Source: an uncultured Acetobacteraceae bacterium
GTDB taxonomy: Bacteria > Pseudomonadota > Alphaproteobacteria > Acetobacterales > Acetobacteraceae
NCBI GenBank assembly: GCA_964247685.1
Contig: CAXTVZ010000001.1
Coordinates: 56,800-120,799 of the forward strand
Reading direction: 5' to 3'
DNA length: 64,000 nt
The position numbers and the translations under genes are program-made. Below are positions 1 through 64,000 of this stretch, in pieces; positions within the stretch are counted from its first letter, which is position 1, and the number at the start of each line of letters is the position of its first letter. The notes beneath the pieces are model-generated. The model had not been told where the DNA came from. It searched no databases and was given only the letters and a program-made list of their open reading frames with translations.

Positions 1-272
1 AGGGCATGAACATCCCCATGCCCGCTGGCACCAAGACGCCACCGATGCCCCGGCGCATGGACGCGATGTTTTGGCTCGGCCGAGACGGCGATGGTATTTG
101 CGCGACCGGCACCCGGCCGCTGCCACCAACGCCGGCGACCTTCATCGAGGGTATCCACAAGAAGGGCGGTCAGAACCTTCAGCCGACCGGCAGCCGGCCA
201 CCTCCACCAGCCTCGATGCCGTGCGGTGGCAGCCCGCCTGAGCCCCGCATGTTCACCGGTTTTGTCGGCTAG
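1..272 (+). CDS. hypothetical protein, 3' fragment (ORF open to window edge)
   Basis: Frame-3 ORF without stop from base 3 to TAG 270-272; G/C at most third positions; Pro-rich, no motif recognised. Confidence 0.3.
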   Translation, partial: GMNIPMPAGTKTPPMPRRMDAMFWLGRDGDGICATGTRPLPPTPATFIEGIHKKGGQNLQPTGSRPPPPASMPCGGSPPEPRMFTGFVG

Positions 273-337
273 TGCGCAGGCGCGCGCAGTCCTCGGCGAG
301 TAGAGCGCGCGCCTGGCGCAAGACTAGACGTGTGCCC

Positions 338-362
338 GTGTGGTATAGGTTTTTGACCACAT
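338..362. promoter_or_regulatory. AT-rich imperfect inverted repeat upstream of recombinase (candidate recombination site or promoter)
   Basis: GTGTGGT-ataggtttttg-ACCACAt in a locally AT-rich patch; contains TTGACC. Confidence 0.2.
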
Positions 363-420
363 TTGGTGCAACGGACGTTGAGGTTCGAAAGGGAGGGGAG
401 GGGCGCACCCCCCAAGTAGA

Positions 421-1203
421 GTGGCAAGAAAACGCCCACTAATAGTTGCCGACGCCTCGCCCGGCCTTCAGGGTTTCGTGGCGTACTACCGCGTCAGCAC
501 CGACCAGCAGGGCCGTAGCGGCCTTGGGTTGGAGGCGCAGCACGAAGCAATAAACCGTCGCATTACTATGCTCAACGGTGTAATAGTCGAGCGCTTCGAA
601 GAAATAGAGTCAGGCAGGAAGAGTGATCGGCCGAAACTTGCACAAGCGCTCGCAGTATGTCGAGCACGCCGCGCCGTTCTCATCATCGCGAAACTTGATC
701 GGCTCGCGCGCGACACCCGCTTTCTGCTCAACGTCGTGCACGGAACCGGCGAGGGCGGCGTTGTATTCTGCGATCTGCCCGACGTGCCGCCCGGCCCGGT
801 TGGCAAGTTCTTGCTGACTCAGATGGCGGCGGTGGCCGAGCTCGAGGCCGGGCTCATCTCCCAGCGCACCAAGGACGCGCTCGCGGCCGCCAAGGCGCGC
901 GGGGTCAAGCTGGGCGGTCCCCGCCGGCGCCGGTCCGACCTGGCACCCGCGCTGGCGACGGCCACCGCCGAGTGGACACGCCAGGCGGACCTCTACGCGC
1001 TGGACGTCATGCCCTTCATCGACGCCGCCCGCGGTGCCGGCGCCAGCTCGCTCGAAAAGCTGGCCGAGGCGCTGATGGCGCGCGGCGTGCGCGCGCCGCG
1101 CGGTGGCGAGCGCTGGTCCGCCGTGCAGGTCGGCCGCATCATTACCCGCGCGGCGGCCGTGCCGGCGGACCTGCGACGCGACCACGAGCGCGGCCGCGCC
1201 TGA
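421..1203 (+). CDS. small serine recombinase (resolvase/invertase family)
   Basis: FVAYYRVSTDQQ (catalytic Ser), IAKLDRLARD, GLISQRTKDALAAAKARGVKLGG, C-terminal HTH-like tail; GTG start from ORF track, alternative GTG 478. Confidence 0.85.
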   Translation: MARKRPLIVADASPGLQGFVAYYRVSTDQQGRSGLGLEAQHEAINRRITMLNGVIVERFEEIESGRKSDRPKLAQALAVCRARRAVLIIAKLDRLARDTRFLLNVVHGTGEGGVVFCDLPDVPPGPVGKFLLTQMAAVAELEAGLISQRTKDALAAAKARGVKLGGPRRRRSDLAPALATATAEWTRQADLYALDVMPFIDAARGAGASSLEKLAEALMARGVRAPRGGERWSAVQVGRIITRAAAVPADLRRDHERGRA

Positions 1204-1460
1204 TGGCCGAGCCGGAAACCCCACCGGCCGAAACGCTGGTGCGCATTCCGCTGACGCGTTTTGAGATCCGCGAGCTGTTGAAGGCACCGCCGCGGGCGGA
1301 GGACTACGTGCGCATGACCAAGGCCGACGCCGAGGCTCTGGTGTGCAAGTACTGCATCGAGGCCGGCCAGTCCGGCCGATGGCAGCATCTCTCGCGTCAC
1401 TTGATCTACCTCGGCGCGATCATCCGCGGCGTGCGCCGCACCGACAGAGGACGGGTATGA
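1203..1460 (+). CDS. hypothetical protein
   Basis: ATG shares a base with recombinase stop (TGATG); internal start of ORF 972..1460; high GC3. Confidence 0.5.
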   Translation: MAEPETPPAETLVRIPLTRFEIRELLKAPPRAEDYVRMTKADAEALVCKYCIEAGQSGRWQHLSRHLIYLGAIIRGVRRTDRGRV

Positions 1461-1828
1461 GCAGGATGGTCCGCCGCCGTCGGCGTGCCGGTGCAGCTGC
1501 GCCGGCGGAGAGCCCGGTAGCGACGCCGCTGCCAGGCCGGGTCGAGAGCGACGCCGGGTGGGAGGCTCTTGACCTGCTGCCGGAGCCGCTGCGCCGCGCG
1601 CTAAAGGAGACCGCTCGCCCGGTAAGCCCAGCGGCGGTGGCAAAGGGCCTGCAGGAGATGCGCGACGCCGGCCTGACCGACGCGGCCGCCTGCGCCCACC
1701 TGCTGCGCAGGTTGCAGATGCTCGAGCGCGGCGAGATTTCGGCATTCGCCGCGCATTACCGCGCCAGGCACGGCCACACCTACCCGCACGTCGAGGCCGG
1801 GGTGAGCGTCCTGCGCTACGACGACTAG
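1457..1828 (+). CDS. hypothetical protein
   Basis: ATGA overlap with previous CDS; internal start of ORF 1343..1828. Confidence 0.5.
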   Translation: MSRMVRRRRRAGAAAPAESPVATPLPGRVESDAGWEALDLLPEPLRRALKETARPVSPAAVAKGLQEMRDAGLTDAAACAHLLRRLQMLERGEISAFAAHYRARHGHTYPHVEAGVSVLRYDD

Positions 1829-2073
1829 CCCGGTCGGGCGCGATCTGCTCGGACGAACGTCACGAGTTGAACGTCGACCGCCTTGGCGCCGGCATCTGGC
1901 ATCCCGGTCCTAGCGGCCTCGCGAGCGAGACCCTCCATGCGCTCCGCCACTTGCCGCTTGCTTGTGACGAGCGGCGTTGATCCTAAGCCTGGTAGGATCG
2001 ACGCAATGATCCCCTCCGTTCCGTCCTCATGCGTTGCGAGCCACGCGTGCAGCTCGGAGATCTGCCCTGTCAT
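1825..2073 (-). CDS. hypothetical protein
   Basis: 82 aa ORF, AAGG upstream of ATG 2073; last gene of minus block 5241 to 1825. Confidence 0.5.
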   Translation of the reverse strand: MTGQISELHAWLATHEDGTEGIIASILPGLGSTPLVTSKRQVAERMEGLAREAARTGMPDAGAKAVDVQLVTFVRADRARPG

Positions 2074-2107
2074 TTCGACGCCTTGCTGTTTTGGCTGACT
2101 GCCGCCG

Positions 2108-2233
2108 TCATCGGCCCGGACTGTTGTTCGGCACCTGGTTGAGGCCGCGCCCCCAATCGTAAAGGTCGCGCACCTGCCACACCGCTACACCGGCAACGAC
2201 AAGAGCAAAGCCAACGATCAGCGCGCGCGTCAT
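2108..2233 (-). CDS. small single-pass membrane peptide
   Basis: 41 aa, LIVGFALVVAGVAVW hydrophobic helix; ATGA overlap with upstream CDS. Confidence 0.4.
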   Translation of the reverse strand: MTRALIVGFALVVAGVAVWQVRDLYDWGRGLNQVPNNSPGR

Positions 2234-2484
2234 CCCGCCGTCTCGGGCTGCGGGTGGCCAAGCTGCGCGTCGACAAAGGCGTCCAGCTCGGCCGGCGTTT
2301 CGGGCATGACCACGCTGCGGTGGTTGCGCAGCCATCGGTAGCGTTGCGCGTCGACCGTGTCGGCGGAGGCTTTCTCCCGCGCGGCCGCCTCCTCCTTTGC
2401 CGCCATGCCGACTAGGCTGCGCGCGAGGTAGTCGTTGAACTCCGCCTCGCTCAGCGGTCCGCCTGGCGCGTCACTGGGCGTCAC
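2230..2484 (-). CDS. hypothetical protein
   Basis: GTG 2484 overlaps upstream stop (GTGA); 84 aa. Confidence 0.5.
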   Translation of the reverse strand: MTPSDAPGGPLSEAEFNDYLARSLVGMAAKEEAAAREKASADTVDAQRYRWLRNHRSVVMPETPAELDAFVDAQLGHPQPETAG

Positions 2485-2912
2485 TTGATGAAGTCTTTTG
2501 CGACGAGAGCAATCACCAGTGTCGTCAGCAGCGCCATACCCCACTTCAAGACAGCAACGTCGACTTGGATGGTGTGCTGGATATCTTTGAGGTCGAGTAA
2601 AAACTTTCGCACCTCCTCCCGATGCTTGAGCATGCTACTGTCAAAGGAGACTAGCACCCGCTCAAATCCATCTTGCAGGTCGTTTTTGACTTCTTTCGGA
2701 AGCTTTTTTTCGAGGTAAAGCTGCGACACCTTCACTTCGTGAAGGCCTCGACTGAGGGAGTCGAACTGAAGCTTCAGGTTCCGAAGCTCGATCTGCAGCG
2801 CCGACGCGTCAACCTTCTGCTTGTTCAACGCTTCGGCTGCGGCAAGGGCTTCTGTCTCAGGCACCCCCGCCGCCTTGAAAGCTTTGTAGGTGGCCGTCTC
2901 CAATGTGCTCAC
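2481..2912 (-). CDS. DUF1640-like coiled-coil protein with C-terminal membrane anchor
   Basis: N-term FKAAGVPETEALAAAEAL, long heptad region, C-term LKWGMALLTTLVIALV; GC visibly lower than flanks. Confidence 0.6.
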   Translation of the reverse strand: MSTLETATYKAFKAAGVPETEALAAAEALNKQKVDASALQIELRNLKLQFDSLSRGLHEVKVSQLYLEKKLPKEVKNDLQDGFERVLVSFDSSMLKHREEVRKFLLDLKDIQHTIQVDVAVLKWGMALLTTLVIALVAKDFIK

Positions 2913-3163
2913 GCGGCCTGCCTCAGCGACCGCATCGCCTCCTGTTGCTTTTCGAGGAGGGTCAGAACCACCCCGAGCATTGCCGGCGCGCCCTTTTCGC
3001 CCTGCAGCCAGGACTGCGCCTTGCGCACCAGCGTCACTCGGTTGGTCTCGTCGCCGAGTTCGACCAGCTTGTCGGCCAACGCGATGGCGTGCTGCCGGTC
3101 GCTTGCGTCCGGCTTGGTGATCCCCAGCGCGGCGAGGCGCGCGAGCAGCTTATCCTTGTCCAC
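2909..3163 (-). CDS. hypothetical protein
   Basis: GTG 3163 preceded by GGAGG; sits behind promoter-like repeat and leader box. Confidence 0.5.
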   Translation of the reverse strand: MDKDKLLARLAALGITKPDASDRQHAIALADKLVELGDETNRVTLVRKAQSWLQGEKGAPAMLGVVLTLLEKQQEAMRSLRQAA

Positions 3164-3180
3164 CTGTGTGCCTCCGATGC

Positions 3181-3204
3181 GCCTGGGGACCAGCCCCCCT
3201 TGGC
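3181..3204 (-). promoter_or_regulatory. leader stem-loop box
   Basis: GCCAAGGGGGGCTGGTCCCCAGGC on coding strand, ends 17 nt before GTG 3163. Confidence 0.6.
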
Positions 3205-3212
3205 GAGTGTTG

Positions 3213-3241
3213 GTGCTACGCGCTTTCCGCGCGCATGGCAA
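3213..3241 (-). promoter_or_regulatory. promoter-like repeat with conserved spacer
   Basis: TTGCCA-tgcgcgcggaaagcgcg-TAGCAC (6+17+6), 8 nt upstream of leader box. Confidence 0.5.
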
Positions 3242-3416
3242 TCAAAGCCTCAGTGCGCGCCGCCCGGTCGATCGCCGCGGCGAGGTCATCCGGCGTGCTG
3301 AGCGTGCCGCTCTGCCACGCGGTCGCAATGCGTCGGCCTGGGCTCACCGGTGGGCTCGGCGCGTCAACGCTGGCGGGTACAAGCTGGGCGGTCTCGGGTG
3401 AAGCCAGGTCGAACAT
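3216..3416 (-). CDS. hypothetical protein
   Basis: 66 aa ORF; leader box 17 nt upstream. Confidence 0.5.
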   Translation of the reverse strand: MFDLASPETAQLVPASVDAPSPPVSPGRRIATAWQSGTLSTPDDLAAAIDRAARTEALIAMRAESA

Positions 3417-3433
3417 GGAAGCCTCGTCGTTGC

Positions 3434-3454
3434 GCCCGGGCTGATCCCCTCGGC
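3434..3454 (-). promoter_or_regulatory. leader stem-loop box
   Basis: GCCGAGGGGATCAGCCCGGGC, ends 17 nt before ATG 3416. Confidence 0.6.
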
Positions 3455-3502
3455 GTTTGCCAGTCGGACGCGCGGGCGAGCCCGCCCGCGCGTAAAGGAA
3501 GC

Positions 3503-3530
3503 GGCAGCCTGCCGGCCGCCGCAGGCCGCC
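3503..3530 (-). terminator. GC hairpin directly after CDS 3531..4277
   Basis: GGCGGCCTGC-N8-GCAGGCTGCC (one mismatch) followed by GCTTCCTTTA on minus strand. Confidence 0.4.
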
Positions 3531-4277
3531 TCACCCATGCGCAAGTCCGTATTTCTCGGCGCAGATCGGGCCGTAGCCCGCTTCGATGGAAGCCTTGTCG
3601 GTCAGCTCGCGCGCGCAAAAGCAGCAGGCCCCGAAGCGCTGGCCGTACGCCTTGGCCGCCGCCTCGGGGTCGGCCGCCAGGCAGGTGAGCGCCCGGCCGA
3701 CGCGCGCGGTAGTCGCCGGGTCGGCGTTGCGCGCCGGCTCGAACCGGCCGTCTGCCAGGATGCGGCCGAACCAGCTGCGATCCTCGAAAGCACGGTCGGC
3801 GCTGCAGACGTTGACGGTGCCTGGCGCGCGGGCGCCCTCGCCGGCGACGGTCAGGCGGAACTGCTGCTCGTCGGCTGCGCACAGCACCTTCGGGTTCTTC
3901 AACGTAGTGCTGGCGCGGCGCATCATGTCGACGATGCTGCCCAGGTTGGCGGTGGTGGTGGGCGCGGGCGTCGCCGGCCCGGCTGACGCGGTGGAAGCCA
4001 TCGCGCGCCGCACGGCGGCCTCCTGGTTGGGCGACAGCGTGCCGTAGCTGTCGAAGCCGACGCACACGTCGCGCAGGAAGTTGCTGCGGCCGGTGTTGGC
4101 GCGCAGCCAGTCGATCAGCGCGCCGCGGGTCTCGTCCTGCGCAAACCATATCGTCGACCGCGCGCTGCCGCCGGTCCGCGCCACTGGCCGAGGCGCCGGC
4201 GCGGGCTGGCCCGCCGGCTGCTGGCGAAACGCCGCAAAGTCGGAGGAGGAGAGGGCCATGTAGCGACCTTTTGCCAT
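3531..4277 (-). CDS. protein with DUF6011-like C-terminal zinc ribbon
   Basis: C-terminal CCFCARELTDKASIEAGYGPICAEKYG; ATG 4277 with AAGGAA upstream; internal start of ORF 3531..4544. Confidence 0.6.
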   Translation of the reverse strand: MAKGRYMALSSSDFAAFRQQPAGQPAPAPRPVARTGGSARSTIWFAQDETRGALIDWLRANTGRSNFLRDVCVGFDSYGTLSPNQEAAVRRAMASTASAGPATPAPTTTANLGSIVDMMRRASTTLKNPKVLCAADEQQFRLTVAGEGARAPGTVNVCSADRAFEDRSWFGRILADGRFEPARNADPATTARVGRALTCLAADPEAAAKAYGQRFGACCFCARELTDKASIEAGYGPICAEKYGLAHG

Positions 4278-4296
4278 GATGCTGTTCCTTCGCAGC

Positions 4297-4318
4297 GCCC
4301 CGGGACGACCCCTTGGGC
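4297..4318 (-). promoter_or_regulatory. leader stem-loop box
   Basis: GCCCAAGGGGTCGTCCCGGGGC, ends 19 nt before ATG 4277. Confidence 0.6.
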
Positions 4319-4327
4319 GTAACAGAA

Positions 4328-4356
4328 TGTTTGCGCGCTTTCCGCGCACAGAGCAA
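4328..4356 (-). promoter_or_regulatory. promoter-like repeat with conserved spacer
   Basis: TTGCTC-tgtgcgcggaaagcgcg-CAAACA, 9 nt upstream of leader box. Confidence 0.5.
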
Positions 4357-4378
4357 GCAGTATCTATGCGCCGAGCAG

Positions 4379-4576
4379 TCAGGCGTCGTCGTCTTTGGCG
4401 GCGAACTCGCCACACCAGTCCGACGCGCTGACGCGCGGCCAGCCGCGCTTGCTCTCGTTCTCCATCTGCACCGGCGGAAAGCGCCGGCAAATGAAGTCGA
4501 GGCTGCCCTTGGCGCCCGGCGTGCGATACTTGCAGTCCAGGCACGCGGGCTCGGCGTCGGCAAACCTCTTGCCCAC
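4379..4576 (-). CDS. small Cys-rich protein
   Basis: 65 aa, CLDC...C...WCGEF; GTG 4576 two nt after upstream stop. Confidence 0.5.
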   Translation of the reverse strand: MGKRFADAEPACLDCKYRTPGAKGSLDFICRRFPPVQMENESKRGWPRVSASDWCGEFAAKDDDA

Positions 4577-4578
4577 GA

Positions 4579-5241
4579 TCAGCCAGCTACGGCTTCCTCG
4601 GTCTCGAAGACCGCAAGCCCGGCAATCACGTCGGCCGCGGCGTCCGCGTCGAACAGCACGAACTCGCAGCCCCTCGTGCGCGCGACCGCAAACACGCCCG
4701 CCAGGTCCGCCGGCACGTCGCCGTAGAAGGACGGCCCGCTGTGCGTCGGCACGGACACGAACCAGCCGCGCGGCATGCCGCCGATGTTGACCACCCGATA
4801 GTCGGGTTCGAGCTCCAGTTGGTTGGCGAGCCAGGCTTGGGTTGCCAGCGACAGGTGATCGGTGGCGACGTCGAGCAGGGTGCGCACGGGGTAGGGCGCG
4901 GCCGCTTCGTCGCGCGTGTCCTGCGCTTGGACACAGATCTCGCCCATGTCGCGCGTGCCGGTGGCGACCTCCGGGTGCTTGGTCAGGATGCAGGCGTAGG
5001 CGCGCTGCTCTTCGGTGCGCTGCCACTCCCGCACGGCTTGCAGCCGCTCGTCTGACCCGGCCGGCAAATCGTCCAGATGCGCCGGGAGACGCCGCGTGCC
5101 GATGCGCCCCATGCGCACGCCGTCGATTGTCTGCTGCGTGCTGTGGTTGCCGCCGAGCATGTCGCCGGTGTGCGGCTCCCACGCCGTGTAGACGACGCAG
5201 CTGGTGCCGATGATCCTGGTGGCGGTGACGATGTTCCACAT
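4579..5241 (-). CDS. hypothetical protein
   Basis: 220 aa ORF, first gene of minus block; promoter-like repeat and leader box upstream. Confidence 0.6.
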   Translation of the reverse strand: MWNIVTATRIIGTSCVVYTAWEPHTGDMLGGNHSTQQTIDGVRMGRIGTRRLPAHLDDLPAGSDERLQAVREWQRTEEQRAYACILTKHPEVATGTRDMGEICVQAQDTRDEAAAPYPVRTLLDVATDHLSLATQAWLANQLELEPDYRVVNIGGMPRGWFVSVPTHSGPSFYGDVPADLAGVFAVARTRGCEFVLFDADAAADVIAGLAVFETEEAVAG

Positions 5242-5260
5242 GGGCGCGGGGCTCCGTTGC

Positions 5261-5281
5261 GCCCGGCATAATCGCCTCGGC
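5261..5281 (-). promoter_or_regulatory. leader stem-loop box (degenerate)
   Basis: GCCGAGGCGATTATGCCGGGC, ends 19 nt before ATG 5241. Confidence 0.45.
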
Positions 5282-5289
5282 GTCTCATT

Positions 5290-5318
5290 CGCTTACGCGC
5301 TTCCCGCGTAGAGAGCAA
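5290..5318 (-). promoter_or_regulatory. promoter-like repeat, fused to palindrome site
   Basis: TTGCTC-tctacgcgggaagcgcg-TAAGCG; -35 is the right arm of CAACAtaaTGTTG. Confidence 0.5.
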
Positions 5319-5328
5319 CATAATGTTG
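5316..5328. promoter_or_regulatory. CAACA-N3-TGTTG palindrome (operator-like)
   Basis: CAACAtaaTGTTG between divergent starts 5241(-) and 5472(+). Confidence 0.55.
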
Positions 5329-5471
5329 CGCCTCTCCCAACCGCTGGCGCAAAAAACGAACGCAGCTCGTTACTTGGTCCGAGCAATCTTGCAATTTCCG
5401 CCCAGTGTTCCACAAGGCAATAGCGCAGCACTTTCAGCACTGAGGCGTCGGCGCGCCGCCTGGAGCACCGT

Positions 5472-6383
5472 ATGTATGCGGCAAGAAGCCCCGTCACCAA
5501 GAGGTCGGGCGTGACGACTGACGCGCCCAAAGACAACAAAAAGTTGGGCCAGTCGCGCCCCGCAAAGCACGGCCTGCGCGCCGATGGTAGGCCGCGCAAG
5601 CGGCCGCGGCCTTACGCTGGCGAGAGCACGCTACCGCCCGATCCGTCCGCTGCGGATGAAGTGCAAGCCGCGTCGCGCGCCCGCTCGTCCGCCGGCGTGT
5701 TCATGGAGACCGAGGTCCGGGCGAGCAGGGTGGTCAAGGCGGAGACGGAGCACGGCCGCTCGGTTCGTCTGCTGGCGGACGACCGCGCCGACCACCGCGT
5801 GCCGTCGATCCGTCGCGAGGTCATCACCGGTGGGCTCGACGCCGACGGAGAGGCAATCACCCTGCGCGCGCCCAGCGTCGAGGACGGAAGCTGGCGAGAC
5901 CCTGACGACACTGTGCCGAACGCCAGCCGCGTGCCGCGCCGGGTGCGCGCCAACCGGCGCGCCAACAACCTGCGCTGGATGCAGAAGCGCGGAGTTGCCC
6001 TGAGCGACGACCACGTGACCGCCGGTGAGCTCTACGAGCAGGACTACGAGACGGCGCACATCGGCAGGTTTCCCGGCGCACCACCGCCGGAAATCCGGGG
6101 CACGCCGGGGCCTGGCGACTATTCGCGGTGCATCGACAAAAGCCGGATGTTCAACGAGGCGGAGGCTGCCGTTGGCCACTTCGGCGCCGACCTGCTGCGC
6201 CACGTCGTGCTCGGCCGCGAGGGATCCGCGCCAGGCGACATCAGCTCGTGGGCGGCCACCAAGCAGGTTGGCGGCAGACAGCTCGACCGCAAGGCGGCCG
6301 TCGGCGTGCTCATCGCCACGCTGGAAATCCTGGTTGGGCACTACGGACGCCGCATCCGCGACAAGCAGAAATCCGAGGCGTAG
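5472..6383 (+). CDS. hypothetical protein, possibly DNA-binding (DUF6456-like, unverified)
   Basis: 303 aa, GGAG 6 nt upstream of ATG, basic N-terminus; RWMQKRGVALSDDHVTAGELYEQDYE and C-terminal LIATLEILVGHYG recall DUF6456-type proteins. Confidence 0.5.
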   Translation: MYAARSPVTKRSGVTTDAPKDNKKLGQSRPAKHGLRADGRPRKRPRPYAGESTLPPDPSAADEVQAASRARSSAGVFMETEVRASRVVKAETEHGRSVRLLADDRADHRVPSIRREVITGGLDADGEAITLRAPSVEDGSWRDPDDTVPNASRVPRRVRANRRANNLRWMQKRGVALSDDHVTAGELYEQDYETAHIGRFPGAPPPEIRGTPGPGDYSRCIDKSRMFNEAEAAVGHFGADLLRHVVLGREGSAPGDISSWAATKQVGGRQLDRKAAVGVLIATLEILVGHYGRRIRDKQKSEA

Positions 6384-6499
6384 CCGGTCTCGCTAAGCGG
6401 CTTCGGTCGTTGCGTGAACTGATTTCTGGCAGGCAGCAACGCGCGCGCTCGCGTATACGCGCGCGAGAGGGGTGCGACTTGACCCGGCTCGCCGTCCAA

Positions 6500-6597
6500 C
6501 GCTTTGTTACGCTGTCGCCCGGCCCGGTGTGCCGGCGGCATGGTCGACGTTTCCTCCCTAAACTTGGCGCGGACCGGATCGGCCCGCGCTTTTTTTT
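6500..6597 (+). ncRNA. candidate sRNA or 3'UTR-derived RNA with anti-SD motif
   Basis: GC hairpin region, single-stranded UUUCCUCCCUAAA (6550-6562), then intrinsic terminator; no convincing ORF. Confidence 0.2.
6567..6597 (+). terminator. rho-independent terminator
   Basis: GCGCGG-accggatcggc-CCGCGC followed by T8 (6590-6597). Confidence 0.7.
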
Positions 6598-6850
6598 GCT
6601 CAGTGCATGCCGCCGCCAGACACGGGCGCGCCCACCGGCACGCCAGCGACACGCGCGGTGTTCCACTTGTGGGCGTAGTGGCCGTCGACCTTGATCGCGC
6701 CGTCCTGAACGCTCGGTCGACCGCCGCGACAACGCCTACGGATCGTATCGCTTCTTTCACCGCCCGGTGGCCGCCCAGCAGGCGTAGGTGCGCCTGACCG
6801 GCAGGCGGCGAGAGACAGCGAGGTATTTTGCGGTTTTCGCAAAGAACTGC

Positions 6851-6879
6851 TTGCAACGTGCGCGGAAAGCGCGTAAATC
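6851..6879 (+). promoter_or_regulatory. promoter-like repeat with conserved spacer
   Basis: TTGCAA-cgtgcgcggaaagcgcg-TAAATC, 8 nt upstream of leader box. Confidence 0.5.
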
Positions 6880-6887
6880 AATCTTAC

Positions 6888-6907
6888 GCCAGGGCGACGT
6901 GCCCGGC
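6888..6907 (+). promoter_or_regulatory. leader stem-loop box
   Basis: GCCAGGGCGACGTGCCCGGC, ends 21 nt before ATG 6929. Confidence 0.55.
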
Positions 6908-6928
6908 GGCAGCGCGGAGGCTCCGGCC

Positions 6929-7156
6929 ATGCAGATCACCTACGGCGACCGCTTCGTAGACGAGTGCAGCCCCGCTGCGGTGCGCGGCCGGTTCTGCTTC
7001 ACGGCGGACGGCACCAAGGCCGCCGGCGGCTTCGACGTCAACATGAAACTCAGCGCCGACCGCGCGGCTGACGCAACCAAAGCCGCAAAGATCGTCGCCA
7101 AGCGCGCCGGCACCGACCAAGTCGTGCTGCACCGCCTGACATCCCCCACCCGCTGA
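6929..7156 (+). CDS. hypothetical protein
   Basis: 75 aa, GGAGG upstream; internal start of ORF 6788..7156. Confidence 0.55.
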   Translation: MQITYGDRFVDECSPAAVRGRFCFTADGTKAAGGFDVNMKLSADRAADATKAAKIVAKRAGTDQVVLHRLTSPTR

Positions 7157-7163
7157 TCAACCC

Positions 7164-7183
7164 GGCAAGGGCACAGCCCGGCC
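7164..7183 (+). promoter_or_regulatory. leader stem-loop box (intercistronic)
   Basis: GGCAAGGGCACAGCCCGGCC, ends 18 nt before ATG 7202; no promoter motif upstream. Confidence 0.55.
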
Positions 7184-7201
7184 GCACCACTGGAGTCGTC
7201 G

Positions 7202-7546
7202 ATGACCTACCAAAGCCCAGTCCAGCTCACGCACGTGATCGCCGCGTTCCAGATGCACCCGACCTTGCACCGGATGGTTGACGCGACCTGCTACTGTTTC
7301 GACAGCGGCCAGCGCTTGTCGGTCTACCTGGCGGACGATGCGGTGTTCGCGGAAGCGGGAACCGGCCTGCTTCCAACCGATGCGGAGGCTGCGTTCATGC
7401 GCGAGGTCGCGGGGCGCACGACATTTCAGCAGCTGCCCGCTCAGCTGCGGCGAGGTAAGCCTGTCGGCCCGCGCGGCCTGGGGGCAATGACGTTTTCTGT
7501 TGCCGCCTCGCCGAAACTGCTTGCTCTGTGCGCGGAAAGCGCGTAG
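7202..7546 (+). CDS. hypothetical protein
   Basis: 114 aa ORF; 3' end reads through the next promoter-like repeat. Confidence 0.55.
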   Translation: MTYQSPVQLTHVIAAFQMHPTLHRMVDATCYCFDSGQRLSVYLADDAVFAEAGTGLLPTDAEAAFMREVAGRTTFQQLPAQLRRGKPVGPRGLGAMTFSVAASPKLLALCAESA

Positions 7547-7549
7547 AAC
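7521..7549 (+). promoter_or_regulatory. promoter-like repeat with conserved spacer
   Basis: TTGCTC-tgtgcgcggaaagcgcg-TAGAAC. Confidence 0.5.
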
Positions 7550-7557
7550 TGAATCAC

Positions 7558-7577
7558 GCCAAGGGAACCGCCCGGGC
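7558..7577 (+). promoter_or_regulatory. leader stem-loop box
   Basis: GCCAAGGGAACCGCCCGGGC, ends 18 nt before ATG 7596. Confidence 0.6.
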
Positions 7578-7595
7578 GTGCCGACGGAGAGACCC

Positions 7596-7937
7596 ATGAT
7601 CGTTCACACCGCCACTCTGACTGCCGAGCAGACCGCCAAGCTGACCCGCCTGGCCAACTACGGCACCCGCTACGAGGCAGCGATCGTGCGCGCCGACGGC
7701 ACCAAGGTGCTGCTCGGCTATCTTCGTCGTCACAGCTTTCTCGGCTTGGCCGCAGGAGTTGACGGCCGCGCCCTTCGTGTAGTCGACGCCCTCGGTGACG
7801 CCGGCGTTCTTGTCCGCCACCTTCGCAAAACCATGCGTGTGGCTTTCGTCACCGAGGCCGGGGCAGTGCTGGGCCACGCGGAATTCACCGGCCGCACCGA
7901 GCGCGACGCGATCCGCGAGGGCGAGTTGGTCAACTGA
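7596..7937 (+). CDS. hypothetical protein
   Basis: 113 aa; GGAGAG upstream; internal start of ORF 7500..7937. Confidence 0.6.
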   Translation: MIVHTATLTAEQTAKLTRLANYGTRYEAAIVRADGTKVLLGYLRRHSFLGLAAGVDGRALRVVDALGDAGVLVRHLRKTMRVAFVTEAGAVLGHAEFTGRTERDAIREGELVN

Positions 7938-7956
7938 TCAAAACCAGGAGGAAGAT

Positions 7957-8223
7957 GTGCAGCAACTCAGTAAAGACGCCCAGAGTGTCGCCGTTTGTTT
8001 CTTCGGCTTCATGCCGAAGGTAGAACTCGTTTTTCACCGACCGCGTATTATTCATCCGCGGATGCGGTCAGCGCTGGACGAACTGACCGAAGCTGGTTTG
8101 TTGACGACCGAAGACGATAAGCGCGGGCCAAAGGCGTGGAAGGCAACGCCTGAGCTAACCGCGCTGGCCAAGACGCTTCCGCGTCCTAGGGAGGAAGACA
8201 GCGTTCCCCTGACAACAAAGTAA
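7957..8223 (+). CDS. hypothetical protein
   Basis: GTG 7957 five nt after AGGAGG; lower-GC patch. Confidence 0.5.
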   Translation: MQQLSKDAQSVAVCFFGFMPKVELVFHRPRIIHPRMRSALDELTEAGLLTTEDDKRGPKAWKATPELTALAKTLPRPREEDSVPLTTK

Positions 8224-8275
8224 CCAGCGAGCACAAGCTTGCCTGCATTTGGCAAGCGGCATGGAGCTTCCAACG

Positions 8276-8494
8276 ATGAGCACCACGACAGCAAGTTACG
8301 ACAAAAGGTTTCTACCCTACGCGGAGGCTGCTCTTGGCGCTTACGCTCGGGCGGTCGGTTGGCACGCCGACGCCGGTCCGGACCAGGCCATCGTGGCGTG
8401 CGTCGCCTCGCTTCTTCATTACGCCGCAGCGAATGGCTGCGAGCCGTCGGACATGATCGAGCGAGCGAAGGAAATGTATGACACCGAGGCCTGA
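8276..8494 (+). CDS. hypothetical protein
   Basis: Start uncertain (ATG 8249, 8261 or 8276); GGAG 9 nt before 8276; begins ATGAGCACC like the 32.8-33.6 kb cassette genes. Confidence 0.45.
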   Translation: MSTTTASYDKRFLPYAEAALGAYARAVGWHADAGPDQAIVACVASLLHYAAANGCEPSDMIERAKEMYDTEA

Positions 8495-8507
8495 CCAGCG
8501 TCATCGC

Positions 8508-8536
8508 TTGCTCGGTGCGCGGAAAACGCGTAAGTC
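8508..8536 (+). promoter_or_regulatory. promoter-like repeat with conserved spacer
   Basis: TTGCTC-ggtgcgcggaaaacgcg-TAAGTC. Confidence 0.5.
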
Positions 8537-8544
8537 AATAACCG

Positions 8545-8564
8545 GCCGAGGGGACGTCCCAGGC
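8545..8564 (+). promoter_or_regulatory. leader stem-loop box
   Basis: GCCGAGGGGACGTCCCAGGC, ends 20 nt before ATG 8585. Confidence 0.6.
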
Positions 8565-8584
8565 CGCACCCAAGGACGAAGCTG

Positions 8585-8755
8585 ATGGCACGAGCCGCCC
8601 CAACCCTGCACGCCGAGTTGCGCAACAGACGACGCACGCCGCAGCCGTTCAACGTGTCGTATCGCCGCGTCGGCGGCCTGCGCCTGCTCAAGCTGGGACG
8701 ACTGACGATCAGCTTTTCCGTCTCGCGTTCGTTCAAGCCCATCAAGGGCACCTAG
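8585..8755 (+). CDS. small basic protein (below ORF-track cutoff)
   Basis: 56 aa MARAAPTLHAELRNRRRTPQPFNVSYRRVGGLRLLKLGRLTISFSV...; high GC3; positioned exactly behind promoter repeat and leader box. Confidence 0.45.
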   Translation: MARAAPTLHAELRNRRRTPQPFNVSYRRVGGLRLLKLGRLTISFSVSRSFKPIKGT

Positions 8756-8770
8756 AGCCAACCGCCACCG

Positions 8771-8791
8771 GCCAAGGGCGCTGTGCCCAGG
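8771..8791 (+). promoter_or_regulatory. leader stem-loop box (intercistronic)
   Basis: GCCAAGGGCGCTGTGCCCAGG, ends 20 nt before ATG 8812. Confidence 0.55.
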
Positions 8792-8811
8792 TCAAGCACC
8801 AGGATGCCGTC

Positions 8812-9195
8812 ATGAACCGCCACCGCTATATCCGCGCCACGCATGAAACCGAGGACAGCGAGACCGGCGCGGTCACCAGCTGCACCGAGACCCGGATCCA
8901 CTACACCTACCTCGCTGGCTGCGCCGCCCAGGTCTATGGGCCGGCCGAGCGCTGCCACCCGGCCGAGGCGGCCGAGGTCGAACTCGACTACGTCGAACGC
9001 GAGCAAGAGGGCAGGTGGGTGCGCCTGGACCTCAGCCGCGCCGAGGCGGCCTCGCCCGAAAGCATGCACGACCACGCCCTGCAGGTGTGGGCGGAGTACT
9101 ACCTCGCCGAGCACACCGACGAGGTGACCGAGCGTGAGGCTGACCTAGCCGCCGAAGCGCGGGAATACGCTGCGGAGTGCCGCGCCGACCGATAG
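8812..9195 (+). CDS. hypothetical acidic protein
   Basis: 127 aa ORF. Confidence 0.55.
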   Translation: MNRHRYIRATHETEDSETGAVTSCTETRIHYTYLAGCAAQVYGPAERCHPAEAAEVELDYVEREQEGRWVRLDLSRAEAASPESMHDHALQVWAEYYLAEHTDEVTEREADLAAEAREYAAECRADR

Positions 9196-9211
9196 CCGAC
9201 CAGCCAGCACG

Positions 9212-9231
9212 GCCAAGGGATCGTCCCGGGC
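9212..9231 (+). promoter_or_regulatory. leader stem-loop box (intercistronic)
   Basis: GCCAAGGGATCGTCCCGGGC, ends 19 nt before ATG 9251. Confidence 0.6.
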
Positions 9232-9250
9232 CGATCGACAGGAGCCTGCA

Positions 9251-9457
9251 ATGCAAAAACGACGCTACATCCCCGCTTGGCGCACGCCCCAAGCCCACAA
9301 GCCCACAGCCCGACACGTGCTACTCCGGGCCGCGGCGTTCGCCTGGCGTGCCTATCGCAGCAGCCGCGACGCTCAGGAGTGGGCGGCAATGCTAGGCCTA
9401 ATCGGCCTGCTGCCGCTGACCACCTTCGCCTGCCTCTACCTGTTCGGCTCGCCATGA
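9251..9457 (+). CDS. small protein with C-terminal hydrophobic helix
   Basis: 68 aa, AGGAG 6 nt upstream; MLGLIGLLPLTTFACLYLF. Confidence 0.5.
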   Translation: MQKRRYIPAWRTPQAHKPTARHVLLRAAAFAWRAYRSSRDAQEWAAMLGLIGLLPLTTFACLYLFGSP

Positions 9458-9675
9458 CCGCGCCGGTGAGCTCTGCCACCTACCGTGCGGCGGTGAACGC
9501 GTTCGCGGTGGCCCGCCTGCACCTCACGGTCGCCGAGGCCATGCACGCCGACGGATTGTTGCCAGCAGCCGACATGGAGCGAGCCCGCGGCGCCTGGGAC
9601 GACGCCGGCTTCACCTACCGCCACGCCGAGCTGCTCGAGGTGCTTCGGCTTGATGCCAGCTCGGGGGCCGCCTAG
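9454..9675 (+). CDS. hypothetical protein
   Basis: ATGA overlap with previous CDS. Confidence 0.5.
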   Translation: MTAPVSSATYRAAVNAFAVARLHLTVAEAMHADGLLPAADMERARGAWDDAGFTYRHAELLEVLRLDASSGAA

Positions 9676-9924
9676 GTGCGGTGGGGACCGTCGACGCCCA
9701 CACCCGCCGAGCGCCTGCGCGCCAGGTGCACGTATTGGGAGGCCCGCGGCCTGGCTTACTGGCAGGGCCGTCTTGCCGCGGCTGAGCGGTCGGTTGCCAA
9801 GGCAACGACGATGCAGGCGGTCCGCCGCACGATCGAGCGCCGTCAGGAGTGCGAGCACGCAGTTCACACCCTGCGCCAAGCGGCGGCCGATCCCGCGCCG
9901 AATTTGCCGGCCACTGCCCAATAA
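9676..9924 (+). CDS. hypothetical protein
   Basis: GTG immediately after previous stop; 82 aa. Confidence 0.5.
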   Translation: MRWGPSTPTPAERLRARCTYWEARGLAYWQGRLAAAERSVAKATTMQAVRRTIERRQECEHAVHTLRQAAADPAPNLPATAQ

Positions 9925-9927
9925 GCC

Positions 9928-9956
9928 TTGCTCCGTGCGTGGAAAGCGCGTAAACA
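9928..9956 (+). promoter_or_regulatory. promoter-like repeat with conserved spacer
   Basis: TTGCTC-cgtgcgtggaaagcgcg-TAAACA. Confidence 0.5.
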
Positions 9957-9965
9957 TGAGTCAGC

Positions 9966-9986
9966 GCCAAGGGGTGTGTCCCGGGC
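9966..9986 (+). promoter_or_regulatory. leader stem-loop box
   Basis: GCCAAGGGGTGTGTCCCGGGC, ends 18 nt before ATG 10005. Confidence 0.6.
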
Positions 9987-10004
9987 GTCTCGAAGGAGCC
10001 AGCC

Positions 10005-10328
10005 ATGTTCGCACTCGACGCCCGCATCGCCCGTGAGCCCGTTGGTTGCCCCGGCCACAACGCCGAGTTCTTTCCAGAGCGCATCGCGCTGGACGAGATC
10101 ACCCGCCTAGCGTGCCTGGTCGGCACCGCCCGCCGCGCTTTCGTGCTGGCGGTGGACAAGCTGCGCGGCGCAAACCGCCGGCGGACGTCCAAGGCTGCCA
10201 ATCACCCGACCGAGCGCCGCCTGCGGCAGTCCATCGCCATGCGCGCCCTCAACCGCGCCCGCACCACGCTGATCCGTGCGGAGAAAGCACTGGCCGACGC
10301 TCAGGCGCGGCTTGCCGCCGTTCACTAG
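10005..10328 (+). CDS. hypothetical protein
   Basis: 107 aa, AAGGAG upstream. Confidence 0.55.
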   Translation: MFALDARIAREPVGCPGHNAEFFPERIALDEITRLACLVGTARRAFVLAVDKLRGANRRRTSKAANHPTERRLRQSIAMRALNRARTTLIRAEKALADAQARLAAVH

Positions 10329-10381
10329 GCAGAACACACCGCTCGGTTGAGCCCAGCCGCCAGACAGCGTACGCTCACACC

Positions 10382-10394
10382 CAACAAAATGTTG
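10382..10394. promoter_or_regulatory. CAACA-N3-TGTTG palindrome (operator-like)
   Basis: CAACAaaaTGTTG; right arm starts TTGCCC-N18-TAGTCT. Confidence 0.55.
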
Positions 10395-10430
10395 CCCCAA
10401 GAAGGCACGCCGGCGTAGTCTCCCGGCCGG

Positions 10431-10450
10431 GCCGAGGGACGCACCCGGCC
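10431..10450 (+). promoter_or_regulatory. leader stem-loop box
   Basis: GCCGAGGGACGCACCCGGCC, ends 18 nt before TTG 10469. Confidence 0.55.
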
Positions 10451-10468
10451 GAACGAACGGAGGACTTG

Positions 10469-11011
10469 TTGGCTGATCCTGCTGCGAGCGTTCGCCCGTC
10501 GTCGCTAGAACGCATCGACCGGCTCTCCGCGCCGGCGGTGGTCGGCAAAATGTATTTGGTACCGACGGTGCACGGGAAATGGTTCAGCGAAATCAAAGAT
10601 TGGACGGTCATGGGCGACGCGCACCAGGACAGTCACTTCTTCAGCTTCGAGCCGTTGCACTACCACCTTGATCGCCGCTTTCTGCCGCACAAACACACGC
10701 TCGCTTTTGTAGCCGAGCGCTATCCTTTGTGCGGACCGCACGCGCGCGATGAGGCGCTGCTGCATCTTGGCCCGGTGATCTGGCGGCGGCGTATGTGCTT
10801 GCAAGAAATGTCGCCGTTTCCAGTTTGGCCGAATGCGGTCAAAGCAATGCAGGCCGCCATTTCCGGAACGCAGTGCCGCGTAGACAACGCCGGCTGGATC
10901 TGTCCGCACCGTCAGTTTTCCCTCGGCTCTATCGAGCCCGACGCAAGCGGCATCATTCGCTGCCCGTTGCACGGTCTGCAGGTCAACGCCGAAACGGGCG
11001 TGGTAATCTGA
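10469..11011 (+). CDS. Rieske [2Fe-2S] domain protein
   Basis: WICPHRQFSLGSIEPDASGIIRCPLHGL (CxH-N17-CxxH); TTG start inferred from GGAGG and leader-box spacing, ATG 10550 possible; lower GC. Confidence 0.6.
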   Translation: MADPAASVRPSSLERIDRLSAPAVVGKMYLVPTVHGKWFSEIKDWTVMGDAHQDSHFFSFEPLHYHLDRRFLPHKHTLAFVAERYPLCGPHARDEALLHLGPVIWRRRMCLQEMSPFPVWPNAVKAMQAAISGTQCRVDNAGWICPHRQFSLGSIEPDASGIIRCPLHGLQVNAETGVVI

Positions 11012-11241
11012 TGGCGCGCGCAGCCGCGAAGGCCGTGCGTGCGAGGCCGGCGCACCAGCACTCGACCTGCCAGGACGACCGCCGCAAGCGCGGCGCCGAC
11101 GGCACCTGGCGCACCGAACGTTGCAACGTGCCGCTGTTTGCCGAGGCGCACCGCGCCGCCGGGCGGTGCCAGTGGTGCATCGACGGGCACAACCACGCGG
11201 ACAACGAAGCGGTATCGGCGCTCAAAGGAGCGTTGCCTTGA
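11011..11241 (+). CDS. small Cys/His-rich protein
   Basis: TGATG overlap with Rieske CDS; 76 aa. Confidence 0.45.
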   Translation: MARAAAKAVRARPAHQHSTCQDDRRKRGADGTWRTERCNVPLFAEAHRAAGRCQWCIDGHNHADNEAVSALKGALP

Positions 11242-11606
11242 ACGTGCATTATCCGATCATGTGTGATTTTCAGTTGCTCACTGAGCCCGGTGATAAGCCG
11301 TTCGTGCTCGGCGTGCGGCGCTTCACACAGGGCGATTACGGTGCGGTCACACGGATGATCGTGTCGCAATCGTGTGAGGACAAACACGGCTTGCTGGACG
11401 TCGAAGCATCGCCGCGGATGCTGCGCAAGCTTGCCGCGTGGGCGGCGTCAGCCGCAGACGCGGTCGAGCGTCACGCTGTCGATACAGCGGAGCGTCGCAC
11501 GGCCGATGCGCGCGAAAGGCTGCTCCACGCTTCAGAAAAGCTTGCGCAAAGCGGGGGGCCGAACTGGGCGAGCGATTTTCTTCCAACTGACACAATCGAA
11601 AATTGA
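11238..11606 (+). CDS. hypothetical protein
   Basis: TTG 11238 overlaps previous stop, AGGAG 8 nt upstream; GTG 11244 or ATG 11262 possible. Confidence 0.5.
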   Translation: MNVHYPIMCDFQLLTEPGDKPFVLGVRRFTQGDYGAVTRMIVSQSCEDKHGLLDVEASPRMLRKLAAWAASAADAVERHAVDTAERRTADARERLLHASEKLAQSGGPNWASDFLPTDTIEN

Positions 11607-12025
11607 AAGACCAGCAAGTGCTCAAACCCATTGAAGGCATGTCGGCGTTCGGCGAGCGGCTACGCGGCGCTTGGCGCGTGCTGACCGGACAGTGCATGGC
11701 GCAAAGCGCCGCCGACGCGTGGCGCGACACCGAGGCCTACGGCCAAGTCATACGGCTGTCGTTCCAGCTGCGTGTGCACGAGGTAGCCTGGATGAAGGTG
11801 GCGCACATCACCAGCCAGACGCACCGCGGCAAGGAAAACGCCTGGGCGGCGCTGTCGCGAGTCAACGCCATCGCGCACGAATCACGCGGCGCGTTGGCTT
11901 TCAACGCGAAGCGGCCCGGCTTCCTACGCGACGCGTTGTCGCGCGCCGAAGCCGAAGTCAGAGAGATCGACGCGGCGGCGGCCAGCGTGCCGAACGCGCA
12001 GCTTAAGACGGCAGCGGCAACGTGA
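11603..12025 (+). CDS. hypothetical protein
   Basis: TTG overlaps previous stop; alternative ATG 11639. Confidence 0.5.
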   Translation: MKDQQVLKPIEGMSAFGERLRGAWRVLTGQCMAQSAADAWRDTEAYGQVIRLSFQLRVHEVAWMKVAHITSQTHRGKENAWAALSRVNAIAHESRGALAFNAKRPGFLRDALSRAEAEVREIDAAAASVPNAQLKTAAAT

Positions 12026-12462
12026 GCGGCCTCGGCATCCTCAGCGTCGGCGCCGGCGACACGAAGCTGACCTTCGACAAGTCGAACCCGGCTGAGCGCA
12101 TCCGCTCGGCGCGCATCGTCACCGACATGCTGCGCCGCGGCTACGCCCTGCTGATCGAGGAAGACGACGGCCAGGGCGGCAAGCGCACGCACCGCGTGCG
12201 CGAGTTCCGCGAGGACGTCTGCGAATACATCATCGCCGACCTCGACCCCGAGGCGGCCGCCAGGACGGATCGACAAGATGGGCAAGCCAGCGAAGGACCG
12301 ATCGAGGGTCCGGCACCTGAAGGAGTTGAAACGCGAGCAGCGGAAGCGCGAGAGGGAGCAGCACGAGAGGCAAGGAACGCTCCCCGCCGCAGCTACATCA
12401 CGCGGTCTATCCCGGCAGACGGCGTCCACGGGGTTGCGGTCGCCCGCAGCGCCGGCGGGTGA
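12022..12462 (+). CDS. hypothetical protein (3' third overlaps next ORF out of frame)
   Basis: GTGA overlap with previous CDS; N-terminal 85 aa look protein-like, tail is low complexity. Confidence 0.45.
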   Translation: MSGLGILSVGAGDTKLTFDKSNPAERIRSARIVTDMLRRGYALLIEEDDGQGGKRTHRVREFREDVCEYIIADLDPEAAARTDRQDGQASEGPIEGPAPEGVETRAAEAREGAAREARNAPRRSYITRSIPADGVHGVAVARSAGG

Positions 12463-13189
12463 TGTCGACTTCGAGCGCCTCCGGGCGGTCACGCTTTTTG
12501 AGCAGCTCGACGGCTACGCCGGCGTGCGCAACCAGCTGCATCGCCTGGCCACCGGCCGGCGCGACTGGTCCGGCTATCCAATGCCGCTCGACGACCTCAG
12601 CCTGGTCATTGAGCCGACTTTTCCGCGCGCCGACGCCATCATGGCGGTCGGTCGCAAGCCAGACCCGGACGCCGACGGCGTCGAGCGCAGGGTGCGCAAC
12701 GTTTTCTGGTCGTGGAAGTACCGCGCACCCGTCGCAGTGTGGGAGGAAGGCGGCAAAATCGAGTGGGGTCCTGTGGGCCGACCGCAGCAGACCGACCTGC
12801 TGCTCAACACGCTGGGCGCGGCCGATGCATGGGGCATCGAGCAGGAGGGCGCGGCCGTCGACACGCTTGGCAAGCTGCTGCGCCACCGGCAGTTCAAGCA
12901 ATACCTCATCACCGGCATGTTCATGGAGCGCAGCAAGCGCAGCGGCGTCAGCTACCTGTTCCGCAAGCTCCGCCCGACGGTGGCGATACGCGCGGATGAC
13001 GATGGCAGGATGCGCGTGCTGGCGGCGCTGTGCATGCACCCCATCGGCTACTACGAGCGCTCTTGGTCGGGTGCGATGACGCCAACGGACGACGTGATCG
13101 CGCACCTGATGCTGATGCGCGGCGACGAGCACATGTTCTGGCGCCGCTCGAACCAGCACCCGGCGTGGACGCCGGAAGCGGGTCTGTGA
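12278..13189 (+). CDS. hypothetical protein
   Basis: 303 aa; basic KRE-rich N-terminus then globular region; 185-nt out-of-frame overlap with 12022..12462. Confidence 0.55.
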   Translation: MGKPAKDRSRVRHLKELKREQRKREREQHERQGTLPAAATSRGLSRQTASTGLRSPAAPAGDVDFERLRAVTLFEQLDGYAGVRNQLHRLATGRRDWSGYPMPLDDLSLVIEPTFPRADAIMAVGRKPDPDADGVERRVRNVFWSWKYRAPVAVWEEGGKIEWGPVGRPQQTDLLLNTLGAADAWGIEQEGAAVDTLGKLLRHRQFKQYLITGMFMERSKRSGVSYLFRKLRPTVAIRADDDGRMRVLAALCMHPIGYYERSWSGAMTPTDDVIAHLMLMRGDEHMFWRRSNQHPAWTPEAGL

Positions 13190-13425
13190 TGGCGGACACC
13201 GACAACCGCCCGAGGCCCTACAACCTGGCCAACGCCGACGACCGCGCCCGCTTGCTGCGCGAGACGCTCGGCTATGCGCGCGTCAGCTTGCATCACGGCA
13301 CCGACACCAAGGGCCGGCGCTACGCCTACGACGCGCTGAAAGCGGCACTCGACGCGGGCGGGGTGCTCGAGCTTTCCGTCGACGCCGAGATGGCGGTCGA
13401 CACCGGCAAGCACGCCCGCAAATGA
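13189..13425 (+). CDS. hypothetical protein
   Basis: TGATG overlap; 78 aa. Confidence 0.5.
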   Translation: MADTDNRPRPYNLANADDRARLLRETLGYARVSLHHGTDTKGRRYAYDALKAALDAGGVLELSVDAEMAVDTGKHARK

Positions 13426-14225
13426 CCATCCAGCACATCGTCATGTTTTCAGGAGGAATCGGATCGTGGGCCTGCGCTGATCGCGTAAAGGCGAGATTTG
13501 GGGCGCGAGACATGACACTGCTTTTTACCGACACGTTGTCCGAACACCAGGACCTTTATCGGTTTCTGAGTGATGCGGCGGCAAACATCGGTGCTCCGCT
13601 TATCCAGATCAGTGAGGGTCGCACACCATTTCAGGTGTTTCGAGACGAACGCTTCCTTGGCAACAGCAGCGTTGATCCATGCAGCAAGATACTGAAAAGG
13701 CGGCTGGCTGACCGCTGGCTCAAGAGCAACTGCGACCCGACAAACACCGTCATCTATGTCGGCATAGACTGGTCCGAATCTCATCGGTTCGATGACGGCA
13801 AGGGTCACGGCCTGAGAGTGCGCCGCGCAGAAGACGGGTGGCGGTATGAAGCGCCGCTAACCGAGCCGCCTTATTTGACTAAGCGTGAAATGTTAGCTCA
13901 TGCCAGCGGGCTCGGGTTGCAGCCAAGCAGCTCCTATGCTGACGGTTTTGCCCACGATAACTGTCGCGGCCTCTGCTGTAAGGCCGGGCAAGGGCAGTTC
14001 GCTCATCTGCTGCGCGTGCGCCCCGACGTCTATGCGGAAGGCGAGCGCGAGGAGAACTCCTTACGAGATTTGTTGGGTGACGTCTCGATGATGACCGACC
14101 GCACAGGCGACGGAAAAAAGAAGCCGCTCACCATGACAGCCTTGCGACAGCGAATAGAGGCCGGAGGGCAGATCGACATGTTCGACATCGGCGGCTGCGG
14201 CTGCTTCGTTGATGATGATGCGTAG
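13422..14225 (+). CDS. PAPS-reductase-like PP-loop ATP pyrophosphatase family protein
   Basis: N-terminal VMFSGGIGSWA PP-loop; ATGA overlap; GC clearly lower than neighbours. Confidence 0.65.
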   Translation: MTIQHIVMFSGGIGSWACADRVKARFGARDMTLLFTDTLSEHQDLYRFLSDAAANIGAPLIQISEGRTPFQVFRDERFLGNSSVDPCSKILKRRLADRWLKSNCDPTNTVIYVGIDWSESHRFDDGKGHGLRVRRAEDGWRYEAPLTEPPYLTKREMLAHASGLGLQPSSSYADGFAHDNCRGLCCKAGQGQFAHLLRVRPDVYAEGEREENSLRDLLGDVSMMTDRTGDGKKKPLTMTALRQRIEAGGQIDMFDIGGCGCFVDDDA

Positions 14226-14237
14226 CGGCCGCGTCGT

Positions 14238-15557
14238 ATGACAGTGCGCGTGCTCGTCGGATCGGCGCTAGAGTTGCTGCGCGGCCTGCCGTCGGACAGC
14301 GTGCACGCCTGCGTCACCAGCCCGCCCTACTACGGCCTGCGCTCATACCTGCCGGACGGGCACCCGGACAAGGCGCTCGAGCTGGGGCTCGAGGACACGC
14401 CCGACGCCTACGTGGCGCGCATGGTAGAGGTGTTTCGCGAGGTGCGCCGCGTGCTGCGCCCGGACGGCGTGTGCTGGCTCAACCTGGGCGACAGCTACGC
14501 CGGCGGTGGAAACGGCGGCGGTGGGTCGTTTGCAATCGATGACGAGCGAGCCGCCGACCTTGGCATCGACAAGAACGTCGCCGGCCGGTCGGGCCGGCGC
14601 GGATGCGGTGCCGGCATCAAGCCGAAAGATCTCATGATGATGCCGGCGCAGGTCGCCATCGCGCTGCGCGCCGACGGCTGGTGGCTTCGGTCGGAGACGA
14701 TCTGGCACAAGCCGAGTCCGCTGACCGAGAGCTGCAACGACCGGCCGACGTCAGCGCACGAGAAGGTCTACCTGCTCACGAAGTCGGAGCGCTACGCCTA
14801 CGACGCCGAAGCGATAGCCGAGCCGATCGTCGAGTCCTCCGCGAAGCGGCTGAGCCAGAACGTCCAGGCGCAGCTTGGAAGTTCGCGCGCGAACGACGGC
14901 CTGCGAAGGACCGGCAACATGAAGGCGGTGGGCTACGCGACGCGCAATGCTCGCAACGTGTGGACCATCGCTCGCCAGCCGTTCGACGGCCCGCATTTCG
15001 CGACGATGCCGCCGAGGCTGGCCGAGCTCTGCGTCAAGTCGGGCACCAGCGAGCACGGTGCCTGCGCACATTGCGGCGCGCCCTTCGAACGCATGATCGA
15101 GAAAGGCGAGCCGGACCTCGAAGCCGCTCGCCGCTGCGGTGCCAACTCGTTCGGCGGCTACCACGGCACGGCCACGAAGCACTACGCCGGCGCCGGCGTG
15201 CAAGTGCCAGGCGACGTCAAGGCGCGCATCCTGGCGGGCATGCGACCGAAGATCACGGTCGGCTGGCAGAGGCCCTGCGGCTGTCCTGACGCGCCGCCGG
15301 TGCCGTGCACCGTGCTCGACCCGTTCGGCGGCGCCGGTACCACCGGCCTCGTCGCCGACCGGCTCGGCCGCAACGCCATCCTGATCGAGCTCAACCCGGA
15401 GTCCGCCGAACTGGCGCGCGCGCGTATTCGCGGCGACGCGCCGCTGTTCACCGACGTCACGGCCGCGCACCCGCCGCGACAGGATGACCTCGCCGCCGAT
15501 GTCGGCGGCGCGATGTGCCAAACCCTCGATACCGAAAAGGAACCGCAATGCGCGTAG
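14238..15557 (+). CDS. DNA methyltransferase, beta class (N4-C or N6-A), SPPY type
   Basis: VTSPPYYGLRSY catalytic motif near N-terminus, VLDPFGGAGTTGLVA SAM motif near C-terminus, Cys-rich insert CAHCG...CGC. Confidence 0.85.
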   Translation: MTVRVLVGSALELLRGLPSDSVHACVTSPPYYGLRSYLPDGHPDKALELGLEDTPDAYVARMVEVFREVRRVLRPDGVCWLNLGDSYAGGGNGGGGSFAIDDERAADLGIDKNVAGRSGRRGCGAGIKPKDLMMMPAQVAIALRADGWWLRSETIWHKPSPLTESCNDRPTSAHEKVYLLTKSERYAYDAEAIAEPIVESSAKRLSQNVQAQLGSSRANDGLRRTGNMKAVGYATRNARNVWTIARQPFDGPHFATMPPRLAELCVKSGTSEHGACAHCGAPFERMIEKGEPDLEAARRCGANSFGGYHGTATKHYAGAGVQVPGDVKARILAGMRPKITVGWQRPCGCPDAPPVPCTVLDPFGGAGTTGLVADRLGRNAILIELNPESAELARARIRGDAPLFTDVTAAHPPRQDDLAADVGGAMCQTLDTEKEPQCA

Positions 15558-15874
15558 TCATCGTCGCCGCCGGAGCGTTCTTCGCCCTGGCGCTGCTCAT
15601 CCTGGTCAGCAACGTGCTCGGGCTCATCCCCGACAGCGTCCAGCTCGCCTGGATGCCATACCGCGTCCACCAGGAATCGCGGATCGTCACCAACAGCCAG
15701 GGCTACATCGCCGCGCAGACTCAGCAACTGCGCATGCTGCAGGTGCAATACCTCTCTCCCGACACCGTGCCAGCGCAGAAGGCGGCCATCGTCAACCAGA
15801 TGCACGGCGTCGCTGACCGTCTGCACGGCGACGACCTGCCGGACGACATTCGCACCTTCCTCGCAACGCACTGA
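15548..15874 (+). CDS. membrane-anchored protein
   Basis: MRVVIVAAGAFFALALLILV N-terminal helix; AAGGA upstream; overlaps methylase 3' end. Confidence 0.5.
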   Translation: MRVVIVAAGAFFALALLILVSNVLGLIPDSVQLAWMPYRVHQESRIVTNSQGYIAAQTQQLRMLQVQYLSPDTVPAQKAAIVNQMHGVADRLHGDDLPDDIRTFLATH

Positions 15875-15887
15875 TCCGGAGGCTCCC

Positions 15888-16508
15888 ATGCGCCGCAACC
15901 TCAAAATTGCTTTCGGCTTGCTCGCACTCGTTGCCTGCACCGCCGACGACTGCACGAACACGCCGCCGCCCACCGCCAACCAGCACGAGTCCGCACAGCA
16001 GAACGCCGGGCTCGAGCAGGTGCACCGCAACCAGCCGGCTCCGACGGTAGACTGGTCGTTCGACAGGGAGGTTGTCGTGCAGATGTTTCTCGCGCGACAG
16101 CACGGCGTGGCCACCTACTCGGTGGTCTATGACCAGCTCGCAGCACCCGGCAGCCGGGTGGAGTTCGCCTGCCCGTCGCTGGGCTACCCGGTGCCCTACT
16201 CGACGCAAATCACCAACCCGCACGTCGCTGAGAAGCTCGTGCTCGGCCAGCGCCAGGACGAGCCAGGCGCGGCACGCACCGAGGCGGTGGTGGTCGACCA
16301 GGCCGAGCCGAACGGCCTGTTTCCGCCCGGCTCGTCGGAGGCCACCTGGGTGCCCTGCGTGGGCGACAACGGCCAGCTGCAGCCGCAATACATCGAAGAT
16401 CACGTCTCCACCTTCGCCTACCCGGTTCAGGAGGACGCGCATGGCCGGCTGGTCAAGGTGCCTGGTGCGAAGTCCTCGGTGAACATCGACCCGACGCCCG
16501 CCAGGTAG
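15888..16508 (+). CDS. lipoprotein
   Basis: Signal peptide with lipobox LLALVAC; GGAGG upstream. Confidence 0.6.
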   Translation: MRRNLKIAFGLLALVACTADDCTNTPPPTANQHESAQQNAGLEQVHRNQPAPTVDWSFDREVVVQMFLARQHGVATYSVVYDQLAAPGSRVEFACPSLGYPVPYSTQITNPHVAEKLVLGQRQDEPGAARTEAVVVDQAEPNGLFPPGSSEATWVPCVGDNGQLQPQYIEDHVSTFAYPVQEDAHGRLVKVPGAKSSVNIDPTPAR

Positions 16509-16514
16509 CAGCAG

Positions 16515-16928
16515 GTGGATCTGCCGCGCGTCATCCAGCACCGGTGGCTGCTCGTCGCAGACGACGGGCTGCCCGCGCGCCGGCAATGCCAGAACTGCTC
16601 GCTGTTCAACCTTGTCGGCTACGACGGGCCGACCGTCGTCTGCAACCCTCGGACCTGGCACGGCCGCAACCCGCCGCCGCTGACGGTCGAAGCCCTGACC
16701 GGGCTTCTCGCACACGGCGAGCCACCCGAAATCCTGCTCGCCACCGACCCGCGCCTGAGCGGGGACGGGCGAGCCGAGAAAACGGCGTTCGCGCGCTGCC
16801 CAGGATGCGACGCGCGCGCCGTCACAATTTTTCGCGGGCGTTTGTTCGCAGAAGCGATTTGCGAAGGATGCCGCACACTTAGGAGAGCAGCAAAACCAGT
16901 CGTGAGGGAGGTCGCCGAATCATGGTGA
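16515..16928 (+). CDS. Cys-rich protein
   Basis: CQNC...C...CPGC...CEGC; GTG start. Confidence 0.5.
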   Translation: MDLPRVIQHRWLLVADDGLPARRQCQNCSLFNLVGYDGPTVVCNPRTWHGRNPPPLTVEALTGLLAHGEPPEILLATDPRLSGDGRAEKTAFARCPGCDARAVTIFRGRLFAEAICEGCRTLRRAAKPVVREVAESW

Positions 16929-17401
16929 AGCCTTTTGCGTTCAGCGTGCTTTTGCTTGCCGCGCTCGCCGGCGGAGCTCGCGCAGCTGCACCGCCATCGC
17001 AGGCGGCTTATGTCCTGCAGAAAGACGGGCGCGGCAACGCCGTGTTCATCTATCCGCGCCTATTCGATTTTCTCGACGAGACTGACACCACGGGCGCACC
17101 GATCGGAACGCCGCATCCGATTTCTCAGCATGAGCCGCTGCCCACGCAAGACATCGGCAACAAGGGCTACAACTTTGCCGGCGTACCCGCGCCGATGACG
17201 CCGGGCACTCTCTACAGCCCGAGCGCCGGCCTGGGCCTAGTCTGCACGCAGGCCGGCAACATTTCGCTGGTGACCGGCGGCTACACCTGGGTGATTCCGA
17301 TAGGCATCACCACCAACGGGCCGATCCTGCTCGGACTGTCGGTGACCGAAATCAATGTCGCCGGCACGACCGCAGCCTGCACTTACCTGGCGCTCAACTG
17401 A
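16922..17401 (+). CDS. secreted protein
   Basis: MVKPFAFSVLLLAALAGGARAAAP signal peptide. Confidence 0.55.
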   Translation: MVKPFAFSVLLLAALAGGARAAAPPSQAAYVLQKDGRGNAVFIYPRLFDFLDETDTTGAPIGTPHPISQHEPLPTQDIGNKGYNFAGVPAPMTPGTLYSPSAGLGLVCTQAGNISLVTGGYTWVIPIGITTNGPILLGLSVTEINVAGTTAACTYLALN

Positions 17402-19899
17402 TGCGCGCCCGTCGGTTGGTCCTGGTCGTCGGCTCCGTAAGCCTGACGGCCGCGAGCACGAGCTTCATACCGCCTCCAAAAGCGGTCACCTCGGTCACTC
17501 AGGATCCGCGCGGCCACACGATGGTCACGTTCGACAACGGAGCGGCCTACGACGCGGGGGTCTTCAACACTCGGGGCAGCGTCAGCTTCACGACACTCGG
17601 CACCACCGGCGTGCAGGCCATGCCGGTGGGCGCAAGCTACGGCCTGCTCAGCGGTTCGGGAACGTTCGCGAGCCTGATCGTCAGGCTGCCGCCAAACCCG
17701 CAAGCGAACGACCTTGTCCGCATCGGCGGCAACGTGACCGTCACCACCCTGACCGTCCAGGACGCCTCCGGCAACGCGGTGGCGGTGGGCTTCATGCCGG
17801 CCTTCACGCAAATGTCTTTCGCCTACCTCTACGGGGCGTGGACGCCGTTGATCCTGCCTGCGGCCGCCTACACCCTCACCACCGCCGCCATCACCTCGGC
17901 TCTGGGTTACACGCCTTACGATGCCGCCAACCCGGCGGGCTACGTCACGCAAAACGCCTTGGCCGGCATGGGCTTCGGATCGGCTGCCTACCAGCCCGCC
18001 GCGGCGTTCGACGCGGCAGGCGCAGCGGCCGCGGAGGCCGCCCGCGCCGAGCAGGTGGAGGAAAACCTCTACCCCGCCAACAACCCGGCCGGCTTCATCA
18101 CGCTCGCGCAGGTGCCGACGTACACCCTACCTGCGGCGGATCCCAACACGCTCGGCGGTGTCAAGATTGGGGCCAACCTCTCGATCAGTAAGGACGGAAC
18201 GATTTCCGTCGCCGCGCCCTACGTGCTGACGAGCGCCGGCATCGCCGCGGCCCTCGGTTACGCCCCTTACAGCGCGGCCAACCCGTCCGGCTTCATCACG
18301 CAGGCCGCCATCGACGCGTTGAAGCTCGGCTCGGCCGCGTCGCAATCCACCACCGCGTTCGACGCTGCGGGCCTTGCGGCGGCCGAGGCCAGCCGAGCAG
18401 AATCCGCCGAGGCGGGTTTCTACCCGGCAAGCAACCCCGCTGGCTTCATCACCGCCTCTCAGGTTCCGGCTTACGTCCTCGCGCCGGCGACGAGCAGCGC
18501 GTTGGGCGGCGTCAGGATCGGCAGCAACATCACGCTGGCCAACGACGGCACCATCTCGGTGGCCGCCCCCTACAACCTGACCAGCGCCGCCATCGCGTCC
18601 GTTCTCGGGTTCACGCCCTACAGCTCGGCCAACCCGGCCGGCTACATCACACAGACTGCCATCACCGCGCTCAACCTGGGGTCGGCCGCCAGCCAGGCGT
18701 CCTCGGCCTTTGACGCTGCCGGCCTGGCGGCCGCAGAGACGGCTCGGGCCGAAACCGTGGAGGCCGCGCTCTACCCGGCCAACAACCCGGCCGGCTACAT
18801 TACCCAGGCGGCCATCACGGCGCTCGGCCTGGGGTCGGCTGCCTACCAGCCGGCGTCTGCGTTCGACGCCGCGGGCCTGGCCTCTGCGGAGGCCACACGC
18901 GCCAAGACGGCCGAAGCCGGACTGTACCCGGCCAGTAACCCCTCGGGGTTCATCACCCAGTCAGCGATCACGGCGCTGAACCTGCAGTCGGCGGCGTCTC
19001 AACCGAGCTCGGCTTTCGACGCGTCCGGGCTGGCGGCAACGGAGGCCGCCAGAGCAAAGGCTGCGGAGGCGAACCTCTACCCTGCCAGCAACCCGTCCGG
19101 GTTCATCACCGCGGCTCAGGTGCCCGCCTACAGTCTAGCGCCGGCCAGCAGCAGCGCGCTCGGCGGCGTGAAGATCGGCGCCAACATCTCGGTCTCGGGC
19201 GGTGTCATCTCGGTGGCGGCGCCGTACAGCCTCACAAGCGCCGCCATCGCTGCCGCGCTCGGCTTCGCGCCGATCGCTGCCAGCGGCGCGCCGGTCCTCT
19301 CGGTGGCGGGGCTGACGGGCGCCATCACCGTGACGCAGCTGCAAAGCGGGCTGGGGCTTGCCTCGGCGGCCTACCAGGCGGCCACCGCCTTCGACGCGGC
19401 AGGGCTTGCCGCCGCCGAAACGGCCCGCGCGAAGACAGCCGAGGCCTTGCTCTACCCGACGACCAACCCCTCGGGCTTCATCACCACCGCGCAGGCGCCC
19501 GTACAGAGCGTTGCCAGCCTAACCGGCACGATCACGCTCGCGGCGCTGCAAAGCGCTCTCGGGCTGCCCTACGTGCTGCCGGTGGCGACGTCGACGACGA
19601 TCGGCGGCGTGACCTCCGGCCTGACGTATTTCAACCGCACGACGACGCCGATTAGCGTGTCCCTAGCGGCAATTTCGCTGGTGCAGGCCGGCTTTCTGCC
19701 ATCCGTCACAGTCACCGTGCCGGGCGTGTCGAAAGGCGACTTCGTGCTGGCGTCCTATGCCGCAACACCGCCGGCCAATCTCACGATCAGCGGCGTACAG
19801 GCAACCGCGGCAAACACCGTCGTGGTGACGCCCGTCGCAACCGCAGCGCTGAACATTGCGACGCAGAACATCTCATTTAACTTCACCTGGATGCACTAG
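17401..19899 (+). CDS. fibre-like repeat protein (tail-fibre / adhesin type)
   Basis: 832 aa, Ala/Gly/Ser/Thr rich; six AFDA(A/S)GLAAAE...YPA(S/N)NP(A/S)GFIT units; TGATG overlap with previous CDS. Confidence 0.7.
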   Translation: MRARRLVLVVGSVSLTAASTSFIPPPKAVTSVTQDPRGHTMVTFDNGAAYDAGVFNTRGSVSFTTLGTTGVQAMPVGASYGLLSGSGTFASLIVRLPPNPQANDLVRIGGNVTVTTLTVQDASGNAVAVGFMPAFTQMSFAYLYGAWTPLILPAAAYTLTTAAITSALGYTPYDAANPAGYVTQNALAGMGFGSAAYQPAAAFDAAGAAAAEAARAEQVEENLYPANNPAGFITLAQVPTYTLPAADPNTLGGVKIGANLSISKDGTISVAAPYVLTSAGIAAALGYAPYSAANPSGFITQAAIDALKLGSAASQSTTAFDAAGLAAAEASRAESAEAGFYPASNPAGFITASQVPAYVLAPATSSALGGVRIGSNITLANDGTISVAAPYNLTSAAIASVLGFTPYSSANPAGYITQTAITALNLGSAASQASSAFDAAGLAAAETARAETVEAALYPANNPAGYITQAAITALGLGSAAYQPASAFDAAGLASAEATRAKTAEAGLYPASNPSGFITQSAITALNLQSAASQPSSAFDASGLAATEAARAKAAEANLYPASNPSGFITAAQVPAYSLAPASSSALGGVKIGANISVSGGVISVAAPYSLTSAAIAAALGFAPIAASGAPVLSVAGLTGAITVTQLQSGLGLASAAYQAATAFDAAGLAAAETARAKTAEALLYPTTNPSGFITTAQAPVQSVASLTGTITLAALQSALGLPYVLPVATSTTIGGVTSGLTYFNRTTTPISVSLAAISLVQAGFLPSVTVTVPGVSKGDFVLASYAATPPANLTISGVQATAANTVVVTPVATAALNIATQNISFNFTWMH
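17890..19560 (+). repeat. in-frame tandem repeats inside fibre gene
   Basis: TTCGACGC(N)GC(N)GG cores near 18007, 18358, 18709, 18862, 19015, 19390: spacings 351, 351, 153, 153, 375 nt, i.e. 51-aa short and 117-aa long units. Confidence 0.7.
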
Positions 19900-19954
19900 G
19901 TTCGCCGAAAGCCGCGAGTCAGGGCGCGCGTTGATCAACCACGAGGATGCCAAG

Positions 19955-20431
19955 ATGCCCGAGTCATACATCAACTTTTACGAGCGCGAGTTTTATCCGC
20001 TGTCGAACTTCTCGGCTTTCAAACTGCGTATGGCCGGCATTACGTTCGACACGGCCGAGGCGGCTTATCACTGGCGCAAGTTTCCCAGCTACCGGGCGAT
20101 TCAGGTCGCGATCATTGGCGCGGACTCCGCGCACGACGCGTTCAAGCTGGCCGAAATGTGGCGCGAGCATCGCCGCGCGGACTGGGATCAGGTCAAAGTC
20201 GAGTTCATGCTGGAGATACTGCGGCTGAAGGTTGAGCAGCACGAATACGTCCGCCGCAAATTGCTGGAAACCGGCGACCTCGAACTGATCGAGTGCTCCT
20301 GGCGCGACGACTTCTGGGGCTGGGGCGCCAAGAAGGACGGCAAGAACATGCTCGGCAAATTGTGGATGCAGGTGCGCGGCGAGCTGCGCGCCGAGCTCGC
20401 GCCGGCGCAGGCCGAGCCGGCCGGCGCGTAG
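19955..20431 (+). CDS. NADAR (YbiA/DUF1768) family protein
   Basis: FYPLSNFSAF, AEAAYHWRKF, DDFWGWG...GKNMLGKLWMQVR; GAGGA upstream. Confidence 0.75.
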   Translation: MPESYINFYEREFYPLSNFSAFKLRMAGITFDTAEAAYHWRKFPSYRAIQVAIIGADSAHDAFKLAEMWREHRRADWDQVKVEFMLEILRLKVEQHEYVRRKLLETGDLELIECSWRDDFWGWGAKKDGKNMLGKLWMQVRGELRAELAPAQAEPAGA

Positions 20432-20441
20432 GACGAGCGAC

Positions 20442-21029
20442 GTGGACGCGGCAACCTTGCCCGAACGCTTGGCGGAGCAAACGCCGAGTTGGACCGTGAC
20501 CGGGCCACCGGTGCGTGGCCGGTCTTGCGGCGCCTGCAAGGCCTGTTGCGTCCTGGTGCCGGTCCATCTCTCGGCGGACGACTACAAGGCGGCCAACGAG
20601 CGCTGCCGGCACGCCTGCTCGAAGGGGTGCGCGGTCTACGCCAAGCGGCCTGAGCCCTGCCAGGTCTGGTCGTGCGCCTGGCTGATCCAGCGGGAAACCG
20701 CTGGCTTGCGACGGCCGGACCTGGCCGGCTACGTCATCGACCCAATGCTTGATCAGGTGCAGGCGGGCGAGGAGATGCTCGACGCCGTGCAGGTTTGGGC
20801 GGACCCGGCCCGCCCGGACGCGCATCGCGACCCGGCGCTGCGCGCTTGGCTGCGGCAGGTCGGCATGCCAGCGATCGTGCGCTACTCCGAGACAGACGCT
20901 TTCGTGCTGGTGCCGCCGCACCGCGCGCGGCAGGAGTGGCTGGAAATCGGCGCGGTGTTGAACACGAGCATCGGGAATTTCGCCAGGCTGACCGAGACGG
21001 AGCGCGCGGCGGCAGCCGGCGTCCTCTGA
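20442..21029 (+). CDS. YkgJ-type CxxCxxCC cysteine-cluster protein
   Basis: CGACKACC followed by CRHAC, CAVY, CQVWSC. Confidence 0.6.
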   Translation: MDAATLPERLAEQTPSWTVTGPPVRGRSCGACKACCVLVPVHLSADDYKAANERCRHACSKGCAVYAKRPEPCQVWSCAWLIQRETAGLRRPDLAGYVIDPMLDQVQAGEEMLDAVQVWADPARPDAHRDPALRAWLRQVGMPAIVRYSETDAFVLVPPHRARQEWLEIGAVLNTSIGNFARLTETERAAAAGVL

Positions 21030-21039
21030 TCCGCAGCGG

Positions 21040-21285
21040 TCAGTCGTCCACTAGCGCGAGCGCTGGCACTGGCGGCCGCGGCTTCGGCGCGGGCTCGACA
21101 GGGCAGGCTCCGGCCGAGGGCCGGCGCGGACGGCCAAACGGTGGCGTGCGCAACGCGGTGGTCTGCGGCGCGGTCAGGGCGCGGCCGGTTCGCACCTCCA
21201 CCCTGACAGCCTTGCCGCGCACGCGCGTTGCATCGTTCTCGTCCGTCATGCCGCGCACCATACAGCGCGCAAAGGCGGTGCGCAT
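21040..21285 (-). CDS. hypothetical protein
   Basis: 81 aa ORF, start uncertain (ATG 21285, 21261 or 21249); faces AT-rich divergent control region. Confidence 0.35.
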   Translation of the reverse strand: MRTAFARCMVRGMTDENDATRVRGKAVRVEVRTGRALTAPQTTALRTPPFGRPRRPSAGACPVEPAPKPRPPVPALALVDD

Positions 21286-21319
21286 CTGCCAAAAAACGTC
21301 AAAACGACGTAGTTTTCGC

Positions 21320-21349
21320 TTGCTCGCCTATGTTATTCTGACGTATTCT
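21320..21349 (+). promoter_or_regulatory. sigma70-like promoter
   Basis: TTGCTC-N18-TATTCT in AT-rich gap; ACGTC-aaaac-GACGT inverted repeat just upstream. Confidence 0.45.
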
Positions 21350-21396
21350 TCTTATGCGCTCGGCGATGGTGTCGAGGGCAGAGGAGGCGAAAGCCC

Positions 21397-21600
21397 ATGA
21401 GCGATCAACCCGACAACCTAGTTCTGGTCCACCTGCGTCGGATCGACGCCAACGTCCAGCGGATCGCTGACGACATGAGCGACATCAAGGTGCGCGTCAC
21501 GAACATGGAGGCCGGCGTTGCCGGTGTGAACCGCCGCCTCGACCGGGTGGAGGCTGACGTCGATACGATCAAACGACGCCTGGATCTGGTCCAGGCATAG
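21397..21600 (+). CDS. coiled-coil protein
   Basis: 67 aa, AGAGGAGG upstream. Confidence 0.55.
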   Translation: MSDQPDNLVLVHLRRIDANVQRIADDMSDIKVRVTNMEAGVAGVNRRLDRVEADVDTIKRRLDLVQA

Positions 21601-21606
21601 GGGCAG

Positions 21607-21631
21607 GGCGGCGGCATCTGCCGCCGCCTTT
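21607..21631 (+). terminator. GC hairpin with short T run
   Basis: GGCGGCGGCA-tc-TGCCGCCGCC then TTT. Confidence 0.45.
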
Positions 21632-21653
21632 CCCGCAACGGGGTAGTGCCAGC

Positions 21654-21875
21654 ATGACGCAGGAAGGACAGCAGTTTCGCGCTCGCATCGTAGCACTCGG
21701 CCTGACACAAAGCGGCCTTGCGCGGCGTATGAAGCAGCTTGGCGACGACCGCGACGAGAAAAACATCCTGCGCTCGATCCAGCGCATGATCGCCGGCGAC
21801 GCTCGCGTGTCCGGCGAGATGCGCGCGCTGCTCGGCCTGATGGAAGAGGCCGACGGCACGCGGCAGGCCGCATGA
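21654..21875 (+). CDS. HTH (XRE-like) DNA-binding protein
   Basis: FRARIVALGLTQSGLARRM helix-turn-helix pattern. Confidence 0.55.
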   Translation: MTQEGQQFRARIVALGLTQSGLARRMKQLGDDRDEKNILRSIQRMIAGDARVSGEMRALLGLMEEADGTRQAA

Positions 21876-22441
21876 GCGGGACAGCACCGCTGCCGCTGTC
21901 GGACCGGGCGGAGATCCTTGCCGACGGCTTGGGCATCGACACCGGCAGCTACGCCGGGCGCGAGGCCGACGCGGTAGTCGCTATGACGCTGGTTGCGGGC
22001 TACCGGCAGATGAGCCCAGCCGACCGCAACCAGGTCCTCTACGTCATCCGGGACGAGATGCGTTTTGGCGCGACCAACCCGGCCTTCTTCTGGCAGTGCC
22101 AGCAGGCGGTCGGGCTTGAGGTCGTCAACCCGGCCTGGGTGCCTGGCAGCCTGGGCGTCGGCGAACTCGAGGACGAGGTGCGGTTCTGGCGAACGGCGGC
22201 GTACTACCTCCGCAAGGCCGGGTTCGCCCCGCTCGGCGACGTCGCACTCAGCCAGGGGCGAAAGATGCTTGAACAGGCCAAGGGCGCCCGCATCGCCGCC
22301 CGCACGCTGGGGCTCGGCGTCTTCGGCAACGGGGCGGCGTCGATCGCCTATCACTCGCTGCAGGACTTGCAGGCCGAGGTGAAACGCCGCGGCCTCGCCG
22401 GCACCATGACGCCGATGCAGGTCCAGGAGTACGGCCAATGA
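21872..22441 (+). CDS. hypothetical protein
   Basis: ATGA overlap; 189 aa. Confidence 0.55.
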   Translation: MSGTAPLPLSDRAEILADGLGIDTGSYAGREADAVVAMTLVAGYRQMSPADRNQVLYVIRDEMRFGATNPAFFWQCQQAVGLEVVNPAWVPGSLGVGELEDEVRFWRTAAYYLRKAGFAPLGDVALSQGRKMLEQAKGARIAARTLGLGVFGNGAASIAYHSLQDLQAEVKRRGLAGTMTPMQVQEYGQ

Positions 22442-22569
22442 TGCGCAAACTGATACCGCTGGTGCTGGGCGTGCTGGTGCTGATCGGTGGCGTGGTGGTC
22501 ATCGTCACGCAGGCCAACAACACGTTCACCGCCGAGCAGGCGCGGCGCGCTAGGCTGAACGCGCCCTGA
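22438..22569 (+). CDS. small membrane peptide (below ORF-track cutoff)
   Basis: 43 aa MMRKLIPLVLGVLVLIGGVVVIVTQ...; ATGA overlap. Confidence 0.5.
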   Translation: MMRKLIPLVLGVLVLIGGVVVIVTQANNTFTAEQARRARLNAP

Positions 22570-22592
22570 CCCCCTCCGCCACGGTCGGCAGA

Positions 22593-22727
22593 TGGGCCGG
22601 GCTCTGGGCGTGCTGGGCGCTGGTCGTCTTGCCGCTCATGCTGCGCGAGCTGGTGCGCGTCAGGCGCCGGCACGCGCGGTGGCGCGCCGACGAGCAAGCC
22701 CGGCGCGCGTGGTCGAACGCGCGCTAA
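22593..22727 (+). CDS. membrane/basic peptide ORF lacking an in-frame canonical start
   Basis: WAGLWACWALVVLPLMLRELVRVRRRHARWRADEQARRAWSNAR with G/C at almost every third position; nearest ATG (22592) is one nt out of frame. Confidence 0.3.
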   Translation, partial: WAGLWACWALVVLPLMLRELVRVRRRHARWRADEQARRAWSNAR

Positions 22728-23293
22728 CCTGGAACCACGTGCGAAGCGCGCTTAAAACCGAAATCGCGCAGCTTGATCTTCGCCATGCGGCCGTCCGGAT
22801 GATGGAACACGATGCCTTCGATGTTCCGCCCGGCTAACCACACACGAAGACCGGCAAACGTCCTGGGCGCGTCATCCAGAGTGTGAGCCAGCGAGTGCCG
22901 GATGAGCAGGTGCTGGCTGGCACCTTCCGGGTTGCCCTGGACCTTCGGCCCGATCAGCTCGTACGTTCCGTCGGGCAGCCGCAGTTCCCGCACCAAAGCT
23001 TGCCTGTGCGCGGCATCTTCCGGGCCGTCTCCTATGGGCAGCCACCCGACGGTCTTACCGGTTTCCGCGTCGGTGCCCTCGCTGATGAACTCGGGCGGCG
23101 TGTGCGCACCCGCCTTCAGCTCCCGACGCTTGAACAGCTTGCCGTCGCGCATCAGGCACGAGGTGCCGTCCAGCTTGCGTGTTGCGACACCCTCGCCGGC
23201 AAACACCCAGGCGCAATCCGCGTGCGGCTGATCGACCACGCGGCTGCGGTCGCCGTTCCAATCGCGTTCAAAGATCGTTGGTATTTTCTTCAA
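22724..23293 (-). CDS. minimal ATP-dependent nucleic-acid ligase-like nucleotidyltransferase
   Basis: ATRKLDGTSCLM (KxDG motif I), YELIGPKVQGNPEG, EGIVFHH, AKIKLRDFG; only 189 aa. Confidence 0.55.
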   Translation of the reverse strand: MKKIPTIFERDWNGDRSRVVDQPHADCAWVFAGEGVATRKLDGTSCLMRDGKLFKRRELKAGAHTPPEFISEGTDAETGKTVGWLPIGDGPEDAAHRQALVRELRLPDGTYELIGPKVQGNPEGASQHLLIRHSLAHTLDDAPRTFAGLRVWLAGRNIEGIVFHHPDGRMAKIKLRDFGFKRASHVVPG

Positions 23294-23311
23294 GGTTCGG
23301 GTGTCCAGGGC

Positions 23312-23500
23312 CTAGTGGGTGGTCTTCGGCGTAAGCCGCTCGAGCTCCTCGACGGCGCATTCCAAAGTGTTGCGGCCGAGCGGCCAGCCTCTTCGGCTGA
23401 CCAGTTTCTGTAGGCGATCCAGCAGCGGTGCCATTTCGCGATACACCGCCGCCTGCTGCCGAATGAGGTTCAAGTCTTCTTCGATGACACGGCACTCCAC
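23312..23500 (-). CDS. hypothetical protein
   Basis: 62 aa ORF in minus block. Confidence 0.5.
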   Translation of the reverse strand: MECRVIEEDLNLIRQQAAVYREMAPLLDRLQKLVSRRGWPLGRNTLECAVEELERLTPKTTH

Positions 23501-23521
23501 AAATAGGCTGAACGCGAAACG

Positions 23522-23713
23522 TCAGCTTTGTTTTGCCGGCGGCGGAGCGCGCAGAAAAGCCGCTTCGCCCTCGGTCAGTTCGTGCGCTTTTTTCGCCATC
23601 ATCAGCCGGCCCTTCTGCACCGCCTGGGCGAACGAGCCCGGGCCATGCGTGGCCTCATGGTTGCTCCGCAGCCTTGCAAGCAGGTCGCCCAAGCCTTGCT
23701 CGATCGGGTCCAT
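23522..23713 (-). CDS. hypothetical protein
   Basis: 63 aa ORF in minus block. Confidence 0.5.
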   Translation of the reverse strand: MDPIEQGLGDLLARLRSNHEATHGPGSFAQAVQKGRLMMAKKAHELTEGEAAFLRAPPPAKQS

Positions 23714-23716
23714 GTC

Positions 23717-24145
23717 TCATGCCTCCGGGTCTGCGCCGGCGTCGCCCCGGATTTCTTGATAGTTTAGCTCGACGCAGCGCCGAGCGTCCTCGGCGGTCGC
23801 CGTGCAGCAGTCGAAGATCCATGCCTCCCCGCTCCATAGGTCAACGTCGCGCCCGTCGCCGTAGGGGTCGACGCGCCAGGCCCTGCCGGCTGGCGGGGGC
23901 GCTGGTGGGGCGGGTAGGGGCGTCCAGTGCGTGTGGTAGCCGGGCCAGCCGCCGACGTAACAGCGTGCTGCAACGCGCGGGCGAACGCTGTCTTGGGTGT
24001 GAACCTCGACCGTGTGCCCCAAGCTGAGCGGCGTGCCGACCCAGGGAGCCTCGGTTATCGGAAACGCCCACCATAGGACGTCGCCCATGTCTTCGGTCCA
24101 CTCGTGCAGCGGGCGCGCGACGACCCGCTCCGGCGTCACTGTCAC
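23717..24145 (-). CDS. hypothetical protein (DUF551-like C-terminal pattern)
   Basis: GTG start overlapping upstream stop; GGWPGYHTHWTPLPAPP. Confidence 0.5.
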   Translation of the reverse strand: MTVTPERVVARPLHEWTEDMGDVLWWAFPITEAPWVGTPLSLGHTVEVHTQDSVRPRVAARCYVGGWPGYHTHWTPLPAPPAPPPAGRAWRVDPYGDGRDVDLWSGEAWIFDCCTATAEDARRCVELNYQEIRGDAGADPEA

Positions 24146-24354
24146 ACCCGCTCCCCGCGTTTCCAGGCCTGTTCCCGGCGCCGATTTTCCTCGCCGCGCA
24201 GTTCATTCTGCCGCTGCCACTCGTCAGGCGTCCATTTCTCACCTTTTGCGGCGCAGGCTGCCATGGTGCGAAACTGAATGATCGCACCGTCCAGGCGCGG
24301 CGGCGGCTCGGGCTTGAACAGCGCGCGCCATAACGCGCGAAGTCTCGGCGTCAT
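24142..24354 (-). CDS. hypothetical protein
   Basis: 70 aa; ATGA overlap. Confidence 0.5.
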   Translation of the reverse strand: MTPRLRALWRALFKPEPPPRLDGAIIQFRTMAACAAKGEKWTPDEWQRQNELRGEENRRREQAWKRGERV

Positions 24355-24572
24355 CGAGCGTTCTCGACAGTCAGCAACGCCAGGTCTCCCGAAACAAGAT
24401 CAAGCTCACGTTGCATCATGTAAATTTCGCTCTGCAATCGCGCTATCCTCTGACGACGCGCTTTGATTCTTCCGATTAGCGATCGACGGCGTTGCGTGAG
24501 CAGACGTTTTCCGACTGCGGCGTCGGCTACCGGCGCGTCAGGCGCGGGCGGTAGAGGGAACCTCTGGCTCAC
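24351..24572 (-). CDS. hypothetical coiled-coil protein
   Basis: GTG 24572 with AAGGA 8 nt upstream; internal start of ORF 24351..24662. Confidence 0.5.
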   Translation of the reverse strand: MSQRFPLPPAPDAPVADAAVGKRLLTQRRRSLIGRIKARRQRIARLQSEIYMMQRELDLVSGDLALLTVENAR

Positions 24573-24625
24573 CGGTTGGATTCCTTCAGAAAGCCGCCTT
24601 TCTTCGCCTACGCAGCGCCGAAAGA

Positions 24626-24638
24626 CAACAAAATGTTT
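24626..24638. promoter_or_regulatory. CAACA-N3-TGTTG palindrome (one mismatch)
   Basis: CAACAaaaTGTTT between divergent starts 24572(-) and 24705(+); TTGACG-N17-CAACTT on plus strand. Confidence 0.5.
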
Positions 24639-24704
24639 GACGCGCAACAGCAAGGAGGGCAACTTGCCGCCGCATACGCTGGTAAAGCGCGAGCAGGAGC
24701 ACGC

Positions 24705-25052
24705 ATGGCTGACGTGGTGATCTCAATGCAGGCGGCGCACGACATCTGGATGGCGCACCGCGAAATCATAGCCGGCGAGAAGCTACTGTTGGACATTCGC
24801 GCGGCGTTGGATCGGCGCGACGACGCGACCCCGCTGGATAGTTTTGGCCGGCGTCGCCCCTACCAGCTTGGCGCACCGTCGGGTGAGAACTCGCACAAAC
24901 TCATGAACGTCAGCCCGCAGCTCGCTGTCTACGTGATCGAAGCGCACATAGCTGCGACACGAAAGGAGCTCGTCGAGGCGAGCCTGCGAGCACGCATGGA
25001 ACTAGACGGCGTGATGCCGCCGGAAGGGGTTGCAGCGGAGAAATCGGCCTAG
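24705..25052 (+). CDS. hypothetical protein
   Basis: AGGAG upstream of ATG; internal start of ORF 24576..25052. Confidence 0.55.
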   Translation: MADVVISMQAAHDIWMAHREIIAGEKLLLDIRAALDRRDDATPLDSFGRRRPYQLGAPSGENSHKLMNVSPQLAVYVIEAHIAATRKELVEASLRARMELDGVMPPEGVAAEKSA

Positions 25053-25282
25053 TGTTAGCCGAGAAGAAGCTGACCGAAGCGGCGCGGTGGCGCGCTGTCG
25101 TTCACTACCGCACCGACAACGGGCCGGTGGACGTGGAGCTATGGCTTTTGGAGTTGCACGAGCTGCACAGCCACGTGGAGTTAGGTCCGCACTGGGACAC
25201 GATCGAACGCATCGAAGTGTTCCGGGTGAACCACACGAGCGATGGCGCGAACCTCACAGTGGAGCAGGCGGCTGGACGATGA
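25052..25282 (+). CDS. hypothetical protein
   Basis: GTG overlaps previous stop. Confidence 0.5.
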   Translation: MLAEKKLTEAARWRAVVHYRTDNGPVDVELWLLELHELHSHVELGPHWDTIERIEVFRVNHTSDGANLTVEQAAGR

Positions 25283-25605
25283 TGCGGGAGTATCGCGTCT
25301 TCATCTACTACCGAACGAAGCGCGGTAGGACGAGATGTGGCATGACGCTCAAAGCGGAGAACGCCGACGCCGCCGACAAGGCCGGGCGCAAGCTGCTGCT
25401 CAGCGGTCGTCCGGCGCGGGTGTGGCAGAGCACAGAGGTGCTTCTCGACGGCGTTCCGCAGGCGCTGACCTGCGCCATGACACAACCTCAACTGCGCGAG
25501 CGCCTGGACGCGTTGCTGGCCGAAGCAAGCGCCGGTGGCCTGACAAACGGCTACATCCTGCCGGTGCTCGAGGACGCAGTCGAGCGTGTCGGCGACATGC
25601 TTTAG
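25279..25605 (+). CDS. hypothetical protein
   Basis: ATGA overlap. Confidence 0.5.
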   Translation: MMREYRVFIYYRTKRGRTRCGMTLKAENADAADKAGRKLLLSGRPARVWQSTEVLLDGVPQALTCAMTQPQLRERLDALLAEASAGGLTNGYILPVLEDAVERVGDML

Positions 25606-25618
25606 GAGTCATAAGAAA

Positions 25619-26002
25619 ATGCCTACCGATGCAGCGCGTTCGCTTTCCGCGATTGACGACATCGCCGCCGAACGCCGCCGCCAAGTCGAAGGTGAAGGAT
25701 GGACGATTGAGCACGACGACGGGCACAGCGATGGAGAGCTGGCCCAAGCCGCCGGATGTTACGCTCTCTACTCCGGCGGGTATCGGTCCTTTACCATGCG
25801 CTTCGGCAGCGGTGGTGACGCGAAAACGCCCGGCGTCGTTCCGCGCGGTTGGCCGTTCGGATGGGCGGCAGAGTCGTGGAAACCTTCAGGCGCACGCCGA
25901 GACCTTGTCAAAGCCGGCGCATTGATCGTAGCCGAAATCGAACGCCTCGACCGCGCGGAAGCGGCTAAACAGGCGGCCGACGGCGCGGGGCTCGTAGCCT
26001 GA
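25619..26002 (+). CDS. hypothetical protein
   Basis: AGGAG upstream; AERRRQVEGEGWTIEHDDGHSDGELAQAAGCYA pattern seen in many phage proteins. Confidence 0.55.
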   Translation: MPTDAARSLSAIDDIAAERRRQVEGEGWTIEHDDGHSDGELAQAAGCYALYSGGYRSFTMRFGSGGDAKTPGVVPRGWPFGWAAESWKPSGARRDLVKAGALIVAEIERLDRAEAAKQAADGAGLVA

Positions 26003-26295
26003 TGCCCCCGCGCATCGACACCGGCATGGACCCGATCATGCAGCAGCATCGGGAGAACATGCAGGTCACGATGGAGGCGCTGACGCGCTGCTTCCCCGGC
26101 GTTGGGCTATGCCTGTTCCTGTTCGACCAGCAGGCCGGCCAGCCGCGGGCAAATTACATCAGCAACACGGACCGCAAGCGGACGGTCGAGGCCGTCCGGG
26201 AATGGGTAGCGCGCCAAGATGCCGCTACCATGGCCGACGCAGTCGCCCGAGCGGCGGCGAAGCCCGACAGCCAGCCGGGCGGGGCAGGGGCATGA
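26002..26295 (+). CDS. hypothetical protein
   Basis: TGATG overlap. Confidence 0.5.
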   Translation: MPPRIDTGMDPIMQQHRENMQVTMEALTRCFPGVGLCLFLFDQQAGQPRANYISNTDRKRTVEAVREWVARQDAATMADAVARAAAKPDSQPGGAGA

Positions 26296-26681
26296 CCATC
26301 TTCTACTTCGGCTGCATGGACCGTGCCGGCCATTACATGCACGCGCCGTTGCGTGCGTCCCAAGACGCGCGGCTGAAAGTGCGCGACCTGCTGCGAACCA
26401 ACCCATGGGGCACCAGCGTAGACGGCGGTCTATGCTTGGGCGGTCCTCAGGTGGAGGGGATTGCGTTGCTGCATAGGCGTGCCGGTTGGACGGCGGTGGC
26501 CTTTTGGGACCGCAGCGTCGACCATCGAGGCAACAGCTGCAGCGTCTTCCTTGCCGAGGGCGAGCACGACTTCGACGGCGTGCTCGGCCTGGCCCGCGAG
26601 TTCTTCCCCAAAGTCATGGGCCGGTTCAGCTTCCCGATCGTGTCTGGAGAGGCGTTGACGCAAGGCGAGGCGCCAAGGTGA
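26292..26681 (+). CDS. hypothetical protein
   Basis: ATGA overlap; 129 aa. Confidence 0.55.
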   Translation: MTIFYFGCMDRAGHYMHAPLRASQDARLKVRDLLRTNPWGTSVDGGLCLGGPQVEGIALLHRRAGWTAVAFWDRSVDHRGNSCSVFLAEGEHDFDGVLGLAREFFPKVMGRFSFPIVSGEALTQGEAPR

Positions 26682-26747
26682 CCGACTCGGCGGCGCCGAC
26701 CGCGCGCCCGAGTCGCGCGGCGTCTTGTTCTCGGCCTGTTCCCCTGC

Positions 26748-27056
26748 TTGGGTGCCGCAGTGGGCCACACCGTCTCTGCCAGCCGCCGCGCCAGCAACGC
26801 CATGCGCACCCGCGTGGCCGATCTGGCCGGCTGGCACCTTGCGGTGGACTGCGGCACGTCGCAGTGCGCCCGAGGCCGCGTCTACGACCTGCGGGCGCTG
26901 GAGCGCGCCCACCCGGGCCTCCTGCTGGGCGAGGCCGTCAGGCGCATGCGCTGCCAGGCCTGCGGCCGGTGGCCGGCCAGCGCCGCGCTGGTGCCGTGGG
27001 ATCAGGAGCTAAAGCGGCGCGGCCGCGTGCCGGTCGTCGGACCCGGCAGCTGTTGA
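26748..27056 (+). CDS. Cys-rich protein
   Basis: Start uncertain (TTG 26748 or ATG 26802); CGTSQC...CQACG. Confidence 0.45.
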   Translation: MGAAVGHTVSASRRASNAMRTRVADLAGWHLAVDCGTSQCARGRVYDLRALERAHPGLLLGEAVRRMRCQACGRWPASAALVPWDQELKRRGRVPVVGPGSC

Positions 27057-27078
27057 GGCCTGCAAAAGGTGCGGACCG

Positions 27079-28719
27079 GTGGTGACCACGGCGATAACCG
27101 TCCTGACCGATGGCATGCTCGACGACCGCTTCGCGACGGTCGGCACGTCCGGCAGCGGCAAGACCTATGCGATGAAAGGGTTGGCGGAGCGCAAGCTGGC
27201 CGAGGGCGCCCGCGTCTGCGTCGTCGACCCCCTCGGGGTTTGGTGGGGGTTGCGCTCAAACAGGGCCGGCAACGGGCCTGGCTACCCGGTGGTGGTCTTC
27301 GGCGGCCGCTACGCCGACGTGGCGCTGACCGACGCGATGGGCGCGCAGCTCGGCAGGATCGTCGGCACGACCCACATACAATGCGTCATCGACCTGTCCG
27401 GCCTGGGCAGCGGCGCGGCTGTCCGCCGCCTGATGACGGCGTTCTGCGAGGCGCTCTACGAGGTCAACACGCAGCCGCTGCACCTCGTCTTTGATGAAGC
27501 CGACCTGTTTGCGCCCCAGAAGCCCATGCCGGAGGCGCGCCGCCTGCTCGGCCTGGTGGACGAGATCGTGCGCCGCGGCCGCGTGCGCGGGTTCATTCCC
27601 TGGCTCATTTCGCAACGCCCTGCGGTGCTCAACAAGGACGTACTGTCGATGGCCGACGTCCTGATCGCCATGCGGTTGACGTCCAGCCAGGACCGCAAAG
27701 CCATCGGCGGCTGGATCGAAGGCCAAGCGGACCGCGAGGACGGCAAGCGCATCCTGGCGACCCTGCCGCGGCTTCAGCAGGGGGAGGGCTACGTGTGGGC
27801 GCCGGCGGTGCCGAAGCTGGAGCGGGTCTACTTCGACTGGATCCGGACGTTCGATAGCTCGAAGACGCCGAAGCGGGGCGAAAAGGGGACGGCGCCGACC
27901 GGTCTCGCCGAGGTGGACATCTCGGCGATCGTCGCCGCTTTGGCTATCCCGCCTGTCATCGCGCGTGCTCCCGAAAAGTCTGGCGCGCCGGACCAGTCGG
28001 CGCGAATTGCCGACCTCGAGCAGCACCTTGCGGCCGAGCGCGCGAAGGTCCGAGACCTCGAGGCGCGCCTTGGCCGGCTGACCGCCTGGCAGGCGGATCT
28101 CGGCGGCCTAGTTGCGAAGTTTGACTCTCTCGCGGGCGCCGCCGGCGATAGGCAAGCGGCCTTGCCTATCGCCCAGCCGCCTCAACCGCGGCAGTACACG
28201 CCCGCTGCTGCCGTAGCCGAGCGGCGCCAGCCAGCGCGCCAGCTGGCTGGCCTGCACCCGGCCGCGCGCAAGCTGCTGGCCGTGCTCGCCCAGCTCACGC
28301 CGGCGCGGTTCACCTGGGGGCAGGCGGCCACCCTGGCCAGCCTCAAGCCCAGCGGCGGCCACTTCAACGCCGGCCGCAAGGATCTGCGCGACCGCTCCTA
28401 CGTCGCCGAGGACGGCGACCTAGTCGCCGCCTCCGAGATCGGTCTGTCGGCCGCGGGCGAGGTGCCACCCGCACCGGCGAACGCGGCCGAGCGTCTCGAG
28501 ATGTGGTGCGCCCGGCTGCCTAGCCCGGCGCCTGACATCTTGCGCCGATTGGTGGCCAACGGTGGGGCGGCGGCGTCAGCCTTCGCCCTCGCCGAGCAGC
28601 TCGGCAAGAAACCAAGCGGCGGACACTGGAACTCAGGGGTGGCCATGCTGCGCAACAACGGCTTGATCGAGGTGCTTGGGCACGGCGAGATGCGGGCTGC
28701 CGAGGCGCTGCGCTCGTGA
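27079..28719 (+). CDS. HerA/FtsK-like P-loop ATPase with two C-terminal wHTH-like repeats
   Basis: GTSGSGKTYAM Walker A, LVFDEADLFAP Walker B, repeats KPSGGHFNAGRKDLRDRSYV and KPSGGHWNSGVAMLRNNGLI. Confidence 0.7.
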   Translation: MVTTAITVLTDGMLDDRFATVGTSGSGKTYAMKGLAERKLAEGARVCVVDPLGVWWGLRSNRAGNGPGYPVVVFGGRYADVALTDAMGAQLGRIVGTTHIQCVIDLSGLGSGAAVRRLMTAFCEALYEVNTQPLHLVFDEADLFAPQKPMPEARRLLGLVDEIVRRGRVRGFIPWLISQRPAVLNKDVLSMADVLIAMRLTSSQDRKAIGGWIEGQADREDGKRILATLPRLQQGEGYVWAPAVPKLERVYFDWIRTFDSSKTPKRGEKGTAPTGLAEVDISAIVAALAIPPVIARAPEKSGAPDQSARIADLEQHLAAERAKVRDLEARLGRLTAWQADLGGLVAKFDSLAGAAGDRQAALPIAQPPQPRQYTPAAAVAERRQPARQLAGLHPAARKLLAVLAQLTPARFTWGQAATLASLKPSGGHFNAGRKDLRDRSYVAEDGDLVAASEIGLSAAGEVPPAPANAAERLEMWCARLPSPAPDILRRLVANGGAAASAFALAEQLGKKPSGGHWNSGVAMLRNNGLIEVLGHGEMRAAEALRS

Positions 28720-28997
28720 GCGCGCCCCCGGTCGTCGTCTCCACGGACTACATGGCCAAGGCGCAACATCGCCTGCGCGGGCGATTGCCAATGTGGGTCG
28801 TATATCGGCCGACCACCCGCGAGTATCCCGGCTTCTGGGTGGCTCGCATGCACGTCACCCTGCCTGCGCCGCGGCCGACGCGCTTCGTCATCACGCATGA
28901 CACTTTGGCGGACCTTCGGGGTCTCCTGCCGGTCGGCTTGGCGAACTTCGGCCGGCAGGCCGGCGACGGTGCGGAAATTGAGGAAGTTTGGTTCTAG
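28716..28997 (+). CDS. hypothetical protein
   Basis: GTGA overlap. Confidence 0.5.
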   Translation: MSAPPVVVSTDYMAKAQHRLRGRLPMWVVYRPTTREYPGFWVARMHVTLPAPRPTRFVITHDTLADLRGLLPVGLANFGRQAGDGAEIEEVWF

Positions 28998-29006
28998 GAG
29001 CGGGAC

Positions 29007-29231
29007 TTGGACCGAATGTTTGAGAGCAACACAACGGCCGGCTTAACTGTGCGCGAGGGTGCAAGCCGAGGGCTTGCGCTCGGCCTTCTTGGCGCCGGGC
29101 TACTTGGGCGTCGTGACGAGGGCGGGGCGCGCTACCGGCCACCACCGAAGGTGAAAGGCGACAACGCGAAACGAAGGAAGCAGCGCGCGCAGCGCGCCGC
29201 ACGGAAGATCACCCGACGGCACGCAAAGTAG
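29007..29231 (+). CDS. small basic protein
   Basis: TTG 6 nt after AGGAG; ATG 29016 possible. Confidence 0.4.
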   Translation: MDRMFESNTTAGLTVREGASRGLALGLLGAGLLGRRDEGGARYRPPPKVKGDNAKRRKQRAQRAARKITRRHAK

Positions 29232-29250
29232 ACAGCAGGGGAGCACCGCT

Positions 29251-29499
29251 TTGTCGAGACTCGTTATCAAAAACATCAACACCCCGGACGGTCGCTCGAG
29301 CATGCGGCTGGAGGAGACCTTTTGGGACGCCGCACGCGACATCTGCCTTCGCGAGAACATCGACTTGACCGAGCTGATAGTGCGGGCCGACCCGAAAGGG
29401 GCAAAGGGCGAGCGCACCAGCAGGGTTCGCGACTACGTGCTGCGGTATTACCGCAAAGCCGCCAAGCTGCCGGCCGTCAACGTCGCTGAGGCGGCCTAG
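29251..29499 (+). CDS. ribbon-helix-helix protein (RHH_4-like)
   Basis: RSSMRLEETFWDAARDICLRENIDLTELI...VRDYVLRYY. Confidence 0.6.
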   Translation: MSRLVIKNINTPDGRSSMRLEETFWDAARDICLRENIDLTELIVRADPKGAKGERTSRVRDYVLRYYRKAAKLPAVNVAEAA

Positions 29500-29501
29500 G
29501 G

Positions 29502-30014
29502 GTGCCGGAGAACAGGAAGCACAAAGAGGCGTTCGCGCTCATGTGGTATGGGTGCGCCTGCGGCCACCGCGAGCGCATCTGGAACAGCCGCGACGGCGTA
29601 ACGCCGTTCTGCTGCGAGTGCCCCTCGTGCGGTGAACTCAACTTGCACCACGTCAACTTTGGCCTGGACCTGCCGGCAGAGGATCATGTCCCGCACAGGG
29701 GTCAACGCGTGTGGCGGAACGGTTCACCGGACGATGCTGGCGACATCATGGCGAGGCGCATTGCGTCTTCCCGAAACGCCGGGTTCGAAATTGACCAGGC
29801 GCATGCCGAGCGTCTGATCAGCGACGCGCGTGGGGGCAGGCTCGGTTTCGATCCGGGGTTTAGGTCAGTTCAAACGCCGTGTTCCAGGCATGCACCGCAA
29901 CTTCCGCACGGCGTTGATCCTCGCGCGTCGGGCCGACATGCACACAGATCGTCGGCGCCGGCAGGCTGTCATTGTGGTAGTCCATGGGAGCCGGACGCGG
30001 CGGAACGTCGATGA
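29502..30014 (+). CDS. zinc-ribbon protein (3' end doubtful)
   Basis: CACGH...CCECPSCG; last about 155 nt run antisense through CDS 29860..30126. Confidence 0.45.
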   Translation: MPENRKHKEAFALMWYGCACGHRERIWNSRDGVTPFCCECPSCGELNLHHVNFGLDLPAEDHVPHRGQRVWRNGSPDDAGDIMARRIASSRNAGFEIDQAHAERLISDARGGRLGFDPGFRSVQTPCSRHAPQLPHGVDPRASGRHAHRSSAPAGCHCGSPWEPDAAERR

Positions 30015-30126
30015 TGAAGCAGGTGTCGTTCATCGCGCCGACGTAGAGCTTAGGGATGCGTGGCGGCTTGTAGGCAAAATTGCCCGGCGTCTTTTCGTCG
30101 GCGTAGGGAAAGCCATCGTGCGGCAT
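29860..30126 (-). CDS. hypothetical protein
   Basis: AGGAG 6 nt upstream of ATG 30126; start of low-GC island. Confidence 0.5.
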   Translation of the reverse strand: MPHDGFPYADEKTPGNFAYKPPRIPKLYVGAMNDTCFIIDVPPRPAPMDYHNDSLPAPTICVHVGPTREDQRRAEVAVHAWNTAFELT

Positions 30127-30230
30127 GTTAGGTCTCCTGTCTGGGGGTTTGTCGTTGCCCCGATCCGACGCGCGCACGCTCGGGGCCACACATGTTCGTA
30201 GACGTTAGGTCATCGCCCGCGCGACGGAAG

Positions 30231-30491
30231 TCACGCAGCCTCTTGAAGGCTGATCCAAGTGCCTTGATTGCCCATCACATAAGGAAACGGGCCGAACTCG
30301 CTGGTGTAGCATTGCACCGGAAGCATTTCGCCCAGAACCATGAAACGCATCATCGTTTCAGCGGCATGGTTCCAGTCCTCTTCGTTCCAGCGCGTGCGTC
30401 CAGCTTTGCGCATCTGCGCATTACCAGCGTCTTGTCCGGAAGCGCGAGCCAGGGATTCAGTCAGAACCACACCAGTGCTGTGTTTCGCCAT
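30231..30491 (-). CDS. hypothetical protein
   Basis: 86 aa, GGAGG upstream. Confidence 0.5.
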   Translation of the reverse strand: MAKHSTGVVLTESLARASGQDAGNAQMRKAGRTRWNEEDWNHAAETMMRFMVLGEMLPVQCYTSEFGPFPYVMGNQGTWISLQEAA

Positions 30492-30512
30492 GTTGTCCTC
30501 CGTTCGTGCTTG

Positions 30513-30746
30513 CTAACGTTTCGGCGTCCACCCAGTCGGCGCTTCTGGCCGAGGAATCGGCGCCCACAAAACAGGATCAGATATCGCTTCATCGGCCGCA
30601 TCTCGCCATTCTTTTTCGCCAAACCCATTCTCGGAAAACCAAGCAATCGTCGTAAAGCCCATAGCCCAAGGATGCTTTTCGTCGCACCGATAGACCAGAA
30701 CTTCCTCGCCTTCCGGCGCACATTCGATTGGCTTCCACTCAACCAT
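30513..30746 (-). CDS. DUF551-like protein
   Basis: MVEWKPIECAPEGEEVLVY...VLWAPIPRP. Confidence 0.5.
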   Translation of the reverse strand: MVEWKPIECAPEGEEVLVYRCDEKHPWAMGFTTIAWFSENGFGEKEWRDAADEAISDPVLWAPIPRPEAPTGWTPKR

Positions 30747-30772
30747 TGCGGCTCTCTTTATGGGATCGGGGT

Positions 30773-30937
30773 TTAGAGGTTGCGCAAAAATGGACGCGCC
30801 TGCTGAGCCTGAAATACCCAATCATCATCCCAAAGCTCATGCTCAAAGGATCCAGGCTTGTGCGGATTTTCATCGCGCGTGGCGCCTCCGATGTAGGCCC
30901 ATATGCCATTCAAAAGTCTTTGCGCGTCGCTTGCCAT
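30773..30937 (-). CDS. hypothetical protein
   Basis: 54 aa, GGAGG upstream of ATG 30937. Confidence 0.4.
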   Translation of the reverse strand: MASDAQRLLNGIWAYIGGATRDENPHKPGSFEHELWDDDWVFQAQQARPFLRNL

Positions 30938-30972
30938 GAGTGCCTCCAGTCTCGGAGTTAGCGAGGCGGCGC

Positions 30973-31305
30973 CTAAGCCGCCATTGACACACATTCGAAC
31001 CGGCCTCTGCCGTGGTTCTTGCCGCCGCATGAGCACTCGCAATTCATCACGCGGCCCTGAGCGTTGATGCAGCGAGCATCGCACTCGTGCTTACTGGGGT
31101 TCGACTTGTAGGTTACGGAACGCGTCACTGGCAGAGGCTCACGGCTTCCGGCCGCGTAGCCCACCATCATGCTCCAGCCATCGTAGCGGCGCCCCTGGGT
31201 GCCAGGGAAGAGGGCCGCGAACTCGGCATTTCGCATCCCAGTCAAGTTGCCCACCAGAAGGACCGTCTCGCCGCCAAAATCGCTGTAGCTCTTCACGTTG
31301 GCCAT
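30973..31305 (-). CDS. hypothetical protein with C-terminal Cys cluster
   Basis: KHECDARCINAQGRVMNCECSCGGKNHG. Confidence 0.55.
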   Translation of the reverse strand: MANVKSYSDFGGETVLLVGNLTGMRNAEFAALFPGTQGRRYDGWSMMVGYAAGSREPLPVTRSVTYKSNPSKHECDARCINAQGRVMNCECSCGGKNHGRGRFECVSMAA

Positions 31306-31338
31306 TTGGTGTCTCCGTCTCGATGACTCCTTTATGAC

Positions 31339-31393
31339 ACCACAATGTTAAACGGTCAACAACAATCTTGCACACCGTGAACGCTTGTGTCAT
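31339..31393. promoter_or_regulatory. divergent control region with long-range inverted repeat
   Basis: TTATGACAC ... GTGTCATAA arms about 35 nt apart, enclosing CAACAacaaTCTTGCA. Confidence 0.35.
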
Positions 31394-31402
31394 AAGGTGG
31401 CC

Positions 31403-31573
31403 ATGCCCTACGACGCAGCAGTGACCAAAGATGTCTTCCTCGGGATGCGGTTGGAGTCGGACGAGAGCGCAGCCCTCAAGGCGGCTGCGAAAGACGACGA
31501 CCGGGCCATGAGCGCGATGGCGCGGAAGATCATCGTGGATTGGCTCAAGGCGAACGGGCGGCTGCCGAAGTGA
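31403..31573 (+). CDS. ribbon-helix-helix (CopG/Arc-like) protein
   Basis: FLGMRLESDESAALKAAAKDDDRAMSAMARKIIVDWL; AAGGTGG upstream. Confidence 0.55.
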   Translation: MPYDAAVTKDVFLGMRLESDESAALKAAAKDDDRAMSAMARKIIVDWLKANGRLPK

Positions 31574-31641
31574 GCAGAGTCACCGAAACCTGTCCCGTAA
31601 CCTCTGACTCGGCTGTAAACGGGCGAGAGGGAAAACACAAC

Positions 31642-32256
31642 GTGCAAGCGCCGCAGGAACCTCGCCAGCACCTAGTCGGCTACGCGCGGGTCTCAATGAG
31701 CGATCAGAACACCCAGCGCCAGATAGACGAGCTGAAGGCTTTCGGGGTGGCCGAGAGCGACATTTTCCAGGACACGAAATCCGGCAAGACGATGAACCGG
31801 CCGGGCTGGAAGAACCTCTGGCGGGACGTGCGCGAGGGCGACCTGCTCGTGGTCCATGCGCTCGACCGCCTCGGCCGCGACATGCTGGAGGTGATGGCGA
31901 TCCTGGACGAGCTGGATCGCCGCAAGGTCCAGGTGAAGATACTCACCTTCGGGCTCGACACCCGCACGCCGATGGGCCGGTTCGTCCTGAGCATCTTGCT
32001 TTCTGTGGCCGAACTGGAGCGCAACATGATCGTGGAACGCACCCGGCACGGCCTGGCGAAGGCGCGGGAGCGCGGGCGGATCGGCGGGCGGCCCGAACGG
32101 CTAAGCGAGGCGAAGGTGCTGGAGGCCATCCGGCGCGAGAAGGCCGGCGAGTTTCTAAGCGACATCGCCAAGGAGTTCGGGGTGGGCCGGAACACTCTCT
32201 ACAAGCGGCGGAAAGACACGATGGACGCGCAGCGAGCCAAGGAGAAAGCAAAGTGA
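31642..32256 (+). CDS. serine recombinase, invertase/resolvase type with C-terminal HTH
   Basis: LVGYARVSMSDQNTQRQ, VVHALDRLGRD, ERNMIVERTRHGLAKARERGRIGGRP, SDIAKEFGVGRNTLYKRR; GTG start after GAGAGGGA. Confidence 0.9.
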   Translation: MQAPQEPRQHLVGYARVSMSDQNTQRQIDELKAFGVAESDIFQDTKSGKTMNRPGWKNLWRDVREGDLLVVHALDRLGRDMLEVMAILDELDRRKVQVKILTFGLDTRTPMGRFVLSILLSVAELERNMIVERTRHGLAKARERGRIGGRPERLSEAKVLEAIRREKAGEFLSDIAKEFGVGRNTLYKRRKDTMDAQRAKEKAK

Positions 32257-32531
32257 GCACCGAACCCACTGCCCAGCAAACCCAAGTTGACCCGCCTAGA
32301 GTCGTTGCCGACTGGCGTCCGTTTCCTGAAACGGCTCCAAGAGATCGCCGCATTTTAGTTCGAGGTCGTTGGCGTCCGCATGATTTCCGGGCGGGTGGAG
32401 AGACCTGCATCGAAATCGCAAGCTGGTCTACCGTCATGTCGGACGGTAGTGGCTACCATTGGATGCTTGGCCTAGGCAGCTTGGACCGCTGGAACGTTGA
32501 TTTTACTGAGTGGACGGACTTGCCATCATGA
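32253..32531 (+). CDS. DUF551-like protein, leader-family member a
   Basis: GTGA overlap with recombinase stop; VSTEPTAQQTQ leader; WRPFPETAP...FTEWTDLP. Confidence 0.55.
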   Translation: MSTEPTAQQTQVDPPRVVADWRPFPETAPRDRRILVRGRWRPHDFRAGGETCIEIASWSTVMSDGSGYHWMLGLGSLDRWNVDFTEWTDLPS

Positions 32532-32804
32532 CCGGACCTACTGCCCAACAAACCCCCATTAGCTGCCGATCGCCTGCGGCTAGACTACATTAACAGTCTT
32601 CCGCAACCATTTACTCTCCGCCAATACGGCGACAAGCAAACATGGCCGCTCGAATCAATCGACGTTCAAACCGGAATACTTCGGTTCGACGTGTGCGGCA
32701 AACTTCAGGCCGGGCACATAGGCGACGTTGCCGAGTTCATCGACGCAGAGGGTGTAAGCCACGAACCCGATACCTTCTATTCTGACTACGAGGCTGCACC
32801 ATGA
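32528..32804 (+). pseudogene. leader-family member b, interrupted by a +1 frame change
   Basis: MTGPTAQQTP then stop after 21 codons; the +1 frame continues LAADRLRLDYINSLPQPF...SDYEAAP to TGA 32802-32804; junction at AACCCCCA. Confidence 0.4.
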
Positions 32805-33025
32805 GCACCGAACCGCAAACCCAGATCTTACACCGCCTGCGCGATTGGCCGGATGGCCTTACAGTTGAGGCGGATCAGAAGCGTGCCAAGCTTGCTCAGC
32901 AAGCGGCAGACGAGATTAAGCGACTGCGCGAAGCTTTGACCGAGATAGCGACAGGCAAAGACCGCGAGGGACTTATTGCTGACTTCCCCCGTAAGCGTGC
33001 TCAGGATGCACTAGATGGCCGATGA
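32801..33025 (+). CDS. leader-family member c
   Basis: MSTEPQTQILHRLRDW; ATGA overlap. Confidence 0.5.
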   Translation: MSTEPQTQILHRLRDWPDGLTVEADQKRAKLAQQAADEIKRLREALTEIATGKDREGLIADFPRKRAQDALDGR

Positions 33026-33257
33026 TCTGCCGTCACCGCAAACCCAGATCAGCGACCGTTTGGTGACTTGGACAATAGGAATTGGCCGGGACGGTTCTGT
33101 CTTTGACGACACACAGACGCACGGCAACAGTTTTGCTGATGTATATCGAGGCTTTTTTGCGATTAAAGATGAGCTTGAACGACAGATAAGCGACCGTCGC
33201 AATTGCCCTTATAACCCTATCAATCCGCAACCACCATCGTTCGAGAGGATGACATGA
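33015..33257 (+). CDS. leader-family member d
   Basis: MADDLPSPQTQISDRLVTW. Confidence 0.5.
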   Translation: MADDLPSPQTQISDRLVTWTIGIGRDGSVFDDTQTHGNSFADVYRGFFAIKDELERQISDRRNCPYNPINPQPPSFERMT

Positions 33258-33472
33258 GCACCGAGGGGGAAAACCACGACTGGCGTGCGGCTATAGCTAC
33301 GCCAGAAGCCGCAGAGGCGCGCCGAATAAACGACGGCGCGCTCCGCGGTAGAAGCCCAACCGCAGAAGAGGCTTCGCACGCGGTTCGATGGATGGGCGAA
33401 GTCGGAATACCCGCAGTGCAAACAGCGATGGCCGAAGCCGAAAGCAGAGGGTGCAGCATCTATGAGCTTTGA
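33254..33472 (+). CDS. leader-family member e
   Basis: MSTEGENHDW; ATGA overlap. Confidence 0.5.
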   Translation: MSTEGENHDWRAAIATPEAAEARRINDGALRGRSPTAEEASHAVRWMGEVGIPAVQTAMAEAESRGCSIYEL

Positions 33473-33617
33473 GAAAAACCAGACCGAGCGCGCCAGCACG
33501 TATCTGGAGATCACCTTTTTCTCTCGCACATGGCGCTGGACCGGCTGGGCAGCAACGTGGCTAGTTTGCGCGGTGCCGCTCGGGGTTGCGTTGGTTGTGG
33601 TGAAGTTCGCATCATGA
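33462..33617 (+). CDS. small membrane peptide (below ORF-track cutoff)
   Basis: 51 aa, WTGWAATWLVCAVPLGVALVVV; ATGA overlap with next gene. Confidence 0.45.
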   Translation: MSFEKNQTERASTYLEITFFSRTWRWTGWAATWLVCAVPLGVALVVVKFAS

Positions 33618-33838
33618 GCACCGAACCGCAAACCCAGACCGACGCTATCAACGCCGCCGTCTTGGCTGAGAGAGAACGTATTGCTCAGGCTCTCGAGGAA
33701 GAAGCTAGGACTACACCGTGCCACGAAGACGCTGTTGTCGTCTTAGATTGCGCGCGGTTGGTAAGAGCCAATTTCTCGTATGACGAAGCCGAACGGCTGC
33801 AAAATGCGGCAGAAAAGGAAGCGGCCGATGCCATCTGA
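33614..33838 (+). CDS. leader-family member g
   Basis: MSTEPQTQTDAIN; first 25 nt identical to 32801-32825. Confidence 0.5.
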   Translation: MSTEPQTQTDAINAAVLAERERIAQALEEEARTTPCHEDAVVVLDCARLVRANFSYDEAERLQNAAEKEAADAI

Positions 33839-34076
33839 TCCAATACCGCAACCCCACCTCGAAACGGAGCGGATCACAAACGGCACGCTTAACGCGATTC
33901 TCCTAACCGAGTCTCACGGTCCACCTGAGCCGCCAATGCCGTGGAAGATTTTCGTGCAGGCTTTTGATGAACCTGAGGGCGTGCGGTTCCAATTAAGTGG
34001 ATCGCGCTGGATGACTGCACGTGAGCTGCGAAAGTTTTGTGTTGCCGGAATGGTTTTGTCAGAGCACTACAAATGA
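33828..34076 (+). CDS. leader-family member h
   Basis: MPSDPIPQPHLE. Confidence 0.5.
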   Translation: MPSDPIPQPHLETERITNGTLNAILLTESHGPPEPPMPWKIFVQAFDEPEGVRFQLSGSRWMTARELRKFCVAGMVLSEHYK

Positions 34077-34495
34077 CGATACCGCAAACCCAGAAAACGT
34101 ACTCGCTAGGCGACCTTCGACTGGCCGCCGAGCATGCCGTTGCGGCCGGCGACGATTGCGTGAGCGTAGACGCGAAGGCTTTGCTGGCCCTGTGTCGAAG
34201 CGAAGCATGGGCTCACTCCGCTGTGCTCACGGAGCGCGCACCCATCGCGGCGGTTGAGCCCGCCGGGATGCGCTTGGAGAGCAGCGGCAAGCCCTCTGCG
34301 ACCTTGACCACCAAGGAGAACGCCACCTTTGAAGAGTGGTGCGCCGAGCTGGACCGGGAGAACGCCAAGAACCCTGACAGCCCATACGGTACGGGCAGCT
34401 GCGTCGAAATATGCGGCGCGGAATCGTGGCGCGACTATTACGACATTGGCTACTGTCCCGCCGACGCGCTGTCGGATGACGCCGCACATGCCTGA
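34073..34495 (+). CDS. leader-family member i
   Basis: MTIPQTQKTYSL; ATGA overlap. Confidence 0.5.
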   Translation: MTIPQTQKTYSLGDLRLAAEHAVAAGDDCVSVDAKALLALCRSEAWAHSAVLTERAPIAAVEPAGMRLESSGKPSATLTTKENATFEEWCAELDRENAKNPDSPYGTGSCVEICGAESWRDYYDIGYCPADALSDDAAHA

Positions 34496-34952
34496 CGCGG
34501 CGAAACATTGGATCATCATCCTAGAACCTCATTGTGTTCCGGAGCGCAAAGGGCCGTTTCCGGTAGATATGCTGGCAGCTTTTGTTCGGGAGGTGGGTGT
34601 CTATCGACCGTTCGACACGCGAACCATCGTACTTAGGGCGGACGCCGACTGCGACATTCTACCGCAAGACGGCCAGGAGTTTTTAGATATGCTCGGGCGT
34701 CGCCGGCGTACTGTCGTTCGCCGCCGCCTCGAAAGCGTCACGCGCAAAGGCGGCGAGAAGGTGGCTGCTAGGTTGTCCGGCCGGCTAGTTCGAATTTGGT
34801 CTGGAGAACATGGTGCCTACTGGCGCAAAAACGGCTGCGGTTACACAGACGGAAAGCGCGTGTGGGCCTGGGCGCTGCCGTTTGAGCAGGCGTTCGACAA
34901 GACGAGACATTGCGGGCCGGAGAAGAAGATCGTCTTTGAGGTGGCGCTGTGA
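34488..34952 (+). CDS. hypothetical protein
   Basis: Start ATG 34488 or 34476; 154 aa. Confidence 0.5.
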   Translation: MPDAAKHWIIILEPHCVPERKGPFPVDMLAAFVREVGVYRPFDTRTIVLRADADCDILPQDGQEFLDMLGRRRRTVVRRRLESVTRKGGEKVAARLSGRLVRIWSGEHGAYWRKNGCGYTDGKRVWAWALPFEQAFDKTRHCGPEKKIVFEVAL

Positions 34953-34989
34953 CGAACCGTCGACCGATCAAGCATGTTCTGTCAGGCCT

Positions 34990-35190
34990 ATGACCAAATT
35001 CCTCACTCCCGCGCCTCGCAAGCGCCGCAAGCTGGCAAGCGCCACCCCGCTGGAGCTGTCAGCCTGTACGTTCGTCGCCGCTCTGGCGCGCAACGTGGAC
35101 GAGCAGCGCGGCATTGAAACGGAAAGCGGGACGCCAGAGACGCGGGCGAAGATCGCGGCCGACGTGAAAAAGAGGTTCTTCGATGAGTGA
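34990..35190 (+). CDS. hypothetical protein
   Basis: 66 aa; internal start of ORF 34810..35190. Confidence 0.45.
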   Translation: MTKFLTPAPRKRRKLASATPLELSACTFVAALARNVDEQRGIETESGTPETRAKIAADVKKRFFDE

Positions 35191-35395
35191 TCAACCGAAC
35201 CCGCCCGCTGAGAGCGGACGCCCGGCTTACCAGTTCCGCTGGAGCAACATCGACCTTGAGGACTTTGTCGCGCAGCGGCGATTTGCAGCTGAAGTGTTGC
35301 GCCGGGACGCCGCCATTCTCACGCGGCGCGCTGAACAGATTGAGGAGGAAGCTCGGACTTGGGAAGCGGCGTTCGAGCTAGCCGATGCCCGCTGA
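35183..35395 (+). CDS. hypothetical protein
   Basis: 70 aa; begins MSDQPN like CDS 21397. Confidence 0.5.
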   Translation: MSDQPNPPAESGRPAYQFRWSNIDLEDFVAQRRFAAEVLRRDAAILTRRAEQIEEEARTWEAAFELADAR

Positions 35396-35849
35396 TCACG
35401 ACCGGGGGTGCGAGTCGAACACCCGCGCGGCCGCCGCCGTGCGCACCCTGGAGCACTACGGTTTCACGCATACCGGCGGCGCGTTCTGGCGCCCGCCACT
35501 CGGCGCCATGCCCGCCAGGTTTGACCCCGAGCGGCAGCCGTATGCCTCCGGCCTCGCGACCGCAGTGATGCCGCCCGTGTTCCATGCCCAGGCGCCTGGC
35601 GAGCTGTTTGCGCCAAGCCGCGGCACCGGGAGGTGGTTTGATGCGGCGTGCCTCGTGTTGCTTTCGCACATGCTTGGACCGGTCACCCACGCCGAGGACG
35701 ACAAGGTGGCCGCGTTTGTCAGGCTCAGCGAGCTTGGCCTGGTCGAGAAGATACGGTCCAGTCTGTCAGGTCCGGCGGGTTGGCAGGTCACGCAGCAGGG
35801 CGCAGTTGCGGCTCGTGCCTTAGAGGCTGTGATGGGGATCTGCGCATGA
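35385..35849 (+). CDS. hypothetical protein
   Basis: 154 aa ORF. Confidence 0.5.
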   Translation: MPADHDRGCESNTRAAAAVRTLEHYGFTHTGGAFWRPPLGAMPARFDPERQPYASGLATAVMPPVFHAQAPGELFAPSRGTGRWFDAACLVLLSHMLGPVTHAEDDKVAAFVRLSELGLVEKIRSSLSGPAGWQVTQQGAVAARALEAVMGICA

Positions 35850-36058
35850 CAGCGCTTGCGCAAGCCAAGGACGAGGAAGTCGACACCGACAGGTTTCGGG
35901 TCTCGATGGACAACACGGTGGACCGGTCGGTTTTCCGCTACAGCTTCCTTGATCATGGTGTCGCCATTGAGAGCGGGTCTGCACCGCATCCGCGCATCGT
36001 TGGGCAGCGGTTCGACGCCTTCAAGGCTCAACGCCGCTGGGCCGACGGAGGCGGTTGA
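35846..36058 (+). CDS. hypothetical protein
   Basis: ATGA overlap. Confidence 0.5.
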   Translation: MTALAQAKDEEVDTDRFRVSMDNTVDRSVFRYSFLDHGVAIESGSAPHPRIVGQRFDAFKAQRRWADGGG

Positions 36059-36064
36059 TCCTAG

Positions 36065-36382
36065 TCAGCCGCGGGGCCGGCGCCGACTCGCCACCCCGAC
36101 CAGGCCAGTGCCCCAGTCCCAGCCCTGCATGCCAAGCCCGAGCGCGCTGGTCAGCAGGATTACCACACCCAACCAGTTGGGCATCAGCAAGCGGCCGCCC
36201 GTCAGCGCCGCCGCTAGGGCGGCTAGAATGTGAGCAGCAAGGTAGCCGCAGAGCAGCCCTATCAGCACGCCAACCAGCCCGAAAATCAGCCCAACGAAGG
36301 TGCGCATGCCGGCAGTCCGAGTCAATTTTGCAACAATCTCCGGTGATGCCGGACCGCTAGCAAGATGAACAAAGCAAGACAT
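36065..36382 (-). CDS. multi-pass small membrane protein
   Basis: Gly/Leu-rich helices FVGLIFGLVGVLIGLLCGYLAAHILAALAAAL and NWLGVVILLTSALGLG. Confidence 0.55.
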   Translation of the reverse strand: MSCFVHLASGPASPEIVAKLTRTAGMRTFVGLIFGLVGVLIGLLCGYLAAHILAALAAALTGGRLLMPNWLGVVILLTSALGLGMQGWDWGTGLVGVASRRRPRG

Positions 36383-36389
36383 CGTCTCA

Positions 36390-36414
36390 CACGCTGACTT
36401 GGCTTGACAGCGTG
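36390..36414. promoter_or_regulatory. inverted repeat overlapping TTGACA in divergent gap
   Basis: CACGCTG-N11-CAGCGTG; TTGACA at 36404-36409. Confidence 0.3.
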
Positions 36415-36460
36415 TTAAGAAGGATACTCGAAACATCGCGAGTCGGAGCCGCCTAGGCTG

Positions 36461-36907
36461 ATGAACGTCACCCCGCCGTCGGTCCAGCCCGACACTGAGC
36501 CCGAAGTCATTGCTGTCGAGAACAGCCCTAAACTCCTGCGGCCGAGTTGCGACTGCGTCGAGCGGGTCAACGACTACCTTCGCCCGCTCAACGGCAGGGT
36601 CGGCACCAGGGGCACCGGAATCGGCGCAACGCCCATCGTCTTCGTGCGCCGCCTAGCGTTCGGCGGCATAGATCCGCCTGTCCTCCTGCCGCGGTTCTGC
36701 CCGTTTTGTGGCGACCCCTTCGAAGGCCAGGCGCCCCGCGCGGCCAGGCCCGCCGCCAAGTTCGACTTCGCCGACGCGCCGCCCGACTTCAACCCGGTCG
36801 AGGCTGCCGTCTTCACCCTGCTGCGCACCCAGCAGCGCACGGCCCTTGAAGCGCGCGCCATGGTCCGCCAGGCAAAGGACACCGACCAGTTTTCTGACGC
36901 CTCCTGA
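36461..36907 (+). CDS. zinc-ribbon-like protein
   Basis: CDC...CPFCG. Confidence 0.5.
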   Translation: MNVTPPSVQPDTEPEVIAVENSPKLLRPSCDCVERVNDYLRPLNGRVGTRGTGIGATPIVFVRRLAFGGIDPPVLLPRFCPFCGDPFEGQAPRAARPAAKFDFADAPPDFNPVEAAVFTLLRTQQRTALEARAMVRQAKDTDQFSDAS

Positions 36908-36909
36908 CA

Positions 36910-36922
36910 CAACAAAATGTTG
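36910..36922. promoter_or_regulatory. CAACA-N3-TGTTG palindrome
   Basis: gacaCAACAaaaTGTTGcg; TTGCGC-N17-CAGAGT. Confidence 0.5.
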
Positions 36923-37039
36923 CGCGTAATTTCGGATCACGGCAGAGTGTGCTCCGGCCCGGCGCGAGATGATTCCGGCGAGCGTCTCGCGTTCGTGGGG
37001 CGCGCTAGGTGAAAGCCAGCGCGCCCGTGCCCGCCACCG

Positions 37040-37429
37040 GTGAGAAGGGTTCGCTTGGCACGCTTCGAGAGCAGGTTCCAACCCCGCGACCGCGTCGCCA
37101 TCGACGGCGCGGAGGGGACCGCCGGCGTCATCACCGGGTTCATGTGGGACGAATGCGGTGGCGCTCAGGTGCGCGTCGCCTGGATCGACGACGGCGCGTC
37201 GAGGGCGGAGTGGCTTCAGGACTGGCGCCTGACCCTCGTTGCCGGCGCCACATCGGGAGTGGGCTTCATGCCAGCGCAGGACCGCAAACCCTCGGACGCC
37301 GAGGAAATCGCAAGCCTGAAGTCGCGCGTGTCGACGCTCGAACGCCAGCAGAGCGCCAACGACGCCGGCGAGGTACCCGCGCAGCCCGACAAGGCTGCAC
37401 GCACCGGGCCACACGCCCTCCACGGCTGA
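37040..37429 (+). CDS. hypothetical protein
   Basis: GTG start (TTG 37055 possible); 129 aa. Confidence 0.5.
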   Translation: MRRVRLARFESRFQPRDRVAIDGAEGTAGVITGFMWDECGGAQVRVAWIDDGASRAEWLQDWRLTLVAGATSGVGFMPAQDRKPSDAEEIASLKSRVSTLERQQSANDAGEVPAQPDKAARTGPHALHG

Positions 37430-37445
37430 TAAGGGGAACCATGTA

Positions 37446-38363
37446 ATGACGTATGCGACGCCGTTCTTTGCCGACCATTTTCCTGAGAGCGGCGCGGAGG
37501 GCGTGGACGATGCGACGCGCTTCTTCGACCTGCTGCCGGGCGCGAGCTGCTGGCCACCGAACCCGCCCACGTCGGCGGGGCGCTTTGCGCGCTGCCTGCA
37601 GCAGGGCTGGCCGGCATCTACGGGCAGCGGCGTCGACACCTCGGCGCGCTCGCAACCCGGCAATGATGAGCTCGGATGCTACGAAAACAGTGGCGTAACC
37701 CTGGTTCCGGGCACCGGCCTCGTTCTGTCCGCCAGCACGACGCCCGGCAGTCACTTCCCGCAGCTTCCCTACACGACCGGCTGTATCAGCCAGAACCGCT
37801 ACTATGCGATAGCAGGCGGGTACTTCGAGCTCGTCTGCCGGCTGCCGCAGGAACCCGGCCTGCTGCCCGCTTGGTGGATGATGCCAGCGGACGGCACCTG
37901 GGATTTTGAGATCGACAACTTCGAGCAGTCTGGCATCAACGGCGAGAACATCGCCTCGCCGAGTTCCTACCGCCTAGGCGCGAACAACGCGAACAACTCG
38001 ACCTCGATGGGTCAGTACGTGGACAACATTGACACCGCGGCATGGCACAAGATCGGCCTGCTGTGGCAGCCGGGCGGGGCGCTGACGCAATTTCGCGATG
38101 ACGTGCAGGTGGCGCAGATCCCGTGCCCGCCCAACGCTACGAAGCCAGCCTACATGATCGTCAACCTGGCTGTTGGCGGAAAGTGGCCTGGCGCTCCCAA
38201 GCCTGGGTTCGTCGGGGCGGCCATGTCGATCCGCTCCATATCAAGCTACAAGCTGGGGAGCTGGGGGAGCTCGCTGATCCCGTTGACGGCGCCGGCGCCT
38301 GGGCAGCAGGCGGTGACGCCCCCTGTGGCCAAGCCGCTGCCCGAAAACTTCGCCTGGAGCTAG
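37446..38363 (+). CDS. glycoside hydrolase family 16-like (beta-glucanase fold)
   Basis: GTWDFEIDNFEQ matches GH16 catalytic E-x-D-x-x-E; NLAVGGKWPG downstream. Confidence 0.7.
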   Translation: MTYATPFFADHFPESGAEGVDDATRFFDLLPGASCWPPNPPTSAGRFARCLQQGWPASTGSGVDTSARSQPGNDELGCYENSGVTLVPGTGLVLSASTTPGSHFPQLPYTTGCISQNRYYAIAGGYFELVCRLPQEPGLLPAWWMMPADGTWDFEIDNFEQSGINGENIASPSSYRLGANNANNSTSMGQYVDNIDTAAWHKIGLLWQPGGALTQFRDDVQVAQIPCPPNATKPAYMIVNLAVGGKWPGAPKPGFVGAAMSIRSISSYKLGSWGSSLIPLTAPAPGQQAVTPPVAKPLPENFAWS

Positions 38364-38456
38364 CGGCGGGCAACAGGCGCGGCGTGCTCACCCCCTCGAC
38401 ATACGGCTGTTCCGCCGTCATTGCCTAGCCGGCGTCGCGCTTGCGCAGCGCCGGCT

Positions 38457-38476
38457 GACACAACAAGAAAGTGGTT
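38457..38476. promoter_or_regulatory. half-site of the palindrome family
   Basis: gacaCAACAagaaagTGGTT; left arm and flank conserved, right arm degenerate. Confidence 0.2.
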
Positions 38477-38662
38477 CCGATGGCAGATATGGAAAAGGAC
38501 CCGAGCGCCCTCACGGTTGAGGACCGGCTTCAGAGGATGGAGGACCGGATGCAATCGGCTGAGAACAGGCTTGCGGCTGTCGAAGGCAAGCCCTCAAGCG
38601 GGCCGAGCGCGCCGGGCGGCATTCCGCCGAGCGGGCTGGTCGGCAGCCACCGCTTTCGCTAG
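38471..38662 (+). CDS. small coiled-coil protein
   Basis: Start GTG 38471 or ATG 38480. Confidence 0.45.
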   Translation: MVPMADMEKDPSALTVEDRLQRMEDRMQSAENRLAAVEGKPSSGPSAPGGIPPSGLVGSHRFR

Positions 38663-38761
38663 GCGCGTGCCATCGGCCGGGCCGCTGCGTCCACCGCCGG
38701 AGCCCGCGCGCCGGCCGCCAGGCTGAAGGCGCCGGCCGGCAAGCAGCGCCCACCGCCCAGC

Positions 38762-39040
38762 GTGGCGTATCGCCTCGTGCTGGTCGAGTGGCGCGACAGC
38801 GCGCAGCCGATCCCGGTCTGGCAGTGGGCCGACGACTTCACCTCTGCCGACACGCCCCTGTGCGTGTCCGTTGGCTACCTCATCGCCGAGACGGCCGACG
38901 CGCTGGCCTTGGCACCCAACCTAGGCGACGTGCACGGCGGCAGCGATCGCCTGCAGGTCAGCGGCGTCATTCGCATTCCGGTGAGCAGCGTCTGCCTGGT
39001 CCGCGAGCTCACACCGGTGGTGGCTACCGCCAAGGCCTAA
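38762..39040 (+). CDS. hypothetical protein
   Basis: GTG start; 92 aa. Confidence 0.5.
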   Translation: MAYRLVLVEWRDSAQPIPVWQWADDFTSADTPLCVSVGYLIAETADALALAPNLGDVHGGSDRLQVSGVIRIPVSSVCLVRELTPVVATAKA

Positions 39041-39067
39041 CTGCCTGAAATTATCTGCGTGTTAGCC

Positions 39068-39080
39068 CAACAAAATGTTG
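39068..39080. promoter_or_regulatory. CAACA-N3-TGTTG palindrome
   Basis: CAACAaaaTGTTG; TTGCGT-N16-TAATTC. Confidence 0.55.
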
Positions 39081-39112
39081 CGTATAAAAAGCCGTCGGGT
39101 AATTCTCCTCTT

Positions 39113-39133
39113 GCCGAGGGCGAGGTGTCCCGG
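39113..39133 (+). promoter_or_regulatory. leader stem-loop box
   Basis: GCCGAGGGCGAGGTGTCCCGG, ends 24 nt before ATG 39158. Confidence 0.5.
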
Positions 39134-39157
39134 TGCAGCAACAGGGACGACACCCGC

Positions 39158-39466
39158 ATGAACGCCATCTCCGGGAGCGTAGCCGGAAAATCCAAAATCG
39201 CTGGGCTGTCGAACTCGGCAGACATCCGCCTGCTCGGGCGCATGAACCGCCGGCTTGCCGACACGCTGCGCCGCCACGCGGCCGACGATCCGGCTTGGCG
39301 CGCCGAGTTGGAGGCCTCAATCGCCGCAAAAGAAAACCTTGCTGCAGCCTGCGAGAGAGTTGCCGACGACATGGACGGGCCGCGTGACCCGTGCCGATCG
39401 TTGGGACAGGTCCTCAGCGCGATGTGGCCGCCCGGTCACCCGCTGCACGGCTTGATCGTGGCTTGA
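39158..39466 (+). CDS. hypothetical protein
   Basis: Internal start of ORF 39059..39466 fixed by promoter/box layout. Confidence 0.5.
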   Translation: MNAISGSVAGKSKIAGLSNSADIRLLGRMNRRLADTLRRHAADDPAWRAELEASIAAKENLAAACERVADDMDGPRDPCRSLGQVLSAMWPPGHPLHGLIVA

Positions 39467-39472
39467 GCGGCT

Positions 39473-39826
39473 ATGGACATGAACACGCCGAGCGAATTTG
39501 CCGGGGCATCGCCAAGGAATAGCGCCACGCGCGACGCCGAAAGCCTGACGATGCGCCGCCTGAAGATCGCGCTGCAGATTACAACCGGTTTTACCGTGAA
39601 CTGCAAAGTCAGCAGCGACCGCCAGCGCACACGGTTTCTGCCATCGGAAGCCGACCAGGCTTTCCGGTTTGCGCAGCGGTGGGCGAGCATGCCGAGCTGT
39701 GCCAGTGTCGAAATCTTCGTCTGCACGCCGCACAGCCTAGTGCTCGTGCCGGCGGAGTTGTGGGCCGAGTTCGTCAACCTGTGCCTGAGCGGCGGCGGGA
39801 GCATGGATTTCGGAGACGGGTTTTGA
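39473..39826 (+). CDS. hypothetical protein
   Basis: 117 aa ORF. Confidence 0.5.
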   Translation: MDMNTPSEFAGASPRNSATRDAESLTMRRLKIALQITTGFTVNCKVSSDRQRTRFLPSEADQAFRFAQRWASMPSCASVEIFVCTPHSLVLVPAELWAEFVNLCLSGGGSMDFGDGF

Positions 39827-40338
39827 CCAAGCGGCGCCTGGTTTCGCCGCACGTGTGCGGCTGCGGCCGCGACTTCGCCACCGCCCCTGCGCTGATCGAT
39901 CACATCAAGGGCAAGCACGGTGGCCACGAGCCGGGCGGCGCGGCTTGCCCCTACTGCGGCCAGGCGTCGCGCTTCCTGTTCAGCTCGGCGCAGCTCTATC
40001 ACGGCGCTGACTACGGGCCGGCCTGGGCCTGCGTATCGTGCCAGGCGTGGGTCGGGTGCCACCCTGGCACGGCGATGCCTCTGGGCCGGCTTGCCGACAA
40101 GGCGCTACGCCTGAAAAAAAGCGAGGTGCACCGAGAGTTCGACCCCATTTGGCAGCGTGGCTATGCGACGCGGCGAGACGCCTACGCGGAATTGGCGGTG
40201 ATGCTCGGCATCCATGTGACCCAGTGTCACGTCGGCATGTTCGACATTGAGACGTGCGAGCGCGCCGTTGCGGCGTGCCAGATACTCGGCCCCCGACTTC
40301 GCGACGCGCATCTTGCCGCTTCAGGCAAAGAAGGATGA
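39823..40338 (+). CDS. zinc-finger protein (DUF3268-like)
   Basis: CPYCGQ...WACVSCQAWVGCHPGTAMPLGRLADKALRLKKSEVHREFDPIW; TTG overlaps previous stop. Confidence 0.55.
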   Translation: MTKRRLVSPHVCGCGRDFATAPALIDHIKGKHGGHEPGGAACPYCGQASRFLFSSAQLYHGADYGPAWACVSCQAWVGCHPGTAMPLGRLADKALRLKKSEVHREFDPIWQRGYATRRDAYAELAVMLGIHVTQCHVGMFDIETCERAVAACQILGPRLRDAHLAASGKEG

Positions 40339-40378
40339 GCGGCGTGCTCCCGTCGCTCAGCTCGGCGCCCGCGGCGGC

Positions 40379-40888
40379 TTAGATCGGACGCCTGAGCGCC
40401 CCGAGCAAGTTGCGCGCTTGCGTCAAGCTCATCTGGCTTGCGGCGATCTGCGTGAGGCCAGTCGACAGGTTCCACACGACCCCGATGAACTGCAGCAGGA
40501 CCTGCACCGCAATCACGTAGGGACTGTCGGGGAAATACTGCGCGAGCACCGAAACCGCGTCCTTGAGGTCGGCGAACAAGGCGGCCGCGCTCGTTGCCGG
40601 GATGGCCGCGCCGATGAAGGTCTTGAGCCCGGATAAAGCCTGCGTGGCCTTGTCAATGTCGGCCGAGACCGCCGCCGCCGCCGCCTCGATCGTGCTCCAC
40701 GCGGGCAACTCGCTGACGTGAATCGCGCCCGCGAGGACGTTGCTCAGATCCGAGAAGTTCAGCTTGGTCAAAGCGACCTTCTGCACCGGCGTGGTCTGGC
40801 AGGCGGCCAGGCCAGTCAGCAACGACGCTGCGACGCTGCTGAGCAGCACGGCCCGGCGGCTGACGCCGCGCTCGCGAAATCCACGCAT
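40379..40888 (-). CDS. lipoprotein
   Basis: RRAVLLSSVAASLLTGLAAC lipobox; AAGGGGA upstream of ATG 40888. Confidence 0.55.
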   Translation of the reverse strand: MRGFRERGVSRRAVLLSSVAASLLTGLAACQTTPVQKVALTKLNFSDLSNVLAGAIHVSELPAWSTIEAAAAAVSADIDKATQALSGLKTFIGAAIPATSAAALFADLKDAVSVLAQYFPDSPYVIAVQVLLQFIGVVWNLSTGLTQIAASQMSLTQARNLLGALRRPI

Positions 40889-40964
40889 CGGCTTCCCCTT
40901 CTTCGACGTGCCGACCTGAGGTGCGGCGCGTGGGCAATGTTGCACGAGAGAAGGGGCTCCGACA

Positions 40965-40978
40965 CAACAAAACGTTTG
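40965..40978. promoter_or_regulatory. palindrome family, degenerate
   Basis: gacaCAACAaaacGTTTG midway between divergent starts 40888(-) and 41052(+); TTGCCA-N17-TAATCG. Confidence 0.4.
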
Positions 40979-41051
40979 CCATACTCCTGTGCTCGGAGTA
41001 ATCGTTGCGCACGGCGAGGATGAGTTCCGGCCGCAGCAACAGGGGGATGCA

Positions 41052-41951
41052 GTGACATCGACCAAATCGGCTCCCGTGGCCTGGCACATCGCCGTCTATT
41101 GCCAAAACGAGGATGACCGGCTCGCCGCCTGCCTGGCGGGGATTTACCACGCCACCGAGGGCATCCGAGTCGCCGTCACCGTCCTGGTGAACGGCTCGAC
41201 CGACGGCAGCGCCGCCATTGCCCACGCCTGGACCGAGCGAGACCGCACGGGCGCGTTCGACGTCTCCGTCGTCGAGACGGCGCACGCCGACAAGTCCGAG
41301 GCGATCAACCGCTTTTTCTACGAGTTGCGCCGCCCTGCCGAGTTCTATTTCGGCATCGATGGCTTCACCATCGTTGAGCCCGACGCGCTCAAGACGATGG
41401 TCGTCGCGCTGCGCGAAGACGGGCACGCGCACGCGGCCTCCGGCTATTGCACGAACGGGCGCACCGAGTTGGGTGTCGGTGGCCCAGGCGCCCTACGCGG
41501 GTGCTTCTACGCCCTGCGCGGCAGCTTCGTGCAGATGATCGTCAGCCGCAACATCCGGCTTCCCCTCGGCCTTTACCGCGGTGACGGGCTGCTCGGCTCC
41601 ATGGTGGCCCACAGCCTGGACCCCGTTCGCAAGCGTTGGGACAACGCCCGCGCCCTGCAGGTGGCCGGCGCCCGCTACTCGATCCGGCAACTCTCAGTCG
41701 TCAAGCCGAGCGACCTCCGCCGTCAGTTCCGTCGGCGGGTGCGCCAGGCGCGGGGCGTACTTGAGAACGCCGCCATCAAGGAAATCATCTATCGGCGCGG
41801 CTTTGAAGGGCTGCCGTCGAACGCCGACGTGATGATCGACCAGTATCTGTTGATCCTCCCGGTGCCGAAGGTCGGCCTGGCGCAGCTACCCTTCATGGCG
41901 CTGGCGGTCAGCCACGTCAGGCGCGCCATCGCCCGCATGCGGGCGGCATGA
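41052..41951 (+). CDS. glycosyltransferase family 2-like protein
   Basis: AVTVLVNGSTDGS and FGIDGFT resemble GT-A nucleotide-binding/DxD regions; GTG after AGGGGGA. Confidence 0.5.
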   Translation: MTSTKSAPVAWHIAVYCQNEDDRLAACLAGIYHATEGIRVAVTVLVNGSTDGSAAIAHAWTERDRTGAFDVSVVETAHADKSEAINRFFYELRRPAEFYFGIDGFTIVEPDALKTMVVALREDGHAHAASGYCTNGRTELGVGGPGALRGCFYALRGSFVQMIVSRNIRLPLGLYRGDGLLGSMVAHSLDPVRKRWDNARALQVAGARYSIRQLSVVKPSDLRRQFRRRVRQARGVLENAAIKEIIYRRGFEGLPSNADVMIDQYLLILPVPKVGLAQLPFMALAVSHVRRAIARMRAA

Positions 41952-42418
41952 TGACTCCGCGGCTTGCGCTGCCGGGCTGCCTGTTGACCGCCTGCGTCGT
42001 CGGCTGCGCCGTCCTGCTCGGCCCGCCGGAAGCGCCGGCCGCCGCCGCGGTGACGCCCAATGCGCAGCTGACGCCGGGGGCGGTGTCCAGCGACCCTGTG
42101 GAGGCTGTGTGCCGGCCAGGCTACGCGGCCGCGAGGCGGGCTGAACTGCCCCGGGTCGCGCGGGCCGAAGTCTACGCGCGCTACGGCATGGCAGAGCACA
42201 GCCGAGGCTTTGTCATCGACCACCGCGTGCCGCTCAGCCTGGGCGGCCTCAACCTAGTGGAGAACCTATGGCCGGAGCCAAAGGCCGGCCGGGAGAGTGC
42301 GCACGCCAAGGACGAGCTCGAGCGCGCGCTGCACAGCAGAGTATGCCGTTACCATACGATGACGCTGCGGGCGGCGCAGGACGTCTTCCTCGGCGACTGG
42401 CGCGCCGGCGCGCCGTAG
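41948..42418 (+). CDS. HNH-motif nuclease-like lipoprotein
   Basis: Lipobox CLLTAC; VIDHRVPLSLGGLNLVENLWPE. Confidence 0.6.
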   Translation: MMTPRLALPGCLLTACVVGCAVLLGPPEAPAAAAVTPNAQLTPGAVSSDPVEAVCRPGYAAARRAELPRVARAEVYARYGMAEHSRGFVIDHRVPLSLGGLNLVENLWPEPKAGRESAHAKDELERALHSRVCRYHTMTLRAAQDVFLGDWRAGAP

Positions 42419-42464
42419 GCCGCCATCGCCGGCCTCGGCGGCGATCTTCGCTTGCGATAGCGCC

Positions 42465-42477
42465 CAACATATTGTTG
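42465..42477. promoter_or_regulatory. CAACA-N3-TGTTG palindrome, inverted flank orientation
   Basis: CAACAtatTGTTGtgtc, only 30 nt before ATG 42508. Confidence 0.45.
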
Positions 42478-42507
42478 TGTCGGACGAGCAACCCAGCCTG
42501 GCGAACC

Positions 42508-43515
42508 ATGACGTCCACTAAGGTCTACTTTGCAACGAACCGCGTGGCCTCGCTTGGCGATTACGGGTTCAGCGACGAAATCATAGCCGCCGACGCGCCG
42601 CTGACCTGGGCGGTGGCGGACGTGTCCGGCATCGACATCGCCAATCCCGATTCAGGCGGGGTGGACCGCTACGCGGTTGAATCGGCCGATAAGCTGGCGG
42701 GCATGATCCGCGACGACGTCGTGCTCGGAAAGCGCAACTTGCTGATTTTCGTCCACGGCTTCGACAACAGCTTCGACGATGCAATCGAGCGCGCAGCCTA
42801 CGTGCGCGAGTTCTACGCCCAGTCCGGGGTGCAAGGTGCAGACTGCGTGGTCGTGACCTTCACCTGGCCGTCGTCGGGTCTCGTGCTGGAGAAGCTACCC
42901 GCCCCACCGCAAGCGGCTTACCTGCGCGACCAGGCGATTGCGGCACAGAGCGGTGAGCATCTGGCCACATTCCTCAAGGCGATGGCTGCGCTGCTGCCCA
43001 GCATGCCAGCCGACAGACGGGCAACCCTGCTGGTGCACAGCATGGGCAACGTGGCCTTTGCCCAGGCCGTCTACACGGTCGGCGGCACCTGGAACGCGCC
43101 CCCGTTCGACGACGTCGTCCTGGCGGCGCCCGACGTGGCGAACACGGTGCTGGACCTGCCGGTCGACCCGATGTTTCGGCTGCCTGTGCTGGCCAAGTGC
43201 GTGTCGGTCTACTTCAGCAGGCGCGACCTGATCCTCGACGTCAGCTCCGGCATCAACGGCAACGCACGGCTCGGTCAACATGGGCCGAGCCATGCCGACC
43301 GGGCAAGTTTTCCGGCCGACAAGTTTCGCATGGTCGACTGCACGGAAGCGCGAGACTTTCCCAGCCTCACCCCGATCGATGCGACGCACCAGTATTACCG
43401 GCGCTCGCGCCTAGTGCGCGACGACCTTGCGCGCGTGATTGCGGGCTTGCCGGTGCTAGGTGGCGAGACCGCGATTGGGCATCAGCCGTTGCCGGCGGCG
43501 CGGACCGTTGCGTGA
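42508..43515 (+). CDS. alpha/beta hydrolase, DUF900-like
   Basis: LLIFVHGFDNSFDDA and nucleophile elbow LLVHSMGNVA. Confidence 0.65.
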   Translation: MTSTKVYFATNRVASLGDYGFSDEIIAADAPLTWAVADVSGIDIANPDSGGVDRYAVESADKLAGMIRDDVVLGKRNLLIFVHGFDNSFDDAIERAAYVREFYAQSGVQGADCVVVTFTWPSSGLVLEKLPAPPQAAYLRDQAIAAQSGEHLATFLKAMAALLPSMPADRRATLLVHSMGNVAFAQAVYTVGGTWNAPPFDDVVLAAPDVANTVLDLPVDPMFRLPVLAKCVSVYFSRRDLILDVSSGINGNARLGQHGPSHADRASFPADKFRMVDCTEARDFPSLTPIDATHQYYRRSRLVRDDLARVIAGLPVLGGETAIGHQPLPAARTVA

Positions 43516-43525
43516 TCAAGGTGCG

Positions 43526-43885
43526 GTGCCGCTCGGCGTTCGCCGCGCTGCCGAGCGGTTCGCGCGGCGCTGGCCGCAGTTTGGCACGCCGGAGGGCGCC
43601 TACTACGCCTGCGAGGACGCGAGCCGCTTGTTCGCGATGCACACGCGCGGCGCGGTCGTCGTGCACGCGCTCGGCAGCCGCCGGCCGTTTCCGCGCGCCT
43701 ACGCTGAGTGGCGGGAATACGGCACGCTGGACCGCAACCTCTATCACGTCGTCTGCCGGATCGGCCGCTGGTATGTCGACGTGACGCGCAGGCAGATGGA
43801 GCCGAATGCTGCATACCCATTCATCCAGCACGAGCGGCAATTTCGGCGCGAGTGGCGTCAGATCAGCACAGAGGCACTTGTATGA
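43526..43885 (+). CDS. hypothetical protein
   Basis: GTG 43526 after AAGG; internal start of ORF 43460..43885. Confidence 0.5.
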   Translation: MPLGVRRAAERFARRWPQFGTPEGAYYACEDASRLFAMHTRGAVVVHALGSRRPFPRAYAEWREYGTLDRNLYHVVCRIGRWYVDVTRRQMEPNAAYPFIQHERQFRREWRQISTEALV

Positions 43886-44232
43886 GCGAGAACGACAACT
43901 CGGCAGACGCCGACAATAAGGTCTTCGACCTGATGGCCGAGATCTATCCGGAGCCGGCAAAGTACCGCCTAGGCAAGTTTACGGTGTCGCTTCACCTGAT
44001 CGAAAAACGCTTGGACCTCGTCAAAGCCATGGTCGAGGGCTGCGTGGTCGTCAGCGCTAAAGTCTGCTGGCACCGCAACGCCATCGAATACGTGGCCCTG
44101 CACGACGATTTCGACTTGTGCACAAAAGTCGAGACAACACCTTATTACTCCGCCGCTATGGCGTGCCTAGAAGGCCGAACGTTCAAGCGCGAGTGGAGGC
44201 GCGAGGCCGGCTCCGTCTGGCTTCCGCTGTAA
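43882..44232 (+). CDS. hypothetical protein
   Basis: ATGA overlap. Confidence 0.5.
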   Translation: MSENDNSADADNKVFDLMAEIYPEPAKYRLGKFTVSLHLIEKRLDLVKAMVEGCVVVSAKVCWHRNAIEYVALHDDFDLCTKVETTPYYSAAMACLEGRTFKREWRREAGSVWLPL

Positions 44233-44238
44233 CGAAGC

Positions 44239-44267
44239 TTGCAAGCGCGGTGACTTTGCGCGAACGT
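44239..44267 (+). promoter_or_regulatory. promoter-like repeat, variant spacer
   Basis: TTGCAA-gcgcggtgactttgcgc-GAACGT, 6 nt upstream of leader box. Confidence 0.4.
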
Positions 44268-44273
44268 AACGCC

Positions 44274-44295
44274 GCCAGGGGCGCCGTGCCCGGGC
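44274..44295 (+). promoter_or_regulatory. leader stem-loop box
   Basis: GCCAGGGGCGCCGTGCCCGGGC, ends 18 nt before GTG 44314. Confidence 0.55.
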
Positions 44296-44313
44296 GAAGC
44301 CGAGGACCTGCCC

Positions 44314-47300
44314 GTGCAGCAACTTAACTTTTTTGAGGTGCAGGCGCCGCGCGTCAGCGCCGCAACGCCGCCGGCGGAAAACTTTTCCCTACTCGACTCA
44401 GCCGAGCAAGGCCGCGGCCTGGCAAAGACGTGGAAGGAGCGCGCGGCCGACAACATCGCCGCCATCCGGCTTGCGCAACGCATAGAGGCCGAGTTCCGGC
44501 CCGCAACGCTGGCCGAGTGTGCCCAGCTCATCCGCTTCGTCGGCTTCGGCGCGTCGGACTTGGCAAACAGCCTGTTTCCCACAAAGGCCGGCGCTTTCGG
44601 TCAGGGATGGGAACAGCTGGGCCAGGCGTTGCACGCAGTGGCCGGCCGCGAGGTGACGGCGCTCGCGCGCGCAACGCAGTACGCGCACTTCACCCCGGAA
44701 TACATCGTCACGGCCATGTGGGATGCGGTGCGCCGCTTCGGCTTCGATGGCGGCCGCGTGCTCGAACCAGGCTGCGGCACCGGCCTGTTCCTGGCGCTGG
44801 CGCCAAAAGCCATCGCGCAGGCGTCGGTCTTCGTGGGCATCGAGCGTGATCCGATAACCGCTCGCATCGCGCGGTTGCTGCATCCTTTGGCGCACATCGA
44901 GACGGCTGATTTCGGGCAACGTCACCTGCCGCGCTGCGCCGAGCCGTTCGACCTGGTGATTGGCAACCCGCCGTTCTCCGACCGGACGGTAACGGCCGAC
45001 GACGCCGAGGGTGCCGGCAAGCTCGGGCTGTCGCTGCACGAGTTCTTCATCCTGCGCGCCGTGCGCATGCTGCGGCCTGGCGGGCTCGGTGCCTTTGTCA
45101 CCAGCCGCTACCTCATGGACAAGGGGTCGGATCTTGCCCGCGCGGTGCTGGCCGCCGATGCCGAGCTGCTCGGCGCGATCCGGCTGCCGCGCGGCAGCAT
45201 GCGCGCCGCAGCGGGCACCGACGTGGTGGTCGACCTGCTGTTCCTTCGCCGGCGCGATAAGCGGGGCGCGCACCCGCTGAGCAAGCCCTGGGTCGCGCTT
45301 GGCAGCGTTGCCTGCACCGGCCTGGCGACGAGTTGCACCGTCAACAGCTTCTTCGCCGAGACGCCCGAGGCGGTGCTCGGCAACCATGCCTTTGTCAGCA
45401 GCCAGCACGGGCCGGCCTACACGTGCGCGCCGGAGCCTGGCCTGGACCTGCCGGGCGAGCTCGCGGCCGCTGCCGAGCGTCTAGCGTCCGAGCAGGCGTT
45501 CTGGCCAGCGGACGCCGTGCTGGACGCCGACGAGGCCGACCCCGTGCCCGACGTGAACGTGCGCAGCGTGGCCGACGGAGGCACCCTGCGCGAAGGCTCC
45601 TACTTCGTGGACACGGATCGGCTCTGGCAGATCGTGGACGGCCGCGCGGTGGCGGTGGCGGTCAAGGCGGGCCGCGGCACCGAGGGCATCTTCCAGAGCC
45701 ACGCGGCCATCATCCGCGGCCTCATCCCGATCCGCGACGCGGTGCGCGACGTGCTGCGGGCGCAGGTGCGCAACTCGGCGTCATGGGCGGCCGAAGCGGC
45801 GCGCCTTCGGGGCGCCTACGACGCCTTTGTCAAGAAGCACGGGCCGATCAACCACACAGTGCTGTCCACCACCACGGTCGACGACGTGGTGCGGGTGACA
45901 GACCCGGAGACCGGGGAGGTGCTCAGCGAGACGCTGGAGCAACGCGAGCGCACCACCGCGCGGCGGCCGAACCTCGCGCCGTTTCTCGACGACCCTGACG
46001 TCTGGCTGGTGTCCTCGATTGAGAGCTACGACGTCGACACCGGCATCGCCAAGCCGGGCGCGGTGTTTACCGAGCGGGTCATTCGCCAGCCCACCGAGCC
46101 GGTCATCGCCAGCGCCGCCGACGCCCTGGCGGTGGTGCTCAACGAGGTGGGCCGGGTCGACATCCCGCGCATCGGCGGGCTCATCTTCAAGCCGCCGGCG
46201 GAGGTCATACGCGAGCTCGGCGCCGCCATCTTCGAGGACCCGGAGACGGAGCAGTGGGTCACTGCGGACGCCTATCTGTCCGGCGCGGTGCGCGGCAAGC
46301 TGAAGACCGCGCAACGCGCGGCGGCGGAGGCCGGCGCCCGCTACCAGCGCAACGTCGAGGCGTTGGAGGCCGTGCAGCCGACCGACCTCAAGCCGTCGGA
46401 AATTACCGCTAGGCTGGGCGCGCCGTGGGTGCCCGTGCCGGTCGTCGAGCGCTTCATTCTCGAGGTCATGCGGGTGCGCACGACCGTCCACCACACGCCC
46501 GCCGTGGCGTCGTGGACCGTCGAGCAGCCGCCGTTCAAAGGCAACGCAGCCAGCACGTCGGAGTGGGGCACGCAGCGCCGGCACGCCGGCGACCTGCTGG
46601 AGGACGCGCTGAACGCGTCCATCCCACGAATTTACGACGTCGAGCGCGACAGTTCCGGCAAGGAGATCCGCACTTTCAACGCGGCTGCCACCGAGGCGGC
46701 AAAGGAGAAGCTCGAAAAGATCAAGCGGGCCTTTGAGGCTTGGGTCTGGAAAGAGCCGTCGCGCGCCGACAGGCTGGTTCGGATCTACAACGACGACTAC
46801 AACAACTTGGTGCCGCGCCACTTCGACGGCGCGCACCTGCAGTTGCCCGACGCCAGCGGCATCATCGAGATGCGGCCGCACCAGAAGCGCGGCGTCTGGC
46901 GCGTCATCACTGCGGGGTCCACCTACCTTGCGCACGCCGTGGGTGCCGGCAAAACCTTCCTGATGGCCGCGGCGCTGATGGAGCAGAAGCGGCTCGGCCT
47001 TGTCAGCAAGCCCATGATGGTCGTGCCCGGGCACTGCCTGGCGCAAGCCGCGCGCGAGTTCCTGATGCTCTACCCGACGGCGCGCATCCTGGTCGCCGAC
47101 GAGACCAACTTCGTCAAGGAAAAGCGCCAGCGCTTCATCGCGCGCGCGGCCACCGGCAACTGGGACTGCATCATCCTGACGCACTCCGCCTTCAAGTTCA
47201 TCCCCGCGCCCGGCGCGTTCGAACGCAGCATGATCAACGAGCAGCTGGCCAACTACGAGGAGCTCCTGCTGTCGGTCGACGAAAACGACCGCGTGGGCCG

Positions 47301-49374
47301 CAAGCGGTTGGAGCGGCTGAAAGAGGGCTTCGAGGAACGCCTTGACCGGCTGTCCTCGCGCAAGGACGACGTGGTCACCATTGCCGAAATCGGCGTGGAT
47401 CAGATCGTCGTCGACGAGGCGCAGGAGTTCCGCAAGCTCTCGTTCGCAACCAACATGGGCACGCTGCGCGGCATCGATCCGGACGGCTCGCAGCGCGCTT
47501 GGGACCTCTACGTCAAGGTCAAGTTCATCGCCCAGTCGAACCCGACGCGGCCGCTGATCATGGCGTCCGGCACGCCTATCACGAACACCATGGGCGAGCT
47601 GTTCACCCTCATGCGCTTCATGCACGAGGTAGGGCTGATCGACCGGCTGGTGCACCAGTTCGACGCCTGGGCGTCGACCTTCGGCGAGACGCGCACCGAT
47701 CTCGAGCTGCAGCCATCGGGCCTCTACAAGCCGGCCACCAGGTTCAGCCAGTTCGTCAATGTGGCAGAGCTGATCGCGATGTTCCGCGCGGTGGCCGACG
47801 TCGTGCTGAAAGACGACCTGCGCGGCTACATGAAGCTGCCGCGCATCAAAGGCGGCAAGCGGCAAATCCTGACGTTCAAGCCGACGCCCGCCTTCCGCGC
47901 CTACCAGAAGGAACTCGCGCACCGCATCGCCCTGATCGAGCAGCGCAAGGGGATGCCGAAAAAAGGCCAGGACATCATCCTGTCGGTCATCGGCGACGGC
48001 CGGCACGCGGCGCTGGACATGCGCTTCACCGGCCCGGACGCCGAGAACGAGCCCGAAAACAAGCTGAACGGGCTCATCGCGAACGCCTTTAAAATTTGGC
48101 AGGAGACCAGCGGCTACCGCTACACAAACCCGGCAACCGGGGAAGCCTATCCGCTGCCCGGTGCCACGCAGATGATCTTTTCCGACCTCGGCACTCTGAA
48201 CGCCGTGGCAACGCGTGGCTTCTCCGCCTACGCGTGGATCCGCACCGAGCTGATCCGGCTCGGCGTGCCGGCGGAGCAGATCGCCATCATCCACCACTAC
48301 AAGCGCGCGGCCGAGAAGCTGGCGCTTTTTGCCGACCTTAACAGCGGTCGAAAGCGCTTCGTCATCGGTTCGAGCGAAAAGATGGGCACCGGCGTCAACG
48401 CGCAGCAACGTCTGATCGCGATGCACCACCTTGACGTTCCCTGGCTGCCGTCCTGGATCGAACAGCGGGAAGGGCGCATCGACCGGCAGGGCAACCAGAA
48501 CGACGAAATCGGCCTGTTTGCCTATGCGACGACTGGCAGCATGGACGCGCCAATGTGGCAGTTCAACGAGAGAAAGGCGCGTTTCATTGCCGCGGCGCTG
48601 TCGGGCGACCGCTCCATCCGCCGGCTCGACGACGTCGGCGACACCGTCGACCAGTTTGCTTTTGCCAAGGCGCTATCGAGCGGCGACGCGCGCCTGATGC
48701 AGAAGGCCGGGCTCGAAGCTGAGCTTGCCCGCCTGCATCGGCTGAAGGACTCGCACTTCGACGACCAATACAACGTGCGTCAGCGCGTCGACGGCGCGCG
48801 CGGCACGATCGTGCGCTGTCAAAAGCGCATTCCGCTGCTGGAGATGGACCTCGACAATCGCGTGGACACCCGCGCGGACCTGTTCCAGATGACGGTTGAC
48901 GGCAAGGCCTACACCGAGCGCAAGGCGGCCGGCGCCGCCTTGCTGGCGTTCGCGCGCGCCCGCAAAGCCGGCATGCAGGACGGCGAGTGGACTATCGCGC
49001 AGCTGGGCGGGTTCGCCGTGAAGCTGGACAGCGAAGTCCTTGTCGAGCGGTCGCGCGGCAAGGAGGTCGCCCGGTCGTGGTTCGCCCACCTTTGGATCAT
49101 GTTTAGCGCCGAGCCGACGAGGGTATCGGCGGACGTGGCGGCCCTAGAGCCGCTCGGCTTGGTCGCGCGGCTGGAGAACGCCGTGCGTGCTCTCGACTAC
49201 GACCTGACAACGACGCAGACGCGCCTGGCGGACGCCGAGAAGGACCTCCGGGAGTTCGAGGCGATGCTGCAGGACACCTTCGAGTTTCAGGACGAACTCG
49301 ATGCCAAAACCGACGAGCTGTTGACCCTCAACGAGTCCCTGGCGCGCAACACGGAAGCCCCTGTTTTGCTCTAG
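44314..49374 (+). CDS. N6-adenine DNA methyltransferase fused to SNF2-family helicase (DarB-like giant protein)
   Basis: LEPGCGTGLFLA, VIGNPPFSD; AVGAGKTFLM, VVDEAQEFRK, MASGTPITNTMGELF, QREGRIDRQGN; 1686 aa. Confidence 0.9.
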   Translation: MQQLNFFEVQAPRVSAATPPAENFSLLDSAEQGRGLAKTWKERAADNIAAIRLAQRIEAEFRPATLAECAQLIRFVGFGASDLANSLFPTKAGAFGQGWEQLGQALHAVAGREVTALARATQYAHFTPEYIVTAMWDAVRRFGFDGGRVLEPGCGTGLFLALAPKAIAQASVFVGIERDPITARIARLLHPLAHIETADFGQRHLPRCAEPFDLVIGNPPFSDRTVTADDAEGAGKLGLSLHEFFILRAVRMLRPGGLGAFVTSRYLMDKGSDLARAVLAADAELLGAIRLPRGSMRAAAGTDVVVDLLFLRRRDKRGAHPLSKPWVALGSVACTGLATSCTVNSFFAETPEAVLGNHAFVSSQHGPAYTCAPEPGLDLPGELAAAAERLASEQAFWPADAVLDADEADPVPDVNVRSVADGGTLREGSYFVDTDRLWQIVDGRAVAVAVKAGRGTEGIFQSHAAIIRGLIPIRDAVRDVLRAQVRNSASWAAEAARLRGAYDAFVKKHGPINHTVLSTTTVDDVVRVTDPETGEVLSETLEQRERTTARRPNLAPFLDDPDVWLVSSIESYDVDTGIAKPGAVFTERVIRQPTEPVIASAADALAVVLNEVGRVDIPRIGGLIFKPPAEVIRELGAAIFEDPETEQWVTADAYLSGAVRGKLKTAQRAAAEAGARYQRNVEALEAVQPTDLKPSEITARLGAPWVPVPVVERFILEVMRVRTTVHHTPAVASWTVEQPPFKGNAASTSEWGTQRRHAGDLLEDALNASIPRIYDVERDSSGKEIRTFNAAATEAAKEKLEKIKRAFEAWVWKEPSRADRLVRIYNDDYNNLVPRHFDGAHLQLPDASGIIEMRPHQKRGVWRVITAGSTYLAHAVGAGKTFLMAAALMEQKRLGLVSKPMMVVPGHCLAQAAREFLMLYPTARILVADETNFVKEKRQRFIARAATGNWDCIILTHSAFKFIPAPGAFERSMINEQLANYEELLLSVDENDRVGRKRLERLKEGFEERLDRLSSRKDDVVTIAEIGVDQIVVDEAQEFRKLSFATNMGTLRGIDPDGSQRAWDLYVKVKFIAQSNPTRPLIMASGTPITNTMGELFTLMRFMHEVGLIDRLVHQFDAWASTFGETRTDLELQPSGLYKPATRFSQFVNVAELIAMFRAVADVVLKDDLRGYMKLPRIKGGKRQILTFKPTPAFRAYQKELAHRIALIEQRKGMPKKGQDIILSVIGDGRHAALDMRFTGPDAENEPENKLNGLIANAFKIWQETSGYRYTNPATGEAYPLPGATQMIFSDLGTLNAVATRGFSAYAWIRTELIRLGVPAEQIAIIHHYKRAAEKLALFADLNSGRKRFVIGSSEKMGTGVNAQQRLIAMHHLDVPWLPSWIEQREGRIDRQGNQNDEIGLFAYATTGSMDAPMWQFNERKARFIAAALSGDRSIRRLDDVGDTVDQFAFAKALSSGDARLMQKAGLEAELARLHRLKDSHFDDQYNVRQRVDGARGTIVRCQKRIPLLEMDLDNRVDTRADLFQMTVDGKAYTERKAAGAALLAFARARKAGMQDGEWTIAQLGGFAVKLDSEVLVERSRGKEVARSWFAHLWIMFSAEPTRVSADVAALEPLGLVARLENAVRALDYDLTTTQTRLADAEKDLREFEAMLQDTFEFQDELDAKTDELLTLNESLARNTEAPVLL

Positions 49375-49379
49375 TGACA

Positions 49380-49392
49380 CAACAAAATGTTG
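49380..49392. promoter_or_regulatory. CAACA-N3-TGTTG palindrome
   Basis: gacaCAACAaaaTGTTGcg; TTGCGT-N17-CATATT with spacer CTCGCCC-ggt-GGGCGAG. Confidence 0.55.
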
Positions 49393-49461
49393 CGTCTCGC
49401 CCGGTGGGCGAGCATATTATCGACACACCGAGGCAACATCGCCAGGTGCAGCGCGGAGCGA

Positions 49462-49584
49462 ATGATGACGGCAGGATCCCCCGGCGAAAACCCCAATCCC
49501 CCGTATCAGGACGACCCGGTGAGGGTGCTGCTGCGCGTCGCCTTCATCTTCACCGTCTGCAACTACATCTGGCTGCACCTCTGA
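49462..49584 (+). CDS. small hydrophobic-tail peptide
   Basis: 40 aa; GGAG upstream; stop overlaps next start (TGATG). Confidence 0.35.
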   Translation: MMTAGSPGENPNPPYQDDPVRVLLRVAFIFTVCNYIWLHL

Positions 49585-50480
49585 TGGCGGCAGGCCTGTT
49601 GGCACACCGAAGCGGTGCGCAGGCGTCGTTGCTCGGGCCGGTCGCGTCGTCGCGCCGCCCGTCAGCCGAGGGCACCGCCGGCGCGGGCCTGAACCCGGAT
49701 CTTGACCAGTACTTCACCCCGACATGGGTGGCCGAGGCGCTGGTTGAGCAGTTTTTCCCAACGCTGGCGACCGATTTCGTTGTGGACGCCGGGTGCGGGC
49801 ACGGCGCGTTTTTGGGCGCCCTTCCGGCCAGCGTGGACGCGCTCGGGGTTGAGATCGACCCCGAGGCCGCCGCCATCGCTAGGCGCAACACCGGGCGACT
49901 GGTCCTGACGGGCGACTTTTTGGACGTCGAGCTCACGCGCCAGCCCACCATGATCATCGGCAACCCGCCGTTCCGCGAGGCGATCCTCGACGCGATGCTG
50001 GCGCGCGCGCACCTGCTGCTGCCGCGGGGCGGCCAGGTCGGGTGGGTGCTGCCGGCCTACGTCTTTCAGACGCCGTCGCGCGTGCTGGCGATGGCCGAAC
50101 GGTGGAGCATCGAGAGCAAGGCCATGCTGCCGCGCACGCTCTACCGCGGGCTGAAGGAGCCGCTCGCCTTCATGGTGTTCACCAAGGACGGCCGCAGGCT
50201 GCTGCAGGGCTTCGCCCTCTATCGGGAGGCGGCCGAGGTGGCCGCGCTGAGCGAGGCCTACCGGGTGGTGCTGTCTCGCGCGCCGCGCTCGGCGTGGGTG
50301 CGGTGCGTGGCCGATGCGGTGCGCACGATGGGCGGCACGGCGACGCTGCCCCAGATCTACGCCGAGATCGGCGGCCGCCGGCCGTCGCAGACGACCTGGT
50401 GGCGCGAGAAGGTCCGGCAGGTCGCGCAGGCACACCTCGTCCGGCTCGACAGCGGCACTTACGGGTTGGCGGCGAGGTGA
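49584..50480 (+). CDS. N6-adenine DNA methyltransferase (NPPF type) with C-terminal wHTH-like tail
   Basis: DQYFTPTWVA, VVDAGCGHGAF, IIGNPPFRE. Confidence 0.75.
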   Translation: MAAGLLAHRSGAQASLLGPVASSRRPSAEGTAGAGLNPDLDQYFTPTWVAEALVEQFFPTLATDFVVDAGCGHGAFLGALPASVDALGVEIDPEAAAIARRNTGRLVLTGDFLDVELTRQPTMIIGNPPFREAILDAMLARAHLLLPRGGQVGWVLPAYVFQTPSRVLAMAERWSIESKAMLPRTLYRGLKEPLAFMVFTKDGRRLLQGFALYREAAEVAALSEAYRVVLSRAPRSAWVRCVADAVRTMGGTATLPQIYAEIGGRRPSQTTWWREKVRQVAQAHLVRLDSGTYGLAAR

Positions 50481-51802
50481 CTCGGGTGGCGGCGGATTTG
50501 CCTTTTGCGGAGTTGCTGCGGGCCGAGGCGGCCAAGGTCGCCTTGCGGCTGCAGGAGTTGGACCGGCAGGCGCAGGCGATCCGCGCAGAGGCGACAGGCC
50601 TGATCGCCAAACAGGAGGCTATGCGACCGCTGCTCGACGCCTACCAGGGCGAGTTCGAGACGACGCCGCCCGTGCGGCTGCTGACCGTCGACCCGGGTGT
50701 TTCGGCGCCGCAGGCGGCGCGCAGAAGCGGCCCGCCGGCGCGCATGTGGACGGAAGAGCGAAAGACGCTGCTGGCCGAGCTCTGGCCAAAGGGGGCTTCG
50801 TCACGCGCGGTGGCGGACGCGCTGAACAGGCTGCCGGGTACCGCCATCGAGCCCAAGCGGGTGGGTCCCAAGGCAGCCATTCTGCGGATCTACCGGAGCC
50901 CGGATGGGGGGCACCCCGGCCGGCGACCCGCGCTGACCGCGCCGGGCGGCGTCACGCCGGTGCCGGCGACGCGCCGGCCTGCTGGTCGAGTAGCGCGCTT
51001 TGCCAACAAGACGAGTCACCCAGCCAACCGCGAAGCCGCCTGCCTGCCGGCCGACCACTGGGCGATACAGGCGAGCGCATCGCAGTTCCGGACGCGGGTG
51101 TTCGCGCCCGCAGACGTGCCGCGCGTGCTGATTTCCGGGGAGAACTCGGCCAAGGTCGGCAAGCGCGTCACCAAGGGCCCGTGGGCGGGCATGCAACTCC
51201 ACACGCTCACGCTTGAGGAGCGGGCGACGTGCCCGAGCAGCTGCGGCCTGCTGCGCGAGTGCTACGGCAACGCCATGCCGTTCGCCCGTCGGCTGAAGCA
51301 CGGCCAGGCGCTGGTCGATCGGCTGGACCAGGAGCTGCGACTCAAGGCCGCCGAATATCCGGCGGGCTTTGTCGTGCGCCTGCACGTGCTGGGCGATTTC
51401 TACTCCGAAGACTACGTCTCGACCTGGGGCGGCTGGCTGGCGGACATCCCGCAGCTGCGCGTCTTCGGCTACACCGCCCACCAGGCGCGAACGCCGATCG
51501 GCGCGATGCTGCTGCGTCTCAACGAGGTATTCGCTGGCAGGTGCGCAATTCGCACCAGCGTCGAGCCCGACGCCGACCCCGAACCGATGCAGGCCACAAC
51601 GATCTGGCGTCAGCCGGAGGGCCGCGTCGTGCCGGAGGGCACCATCTGCCCGGCGATGACCGGCGGCACGGAGGCCTGCGCCACCTGTGGGCTTTGCTGG
51701 CACCCTGTGGCGGCCGCGCGGCGCATCGTCTTCATCGGCCACGGCATGACTCGCCGGTCGAGCGACGCGCAGCCTTTGGACGGCCAGGAGCAAGCGGCGT
51801 GA
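50477..51802 (+). CDS. GcrA-like DNA-binding domain fused to Cys-rich C-terminal domain
   Basis: GTGA overlap; MWTEERKTLLAELWPKGASSRAVADALN matches GcrA N-terminus (SWTDERVSTLKKLWLDGLSASQIAKQLG); CPSSCGLLRECYGN and CPAMTGGTEACATCGLCWH. Confidence 0.6.
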   Translation: MTRVAADLPFAELLRAEAAKVALRLQELDRQAQAIRAEATGLIAKQEAMRPLLDAYQGEFETTPPVRLLTVDPGVSAPQAARRSGPPARMWTEERKTLLAELWPKGASSRAVADALNRLPGTAIEPKRVGPKAAILRIYRSPDGGHPGRRPALTAPGGVTPVPATRRPAGRVARFANKTSHPANREAACLPADHWAIQASASQFRTRVFAPADVPRVLISGENSAKVGKRVTKGPWAGMQLHTLTLEERATCPSSCGLLRECYGNAMPFARRLKHGQALVDRLDQELRLKAAEYPAGFVVRLHVLGDFYSEDYVSTWGGWLADIPQLRVFGYTAHQARTPIGAMLLRLNEVFAGRCAIRTSVEPDADPEPMQATTIWRQPEGRVVPEGTICPAMTGGTEACATCGLCWHPVAAARRIVFIGHGMTRRSSDAQPLDGQEQAA

Positions 51803-52071
51803 GAGCGGTCCAGGCGCTTAGTGCGCAAGCGGCGCGGTGCCAGCCTGGCAGGCCGGCCGTGCTCACGGCCGATCAGGTCGCCGTCGGCGACATGCTGATG
51901 CGCGACGGCTACCCGGTCGAGGTGCGGCAGAAAATGTTGAGCCCGGACGGCCAGGTTTGCACGCTCGCCTGGGGCGAGGCGCGGGGCGAAATGATCATCG
52001 TGCTAACGGCCACGCCGCTCAGCGTGGTGGTTGGCGTCTGTTACGCGGGGGCTGTCTGGCATGAGCGTTGA
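51799..52071 (+). CDS. hypothetical protein
   Basis: GTGA overlap. Confidence 0.45.
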   Translation: MRAVQALSAQAARCQPGRPAVLTADQVAVGDMLMRDGYPVEVRQKMLSPDGQVCTLAWGEARGEMIIVLTATPLSVVVGVCYAGAVWHER

Positions 52072-52606
52072 AGACCTGCTGCCGACGGTGCCGGTGAGGT
52101 TCGACCTAGCGGCGGCCGAGCACGCGGCCGACGCCTGGGGCTGCAACTGCGGACCTGGTGCGCTTGCGGCGATGACTGGGCTGACGCTTGACGAGGTGCG
52201 CCCTTGTCTCGGCGACTTCGAGGTGAAGCGCTACACGAACCCCACCCTGATGTTCGAGACGCTGCGGCGGCTCGGGGTGTCCTACACCGTAGAGCGTCGC
52301 CTGCCGCTTGACTGGCCGCGGCACGGCTTGGTCCGGATTCAATGGGGCGGCCCATGGATGGCCGACGGCGTGCCTATCGGCGCGCGCTATCGGCAGACGC
52401 ACTGGGTGGGCGCCCGTCACACTCGCGGTCGGGCGGAGGTGTTCGACATCAACTGCATCAACGTCGGCGGCTGGGTGCCGATGGACACCTGGACGGCCGT
52501 GGTAGTGCCCTGGCTGCTACGCGAAGCCGTGCCGAGAGCCGACGGCTCGTTCTCGCTAACGCACGTCGTCGAGGTGAGCACCGCGCTGGCCGGTCGCGAG
52601 CATTGA
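52061..52606 (+). CDS. papain-fold (C39-like) cysteine peptidase-like protein
   Basis: AWGCNCGPGALAAMTG candidate Cys, QTHWVGA candidate His. Confidence 0.45.
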   Translation: MSVEDLLPTVPVRFDLAAAEHAADAWGCNCGPGALAAMTGLTLDEVRPCLGDFEVKRYTNPTLMFETLRRLGVSYTVERRLPLDWPRHGLVRIQWGGPWMADGVPIGARYRQTHWVGARHTRGRAEVFDINCINVGGWVPMDTWTAVVVPWLLREAVPRADGSFSLTHVVEVSTALAGREH

Positions 52607-52668
52607 GCGTGTCCGCTGGCTTAGGTATGCCTTGCGCCGGCACGGGTGCATCTGCACAACTGGATACC

Positions 52669-53448
52669 ATGGCAGATCAACCGCAAGGCGACAGGGCCAG
52701 CGGGCGCGACATATCGATGAGTTCGACGCGCCTTCGGGAAATCCTGCACAATCTGAGCTGGTCGCAGAACGAGCTGTCCGTCGTGCTCGACTTTCGCGAC
52801 ACCGCGTCGATCCGGGCGATGGCGCGCGGCAAGAAGCGAGTCTGGCCCGTCATCGCCGCGTGGCTTGAACGACTGGACGCGTTCCAGGCGGCAAGCGGCT
52901 TCCCGGTCGGTATCCTCTGGTGGAGCGAAGAGTACCCGGAGGCTTTCGCACGCGCGGCCGACACGGCGCCAGACGAGGGCGTGAGGGCTTGGCTGGCCAG
53001 CGTCGTCGCGTTCCACGCCGCGCACCGGTGGCCGTCGGAGGACTGGAAGGTGGACGAGGAGGCGATGGCCGACGGCAGCCAGGCCGTGGCGGATCTTCGC
53101 ACGCTGGGCTTGCGCCTCTACGGCGACATCGGGCGGGCGCTGCGGCTCGACATGCGCTACGCGAAAGCCTGGCAGCGGCGTCCGCGCAACATGGTCAGCG
53201 AGGTGCTAGACTGGCTCAACGAGCTCGCCGAATACAAGCGGCACACGGGCTTCCCGATGGAGCTGCTAGTCCTGAACTGGAATCTGTCTGCCACGTTCGC
53301 CGGCGCGTTGTCGGCTGGAACTGCAGTGCCGGCTCAAGCGGGCGCCTGGATTGGCGATGCCCTCGAGTTCTACCAACGCAACAACGTGCCGGTCGGCTTC
53401 GAGCCCGAGCAGGACGCTGAAGAAGGGTTTCAAGCAACCGACGCGTAG
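52669..53448 (+). CDS. hypothetical protein with internal duplication
   Basis: Two similar modules (...VIAAWLERLDAFQAASGFPVGILWW / ...VLDWLNELAEYKRHTGFPMELLVLNW). Confidence 0.5.
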   Translation: MADQPQGDRASGRDISMSSTRLREILHNLSWSQNELSVVLDFRDTASIRAMARGKKRVWPVIAAWLERLDAFQAASGFPVGILWWSEEYPEAFARAADTAPDEGVRAWLASVVAFHAAHRWPSEDWKVDEEAMADGSQAVADLRTLGLRLYGDIGRALRLDMRYAKAWQRRPRNMVSEVLDWLNELAEYKRHTGFPMELLVLNWNLSATFAGALSAGTAVPAQAGAWIGDALEFYQRNNVPVGFEPEQDAEEGFQATDA

Positions 53449-53474
53449 CCAAGCGGGTGCTGACCGGCCGCTGC

Positions 53475-53487
53475 CAACAAAATGTTG
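53475..53487. promoter_or_regulatory. CAACA-N3-TGTTG palindrome
   Basis: CAACAaaaTGTTG; TTGCGA-N17-TAACGC. Confidence 0.55.
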
Positions 53488-53520
53488 CGACCGCTTGCGG
53501 ATGCGAGTAACGCTCACTTA

Positions 53521-53542
53521 GCCGAGGGGGCCGTCCCCGGGC
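53521..53542 (+). promoter_or_regulatory. leader stem-loop box
   Basis: GCCGAGGGGGCCGTCCCCGGGC, ends 17 nt before ATG 53560. Confidence 0.6.
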
Positions 53543-53559
53543 GAACCGGAGAGCGTGCC

Positions 53560-53730
53560 ATGCACAGCAGCGCAAAGCTTCAGCCTTTTCCGCGTCGAGA
53601 CTCGCAGGTGCGTGCCACCCGCGGCCGTCACCGCAAGCACCTCGCACTTTGGTCGCGCATCGAGGCGCGCTGCAGGCGCAGACGCGCTCGGCGCGCTTGG
53701 CGAGCGGCTGCTCGACGCATCGTTCGCTGA
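53560..53730 (+). CDS. small Arg-rich protein
   Basis: 56 aa, 17 Arg and 3 Lys (20 of 56 basic); position fixed by promoter/box layout. Confidence 0.4.
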   Translation: MHSSAKLQPFPRRDSQVRATRGRHRKHLALWSRIEARCRRRRARRAWRAAARRIVR

Positions 53731-54098
53731 TGGTGTTTCGGGCAAGATACAGGTGGCGGCAGGCCGGAACCGTTCTCACGATCATCGATGAGAACGGCCC
53801 GGTGTCCGTCACCAACGACATCGAGCGCGTGCTTGCCGACTTGAGCGAGCGCGGCGTAAGCGCACTGGACGAGCTCGTCATCCTCTACCGGGACAGCATG
53901 GGGTCGTGGTGCGGGGTCGGCACGATGGGCGGTCGGTTTACCGACTTCGTCTCCGTCGGTCCCTTTTGGGGCTGTGAGCGTGCGTCAGTTGTCGAACTGC
54001 TAAAGCAACGCGGGCGTCAATCGACGTCGGCCGTGCTCAGTCTTTGCTCGGCTTGCCAACTTCGCTCCTCTTCCTGCGGTTGCGCTCACGACGGCTGA
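53730..54098 (+). CDS. hypothetical protein
   Basis: TGATG overlap; VLTIIDENGPVSVTNDIERVLADL; 3' end overlaps convergent CDS by 62 nt. Confidence 0.5.
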   Translation: MVFRARYRWRQAGTVLTIIDENGPVSVTNDIERVLADLSERGVSALDELVILYRDSMGSWCGVGTMGGRFTDFVSVGPFWGCERASVVELLKQRGRQSTSAVLSLCSACQLRSSSCGCAHDG

Positions 54099-54369
54099 TT
54101 TCTTTCTGCACGGCGTTCCTGACGAAATCAGTCCTGTCTTCGTGCGGCATCAATACCTCCGCAATCTTCGCGAACGTTCCCTCGGCGAACCGCGCAGTCA
54201 TGTCCTCGGCCCACTTCTTCTTGCGTCCCACAGAACGGGGGCTAGCTGATACGAGAAACTCCGTCAAAATCGCCCCATATGTCATACGACTTATTGCAGC
54301 CTTATCACATATGAGGTATCGCGACAAATACCAGCGCGTTTCTGCGCTTAATGTAGGCTGCTTGTTCAT
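54037..54369 (-). CDS. ribbon-helix-helix-like DNA-binding protein
   Basis: MTARFAEGTFAKIAEVLMPHEDRTDFVRNAVQKEISRRE; low GC. Confidence 0.5.
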   Translation of the reverse strand: MNKQPTLSAETRWYLSRYLICDKAAISRMTYGAILTEFLVSASPRSVGRKKKWAEDMTARFAEGTFAKIAEVLMPHEDRTDFVRNAVQKEISRRERNRRKRSEVGKPSKD

Positions 54370-54389
54370 TTCAGTTGAAGGTAGGGCCG

Positions 54390-54752
54390 ATGGCTTCCAC
54401 CGAGGGTTTCGCTGACGAGACAGAGGCCGTTCTCCACGCGCTCTGGGCCGAGCACGAGCGCACGTCCCGCGCGATCGACGACTACGAGGTCGACAGCCCC
54501 GACGACCTGGACGCGATCCGGGTGCTGTCGCGTGAGCGCATGCTGCTGCGCTTGCGGGCAATGCAGATCCCAGCCTCGACAAACGGGCAGATGCGTTTCA
54601 AGGTCGGCATTATCCGGCGCTACCTGCCGCCACCGACCGAGGACAACCCGGACTTGCTAGCGGCGCACAGCATCCTTGACGATGTCGACCGCATTTGCGG
54701 GGGTCTTCGCAAGCTGCCCGAGCTCGACAGCATCCCGGAGCACATGCCGTGA
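54390..54752 (+). CDS. hypothetical protein
   Basis: ATG 54390 (TTG 54375 possible). Confidence 0.5.
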   Translation: MASTEGFADETEAVLHALWAEHERTSRAIDDYEVDSPDDLDAIRVLSRERMLLRLRAMQIPASTNGQMRFKVGIIRRYLPPPTEDNPDLLAAHSILDDVDRICGGLRKLPELDSIPEHMP

Positions 54753-55006
54753 GCCGTCACGAAGCCGAGGCGCTAAACCCTGACCATTTTGTCCGCGTTG
54801 GTTGGGACCCGCCGCTGCAAACCTTCTTCATCCAGGTGCACGACAGCAGGGTGCCTCACGACGAGGAGTCGGTCGTGCACTGGCAGGGCTGCGGCTACGC
54901 CGAGCTGCCGACGATCGAGAGCCTGGCCGAAGCGGGCAGGGGCTATACGACGGTGCCCGAACAGCTGCACCTCACACTGCAAGAGGACAAGCTGCTGAAT
55001 CGATGA
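54749..55006 (+). CDS. hypothetical protein
   Basis: GTGA overlap. Confidence 0.5.
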   Translation: MSRHEAEALNPDHFVRVGWDPPLQTFFIQVHDSRVPHDEESVVHWQGCGYAELPTIESLAEAGRGYTTVPEQLHLTLQEDKLLNR

Positions 55007-55605
55007 GCCACAGCTTGGCCGACCTGCTGACCGGCATAGAGCCGCCCCGGCACGACACCGGGTGCAAGCGCCTGCTGCGCTGGCCGGCCGACACGCGCAC
55101 GACAGCCGTGTTCGACGGTCCGGGCGACTGCTACCGCTATGCTCTGACTCAGACTTGGGATCCGGCGCGGCCGTTGGCGATGTTCGCGCTGATGAACCCG
55201 AGCGGCGCCAGCATAGATTTCGGTGATTCGACGCTGCTGCGCACCGGCTGGTTCGCCCGCCGCTGGGGTTACGGCGGCCAGCTCATCGCCAACGCGTGCG
55301 CCTGGCGGCGCACTGACAACGAGGATCTGCTGGCGGTGCCCGACCCTGCCGGCCCGCAAAACCTGCACTGGGTCTGCCGGCTGGCGGCCCAGGCGCAGCT
55401 TGTCGTCATCGGCCACGGTCAGCTGCCCGCCAAGTTGCAGCACCATGCGGACGGCATGGTCGCGGCGTTGCGCGCCGCCGGGCACGACCTGCACGTGTTC
55501 GGCCTGTCGAAAGCCGGTGTCCCGGTGCATCCCCTGGCGCGCGGTAAGCACAGGCTTTCCGACGAGACGAAGCCGATCCGGTGGGCGCTCGACGCGCCCC
55601 TATGA
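55003..55605 (+). CDS. DUF1643-like protein
   Basis: YRYALTQTWD, MFALMNPSGAS, DSTLLRTGWFARRWGYGG, GVPVHPLA. Confidence 0.65.
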   Translation: MSHSLADLLTGIEPPRHDTGCKRLLRWPADTRTTAVFDGPGDCYRYALTQTWDPARPLAMFALMNPSGASIDFGDSTLLRTGWFARRWGYGGQLIANACAWRRTDNEDLLAVPDPAGPQNLHWVCRLAAQAQLVVIGHGQLPAKLQHHADGMVAALRAAGHDLHVFGLSKAGVPVHPLARGKHRLSDETKPIRWALDAPL

Positions 55606-55627
55606 GAGCAGCAGAAGGGCGAGAGGC

Positions 55628-55942
55628 ATGACGCGAACCTACACGGAAGCGCTGGCTGCGGCTGACCTGAGCACCGAGGGCGAGGTGACCACCGTCTTCG
55701 TGCAAGATTTCAGTTCTCGGCCTGCGGAACCCGACCCGGCAGTCATTGAGCGTTTGGGCGACACCTACCGCCAATTCGACACGCTCAGGGAAGCGGCCGA
55801 GTGGCTGCACTCCGTCGGCGCGATAATGGCCCGCATGATGATCCTACCCCGGCCCATCATAAGCATGCCGGCGGACCGCCGGCCGCCGTCGGCCGAGCAG
55901 GAGACGCGTTCAGACGGGCGTGGCATGAGCACCGCCCTATAA
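55628..55942 (+). CDS. hypothetical protein
   Basis: GAGAGG upstream. Confidence 0.5.
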   Translation: MTRTYTEALAAADLSTEGEVTTVFVQDFSSRPAEPDPAVIERLGDTYRQFDTLREAAEWLHSVGAIMARMMILPRPIISMPADRRPPSAEQETRSDGRGMSTAL

Positions 55943-55950
55943 TGCCGCTC

Positions 55951-56376
55951 TCAGCAGGCTAGCGGAAGGTCGTGCGACACGTAGGTCTGTGCGGCCTCGG
56001 CCACGCGGAGCCAGGGAACCTGCAGGCGCTCCGGCAGGCGGGAGAAGGGCACCACGACGGCGTAGTTCTGTGAGGCCGCGTAGAGTGACGCGGCGATGTC
56101 CGTGCGGGACATCGTCAGCTTCGGTTCGCTTGCCATGTCCGTAGCCAACGGCCGCAAGCTGGTCCTGCCGGGATTGGACCTGAGCTCGGTCAGGCGCTCA
56201 ATTGGGACACCGAGCGAGCGCAGCACGGTCTCCGCAATGAGTTCGCCCAGCCCGCCAGGCTCCGGGGTTTCGGCCAGCAGCTCGGTCAGTTCGTCCTTGC
56301 TCATGCAGGTCGCCTTGACGACCCGGCATATTGCCCGGGCGGCTTCACGGTACATCCGGTGCTCGGTAGGAGCCAT
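55951..56376 (-). CDS. hypothetical protein
   Basis: Start uncertain (ATG 56376 or 56460). Confidence 0.45.
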   Translation of the reverse strand: MAPTEHRMYREAARAICRVVKATCMSKDELTELLAETPEPGGLGELIAETVLRSLGVPIERLTELRSNPGRTSLRPLATDMASEPKLTMSRTDIAASLYAASQNYAVVVPFSRLPERLQVPWLRVAEAAQTYVSHDLPLAC

Positions 56377-56679
56377 CACCCAGTTCCCCTGCGCGGCCGA
56401 CTCGGCCGTGTGGATTAACGGCCACGTGCAACAGGATTTGCAGAAATCGCGAGTGCACACGCATTAACTTCGGCGCGATCACAGCCTGTTGTATAGCCGA
56501 ACCTGTCGTCGCGCTCGGCAACCGCAGCCGCTAGCGCTGAGCTTTCCTGCATAACCCGGCGCTAAAACCGCCCGCGTCAGTGAAAAACGATCAAAAATAG
56601 AACAGCTTTCACTGGATTGTAGCAAAAGTTAGAGCTTTCGTCGGCCCGTTACTGGTATCGTTGCACGGTTAGAGGGCGT

Positions 56680-56952
56680 GTGATGTCGAGAGATACTTCG
56701 CAGATCGGCGAGGCGGAGGCGGTTGTAGACCTAATGCTGGCGGGTGATTTGCTGGCGCGCTGCAACTGCGGGTGGCGACTGGTGCTCGACGGCCGCGCGG
56801 TTGAGGAGACGGTCGTGGAGCGGCTGAAAACAGGCTCTGGCCTTGGCGGCCGGCTGCTGCCGATGAACGACCAGCTACCCGGCATGTCCGCGCAGCTGGC
56901 GCAGACCTGGCGTTGGGCTCGCGCGCGCGTTCGCCGGAGGGTGGCCGCATGA
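56680..56952 (+). CDS. hypothetical protein
   Basis: AGAGGG upstream of GTGATG. Confidence 0.4.
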   Translation: MMSRDTSQIGEAEAVVDLMLAGDLLARCNCGWRLVLDGRAVEETVVERLKTGSGLGGRLLPMNDQLPGMSAQLAQTWRWARARVRRRVAA

Positions 56953-57164
56953 TGCTCGGTGCGCGGCGGCGCTGGTGGCGCATCAGTCTCGTTCCGCTGG
57001 TCGCAGCCGCACCGCGGCCGAACCGCACCGCCGGCGGGCCGGTGCCCGCGCAGGCGGCCTTCGGGTTCGTGTCCACGCAGGAGGCTGGCCGTGTCGTCGA
57101 CTTCAGCCAGGACGCCGGATTGATCGACCGGATGTGCCCCTTCGAGCGCGACAACACGGCCTGA
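56949..57164 (+). CDS. hypothetical protein
   Basis: ATGA overlap; weak. Confidence 0.3.
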   Translation: MMLGARRRWWRISLVPLVAAAPRPNRTAGGPVPAQAAFGFVSTQEAGRVVDFSQDAGLIDRMCPFERDNTA

Positions 57165-57243
57165 GTTGGCATAAGATTCATTCTGCGACCGAGGAGCGCG
57201 TCGGTCTACCTCGGCACTCGCCTCCCCCGAGAGCACCGCCGCA

Positions 57244-57257
57244 CAACAAAATTGCGG
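57244..57257. promoter_or_regulatory. palindrome family, degenerate
   Basis: caCAACAaaaTTGCGG, right arm lacks TG. Confidence 0.3.
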
Positions 57258-57416
57258 CCGGATACCGAAACAAAGCGTCGGCGATCACTTTTTGCGGTAC
57301 TTACGCTCAACTTTCTGTTGACGCCACGGCCCGTCAAAATGTAGGAAATTTCCACGCTGGCAGAGCGCGCCCCGGACGCCCGGACGCCCACAGTTGCCAC
57401 CCTTGCCGGAACGATC

Positions 57417-58085
57417 ATGGCGACGAAATCCACGGCCAAGTCCCCGGCGCCGCGCGCTCAGAAGCTTTTCGACACCGAGGCCAAGCCGCTCGTTGTCACC
57501 TACCTGCCGCTGAAGTCGCTGATCCCTTACGCGCGCAACTCGCGGACGCACAGCCGCTCAAACATCCAGAAGATCAAGGCCAGCCTTGTCGAGTATGGGT
57601 GGGCGACGTCGATGGGCATCGCCGACGGCGGCATGCTCTACGGCCACGGCCGCTTGTCTGCCGCACTCGAGCTTGCCGACGAAGGCGTGCCGATTCCGTT
57701 CAATCCGGACCCGCTGCTCGGCCCGACGGTCGACCTGTCGCACCTCAACGAGATGCAGCGCCGCGCCTACGTCATCCAGGACAACCGCTCGGCGCTCGAC
57801 GCCGGCTGGGACGAGGACCTGCTGCGCTTCGAAATGGGCGAGCTGAAGAACGCCGGCTTCGACCTCAGCTTAACCGGCTTCGACTTGCCCGAGCTCACGA
57901 ACATCCTCACCGGTCAGTCGGCCGAGCCAGCGAAGGACGAGGAGGAAGAAGCCTCCCCCGCCGACGCCGGCAACTACAAGGAGCAGTATGGCGTGATCGT
58001 CATGTGCACCGGCGAGGATCACCAGAAGGTGGTCTTCGAGAAGCTGAAGGACATGGGCATGGACGTTCGGATCGTCGCCACCTGA
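57417..58085 (+). CDS. ParB-like nuclease (ParB/Srx) domain protein
   Basis: LIPYARNSRTHS and MLYGHGRLSAA. Confidence 0.8.
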   Translation: MATKSTAKSPAPRAQKLFDTEAKPLVVTYLPLKSLIPYARNSRTHSRSNIQKIKASLVEYGWATSMGIADGGMLYGHGRLSAALELADEGVPIPFNPDPLLGPTVDLSHLNEMQRRAYVIQDNRSALDAGWDEDLLRFEMGELKNAGFDLSLTGFDLPELTNILTGQSAEPAKDEEEEASPADAGNYKEQYGVIVMCTGEDHQKVVFEKLKDMGMDVRIVAT

Positions 58086-59239
58086 TGCGTATCGAGGTCC
58101 GCAACCGCTGCTCCGACTTCGACAGCTACCGCGCAGCGCGCGTCAAGTCGCTGTTCAACGCTGAGACCGGCTGCAACTTTACGCTCGACGCAGACATGCC
58201 GGTCGAGGACCGACCGTGGACGATCGGCGTGGTGGTCGGGCCGTCCGGGTCGGGCAAGACCAGCATCGGCCGGCGGATCTTTGGCGGCGAGGCGTTCTAC
58301 GAACCCGGCTGGCGCGACGACGCGCCGGTTGTCGACTGCATCGCCCCCGACGGCGACTTCAACGAGGTGACGGCCGCGCTGGCGGCGGTGGGCCTGGGCG
58401 ACGTGCCGTCCTGGTTGCGCCCCTACGCGGTGCTGTCGAACGGCGAGAAGTTCCGCGCCGACCTGGCGCGCATCGTCGCGGAGAAGCCCGAGCACGTGGT
58501 CATCGACGAGTTCACCTCAGTCGTGGACCGGCAGATTGCCAAGATCGGCGCGCTCGCGTTTCAGAAGTCCTGGCGCCGCACCAAGGGTCAGGCCGTGCTG
58601 CTGTCCTGTCACTATGACGTCTTGGAATGGGTGCAGCCGGATTGGGTGTTCGACACCCAGCGGCGAGAGTTCGATTGGGTGCGTCTTCAACGGCCCAGAA
58701 TCGAGCTGGAAATTAGGCAGACAGACGGAAGTTACTGGCCGCTCTTTGCTCCACATCACTATCTGAAGCTGCCGCGCATGGTCGCCGCAACGTATTACGT
58801 TGGAGTGATCAACGGCGAGCCAGTGGCGCACCTTGGCGTGGCGCCCAAGCTGGAAAGCAACGGCATGCGGGCGAGCCGGCTGGTCATCATGCCGGAGTGG
58901 CAGGGCGCCGGCGTCGGGCTTCGCTTCCTCAACGCCATTTCCGAGATCCACTTGCGCGGCGAAGGGAAGTACGGCGACCGCGTTAAGACGATGTTCTTTG
59001 GCACGTCGCATCCAGGCCTGTGCTCGGCTCTCCGCCGCGACCCTCGCTGGGAGCAGACGGCCTGCGAGCTCTACGGTCAGAACAAGCTGAGATCCGTGGC
59101 GTCGGTCCAAAAGAGTGCACGCCAGGCGGGGCGCGGCCTCATACAGGCCGGTTTTGGCGGACATTTCCGCGCGGTTCAGGGGTTCGCCTACCGTCGGTCG
59201 ACGATGCGCTACCTAGAACAGCAAAAGGCCGCCGCGTGA
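58085..59239 (+). CDS. ABC-type ATPase fused to GNAT acetyltransferase-like domain
   Basis: VVGPSGSGKTS, LSNGEKFRADLAR, VVIDEFTSVVD; C-terminal RLVIMPEWQGAGVGLRFL (GNAT motif A); TGATG overlap. Confidence 0.7.
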   Translation: MRIEVRNRCSDFDSYRAARVKSLFNAETGCNFTLDADMPVEDRPWTIGVVVGPSGSGKTSIGRRIFGGEAFYEPGWRDDAPVVDCIAPDGDFNEVTAALAAVGLGDVPSWLRPYAVLSNGEKFRADLARIVAEKPEHVVIDEFTSVVDRQIAKIGALAFQKSWRRTKGQAVLLSCHYDVLEWVQPDWVFDTQRREFDWVRLQRPRIELEIRQTDGSYWPLFAPHHYLKLPRMVAATYYVGVINGEPVAHLGVAPKLESNGMRASRLVIMPEWQGAGVGLRFLNAISEIHLRGEGKYGDRVKTMFFGTSHPGLCSALRRDPRWEQTACELYGQNKLRSVASVQKSARQAGRGLIQAGFGGHFRAVQGFAYRRSTMRYLEQQKAAA

Positions 59240-59934
59240 CGCCGCTGCGCATCATCTTCTGCGGTCAGCGCTCGTTCGGCGCAGCCGCGCTCGAGGCGCT
59301 GCTCAAGGCCGGCCACCAGGTGCTCGCCGCCTACGTGCCGGAACCGGGTGCCGACCAGCGCGGGCTCGACCGGGCGCTGATGGCCGCCGACCGGCTGCGG
59401 GTGCCCATCAGGCACGGCCTGCGGGCCGCCACGATGCCCGCCGACGCCGACCTCGTCGTCTGCGCGCACAGCCACGACTTCGTCTCCGCGCCGACGCTGC
59501 GGAAGACCCGCTTGGGCGGCATCGGCTACCACCCTTCCCTGTTGCCGCGGCATCGCGGCCGCGACGCCGTGGAGTGGACGGTGCGCATGGGTGACCGGGT
59601 GACCGGCGGTTCCGTCTACTGGCTGTCCGACACCGTCGACGCTGGCCCGCTGGCGGCGCAGCGCCACGTCATGGTGCGCCCGGCCGACACCGCCTCGGAG
59701 CTCTGGCGGCGCGAGCTATTCCCCCTCGGCGTCCGGCTGCTCGCCAGCGCGTGCCGCGACATCGCCGCCGGCAGGCTGGTCACCGTGCCACAAGACGAAG
59801 CGTGCGCGACGTGGGAGCCGTCGATCGGACGCGCGCCACTGTTCCGGCCGGACCTGCCGATGCTGGCCGCACCTGGCAGCGCCGGCATGGCCCACATCGT
59901 GTCGTGGGACGCGGCCTCAGACCAGGCCGCGTAG
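59236..59934 (+). CDS. formyltransferase (Fmt/PurN-like)
   Basis: IIFCGQRSFG and GYHPSLLPRHRGRDAVEW; GTGA overlap. Confidence 0.8.
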   Translation: MTPLRIIFCGQRSFGAAALEALLKAGHQVLAAYVPEPGADQRGLDRALMAADRLRVPIRHGLRAATMPADADLVVCAHSHDFVSAPTLRKTRLGGIGYHPSLLPRHRGRDAVEWTVRMGDRVTGGSVYWLSDTVDAGPLAAQRHVMVRPADTASELWRRELFPLGVRLLASACRDIAAGRLVTVPQDEACATWEPSIGRAPLFRPDLPMLAAPGSAGMAHIVSWDAASDQAA

Positions 59935-60330
59935 CGACTCAAGAACGAGATCTGGCGCGGCAAAGAAGCCCAGCTGTCCAAGGGCCGGGACGAACGGCAG
60001 CGCGCGCGCGTGGGCGAGCACGAAGCCGTAAGGCCCGAAAAACCAGGGGCTGTCCGAGGCGGTCACGCAGTCGGTGATTTCCGCGTAGCCGACGATACCC
60101 GCAAACGCGGGCTCGTTGGTCGGCATGCGCGCTGCGTATCGAGCGAGGTCGGGCCGGCGCATGTCGGAACGCGACGCGCCCGAATGAATCAGGATGGGCC
60201 CGCGGTAGGACGTCGGCCACTTCCGGTTCTCGACGTCCTTGCCGATGTCGGGCGTCACGATCATGAACGCCCACGGCTGCTTAATGCTCAGGCACGGCAG
60301 GGTGACACCAGGCGGACAGGATCGAAACAT
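59917..60330 (-). CDS. ASCH domain protein
   Basis: LSIKQPWAFMIV...KDVENRKW...GPILIHSG; start ATG 60330 or GTG 60345; 3' end overlaps formyltransferase by 18 nt. Confidence 0.7.
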   Translation of the reverse strand: MFRSCPPGVTLPCLSIKQPWAFMIVTPDIGKDVENRKWPTSYRGPILIHSGASRSDMRRPDLARYAARMPTNEPAFAGIVGYAEITDCVTASDSPWFFGPYGFVLAHARALPFVPALGQLGFFAAPDLVLESLRGLV

Positions 60331-60336
60331 GCTCAC

Positions 60337-60359
60337 GGGGGGCACTACACATGCCCCCC
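60337..60359 (-). terminator. perfect 8-bp GC hairpin after CDS 60376..61266
   Basis: GGGGGGCA-N7-TGCCCCCC; followed on minus strand by GUGAGCAUGUUUCG. Confidence 0.4.
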
Positions 60360-60375
60360 GCCGGCGGTCAATCCG

Positions 60376-61266
60376 TTACGCTGTGGCCTGTTCGCCCAGC
60401 GCGTAGCACGGCTCCTTTCCGATTTTCGTTGTCACCAGCGGCCGACCTTGCGAGGCGGCCACTTTCTTGAGGTAGAAGCTGCTCGGCTTGGTGTTCCAGC
60501 CCGCCGCGCGCTGTAGCTGCGAGATGGTCGCGCCGCCGGGTGCGTCGAGCAGGGCCACGATCTTGTCGCGCACGCCGCCCTTGCGCGGTGCCTGACCCTG
60601 GCCCTCGGCCTTGCCGCGTTGCGCCTTCACATTCCGGCTCTCGACGACCTGCACAATGTCGAGCGTCTCGCCCTTGCGGATGGTGACCGGCAGCTTGAGC
60701 TGCTTGGACAGCTTGCTCGCCCACATCACCGACCCCTGCGCCGGGAAGGCTATGCAGAGGAACACCTCGCCCTGCGGCACCGCGGCGGTCTCGACGTCGG
60801 CAGTATGCACGACCTCGCCGTTGCTGGCGGTGGCCACGATCGTCAGGCCGTTGGCATTGGCGACGTCGTTGGCCGCAGCAGCGGCCAAGGTGTGCTCGGT
60901 CACAGCCCACGTGTTGCTGTCGAGGTCGCTCAGCGTGACGGTGCCGCCTGCGTCCACGGTGGCGTCGAGCACCGGCGCGGTGCCCTCGCTGGCCGCGCTG
61001 CCGACAACGGTGGTGGCGGCATCGTCGGCGAACAGCTCGTCGGCCGTCAGCGCGCGCGCTGGGGCGCCGGCCTCGACGGACGCAACCGCTGCGTCGTCGG
61101 TGGCCTCCGCGTCGTCGTCCCCGCCGTTGGCGATGATGTAGACGTAGCCTGCGGCCTCAAGCTTGATGTCGATGTCGGCCTGGGTGAGCTTGCCGCCGCT
61201 CTTTTCGATTTCCTTGCGAGCCGCGCGGGCGCAGTTGGAACGGTTCGTAAAGGGCTTGCTGATCAT
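60376..61266 (-). CDS. acidic protein with DUF3489-like C-terminal wHTH
   Basis: AAGGA upstream of ATG 61266; C-terminal GATISQLQRAAGWNTKPSSFYLKK. Confidence 0.5.
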   Translation of the reverse strand: MISKPFTNRSNCARAARKEIEKSGGKLTQADIDIKLEAAGYVYIIANGGDDDAEATDDAAVASVEAGAPARALTADELFADDAATTVVGSAASEGTAPVLDATVDAGGTVTLSDLDSNTWAVTEHTLAAAAANDVANANGLTIVATASNGEVVHTADVETAAVPQGEVFLCIAFPAQGSVMWASKLSKQLKLPVTIRKGETLDIVQVVESRNVKAQRGKAEGQGQAPRKGGVRDKIVALLDAPGGATISQLQRAAGWNTKPSSFYLKKVAASQGRPLVTTKIGKEPCYALGEQATA

Positions 61267-61326
61267 CGTCGGTGTCCTTGCTTGCGCTGGGTCAGTCCCT
61301 CGCGCTGAAACAACGATTGCTCGCTC

Positions 61327-61355
61327 TTTTTTACCCGAGCAAGCAGATTTCATGC
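61327..61355 (+). promoter_or_regulatory. candidate promoter of packaging operon
   Basis: CAACgaTTGCTC-N17-CAAGCA in AT-rich gap; TTGCTCG/CGAGCAA inverted repeat. Confidence 0.3.
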
Positions 61356-61448
61356 GATCACAAAAAATATTCTGCGGCTGACCCGTCATCCACTTGTGCG
61401 ACGGGTGCCGCTTTTTCGGGAGCGATGGCATTAGCCGCGCTGTGACAC

Positions 61449-61889
61449 ATGGACGAAACACCGGAAACGCTGCCCGCCAGAAAGCCGCGACGCGGACGAC
61501 CGAAGTTCGAGCCCACCCCGGCGCAACGAGTGACAGCGCTCGCGTTGAAAGCCGCTGGCTCGCCGCACGCCGTGATCGCGTCGATCATGGAAATTCCGCT
61601 GCGGACCTTCGACCGCCATTTCAAGCGGGAGATCGCGCAAGGCCACGAGGAGGTCACCGCGCGCATTGCGCACGGCCTGATTGGACGGGCGCTAGGCGGA
61701 GACAACGACGCGGCCAAGTTCTTCCTGCGAACCCGTGCCGGCTGGACGACGCGCACGGAGGTGACAGGCGCCGAGGGCGGTCCGATTGACATCCGCAACA
61801 TCTCCACTGATCAGCTCACTGCAGCGCTTATCGCCTTCGCAGAGAGCGACGGTGCTGGCGAGGATGGCGCAGGAGCTGAGGAGGCGTAA
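61449..61889 (+). CDS. terminase small subunit-like protein
   Basis: RGRPKFEPTPAQR, HTH segment, AAKFFLRTRAGW; directly upstream of large terminase. Confidence 0.6.
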   Translation: MDETPETLPARKPRRGRPKFEPTPAQRVTALALKAAGSPHAVIASIMEIPLRTFDRHFKREIAQGHEEVTARIAHGLIGRALGGDNDAAKFFLRTRAGWTTRTEVTGAEGGPIDIRNISTDQLTAALIAFAESDGAGEDGAGAEEA

Positions 61890-63294
61890 GACCTGGACGC
61901 CCTTCGCCGGCCCGCAGACGGCGGCGCTCAACAGCGCCGCGGACATCCTGTTCTACGGCGGGGCCGCCGGCGGCGGTAAGACCGACCTCATCTGCGGCGC
62001 GGCCATTACGCGGCATCACAAGTCGATCATCTTCCGGCGCGAGTACGGCGAGCTTGCCGGCATCATGGACCGCGCCGCCGAGCTGCTCGAGGGCCGTGGC
62101 TCCTACAACGGGCAGCGCCGGCTCTGGAAGATCGACGACCAGCAGCGCCGCATGGAATTTGGCGCGGTCCAGTTCGAACAGGACGTGCGCAAGTTTCAGG
62201 GCCGCCCGCACGACCTCAAAGCCTTCGACGAAATCACCAATTTTACCGAGTCGCAGTTCCGCTTCCTGATGGGCTGGAATCGAAGTGCCCGCCCCGGGCA
62301 GCGCTCGCGCGTGATCTGCACCGGCAACCCACCGACCACGGCCGAGGGCGACTGGGTCATCGAGTTCTGGGGGCCCTGGCTTAACAAGACACACCCCAAT
62401 CCGGCGGTTCAGGGCGAGCTGCGCTGGTTCGCGACGGTCGCTGGCAAAGACGTCGAGGTTGCGGATTCGACGCCCTTCAAGGTCAAGGGTGAGGAAGACC
62501 TGATCACGCCGAAGTCGCGGACGTTCATCCGCGCTCGCGTGCAGGACAACCCGGTCTACATGGCGTCGGGTTACCTGGCGACCTTGCAGGCGCTGCCCGA
62601 GCCGCTGCGCTCGCAGATGCTGTTTGGCGACTTCTCCGCCGGCCAGGACGACGCGCCGCGCCAGGTCATTCCGACGGCGTGGGTGCTCGCGGCACAGGCG
62701 CGGTGGACGGAGAAGCCGCCTGCCCCGATTTCTGCGCTGGGCGTCGACGTGGCCCGCGGCGGTGCCGACAAGACCGTCATCACGCCCCGCCACGGCGTCT
62801 GGTTCGGCAAGCAGCTGTCGCATCCCGGCAGCACCACCCCGGACGGTCGCGTGGTCGCGCAGATGTGCCTGGAGGCCATCCCAACCGGCACCGCACCGTC
62901 GGTGCAAATCGACATCACCGGCGTCGGGTCGAGCCCCTACGACATGGCGCTGATGCTTGGCATGCGCGCGGCGGCCATGAACGGCTCCGCCCGCAGCGAT
63001 GCCACCGACAAGAGCGGGCGGTTGGGCTTTTTAAACGCCCGCGCCGAATGGTGGTGGCTGCTGCGCGAGGCGCTCGACCCTGACGTGGGCGAGGACCTCG
63101 CCATTCCGCCGGACCGCGAACTGCTGGCCGACCTGACCGCGCCGCGCTGGCAGCCCTGCACTAAGGGCATCCAGATCGAGAGCAAGGACGACATCAAGTC
63201 GCGCATCGGCAGGTCGCCCGATAAGGGCGAGAGCCTTGTCTACGCTTTCGGGCGCGCGACCCAGGCCTACGACGATACGATGAGCTGGGTCTGA
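61864..63294 (+). CDS. terL: terminase large subunit
   Basis: Walker A LFYGGAAGGGKTD, KAFDEITNF Walker B-like, C-terminal nuclease-sized domain; start ATG 61864 inside ORF 61786..63294. Confidence 0.9.
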   Translation: MAQELRRRKTWTPFAGPQTAALNSAADILFYGGAAGGGKTDLICGAAITRHHKSIIFRREYGELAGIMDRAAELLEGRGSYNGQRRLWKIDDQQRRMEFGAVQFEQDVRKFQGRPHDLKAFDEITNFTESQFRFLMGWNRSARPGQRSRVICTGNPPTTAEGDWVIEFWGPWLNKTHPNPAVQGELRWFATVAGKDVEVADSTPFKVKGEEDLITPKSRTFIRARVQDNPVYMASGYLATLQALPEPLRSQMLFGDFSAGQDDAPRQVIPTAWVLAAQARWTEKPPAPISALGVDVARGGADKTVITPRHGVWFGKQLSHPGSTTPDGRVVAQMCLEAIPTGTAPSVQIDITGVGSSPYDMALMLGMRAAAMNGSARSDATDKSGRLGFLNARAEWWWLLREALDPDVGEDLAIPPDRELLADLTAPRWQPCTKGIQIESKDDIKSRIGRSPDKGESLVYAFGRATQAYDDTMSWV

Positions 63295-63324
63295 CGCCGC
63301 AGAACCACGAGTAAGAGGCTGCCT

Positions 63325-64000
63325 ATGTCGGGATCGGGATCGAATATCGGCCCCGCGCTCAACGCGCGCTCGGTCACGATCCCGATTCACGCAGGCACGC
63401 CCTTCGACTACAACTGGGCCGTCTACCCGCCGAAGGATCCGGAAGACGTCCTGCAGTTCAGGATCAACGCGAACAATTTTCTGACCGACGCCGGCACAAC
63501 CTTTGCCGGAACGCCCTCCATTATTCCGAACTCGCCCGACCTCACCGTCAGCGGCATCACCGTCGTCGGTAACGCGGTGATGTTCACCGTCGCCGGCGGT
63601 GTCGTCGCAGCACGCTACGCCTTGGTGATGACCGCGGCGCTCGCCAACGGCGACGTCCTGTCGCGCACGGTGTTCCTGCCGGTTATTCCGCAGTACACGG
63701 TTGGCTATCCGCCACAGACCGTCATCGCCACCGGCGCGCCAGGCCGCGGCATCGCCGTCATCACGCAGCCGGACGACGAGCCCGGCAGCCTGCTGGTCAC
63801 CTACACCGACGGCACCTCGCAGCTGATCGCCCTACCCGGCGGTGATGCCGCGCTGTCGGTCGCCTCGGTCGAGGCGCTGAGCACCGCCGACCAAGCCGAG
63901 ATCATCAACCTGCTGCTGTCCAGCCTGCCGACGACTTCGGCCGGTCTCGCTGACGGCGCCTGGTGGAACGACGGCGGCAGCATCGTCCAGTTCGAAGGCG
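63325..64000 (+). CDS. hypothetical protein, 5' fragment (runs off window)
   Basis: ATG after AAGAGG; frame stays open for 225 codons to the window end; high GC3. Confidence 0.5.
   Translation, partial: MSGSGSNIGPALNARSVTIPIHAGTPFDYNWAVYPPKDPEDVLQFRINANNFLTDAGTTFAGTPSIIPNSPDLTVSGITVVGNAVMFTVAGGVVAARYALVMTAALANGDVLSRTVFLPVIPQYTVGYPPQTVIATGAPGRGIAVITQPDDEPGSLLVTYTDGTSQLIALPGGDAALSVASVEALSTADQAEIINLLLSSLPTTSAGLADGAWWNDGGSIVQFEG

Follow-up and report, generated by a model that had tools for sequence, protein, structure and literature searches.

Fusions of an adenine methylase to an SNF2-type motor are an established element of mobile DNA. An "LPD36 - adenine methylase - SWI2/SNF2 ATPase" module has been described in polyvalent proteins, including gp75 of phage Bcep22 (Iyer et al. 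2017, PMC5512222), and the methylase-SNF2 module, of which DarB is the archetype, is described as common to many phages and conjugative elements (PMC5512222). GcrA is a reader of adenine methylation: its residues R33, N34, I37, G38, H41, and R42 read the m6A methyl groups and the GANTC bases, and GcrA without its sigma-70-interacting domain cannot promote open-complex formation (PMC5887438). For phage phiCbK, GcrA homologs (e.g., gp222) have been reported that can be detected as belonging to pfam07750, the GcrA family (PMC3556154).

Here we compare these systems with a locus in a 64,000-nucleotide stretch of DNA (the window) that carries a large terminase, a tail adaptor, and a ParB-like gene, and that belongs to a phage-like genome probably infecting an alphaproteobacterium. 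Two related metagenomic phages, L005 (the closest relative) and L006, served for comparison. We think it fairly probable that the locus consists of three functionally separate genes lying side by side: a DarB-type module, an orphan adenine methylase, and a separately acquired, DNA-bound GP88 factor. All biochemical activities, substrates, and timing given below, as well as virion delivery of the giant protein, are inferred.

A giant methylase-helicase protein of the DarB type

44314 to 49374, + strand: giant DarB-like protein, 1686 aa, with an N-terminal region, a gamma-class N6-adenine methylase, an SNF2-type helicase, and a coiled-coil-rich C-terminal tail
44668 to 45264, + strand: methylase domain of the giant protein, aa ~119-317, with HFTPE, EPGCGTG (motif I), and GNPPF (motif IV)
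46864 to 48651, + strand: helicase core of the giant protein, aa ~851-1446, with GAGKT, DEAQ, SGTP, and QREGRIDRQG

An earlier note on this DNA described a 1686-aa, DarB-like ORF with GCGTG, NPPF, and SNF2 helicase motifs, and both the ORF and its identity are borne out. The methylase motifs lie at aa 153-157 (GCGTG) and aa 218-221 (NPPF), and the helicase follows C-terminally in the same polypeptide, its motifs starting at aa 877 (GAGKT), 1034 (DEAQ), 1085 (SGTP), and 1384 (QREGR). The methylase domain matches Pfam N6_Mtase (30.8 bits, cut-off 20.4) and also Eco57I, while the helicase part matches ResIII, SNF2-rel_dom, and Helicase_C. In scans at the NCBIfam and PADLOC level, the helicase part gave only domain matches, to SNF2 domains of the DrmD/BrxH type.

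The giant protein matches the PHROG family of "DarB-like antirestriction" proteins (phrog_10089) with E = 0 and 1545 bits, spanning only positions 1562-3215 of the 4647-position profile, so that the profile's flanking regions are absent. By tblastn, it matches the corresponding part of proteins of Bcep22, BcepIL02, DC1, JC1, and Ralstonia podophages at 97% coverage and 39% identity, and 97% of its length is alignable to Bcep22 gp75. P1 DarB yields three colinear BLASTP matches, one to the methylase (32% identity, E = 2e-24) and one to each half of the helicase (E = 1e-11 and 3e-12), and has the same domain order, methylase followed by SNF2-type helicase. At 1686 aa the giant protein is nevertheless shorter than P1 DarB (2255 aa) and Bcep22 gp75, which is far longer. 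The L005 homolog is 70% identical. Of the annotated relatives compared, the nearest is a stand-alone protein encoded on a conjugative plasmid of the alphaproteobacterium Bosea (55% identity over 1656 aa). These alignments clearly place the giant protein among the DarB-type fusions of a methylase with an SNF2 helicase, here as a stand-alone module. If it works like P1 DarB, its SNF2 motor would track along incoming phage DNA, its adenine methylase would modify that DNA, and the modification would confer protection in cis from type I-like restriction. Packaging into the virion is uncertain, since ~12 kb separate the gene from the terminase and no structural module visibly surrounds it.

Alternatively, the methylase-helicase could belong to a defence system carried by a prophage, similar to DISARM, BREX, or MADS, and not serve anti-restriction at all. 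The giant protein does show weak domain-level matches to the DrmD, BrxH, and DpdE helicases and to a MADS methylase, but with scores far under the family cut-offs (38 bits vs. 610 for DrmD, for example). Furthermore, PADLOC scans of seven neighbouring proteins returned methylase-domain matches at most, with no nuclease or other defence partner among them, and the end-to-end match of the giant protein is to DarB-like phage and plasmid proteins. We therefore give a defence system hardly any credence.

A small orphan-type methylase linked to the DarB-like gene

49462 to 49584, + strand: small ORF, 40 aa, hydrophobic at its C-terminal end and overlapping the start of the methylase gene with its stop codon
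49584 to 50480, + strand: small gamma-class N6-adenine methylase, 298 aa, with a winged-helix-like C-terminal domain at aa ~213-294

The 40-aa peptide and the second NPPF methylase that had been reported after 49380 are both present, joined by a TGATG at 49582-49586 in which the TGA of the small ORF overlaps the ATG of the methylase. The 40-aa ORF has no family match in Pfam or PHROG. In L005 the corresponding position (9891-10004) is occupied by an ORF of 37 aa whose tail is similarly hydrophobic and which likewise overlaps the start of the methylase gene.

The small methylase has the motif order X - I - IV, with YFTP at aa 43, GCGHG at aa 70, and NPPF at aa 127. It has at least 317 homologs, those listed covering most of its length, and is 43% identical over >90% of its length to the "DNA adenine methyltransferase" of phage F116/phiC725A. 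Its best PDB profile matches are M.TaqI (E = 1e-4), followed by StySJI M and BseCI. Foldseek searches with its AF2 model (pLDDT 87) likewise place CamA, StySJI M, BseCI, and TaqI at the top (~3e-9), with rRNA m6A methylases close behind. Among Pfam models only the generic MTS is matched (25 bits vs. a cut-off of 23) and N6_Mtase is not listed; NCBIfam matches all fall far below their cut-offs, and PADLOC matches are to a type II methylase and a MADS methylase. The order YFTP ... GCGHG ... NPPF is shared with the orphan gamma-class methylases of this group (phage F116; M.TaqI, CamA, and M.BseCI). However, TaqI, CamA, and BseCI are 421-585 aa long and have large recognition domains, whereas the enzyme here, at 298 aa, has a short winged-helix-like C-terminus instead. 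The conserved small hydrophobic ORF that precedes it also sets it apart from the F116/TaqI/CamA/BseCI comparison set. From its motifs and modeled fold, we classify it as an adenine-methylase-type enzyme, TaqI/CamA-like and of the phage F116 type. The winged-helix C-terminus is probably the target-recognition part, and by marking adenines in a specific motif of the replicated phage DNA the enzyme would most likely guard it against further restriction systems.

Because the fold scores of rRNA m6A methylases are nearly equal and NCBIfam gives weak matches to PrmC and Erm, the enzyme might act not on DNA but on RNA or protein, as an rRNA m6A, tRNA m2G, or release-factor glutamine methylase. NPPF/NPPY motifs are found in those enzymes too, and the Foldseek E-values for METTL5, Erm, KsgA, and Trm11 lie near those of DNA methylases. 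Against such a substrate, DNA adenine methylases lead both the profile and the fold searches, the PADLOC matches are of the type II and MADS kinds, and the protein carries a winged-helix-like C-terminal domain. Genomic context also points to DNA, in that phage homologs adjoin a C5 DNA methylase and the gene itself is linked to a DarB-like gene. We regard an RNA or protein substrate as unlikely.

That linkage extends beyond the window: the small methylase adjoins a DarB-like gene in L005 and lies 3 kb from one in L006, consistent with co-inheritance of the two genes within this lineage of phages.

A directional palindrome separates the giant gene from the methylase

42465 to 42477, + strand: upstream palindrome copy CAACATATTGTTG, preceding the unit whose last gene is the giant one
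49380 to 49392, + strand: palindrome CAACAAAATGTTG, 6 nt after the stop of the giant gene; candidate promoter or operator element
49395 to 49411, + strand: GC-rich hairpin CTCGCCC-GGT-GGGCGAG, not followed by a T-run
53475 to 53487, + strand: downstream palindrome copy, closing the unit of methylase, fusion gene, and three further genes

The palindrome motif occurs 11 times in the window where 0.94 copies are expected, a count that 0/100 shuffles reach; 9/11 copies are intergenic and all 11 have the same orientation. L005 retains the 49380 copy at the equivalent position. The adjacent hairpin is not conserved there, has a fold z-score of only -1.45, and is not called as a terminator. A consensus scan of 43800-52400, including 44239, found no sigma-70-type promoter, so that of the "palindrome/promoter" formerly placed at 49380 the palindrome stands and a promoter of this consensus type does not. 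We conclude that the palindrome is probably a lineage-specific intergenic signal, either promoter or operator.

The earlier note had further treated 44239-51802 as one promoter-delimited block. This does not hold, since the 49380 copy separates the giant gene from the rest, with neighbouring copies at 42465 and 53475. If the palindrome marks unit boundaries, the methylase and the third gene share a unit to which the giant gene does not belong.

The third gene encodes a cysteine-rich fusion protein

50486 to 51802, + strand: 438-aa fusion protein, with a long N-terminal helix, a GcrA-N-type helix-turn-helix, a disordered linker, and a GP88/DUF7227 cysteine-rich alpha/beta domain
50729 to 50926, + strand: GcrA-N-type helix-turn-helix segment (MWTEERKTLLAELWPKGASSRAVADALNRLPG...), homologous to the GcrA DNA-binding domain
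50978 to 51775, + strand: GP88/DUF7227 core, with invariant C249, C253, C259 (CX3CX5C), C388, C401, and C404 and near-invariant C398

Like the TGATG, the second start/stop overlap that had been noted is present: in a GTGA at 50477, the TGA of the small methylase overlaps a GTG that is an alternative start of the third gene. The public database instead starts the gene at the GTG at 50486, giving 438 aa and a start 5 nt after the methylase. Overlap or abutment, either arrangement is consistent with co-translation and might point to a functional link in this phage.

Both Pfam GP88 (29.6 bits, cut-off 24.4) and DUF7227 (29.4 bits, cut-off 27) match the third protein. Homologs number more than 2221, with at least 591 viral loci, and the best 120 of these >2221 are 40-59% identical to it. 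Seven cysteines are conserved, in a CX3CX5C after the first strand and a C-terminal CX9CX2CX2C, and the third protein has all of the invariant ones in common with phage proteins of the GP88 (PF17338) and DUF7227 (PF23872) families. The core is modeled with pLDDT >90 and is matched by BFVD structures named GP88 or DUF7227 (E = 4e-19 to 1e-3). Three GP88 homologs (P0041, P0034, and P0100) have the same architecture of coiled coil, helix-turn-helix, and core. On this evidence the third protein is mainly a cysteine-rich GP88/DUF7227 domain. Our literature search found no paper mentioning the GP88/DUF7227 family.

In phages, GP88 homologs are located in modules for replication and recombination, whereas the GP88 gene of the window follows a methylase. 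They are fused to varied DNA-binding domains; some are fused to a complete GcrA, with both DNA-binding and sigma-70-binding domains, and others adjoin a GcrA gene. In the third protein, the long N-terminal helix probably dimerises the protein, the GcrA-N-type helix-turn-helix would place the GP88/DUF7227 domain on DNA, and that domain probably binds metal or iron-sulfur. Since the modules in which homologs occur are early ones, we read the third protein as a putative DNA-bound early-phase factor, enzyme or regulator, and not as a GcrA-like methylation-dependent activator. We infer this early role only from neighbourhood and fusions.

A more specific proposal would make the third protein a DNA-targeted iron-sulfur enzyme, possibly radical-SAM-like, that would install or process a DNA modification jointly with the adjacent methylase in this phage. 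The two motifs formed by its seven conserved cysteines are compatible with such an enzyme, as are the fusions of homologs to diverse DNA-binding domains, a gene position that permits translational coupling to the methylase, and an alpha/beta core whose highest-probability weak structural matches beyond its own family are BtrN, NifB, viperin, and phage Fe-S oxidoreductases. However, the cluster motif is CX3CX5C and not the canonical CX3CX2C of radical-SAM enzymes, and the protein has no match to Pfam Radical_SAM. A PDB fold search with the core gave no significant match: the highest-probability weak matches are radical-SAM enzymes, the best being BtrN and NifB at E 0.2-0.3, and all PDB matches have E >0.1 and a TM-score <=0.3. 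A PDB profile search found nothing, and GP88 shows no conserved association with the small methylase family. Such an enzyme seems to us doubtful, if conceivable.

A homolog of the small methylase within 6 kb was seen at 0/80 viral GP88 loci, and the syntenic site of L005 keeps the DarB-like gene, the methylase, and three downstream genes while the third gene is missing. The 50-52 kb bin of the window has a raised G+C of 0.714. Judging from gene content at these loci, the third gene is a separate acquisition from the DarB-like gene and the small methylase, and our verdict on the locus is ordinary anti-restriction genes plus an unrelated insert.

The GcrA-type segment and methylation reading

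14238 to 15557, + strand: beta-class N4/N6-type methylase, with SPPY at aa 28 and FGGAG at aa 363

Pfam GcrA (PF07750) reaches only 14.9 bits on residues 90-119 of the third protein (profile positions 2-31/155), against a cut-off of 26.9. A search of 1.8 billion proteins with the 66-aa helix-turn-helix segment, however, yielded 96 significant relatives (E < 1e-3), and a profile of these relatives aligns residues 3-45 of Caulobacter crescentus GcrA at 31.8 bits. Pfam GcrA is carried by 42/70 scanned relatives, and the GcrA DNA-binding domain is the second-ranked PDB match of the segment (E = 0.18). The first two helices of that domain are recognisably homologous, WT(D/E)ER...L..LW..G.S...(I/V)A..L. 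From these alignments we take the GcrA-type helix-turn-helix homology, ~50 residues long, to be real. The designation "GcrA-like protein" accordingly suits this short segment and not the protein as a whole, which consists of GP88 and DUF7227 and stays below the Pfam GcrA cut-off, unlike the phiCbK homologs that are reported to be detectable as pfam07750.

Compared with GcrA (173 aa), the 438-aa third protein has a five-residue LPG-type insertion before the recognition helix, which is itself predicted with low confidence. The six reading residues of GcrA (R33, N34, I37, G38, H41, and R42) align to P, K, G, P, A, and I. GcrA's linker and sigma-70-interacting zinc-finger domain (CCCH) are lacking: the third protein has no match to that part of the profile, and a C.WP.G(D/E)P-type motif is absent from every reading frame of >=40 codons in the window. 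In contrast, the GP88 homologs P0082 and P0107 do possess a sigma-70-interacting domain.

These differences bear on the central proposal of the earlier note, in which the two NPPF methylases write m6A, the third protein reads it as GcrA does, and host transcription is redirected in a methylation-dependent way. The proposal can draw on the GcrA-N-type helix-turn-helix, on the abutment of the third gene and the methylase, and on a probable alphaproteobacterial host, where GcrA and CcrM operate. The GP88 homologs fused to or adjoining GcrA also indicate a real link of the GP88 family with GcrA biology. However, the methyl- and base-reading residues are all replaced, the sigma-70-interacting domain is missing, and the bulk of the protein is unrelated GP88/DUF7227. 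Nor does linkage favor a circuit, given the third gene's absence from the closest relative and the 0/80 count at GP88 loci. Moreover, GcrA reads GANTC marks laid by the beta-class CcrM, not those of gamma-class NPPF enzymes. The window does contain a beta-class enzyme, confirming the count of three methylases (SPPY ... FGGAG; phrog_67 DNA methyltransferase, E = 3e-60), but its gene is 35 kb distant and it does not qualify as a CcrM equivalog, matching the CcrM model only partially (59.8 bits vs. a cut-off of 830). As the only resemblance of the third gene to GcrA is a short DNA-binding segment, a circuit of writers plus reader is unsupported, and we hold it to be very unlikely. A recognition helix that has diverged can nonetheless sense methylation by other means.

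Implications

This analysis is of value mainly as a correction: a short GcrA-like motif beside a pair of adjacent methylases does not amount to an epigenetic circuit of writer and reader. With its giant protein and small methylase, the locus is a further instance of DarB-type anti-restriction, a well-described strategy that phages share with conjugative plasmids. The directional intergenic palindrome probably marks the transcription units of this phage lineage and could help to map its regulation.

GP88/DUF7227 is a large uncharacterised phage family, and its fusions to GcrA and other DNA-binding domains, together with its place in replication modules, offer a handle on its function. The recurrent association of GP88 with GcrA is a mildly new point. 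It may hint, though we think this improbable, at an undescribed class of phage early proteins working through GcrA-type modules. If the cysteine-rich core were an Fe-S enzyme brought to DNA or RNA polymerase by GcrA-type modules, it would represent a new phage route into the methylation-linked cell-cycle control of alphaproteobacteria, and in the phage of this window that route might be coupled to the adjacent methylase.

A predicted DarB-type anti-restriction protein and its neighbour methylase

The open reading frames, motifs and start/stop overlaps described between 44239 and 51802 in the earlier note are all present, as is the SPPY methylase that it had placed elsewhere in the window.

44314-49374, + strand: giant gene, 1686 aa, methylase plus SNF2 helicase; contains GCGTG, NPPF, GAGKT, DEAQ, SGTP and QREGR
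49462-49584: small ORF, 40 aa; its TGA overlaps the following ATG
49584-50480, + strand: small methylase, 298 aa, NPPF
50486-51802, + strand: third gene, 438 aa from GTG 50486 as called in the database; GTG 50477 (GTGA overlap) is the alternative start
14238-15557: SPPY methylase, a beta-class enzyme

The proposed DarB-like identity of the giant protein holds: it matches the PHROG "DarB-like antirestriction" at E = 0, and P1 DarB aligns to it in three colinear matches, one in the methylase and one in each half (N and C) of the helicase. At ~39% identity, 97% of the giant protein's length aligns with the methylase-helicase region of Bcep22 gp75 and relatives; closer homologs are found in a conjugative Bosea plasmid (a stand-alone protein, 55% identity) and in L005, a related metagenomic phage contig (70% identity). 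Pairing of a methylase with an SNF2 helicase has been described as one of the modules found most often in the "polyvalent" proteins of phages and plasmids; its archetype is DarB (PMC5512222). Judged by sequence comparison, assignment to the DarB-type methylase-helicases is secure, and the protein is probably an anti-restriction protein of the ordinary phage kind. Reading the locus as a defence system was rejected on PADLOC and NCBIfam scores: the matches were weak and at domain level only, and no partner gene turned up among the seven neighbouring proteins scanned. The DarB-like homolog in a second related contig, L006 (883-7176), is 2097 aa long and gives a weak Pfam match to an intein-splicing domain that interrupts the helicase domain.

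The small methylase belongs to a well-conserved family of ~270 aa whose members include a Pseudomonas phage F116 protein annotated as a DNA adenine methylase, along with its relatives. It has the gamma-class motif order, and a profile search gives M.TaqI, a type I M subunit and M.BseCI as its best solved relatives. Its structural model (pLDDT 87) is closest in fold to CamA, StySJI M, BseCI and TaqI, with rRNA m6A methylases close behind, and the C-terminal 80 residues are modelled as a winged-helix-like unit. The relationship to the methylase domain of the giant protein is distant (33% over 106 aa). The gene follows the DarB-like gene directly in L005 and at a distance of 3 kb in L006, these two being the nearest phage relatives. 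A search of Bcep22-like (Burkholderia/Ralstonia) phage records gave no homolog, so the linkage between this methylase and the DarB-like gene is lineage-specific. The enzyme is best read as an orphan adenine methylase co-inherited with the DarB-like gene; like the giant protein, it is of a kind ordinary for phages.

The small ORF has a 37-aa counterpart in the same place in L005 (9891-10004). In both genomes the N-terminus is polar and the C-terminus hydrophobic, and the stop codon overlaps the start of the methylase gene. A membrane peptide is one possible product; another is a leader peptide that couples methylase translation. The fold of the leader RNA at 49372-49470 is not unusual (z = -1.45).

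A GcrA-type fold joined to a GP88/DUF7227 core

Pfam recognizes GP88 and DUF7227 in the third protein, and its GcrA model scores below cut-off and over 30 residues only. The C-terminal 270 residues belong to a very large family, with more than 2221 proteins and at least 591 viral loci, whose core carries invariant cysteines in the patterns CX3CX5C and CX9CX2CX2C. In the AlphaFold model (mean pLDDT 82.6, >90 in the core), a long N-terminal helix is followed by two short helix-turn-helix helices, a disordered linker and an alpha/beta core that matches predicted phage GP88 structures. Against the PDB, Foldseek gave no significant match to the core and a sequence profile search returned nothing meaningful. 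Radical-SAM enzymes were the highest-probability weak structural matches among solved structures, and that assignment was rejected as unproven because neither search gave anything significant. A literature search on the family (PF17338, PF23872) found no paper.

The helix-turn-helix part is where the earlier note had seen a GcrA-like protein. A 66-residue query of this segment has 96 significant relatives; Pfam GcrA is present in 42 of the 70 that were scanned, often as tandem repeats of one unit. A profile of these relatives aligns the DNA-binding domain of Caulobacter crescentus GcrA, and as a fold family the segment is GcrA-like. The likeness stops there: the GcrA residues that form the methyl pockets and contact bases are all different in the third protein, and the sigma-70-interacting domain is absent. 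For both reasons the segment is unlikely to be a functional equivalent of GcrA.

Many of the segment relatives (bacterial or phage proteins, P0241-P0335) have 2-9 tandem GcrA-N-like units that contain an "LN.LPG" insertion, and in some of them T5orf172/MUG113 nuclease-type domains are present as well. The recognition helix sets this subfamily apart from canonical GcrA.

The third gene is a probable insertion

In L005 the DarB-like and methylase genes are followed by homologs of the three genes downstream of the window's third gene, and no GP88 or helix-turn-helix gene occurs in the 21 kb examined. Because L005 keeps the flanking genes without it, the third gene is probably an insertion in this lineage; the locally raised G+C (0.714) is consistent with this.

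We also studied the neighbours of GP88 at 80 viral loci, using stop-to-stop frames. The small-methylase family was found within 6 kb of GP88 in 0/80. Typical neighbours are instead replication and recombination genes, and include a CI-like repressor, a RuvC-like nuclease, a GapR-like protein, beta clamp, DnaB, DUF1376 and SNF2 helicases (clusters named by sequence reading, except DnaB and DUF1376, which are Pfam calls in one locus, L001). The earlier note had proposed that the region carries both writers and a reader of adenine methylation. Such a writer-reader circuit is not supported, given the missing reading residues and sigma-70-interacting domain, the absence of the gene from the 21 kb of L005 examined and the lack of this methylase family within 6 kb of GP88 at the 80 loci. 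A GcrA-type helix-turn-helix is fused, adjacent or nearby in 11/80 GP88 loci; several GP88 homologs (P0082, P0107) end in a complete GcrA, and another has a GcrA gene immediately upstream. This association between GP88 and GcrA is real, but is different from the proposed methylase link.

A repeated intergenic palindrome

The palindrome CAACA-N3-TGTTG (CAACAAAATGTTG; consensus cCAACAAAATGTTGCG) occurs in 11 copies in the window, 7 of them exact, vs. 0.94 expected.

5316, 10382, 36910, 39068, 42465, 49380, 53475, + strand: exact copies
5534, 24626, 46800, 57308, + strand: copies with one mismatch
250, 4180, 9803 in L005: further copies

The spacer is A/T in every copy on the + strand and A-rich in all but one. 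Nine of the 11 copies are intergenic, and most lie shortly 3′ of a + strand stop codon, ahead of the next + strand gene; those at 46800 and 5534, inside genes, may be chance matches. L005 retains the copy that follows the DarB-like gene despite differing flanks, and has two others. The motif looks like a candidate lineage-specific phage promoter or operator. The third protein was judged unlikely to bind it, since L005 has the motif without a GP88 or helix-turn-helix gene.

The region had been described as one promoter-delimited block, which the placement of the motif does not support. No copy directly precedes the giant gene (the nearest upstream is at 42465), and the palindrome at 49380 divides that gene from the methylase unit, which extends to 53475. 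A consensus promoter scan of 43800-52400 found no sigma-70-type site, and terminator-like matches there were not above chance (9 vs. 5.8 ± 2.8), with none in intergenic gaps. Rfam and tRNA scans returned nothing between 44239 and 51802.

Phage setting

The window (G+C ~67%) resembles a segment of a large phage or prophage. Most of its other genes have no assigned function.

61852-63294: large terminase, ~50% identity to Caulobacter podophage and Bordetella BPP-1 terminases
63325 onward: fibre-tail adaptor domain
57417-58085: ParB-like gene
31642-32256: DNA invertase
736-1203: second invertase/integrase-like fragment
6510-6604, + strand: suhB/mmgR sRNA family (RF00519), Rfam 48.3 bits vs. gathering score 41

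A megablast of 44000-52200 against phages found no near-identical DNA, and each protein of the region occurs once in public data. Plasmid genes from Bosea, Bradyrhizobium, Methylosinus and Agrobacterium share ~72% DNA identity with the giant gene. This similarity and the mmgR/suhB match, which belongs to an alphaproteobacterial regulatory RNA family, make an alphaproteobacterial host likely. The sRNA match is embedded in phage-like DNA.

Several other features of the window were observed. Over the whole window GTAC is strongly depleted (39 observed vs. 104.5 expected, ratio 0.37), and GANTC (0.67) and CTAG (0.71) moderately so, possibly because host restriction sites are avoided. Adjoining the ParB-like gene is an unusual auxiliary pair, also kept in L005: an ABC-type ATPase-like protein (58085-59239; phrog_11143, E = 3e-143) and a formyltransferase-domain protein (59236-59934). 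An 827-aa protein at 17416-19899 consists of many near-identical Ala/Ser-rich repeats (e.g., "...AAFDAAGLAAAE..RA...E..LYPA.NP.GFIT...") and is probably a tail fibre.

Taken as a whole, the region appears to combine a DarB-type anti-restriction protein, a co-inherited orphan adenine methylase and a separately acquired third gene, in whose predicted product a GcrA-type helix-turn-helix is fused to a GP88/DUF7227 domain. Only the recurrent GP88-GcrA association merits follow-up.

Follow-up and report, generated by a model that had tools for sequence, protein, structure and literature searches.

A Phage Protein of the GP88 Family with an N-Terminal Coiled Coil and an Internal GcrA-Type DNA-Binding Module

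What is the role of a protein in which a GcrA-type HTH lies between a coiled coil and a cysteine-rich domain of the GP88 family? The question is raised by a gene found in a DNA stretch of 64,000 nucleotides (hereafter the window, whose positions are used as coordinates), which belongs to a contig that is a circular phage genome of about 126 kb. Full-length GcrA homologues are known in phages such as phiCbK (gp222) and its relatives, where a role in reprogramming the replication genes of the host has been proposed for them (PMC3556154), and also in the Caulobacter phages Senya and Shash (PMC13459779). Like these, the present phage has a GcrA-type sequence in an alphaproteobacterial phage; the same contig encodes a full-length GcrA of 174 aa (106.9 bits; C1:43692-44216). 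The gene studied here encodes something else. Is it a single gene, is its central segment truly of the GcrA type, and what might the GP88 domain do?

Results

The gene occupies 50486..51802 on the + strand. There is no stop codon anywhere in the frame from 50477 to 51802, and GC3 shifts to this frame near position 50490, remaining at 0.77-0.93 up to the stop codon. Upstream of about 50490, the 586-aa open frame is no more than the methylase gene read out of its own frame. An SD-like GAGGTG lies 6 bases 5′ of GTG 50486, and P0002, a public gene call with an identical product of 438 aa, begins at this GTG. GTG 50486 is likely the true start; the alternative GTG 50477 gives a protein of 441 aa, the numbering of which is used below. 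The original prediction treated the ORF as one gene, and this was borne out by the continuity of GC3 and by orthologues that keep the same three parts. It is a real phage gene and a single one, encoding a three-part protein.

The gene is part of a gene row on the + strand. First in the row is a DarB-like methylase-helicase gene (44314..49374), which matches phrog_10089 'DarB-like antirestriction' (E 0, 1545 bits) and the Pfam families N6_Mtase, ResIII, and SNF2. It is followed by an N6-adenine-type methyltransferase gene (49374..50480, 368 aa; Pfam MTS and Methyltransf_25, PHROG DNA methyltransferase, PADLOC type II MTase), the stop codon of which overlaps with the alternative start GTG 50477 (as GTGA) and falls between the SD-like sequence and GTG 50486. 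On the other side, a small ORF of 90 aa, read from the sequence (51799..52071), has a GTG overlapping with the stop codon of the GP88 gene, again as GTGA, and itself overlaps with the next ATG at 52061. In this arrangement, the gene is translationally coupled in one row behind the DarB-like gene and the second methylase. A scan for promoters and terminators from 43800 to 54200 gave results at chance level. It was also observed that GANTC is under-represented in phage and host alike, which makes its counts uninformative, and that one GANTC lies between the SD-like sequence and the start codon of the GP88-fusion gene.

Residues 10-60 (50504..50656, + strand) form one continuous helix in the AF2 model with a pLDDT of 92-96. 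The helix carries seven unbroken heptads (L14, V21, L28, I35, L42, M49, and Y56), a heptad score attained by only 1 of 5000 shuffles, and is likely an oligomerisation element. P0032, P0090, P0095, P0075, P0061, and L047 likewise have a helix at the N-terminus. A word-based search with residues 1-175 matched the protein itself only, which leaves the N-terminal part without any close recorded relative. A Pro/Gly/Arg-rich linker (residues 141-171; 50897..50989, + strand), which lacks secondary structure in the AF2 model (pLDDT below 50) and varies among relatives, joins the central HTH to the GP88 domain.

The HTH (residues 90-140; 50744..50896, + strand) has GcrA-like helices 1 and 2 at residues 93-105 and 109-117. 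In these two helices, it shares the signature W-T-[DE]-E-R..L..LW..G.S...[IV]A..L with GcrA of Caulobacter (PF07750; 5yiu, 5yiv, and 7ye1). Residues 90-119 align with positions 2-31 of the Pfam GcrA family (E 0.036) at 14.9 bits, which does not reach the gathering cut-off of 26.9 bits. An HMM built solely from the DNA-binding domains of 10 bona fide GcrA proteins matches residues 91-116 (E 9.4e-5 among 185 proteins), and hhalign against GcrA DNA-binding domains gave a probability of 96.6%. A profile of the GP88-associated HTHs has GcrA structures as its top PDB matches (5yiu, 4e-5; 7ye1, 6e-5). In the fold ranking of an HTH-only model, GcrA (5yiv) again came first, which is only suggestive given a low-confidence model (pLDDT 64) and a non-significant E of 0.36. 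Whatever the method, the central HTH is best matched by the DNA-binding domain of GcrA, and no unrelated HTH family fits better in Pfam, the PDB profile, or the fold ranking. Thus, the HMM, hhalign, the PDB profile, and the fold ranking agree with the predicted GcrA-type HTH.

The accompanying idea that the protein recognises methylated DNA fared less well. Helix 2 is followed by an 'LPG' insertion and then by a third helix, short and weakly predicted, around residues 131-137 (pLDDT below 50 in the AF2 model), and the GcrA alignments end after helix 2. The GcrA recognition helix T-[RK]-N-A-V-[IV]-G-K-x-H-R-L-G-L gives way to LPGTAIEPKRVGPKAAILRIY in the query. Since the close resemblance to GcrA is limited to helices 1-2, while the recognition helix, the third, has diverged and is modelled poorly, methyl-DNA recognition is not inferable from this HTH.

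The protein also differs from Caulobacter GcrA in that its HTH is internal, with the coiled coil before it and the GP88 domain after it. The sigma70-binding motif C.WP.G.P...F.FC...PYC..H..AY is absent from all 441 aa, as was expected from the original description of a missing GcrA C-terminus; the motif is present in P0074, P0077, P0088, and the phage's own full GcrA. The GP88 domain occupies the position of the sigma70-binding half. Because this half is absent, the protein is not a GcrA; it borrows the GcrA-type DNA-binding module only. Whereas phiCbK gp222 and the Senya and Shash homologues are complete GcrA proteins, here the module alone would be reused as a tether.

The C-terminal domain (residues 172-425, about 250 aa; 50990..51751, + strand) belongs to the GP88/DUF7227 family, which takes its name from gene 88 of L5-like mycobacteriophages. 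It matches GP88 (PF17338) at 29.6 bits against a cut-off of 24.4, DUF7227 (PF23872) at 29.4 bits against a cut-off of 27, and PHROG 2554 at 1.7e-25; the family PHROGs are 2554 and 1392. The domain is modelled with a pLDDT above 95 (AF2), and a BFVD fold search gave 11 matches at E ≤ 0.001 (best 1.7e-19), those with a name being annotated as 'Gene 88 protein' or 'DUF7227 domain-containing'. It has 920 sequence relatives. The protein adds a member to a family that is catalogued but uncharacterised. It had no match in NCBIfam or PADLOC scans, and PDB sequence searches with the protein and a 117-sequence profile gave only noise for the GP88 part (Klenow fragment, E 0.5; Shisa, E 1.2). No paper mentioning PF17338, PF23872, or DUF7227, and no experiment with a member of the family, turned up in the literature; most of the 'GP88' matches listed concerned progranulin or phage gene numbers without relation to the family.

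The motifs LEER.TCP..C.....CYG, RLH.LGDF, CP...C..C..CW, and F..H are conserved in alignments with 117 relatives, with 123 cluster representatives, and with 8 homologues from phages or viral contigs. The first cysteine cluster is the triad C252-x3-C256-x5-C262 (51230..51262, + strand), which is invariant both among the 117 relatives and among phage homologues that share 32-44% identity; RcZahn gp132 has the variant C-x2-C-x5-C. In DSSP on the AF2 model, the triad loop comes after strand 240-244, the first of an alternating strand-helix core. The invariant columns of H303-x-L-G-D307-F (51383..51400, + strand) come after the second strand. The second cluster is the tetrad C391-P-x8-C401-x2-C404-x2-C407-W (51647..51697, + strand). 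In the 117-sequence alignment, no variation is seen at C391, C401, or C407, and C404 is nearly invariant (≥ 90%); all four are invariant in a separate alignment of relatives and in the phage homologues. The three plus four conserved cysteines and the charged residues are retained down to 32% identity. A GP88-type domain with two cysteine clusters, as originally described, is thus supported by Pfam, PHROG, and the conserved cysteine columns.

Is the fusion unusual, as it had first seemed? Clustered at 50% identity, the GP88 family has 2,535 representatives; it is found at no fewer than 586 IMG/VR loci (viral contigs), and it occurs in temperate phages, lytic phages, and at least one archaeal virus. 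An extension is lacking in 31 of the 132 closest representatives and present in about three-quarters. The recognisable extensions are almost exclusively DNA-binding modules, about 12% being GcrA-type; the partners are MarR, LexA, IclR, OmpR wHTH, GcrA-type, and ParB-like DUF6551 domains and, in a single case, an entire ECF sigma factor. Stand-alone GP88 proteins of 217-300 aa are common in phages, whereas the query adds an N-terminal coiled coil and a GcrA-type HTH. The architectures of its relatives speak against the word unusual, as the same layout recurs in many phages. The joining of GP88 to a GcrA-type HTH is one case of the general joining of GP88 to DNA-binding modules.

In other phages, the GP88 loci lie in replication and DNA-modification modules. 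The temperate order is cI, GP88, and then a beta clamp, an N6 or C5 methylase, or DnaB, with other genes in between, and the lytic order is PolA, primase, GP88, and SNF2 helicase. Neighbourhood clustering of 65 viral loci revealed no obligatory partner; the commonest neighbour is a cI repressor (16 loci). Fusions of ParB-like domains with methylases exist among phage DNA-modifying enzymes. Like GP88, they combine a catalytic-looking domain with interchangeable DNA-binding modules in the early DNA-metabolism region beside methylases, although no modification is linked to GP88.

Outside the family, a Foldseek comparison of the full model with the PDB gave nothing significant (best E 0.088). Radical-SAM proteins recur among the weak non-family matches in both fold libraries, PDB and BFVD (E 0.28-1.9, probability ≤ 0.47). 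In the PDB, they are NifB (7jma and 7bi7), BtrN (4m7t), and viperin (6q2q), at E 0.28-0.8 and a probability of at most 0.47 over about 92 of 260 columns; in BFVD, they are models of phage radical-SAM or Fe-S oxidoreductase proteins. GP88 resembles radical-SAM enzymes with auxiliary clusters, such as BtrN and NifB, in its alternating strand-helix core, in the three-cysteine loop after strand 1, and in a second cysteine cluster near the C-terminus. The order of DSSP elements in the AF2 model is compatible with a partial (beta/alpha) barrel whose cluster loop follows strand 1. However, the radical-SAM motif CX3CX2C is absent, the GP88 spacing being CX3CX5C, and the fold likeness extends over about one third of the domain. 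The query has no Pfam match to PF04055, Fer4_12, Fer4_14, or SPASM at E ≤ 1, and no radical-SAM family is listed for 207 relatives (117 at E ≤ 0.01 and 90 at E ≤ 0.001). Comparing the GP88 alignment by hhalign with a crude radical-SAM alignment of 14 cores from its own genome gave P 0.07 over 28 columns, covering strand 1 and the cysteine motif only, and is too coarse a comparison to be decisive. The weak radical-SAM likeness of the model fits a DNA-tethered Fe-S enzyme but does not prove one.

Discussion

What is such a protein for? The reading that I favour, tentatively and at slightly under an even chance, is that this early-region phage protein is built as a DNA-tethered enzyme. The heptad helix would probably pair at least two chains, and the GcrA-type HTH would probably set them on particular DNA sites, with GP88 as the working part. 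The seven conserved cysteines may hold metal centres: most likely one [4Fe-4S] cluster at the triad after strand 1, and most likely a second cluster or zinc at the CxxCxxC tetrad. A catalytic pocket might be made up of the invariant residues E247/E248-R249, R272, R301-H303-D307, R359-S361, and H422. GP88 would then act on DNA by modification, repair, or processing, possibly through radical-SAM-like chemistry, and expression with the DarB-like methylase-helicase and the second methylase would fit the preparation or protection of phage DNA. The near-exclusive DNA-binding partners, the replication and methylase settings, the conserved cysteines and charged residues, the strand-helix fold, the recurrent weak radical-SAM matches, and the coupling with methylase genes fit such an enzyme; the enzymatic or redox role first suggested for the domain is an inference. 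On the other side, the fusions with an ECF sigma factor and one-component-type wHTH domains would also suit a regulatory domain, the fold matches outside the family are non-significant, and there is no conserved partner gene. A bolder version, which is unlikely, makes GP88 an unrecognised class of radical-SAM-like Fe-S enzymes that alter DNA and are aimed by swapped DNA-binding modules, here by a GcrA-type reader to methylase-marked sites. If true, an epigenetic mark would be coupled to a second DNA transaction.

A less likely alternative to the DNA-tethered enzyme is a phage transcription factor, in which the coiled coil and HTH bind promoters and GP88, as a metal or redox sensor or an RNA polymerase contact, replaces the sigma70-binding half in the manner of the Fe-S regulators WhiB, FNR, and IscR. 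The MarR, IclR, LexA-type, and OmpR wHTH partners are typical of one-component regulators, and the single ECF sigma factor, an HTH of the GcrA or sigma region 4 type, and cysteine clusters suited to sensing point the same way; with a full GcrA, the phage already interferes with this host circuit. However, 31 of the 132 representatives lack an extension and stand-alone forms are common, and the roughly 20 invariant polar and glycine positions of this 250-aa domain suggest an active site rather than a sensor. The ParB-like fusions and the constant siting among replication and methylase genes also point to DNA metabolism.

The same siting might suggest that the long, HTH-bearing GP88 proteins are origin-binding initiators or helicase recruiters, with a zinc- or Fe-S-bearing GP88 domain organising the replisome. 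In temperate contigs, long GP88 genes do stand at the position of lambda O or P22 gp18, after Cro and CII; they lie 1-4 genes before DnaB in L006, L047, L049, L058, and L105, and in L005 GP88 adjoins a protein with a DnaA_N-like region. Nevertheless, the gene in the window comes after the DarB-like gene and the methylase rather than a helicase, lytic phages with PolA and a primase-helicase carry a short GP88 without a DNA-binding part, and L044 has near its GP88 gene a separate protein with HTH_36, a domain of phage replication proteins. Invariant Glu, Arg, His, and Asp would be unexpected in a scaffold, and I regard this role as quite improbable.

Scarcely credible, and dropped, is the view that a second gene begins inside the ORF at ATG 50744, just before W91, or that the GcrA likeness is chance: M90 does stand immediately before WTEER as canonical GcrA begins M-x-W-T, and the single-sequence Pfam score is sub-threshold and the HTH-only model of low confidence, but by GC3 the coding frame of the 5′ part continues into the rest with no intervening stop codon, ATG 50744 has no SD-like sequence before it, orthologues have the helix-HTH-GP88 order without a Met preceding the Trp, GcrA ranked first in four independent tests, and positional homologues match Pfam GcrA (best E 3.5e-5).

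For the GP88 family, the conservation of the cysteines, the enzyme-like polar residues, and the DNA-binding fusions together provide a testable handle on function. The DNA-tethered protein described here is a convenient entry point, as its tether is of the GcrA type, whose DNA recognition is understood, and as it shares a gene row with methylases and a DarB-like anti-restriction gene. For the biology of GcrA, it means that not only whole GcrA genes but also, as a separable part, the DNA-binding module alone circulates among phages.

Results

The gene and its phage

The contig carrying the studied gene (C1) is 125,943 bp in length, and the window spans C1:56800-120799. The two contig ends share an identical stretch of 55 bases, a feature that normally indicates a circular assembly. 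Coding sequence is densely packed on C1 and includes long genes that look structural; the contig also has genes for a large terminase (window 61786-63294), for DarB-like and PAPS-reductase-like proteins, and for several methylases. Judging from its sequence, it looks like a complete phage genome, circular or circularly permuted, that was binned with an alphaproteobacterial MAG. The GP88 gene is absent from all of the 40 related genomes (0/40) and is therefore accessory.

The studied gene occupies the third place in a series of overlapping genes: a DarB-like methylase-helicase gene (phrog_10089, E 0), a gene for a 368-aa methylase, the studied gene, a 90-aa ORF (window 51799-52071), and the next gene. 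The GTG of the 90-aa ORF overlaps with the stop codon of the GP88 gene (GTGA), and its end overlaps by 11 bases with the next ORF, whose ATG is at 52061. The 90-aa ORF would prolong a translationally coupled chain starting at the DarB-like gene. Downstream of the GP88 gene, at a distance of a few genes, there is a DUF1643 gene (window 54802-55605), as there is in an unrelated phage contig (L045 11026-11643).

It was found that the frame is open from 50477 to 51802 on the forward strand and that its translation is the originally predicted 441-aa product, whose residue numbering is used throughout. The GTG at 50486 is more likely to be the start codon as judged from the sequence; an SD-like GAGGTG lies six bases 5′ of it, and P0002, the publicly called gene product (438 aa, 100% identical), begins there as well. 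The GTG at 50477, which forms GTGA with the methylase stop codon, is the alternative start. An extension of the ORF up to 50042 was rejected as a high-GC artifact; the third-position GC there belongs to the upstream methylase frame. In the codon-position GC plot, the GC-rich third position is that of the methylase frame up to about 50480 and that of the studied gene beyond about 50490, up to its stop codon, with a GC3 of 0.77-0.93. Because of this switch, the N-terminal 88 residues are taken to be translated together with the rest.

The original prediction also considered two genes with an internal start, and the Met immediately before W91 does resemble a canonical GcrA start (M-x-W-T). No in-frame stop codon separates the N-terminal part from the HTH and GP88 parts, the GC3 of the 5′ part is that of a coding sequence, and no SD-like sequence was found upstream of the candidate internal ATG at 50744. 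Moreover, the orthologues (P0032, P0090, P0095, and the protein of locus L047) retain the helix, the HTH, and GP88 in this order without a Met before the Trp. Thus, the studied ORF is one gene, not two.

A GANTC site (GACTC, 50479-50483) lies between the SD-like sequence and the GTG at 50486. GANTC sites are fewer than expected in the phage (166 observed versus about 250 expected) and in the remaining genome (3,342 versus 6,336).

Three parts of the protein

In the AlphaFold2 model of the full protein, built with a 117-sequence alignment, residues 10-60 form a single N-terminal helix with a pLDDT of 92-96. It has seven consecutive heptads (L14, V21, L28, I35, L42, M49, and Y56, each with Ala or Leu four residues on), and the heptad score of the segment was matched by one of 5000 shuffles. 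A comparable helix is present in the relatives sharing the full three-part architecture.

The C-terminal domain (residues 172-425; pLDDT >95) exceeds the Pfam cut-offs of both GP88 (PF17338; 29.6 bits versus 24.4) and DUF7227 (PF23872; 29.4 bits versus 27) and matches PHROG 2554 at 1.7e-25. The studied protein is a member of GP88/DUF7227, and it has the two predicted cysteine clusters, C252-x3-C256-x5-C262 and C391-P-x8-C401-x2-C404-x2-C407-W. None of the seven cysteines varies in the alignment of eight sequences or in that of phage homologues, even where identity falls to 32-44%; in the 117-sequence alignment, conservation of C404 is at least 90%. LEER, R272, R301-L-H303-x-L-G-D307-F, Y313, W317, R359-x-S361, and H422 are also conserved. 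No literature mentioning PF17338 or PF23872 was found.

Residues 90-140 between the two parts were compared with GcrA, a cell-cycle regulator of Caulobacter. The Pfam GcrA model matches over its positions 2-31 at E 0.036 (14.9 bits, below the gathering cut-off of 26.9 bits), and a plain PDB sequence search gave 5yiu, a GcrA DNA-binding domain, at E 1.1. Taken alone, these two values would be weak evidence. The equivalent segments of the orthologues match Pfam GcrA at E 0.024 (P0032), 3.5e-5 (P0090), and 0.021 (P0095). When a profile was made from eleven HTH segments associated with GP88, the GcrA structures 5yiu (4e-5) and 7ye1 (6e-5) came first in the whole PDB and ECF sigma region 4 next (4e-4 to 1e-3); hhalign against the GcrA DNA-binding alignment gave a probability of 96.6%. 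This profile is not fully independent, because the W-T-x-E-R signature, recognized by eye, partly guided the choice of the segments. Such a selection does not affect the HMM for which the sole input was ten genuine GcrA DNA-binding domains of the host genus and relatives; among 185 GP88 proteins, it detected the studied protein (residues 91-116) at E 9.4e-5, along with 13 further proteins at E <0.005. Residues 85-152 modeled alone gave three helices at low confidence (pLDDT 64); the best fold match among 350,542 chains, although not significant (E 0.36), was 5yiv, a structure of this GcrA domain in complex with methylated DNA.

Thus, GcrA ranks first by profile and by fold, ahead of any unrelated HTH family, and the protein contains a GcrA-type DNA-binding module. 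The predicted likeness holds strongly for helices 1 and 2. The recognition helix appears to be divergent, since an 'LPG' insertion, common to the related proteins P0006, P0062, P0069, and P0093, follows helix 2 and the third helix is short and poorly predicted.

The studied protein is not a GcrA, because it neither reaches the Pfam cut-off nor has the sigma70-binding half; the absence of the latter, already predicted, was seen in a motif test on the 441 aa. The two share helices 1 and 2 of the DNA-binding module, and the sigma70-binding half belongs to GcrA alone. The phage contig has a full-length GcrA elsewhere (C1:43692-44216, locus L007 1489-2013; 174 aa, 106.9 bits in Pfam), 12.6 kb before the start of the window, and the C.WP.G.P...FC...YC..H motif is present at its C-terminus. 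Contig C419 of the source genome encodes another full GcrA, which adjoins a gene that looks ArdC-like by eye. Whole GcrA genes are known in phiCbK-like Caulobacter phages (PMC3556154) and in other Caulobacter phages (PMC13459779).

Partner modules of GP88

Is this fusion unusual, as originally predicted? Among 1.84 billion proteins, the GP88 profile detected 2,535 cluster representatives (50% identity) at E ≤0.001 and 768 at E ≤1e-30, and a pattern scan of IMG/VR gave at least 586 confirmed GP88 loci. In the 132 top representatives with placeable motifs, extensions of 100 aa or more are N-terminal in 26, C-terminal in 45, on both sides in 30, and lacking in 31. According to Pfam scans of 117 and 90 GP88 members, the partners are almost all DNA-binding modules: MarR, LexA-type, IclR, HTH_24, HTH_11, Cro, ArsR, OmpR-type, ParB, ParB-like DUF6551, GcrA, sigma region 4, and, in a single protein, an entire ECF sigma factor. 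Among the matches listed, the others are HerA (DUF87), a CCCH zinc finger, and YdaS_toxin, one case each.

The GcrA-DBD HMM matches about 18 of the 150 top GP88 representatives at E <0.01, and in almost every one of these the HTH precedes GP88. P0074, P0077, and P0088 have a whole GcrA, including the C-terminal motif, after GP88, and the 'LPG' variant of P0006, P0062, P0069, and P0093 is C-terminal to GP88. Therefore, the association arose in both orders. The fusion is ordinary within its family; as far as I found, the use of a GcrA module as a GP88 tether is common in sequence data yet not described in the literature.

Many long GP88 proteins, including P0004, P0008, P0053, P0062, P0070, and P0093, share another C-terminal module (...Y/F-x-E-I-K-x-W-A-A-H-[HY]-G-I-x-[FY]-D-G-S...N-x-x-R-K...). 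It has no Pfam match and is absent from the studied protein.

Possible roles of GP88

In the AlphaFold2 model, the DSSP order of GP88 is strand 240-244, the Cys-triad loop, helix/strand/helix/strand/helix/strand, two more strands, and the CxxCxxC segment, the arrangement that a radical-SAM-like partial barrel carrying an auxiliary cluster would be expected to have. In BFVD, GP88/DUF7227 proteins from bacteriophages and from a Nitrosopumilus virus match the model down to E 1.7e-19. The fold search of the PDB gave no significant solved neighbor (best E 0.088), and profile searches of the PDB gave no match. Weak matches outside the family are enriched in radical-SAM proteins in both databases (NifB 7jma, 7bi7, BtrN 4m7t, and viperin 6q2q in the PDB, E 0.28-0.8, probability up to 0.47; about eight radical-SAM or Fe-S oxidoreductase models in BFVD, E 0.34-1.9), and other barrel-type enzymes are also among them. 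GP88 may be an Fe-S enzyme, perhaps a radical-SAM-like one. This is kept as a hypothesis because the CX3CX5C spacing counts against the likeness, no Pfam radical-SAM model matches the studied protein or is among the families listed for the scanned relatives, and a crude hhalign test gave P 0.07.

Neighborhoods were compared in seven contigs obtained by look-up and 65 IMG/VR loci clustered by all-against-all BLAST. In temperate phages, GP88 lies downstream of the cI/Cro(/CII) switch, and one to four genes away there is a beta clamp, a methylase (N6/N4 or C5), or DnaB. In lytic phages, the order is PolA, primase-helicase, small genes, GP88 (224-240 aa), and SNF2 helicase. In Roseobacter phage CRP-114 (Autographiviridae; L002 1-771), the linear genome as deposited starts with GP88 (gene 1), in the block before the RNA polymerase gene. 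No neighbor is obligatory in this set; the commonest, cI, occurs at 16 of the 65 loci. The setting is consistently that of DNA replication and modification. Given this setting, the finding that the fusion partners are almost exclusively DNA-binding modules, and a conservation pattern like that of enzymes, the best reading, though a tentative one, is that GP88 is an enzyme working on or at DNA.

It is rather doubtful that the studied protein is a regulator with a sensing domain, as sigma-factor and one-component-type fusions of GP88 would suggest. The ECF-sigma fusion, one of 90 long GP88 representatives, has Sigma70_r2 (1e-13) and Sigma70_r4_2 (2e-14), as would suit a GP88 domain with a regulatory or anti-sigma-like role. 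In some temperate contigs, long GP88 forms precede DnaB and so occupy the O/gp18 position, but a replication initiator is improbable. A GcrA resemblance by chance, or an ORF that is really two genes, hardly deserves consideration given the profile matches and the uninterrupted frame. The studied protein is another member of an uncharacterized family with known Pfam entries, and the question of the role of GP88/DUF7227 is now sharply posed.
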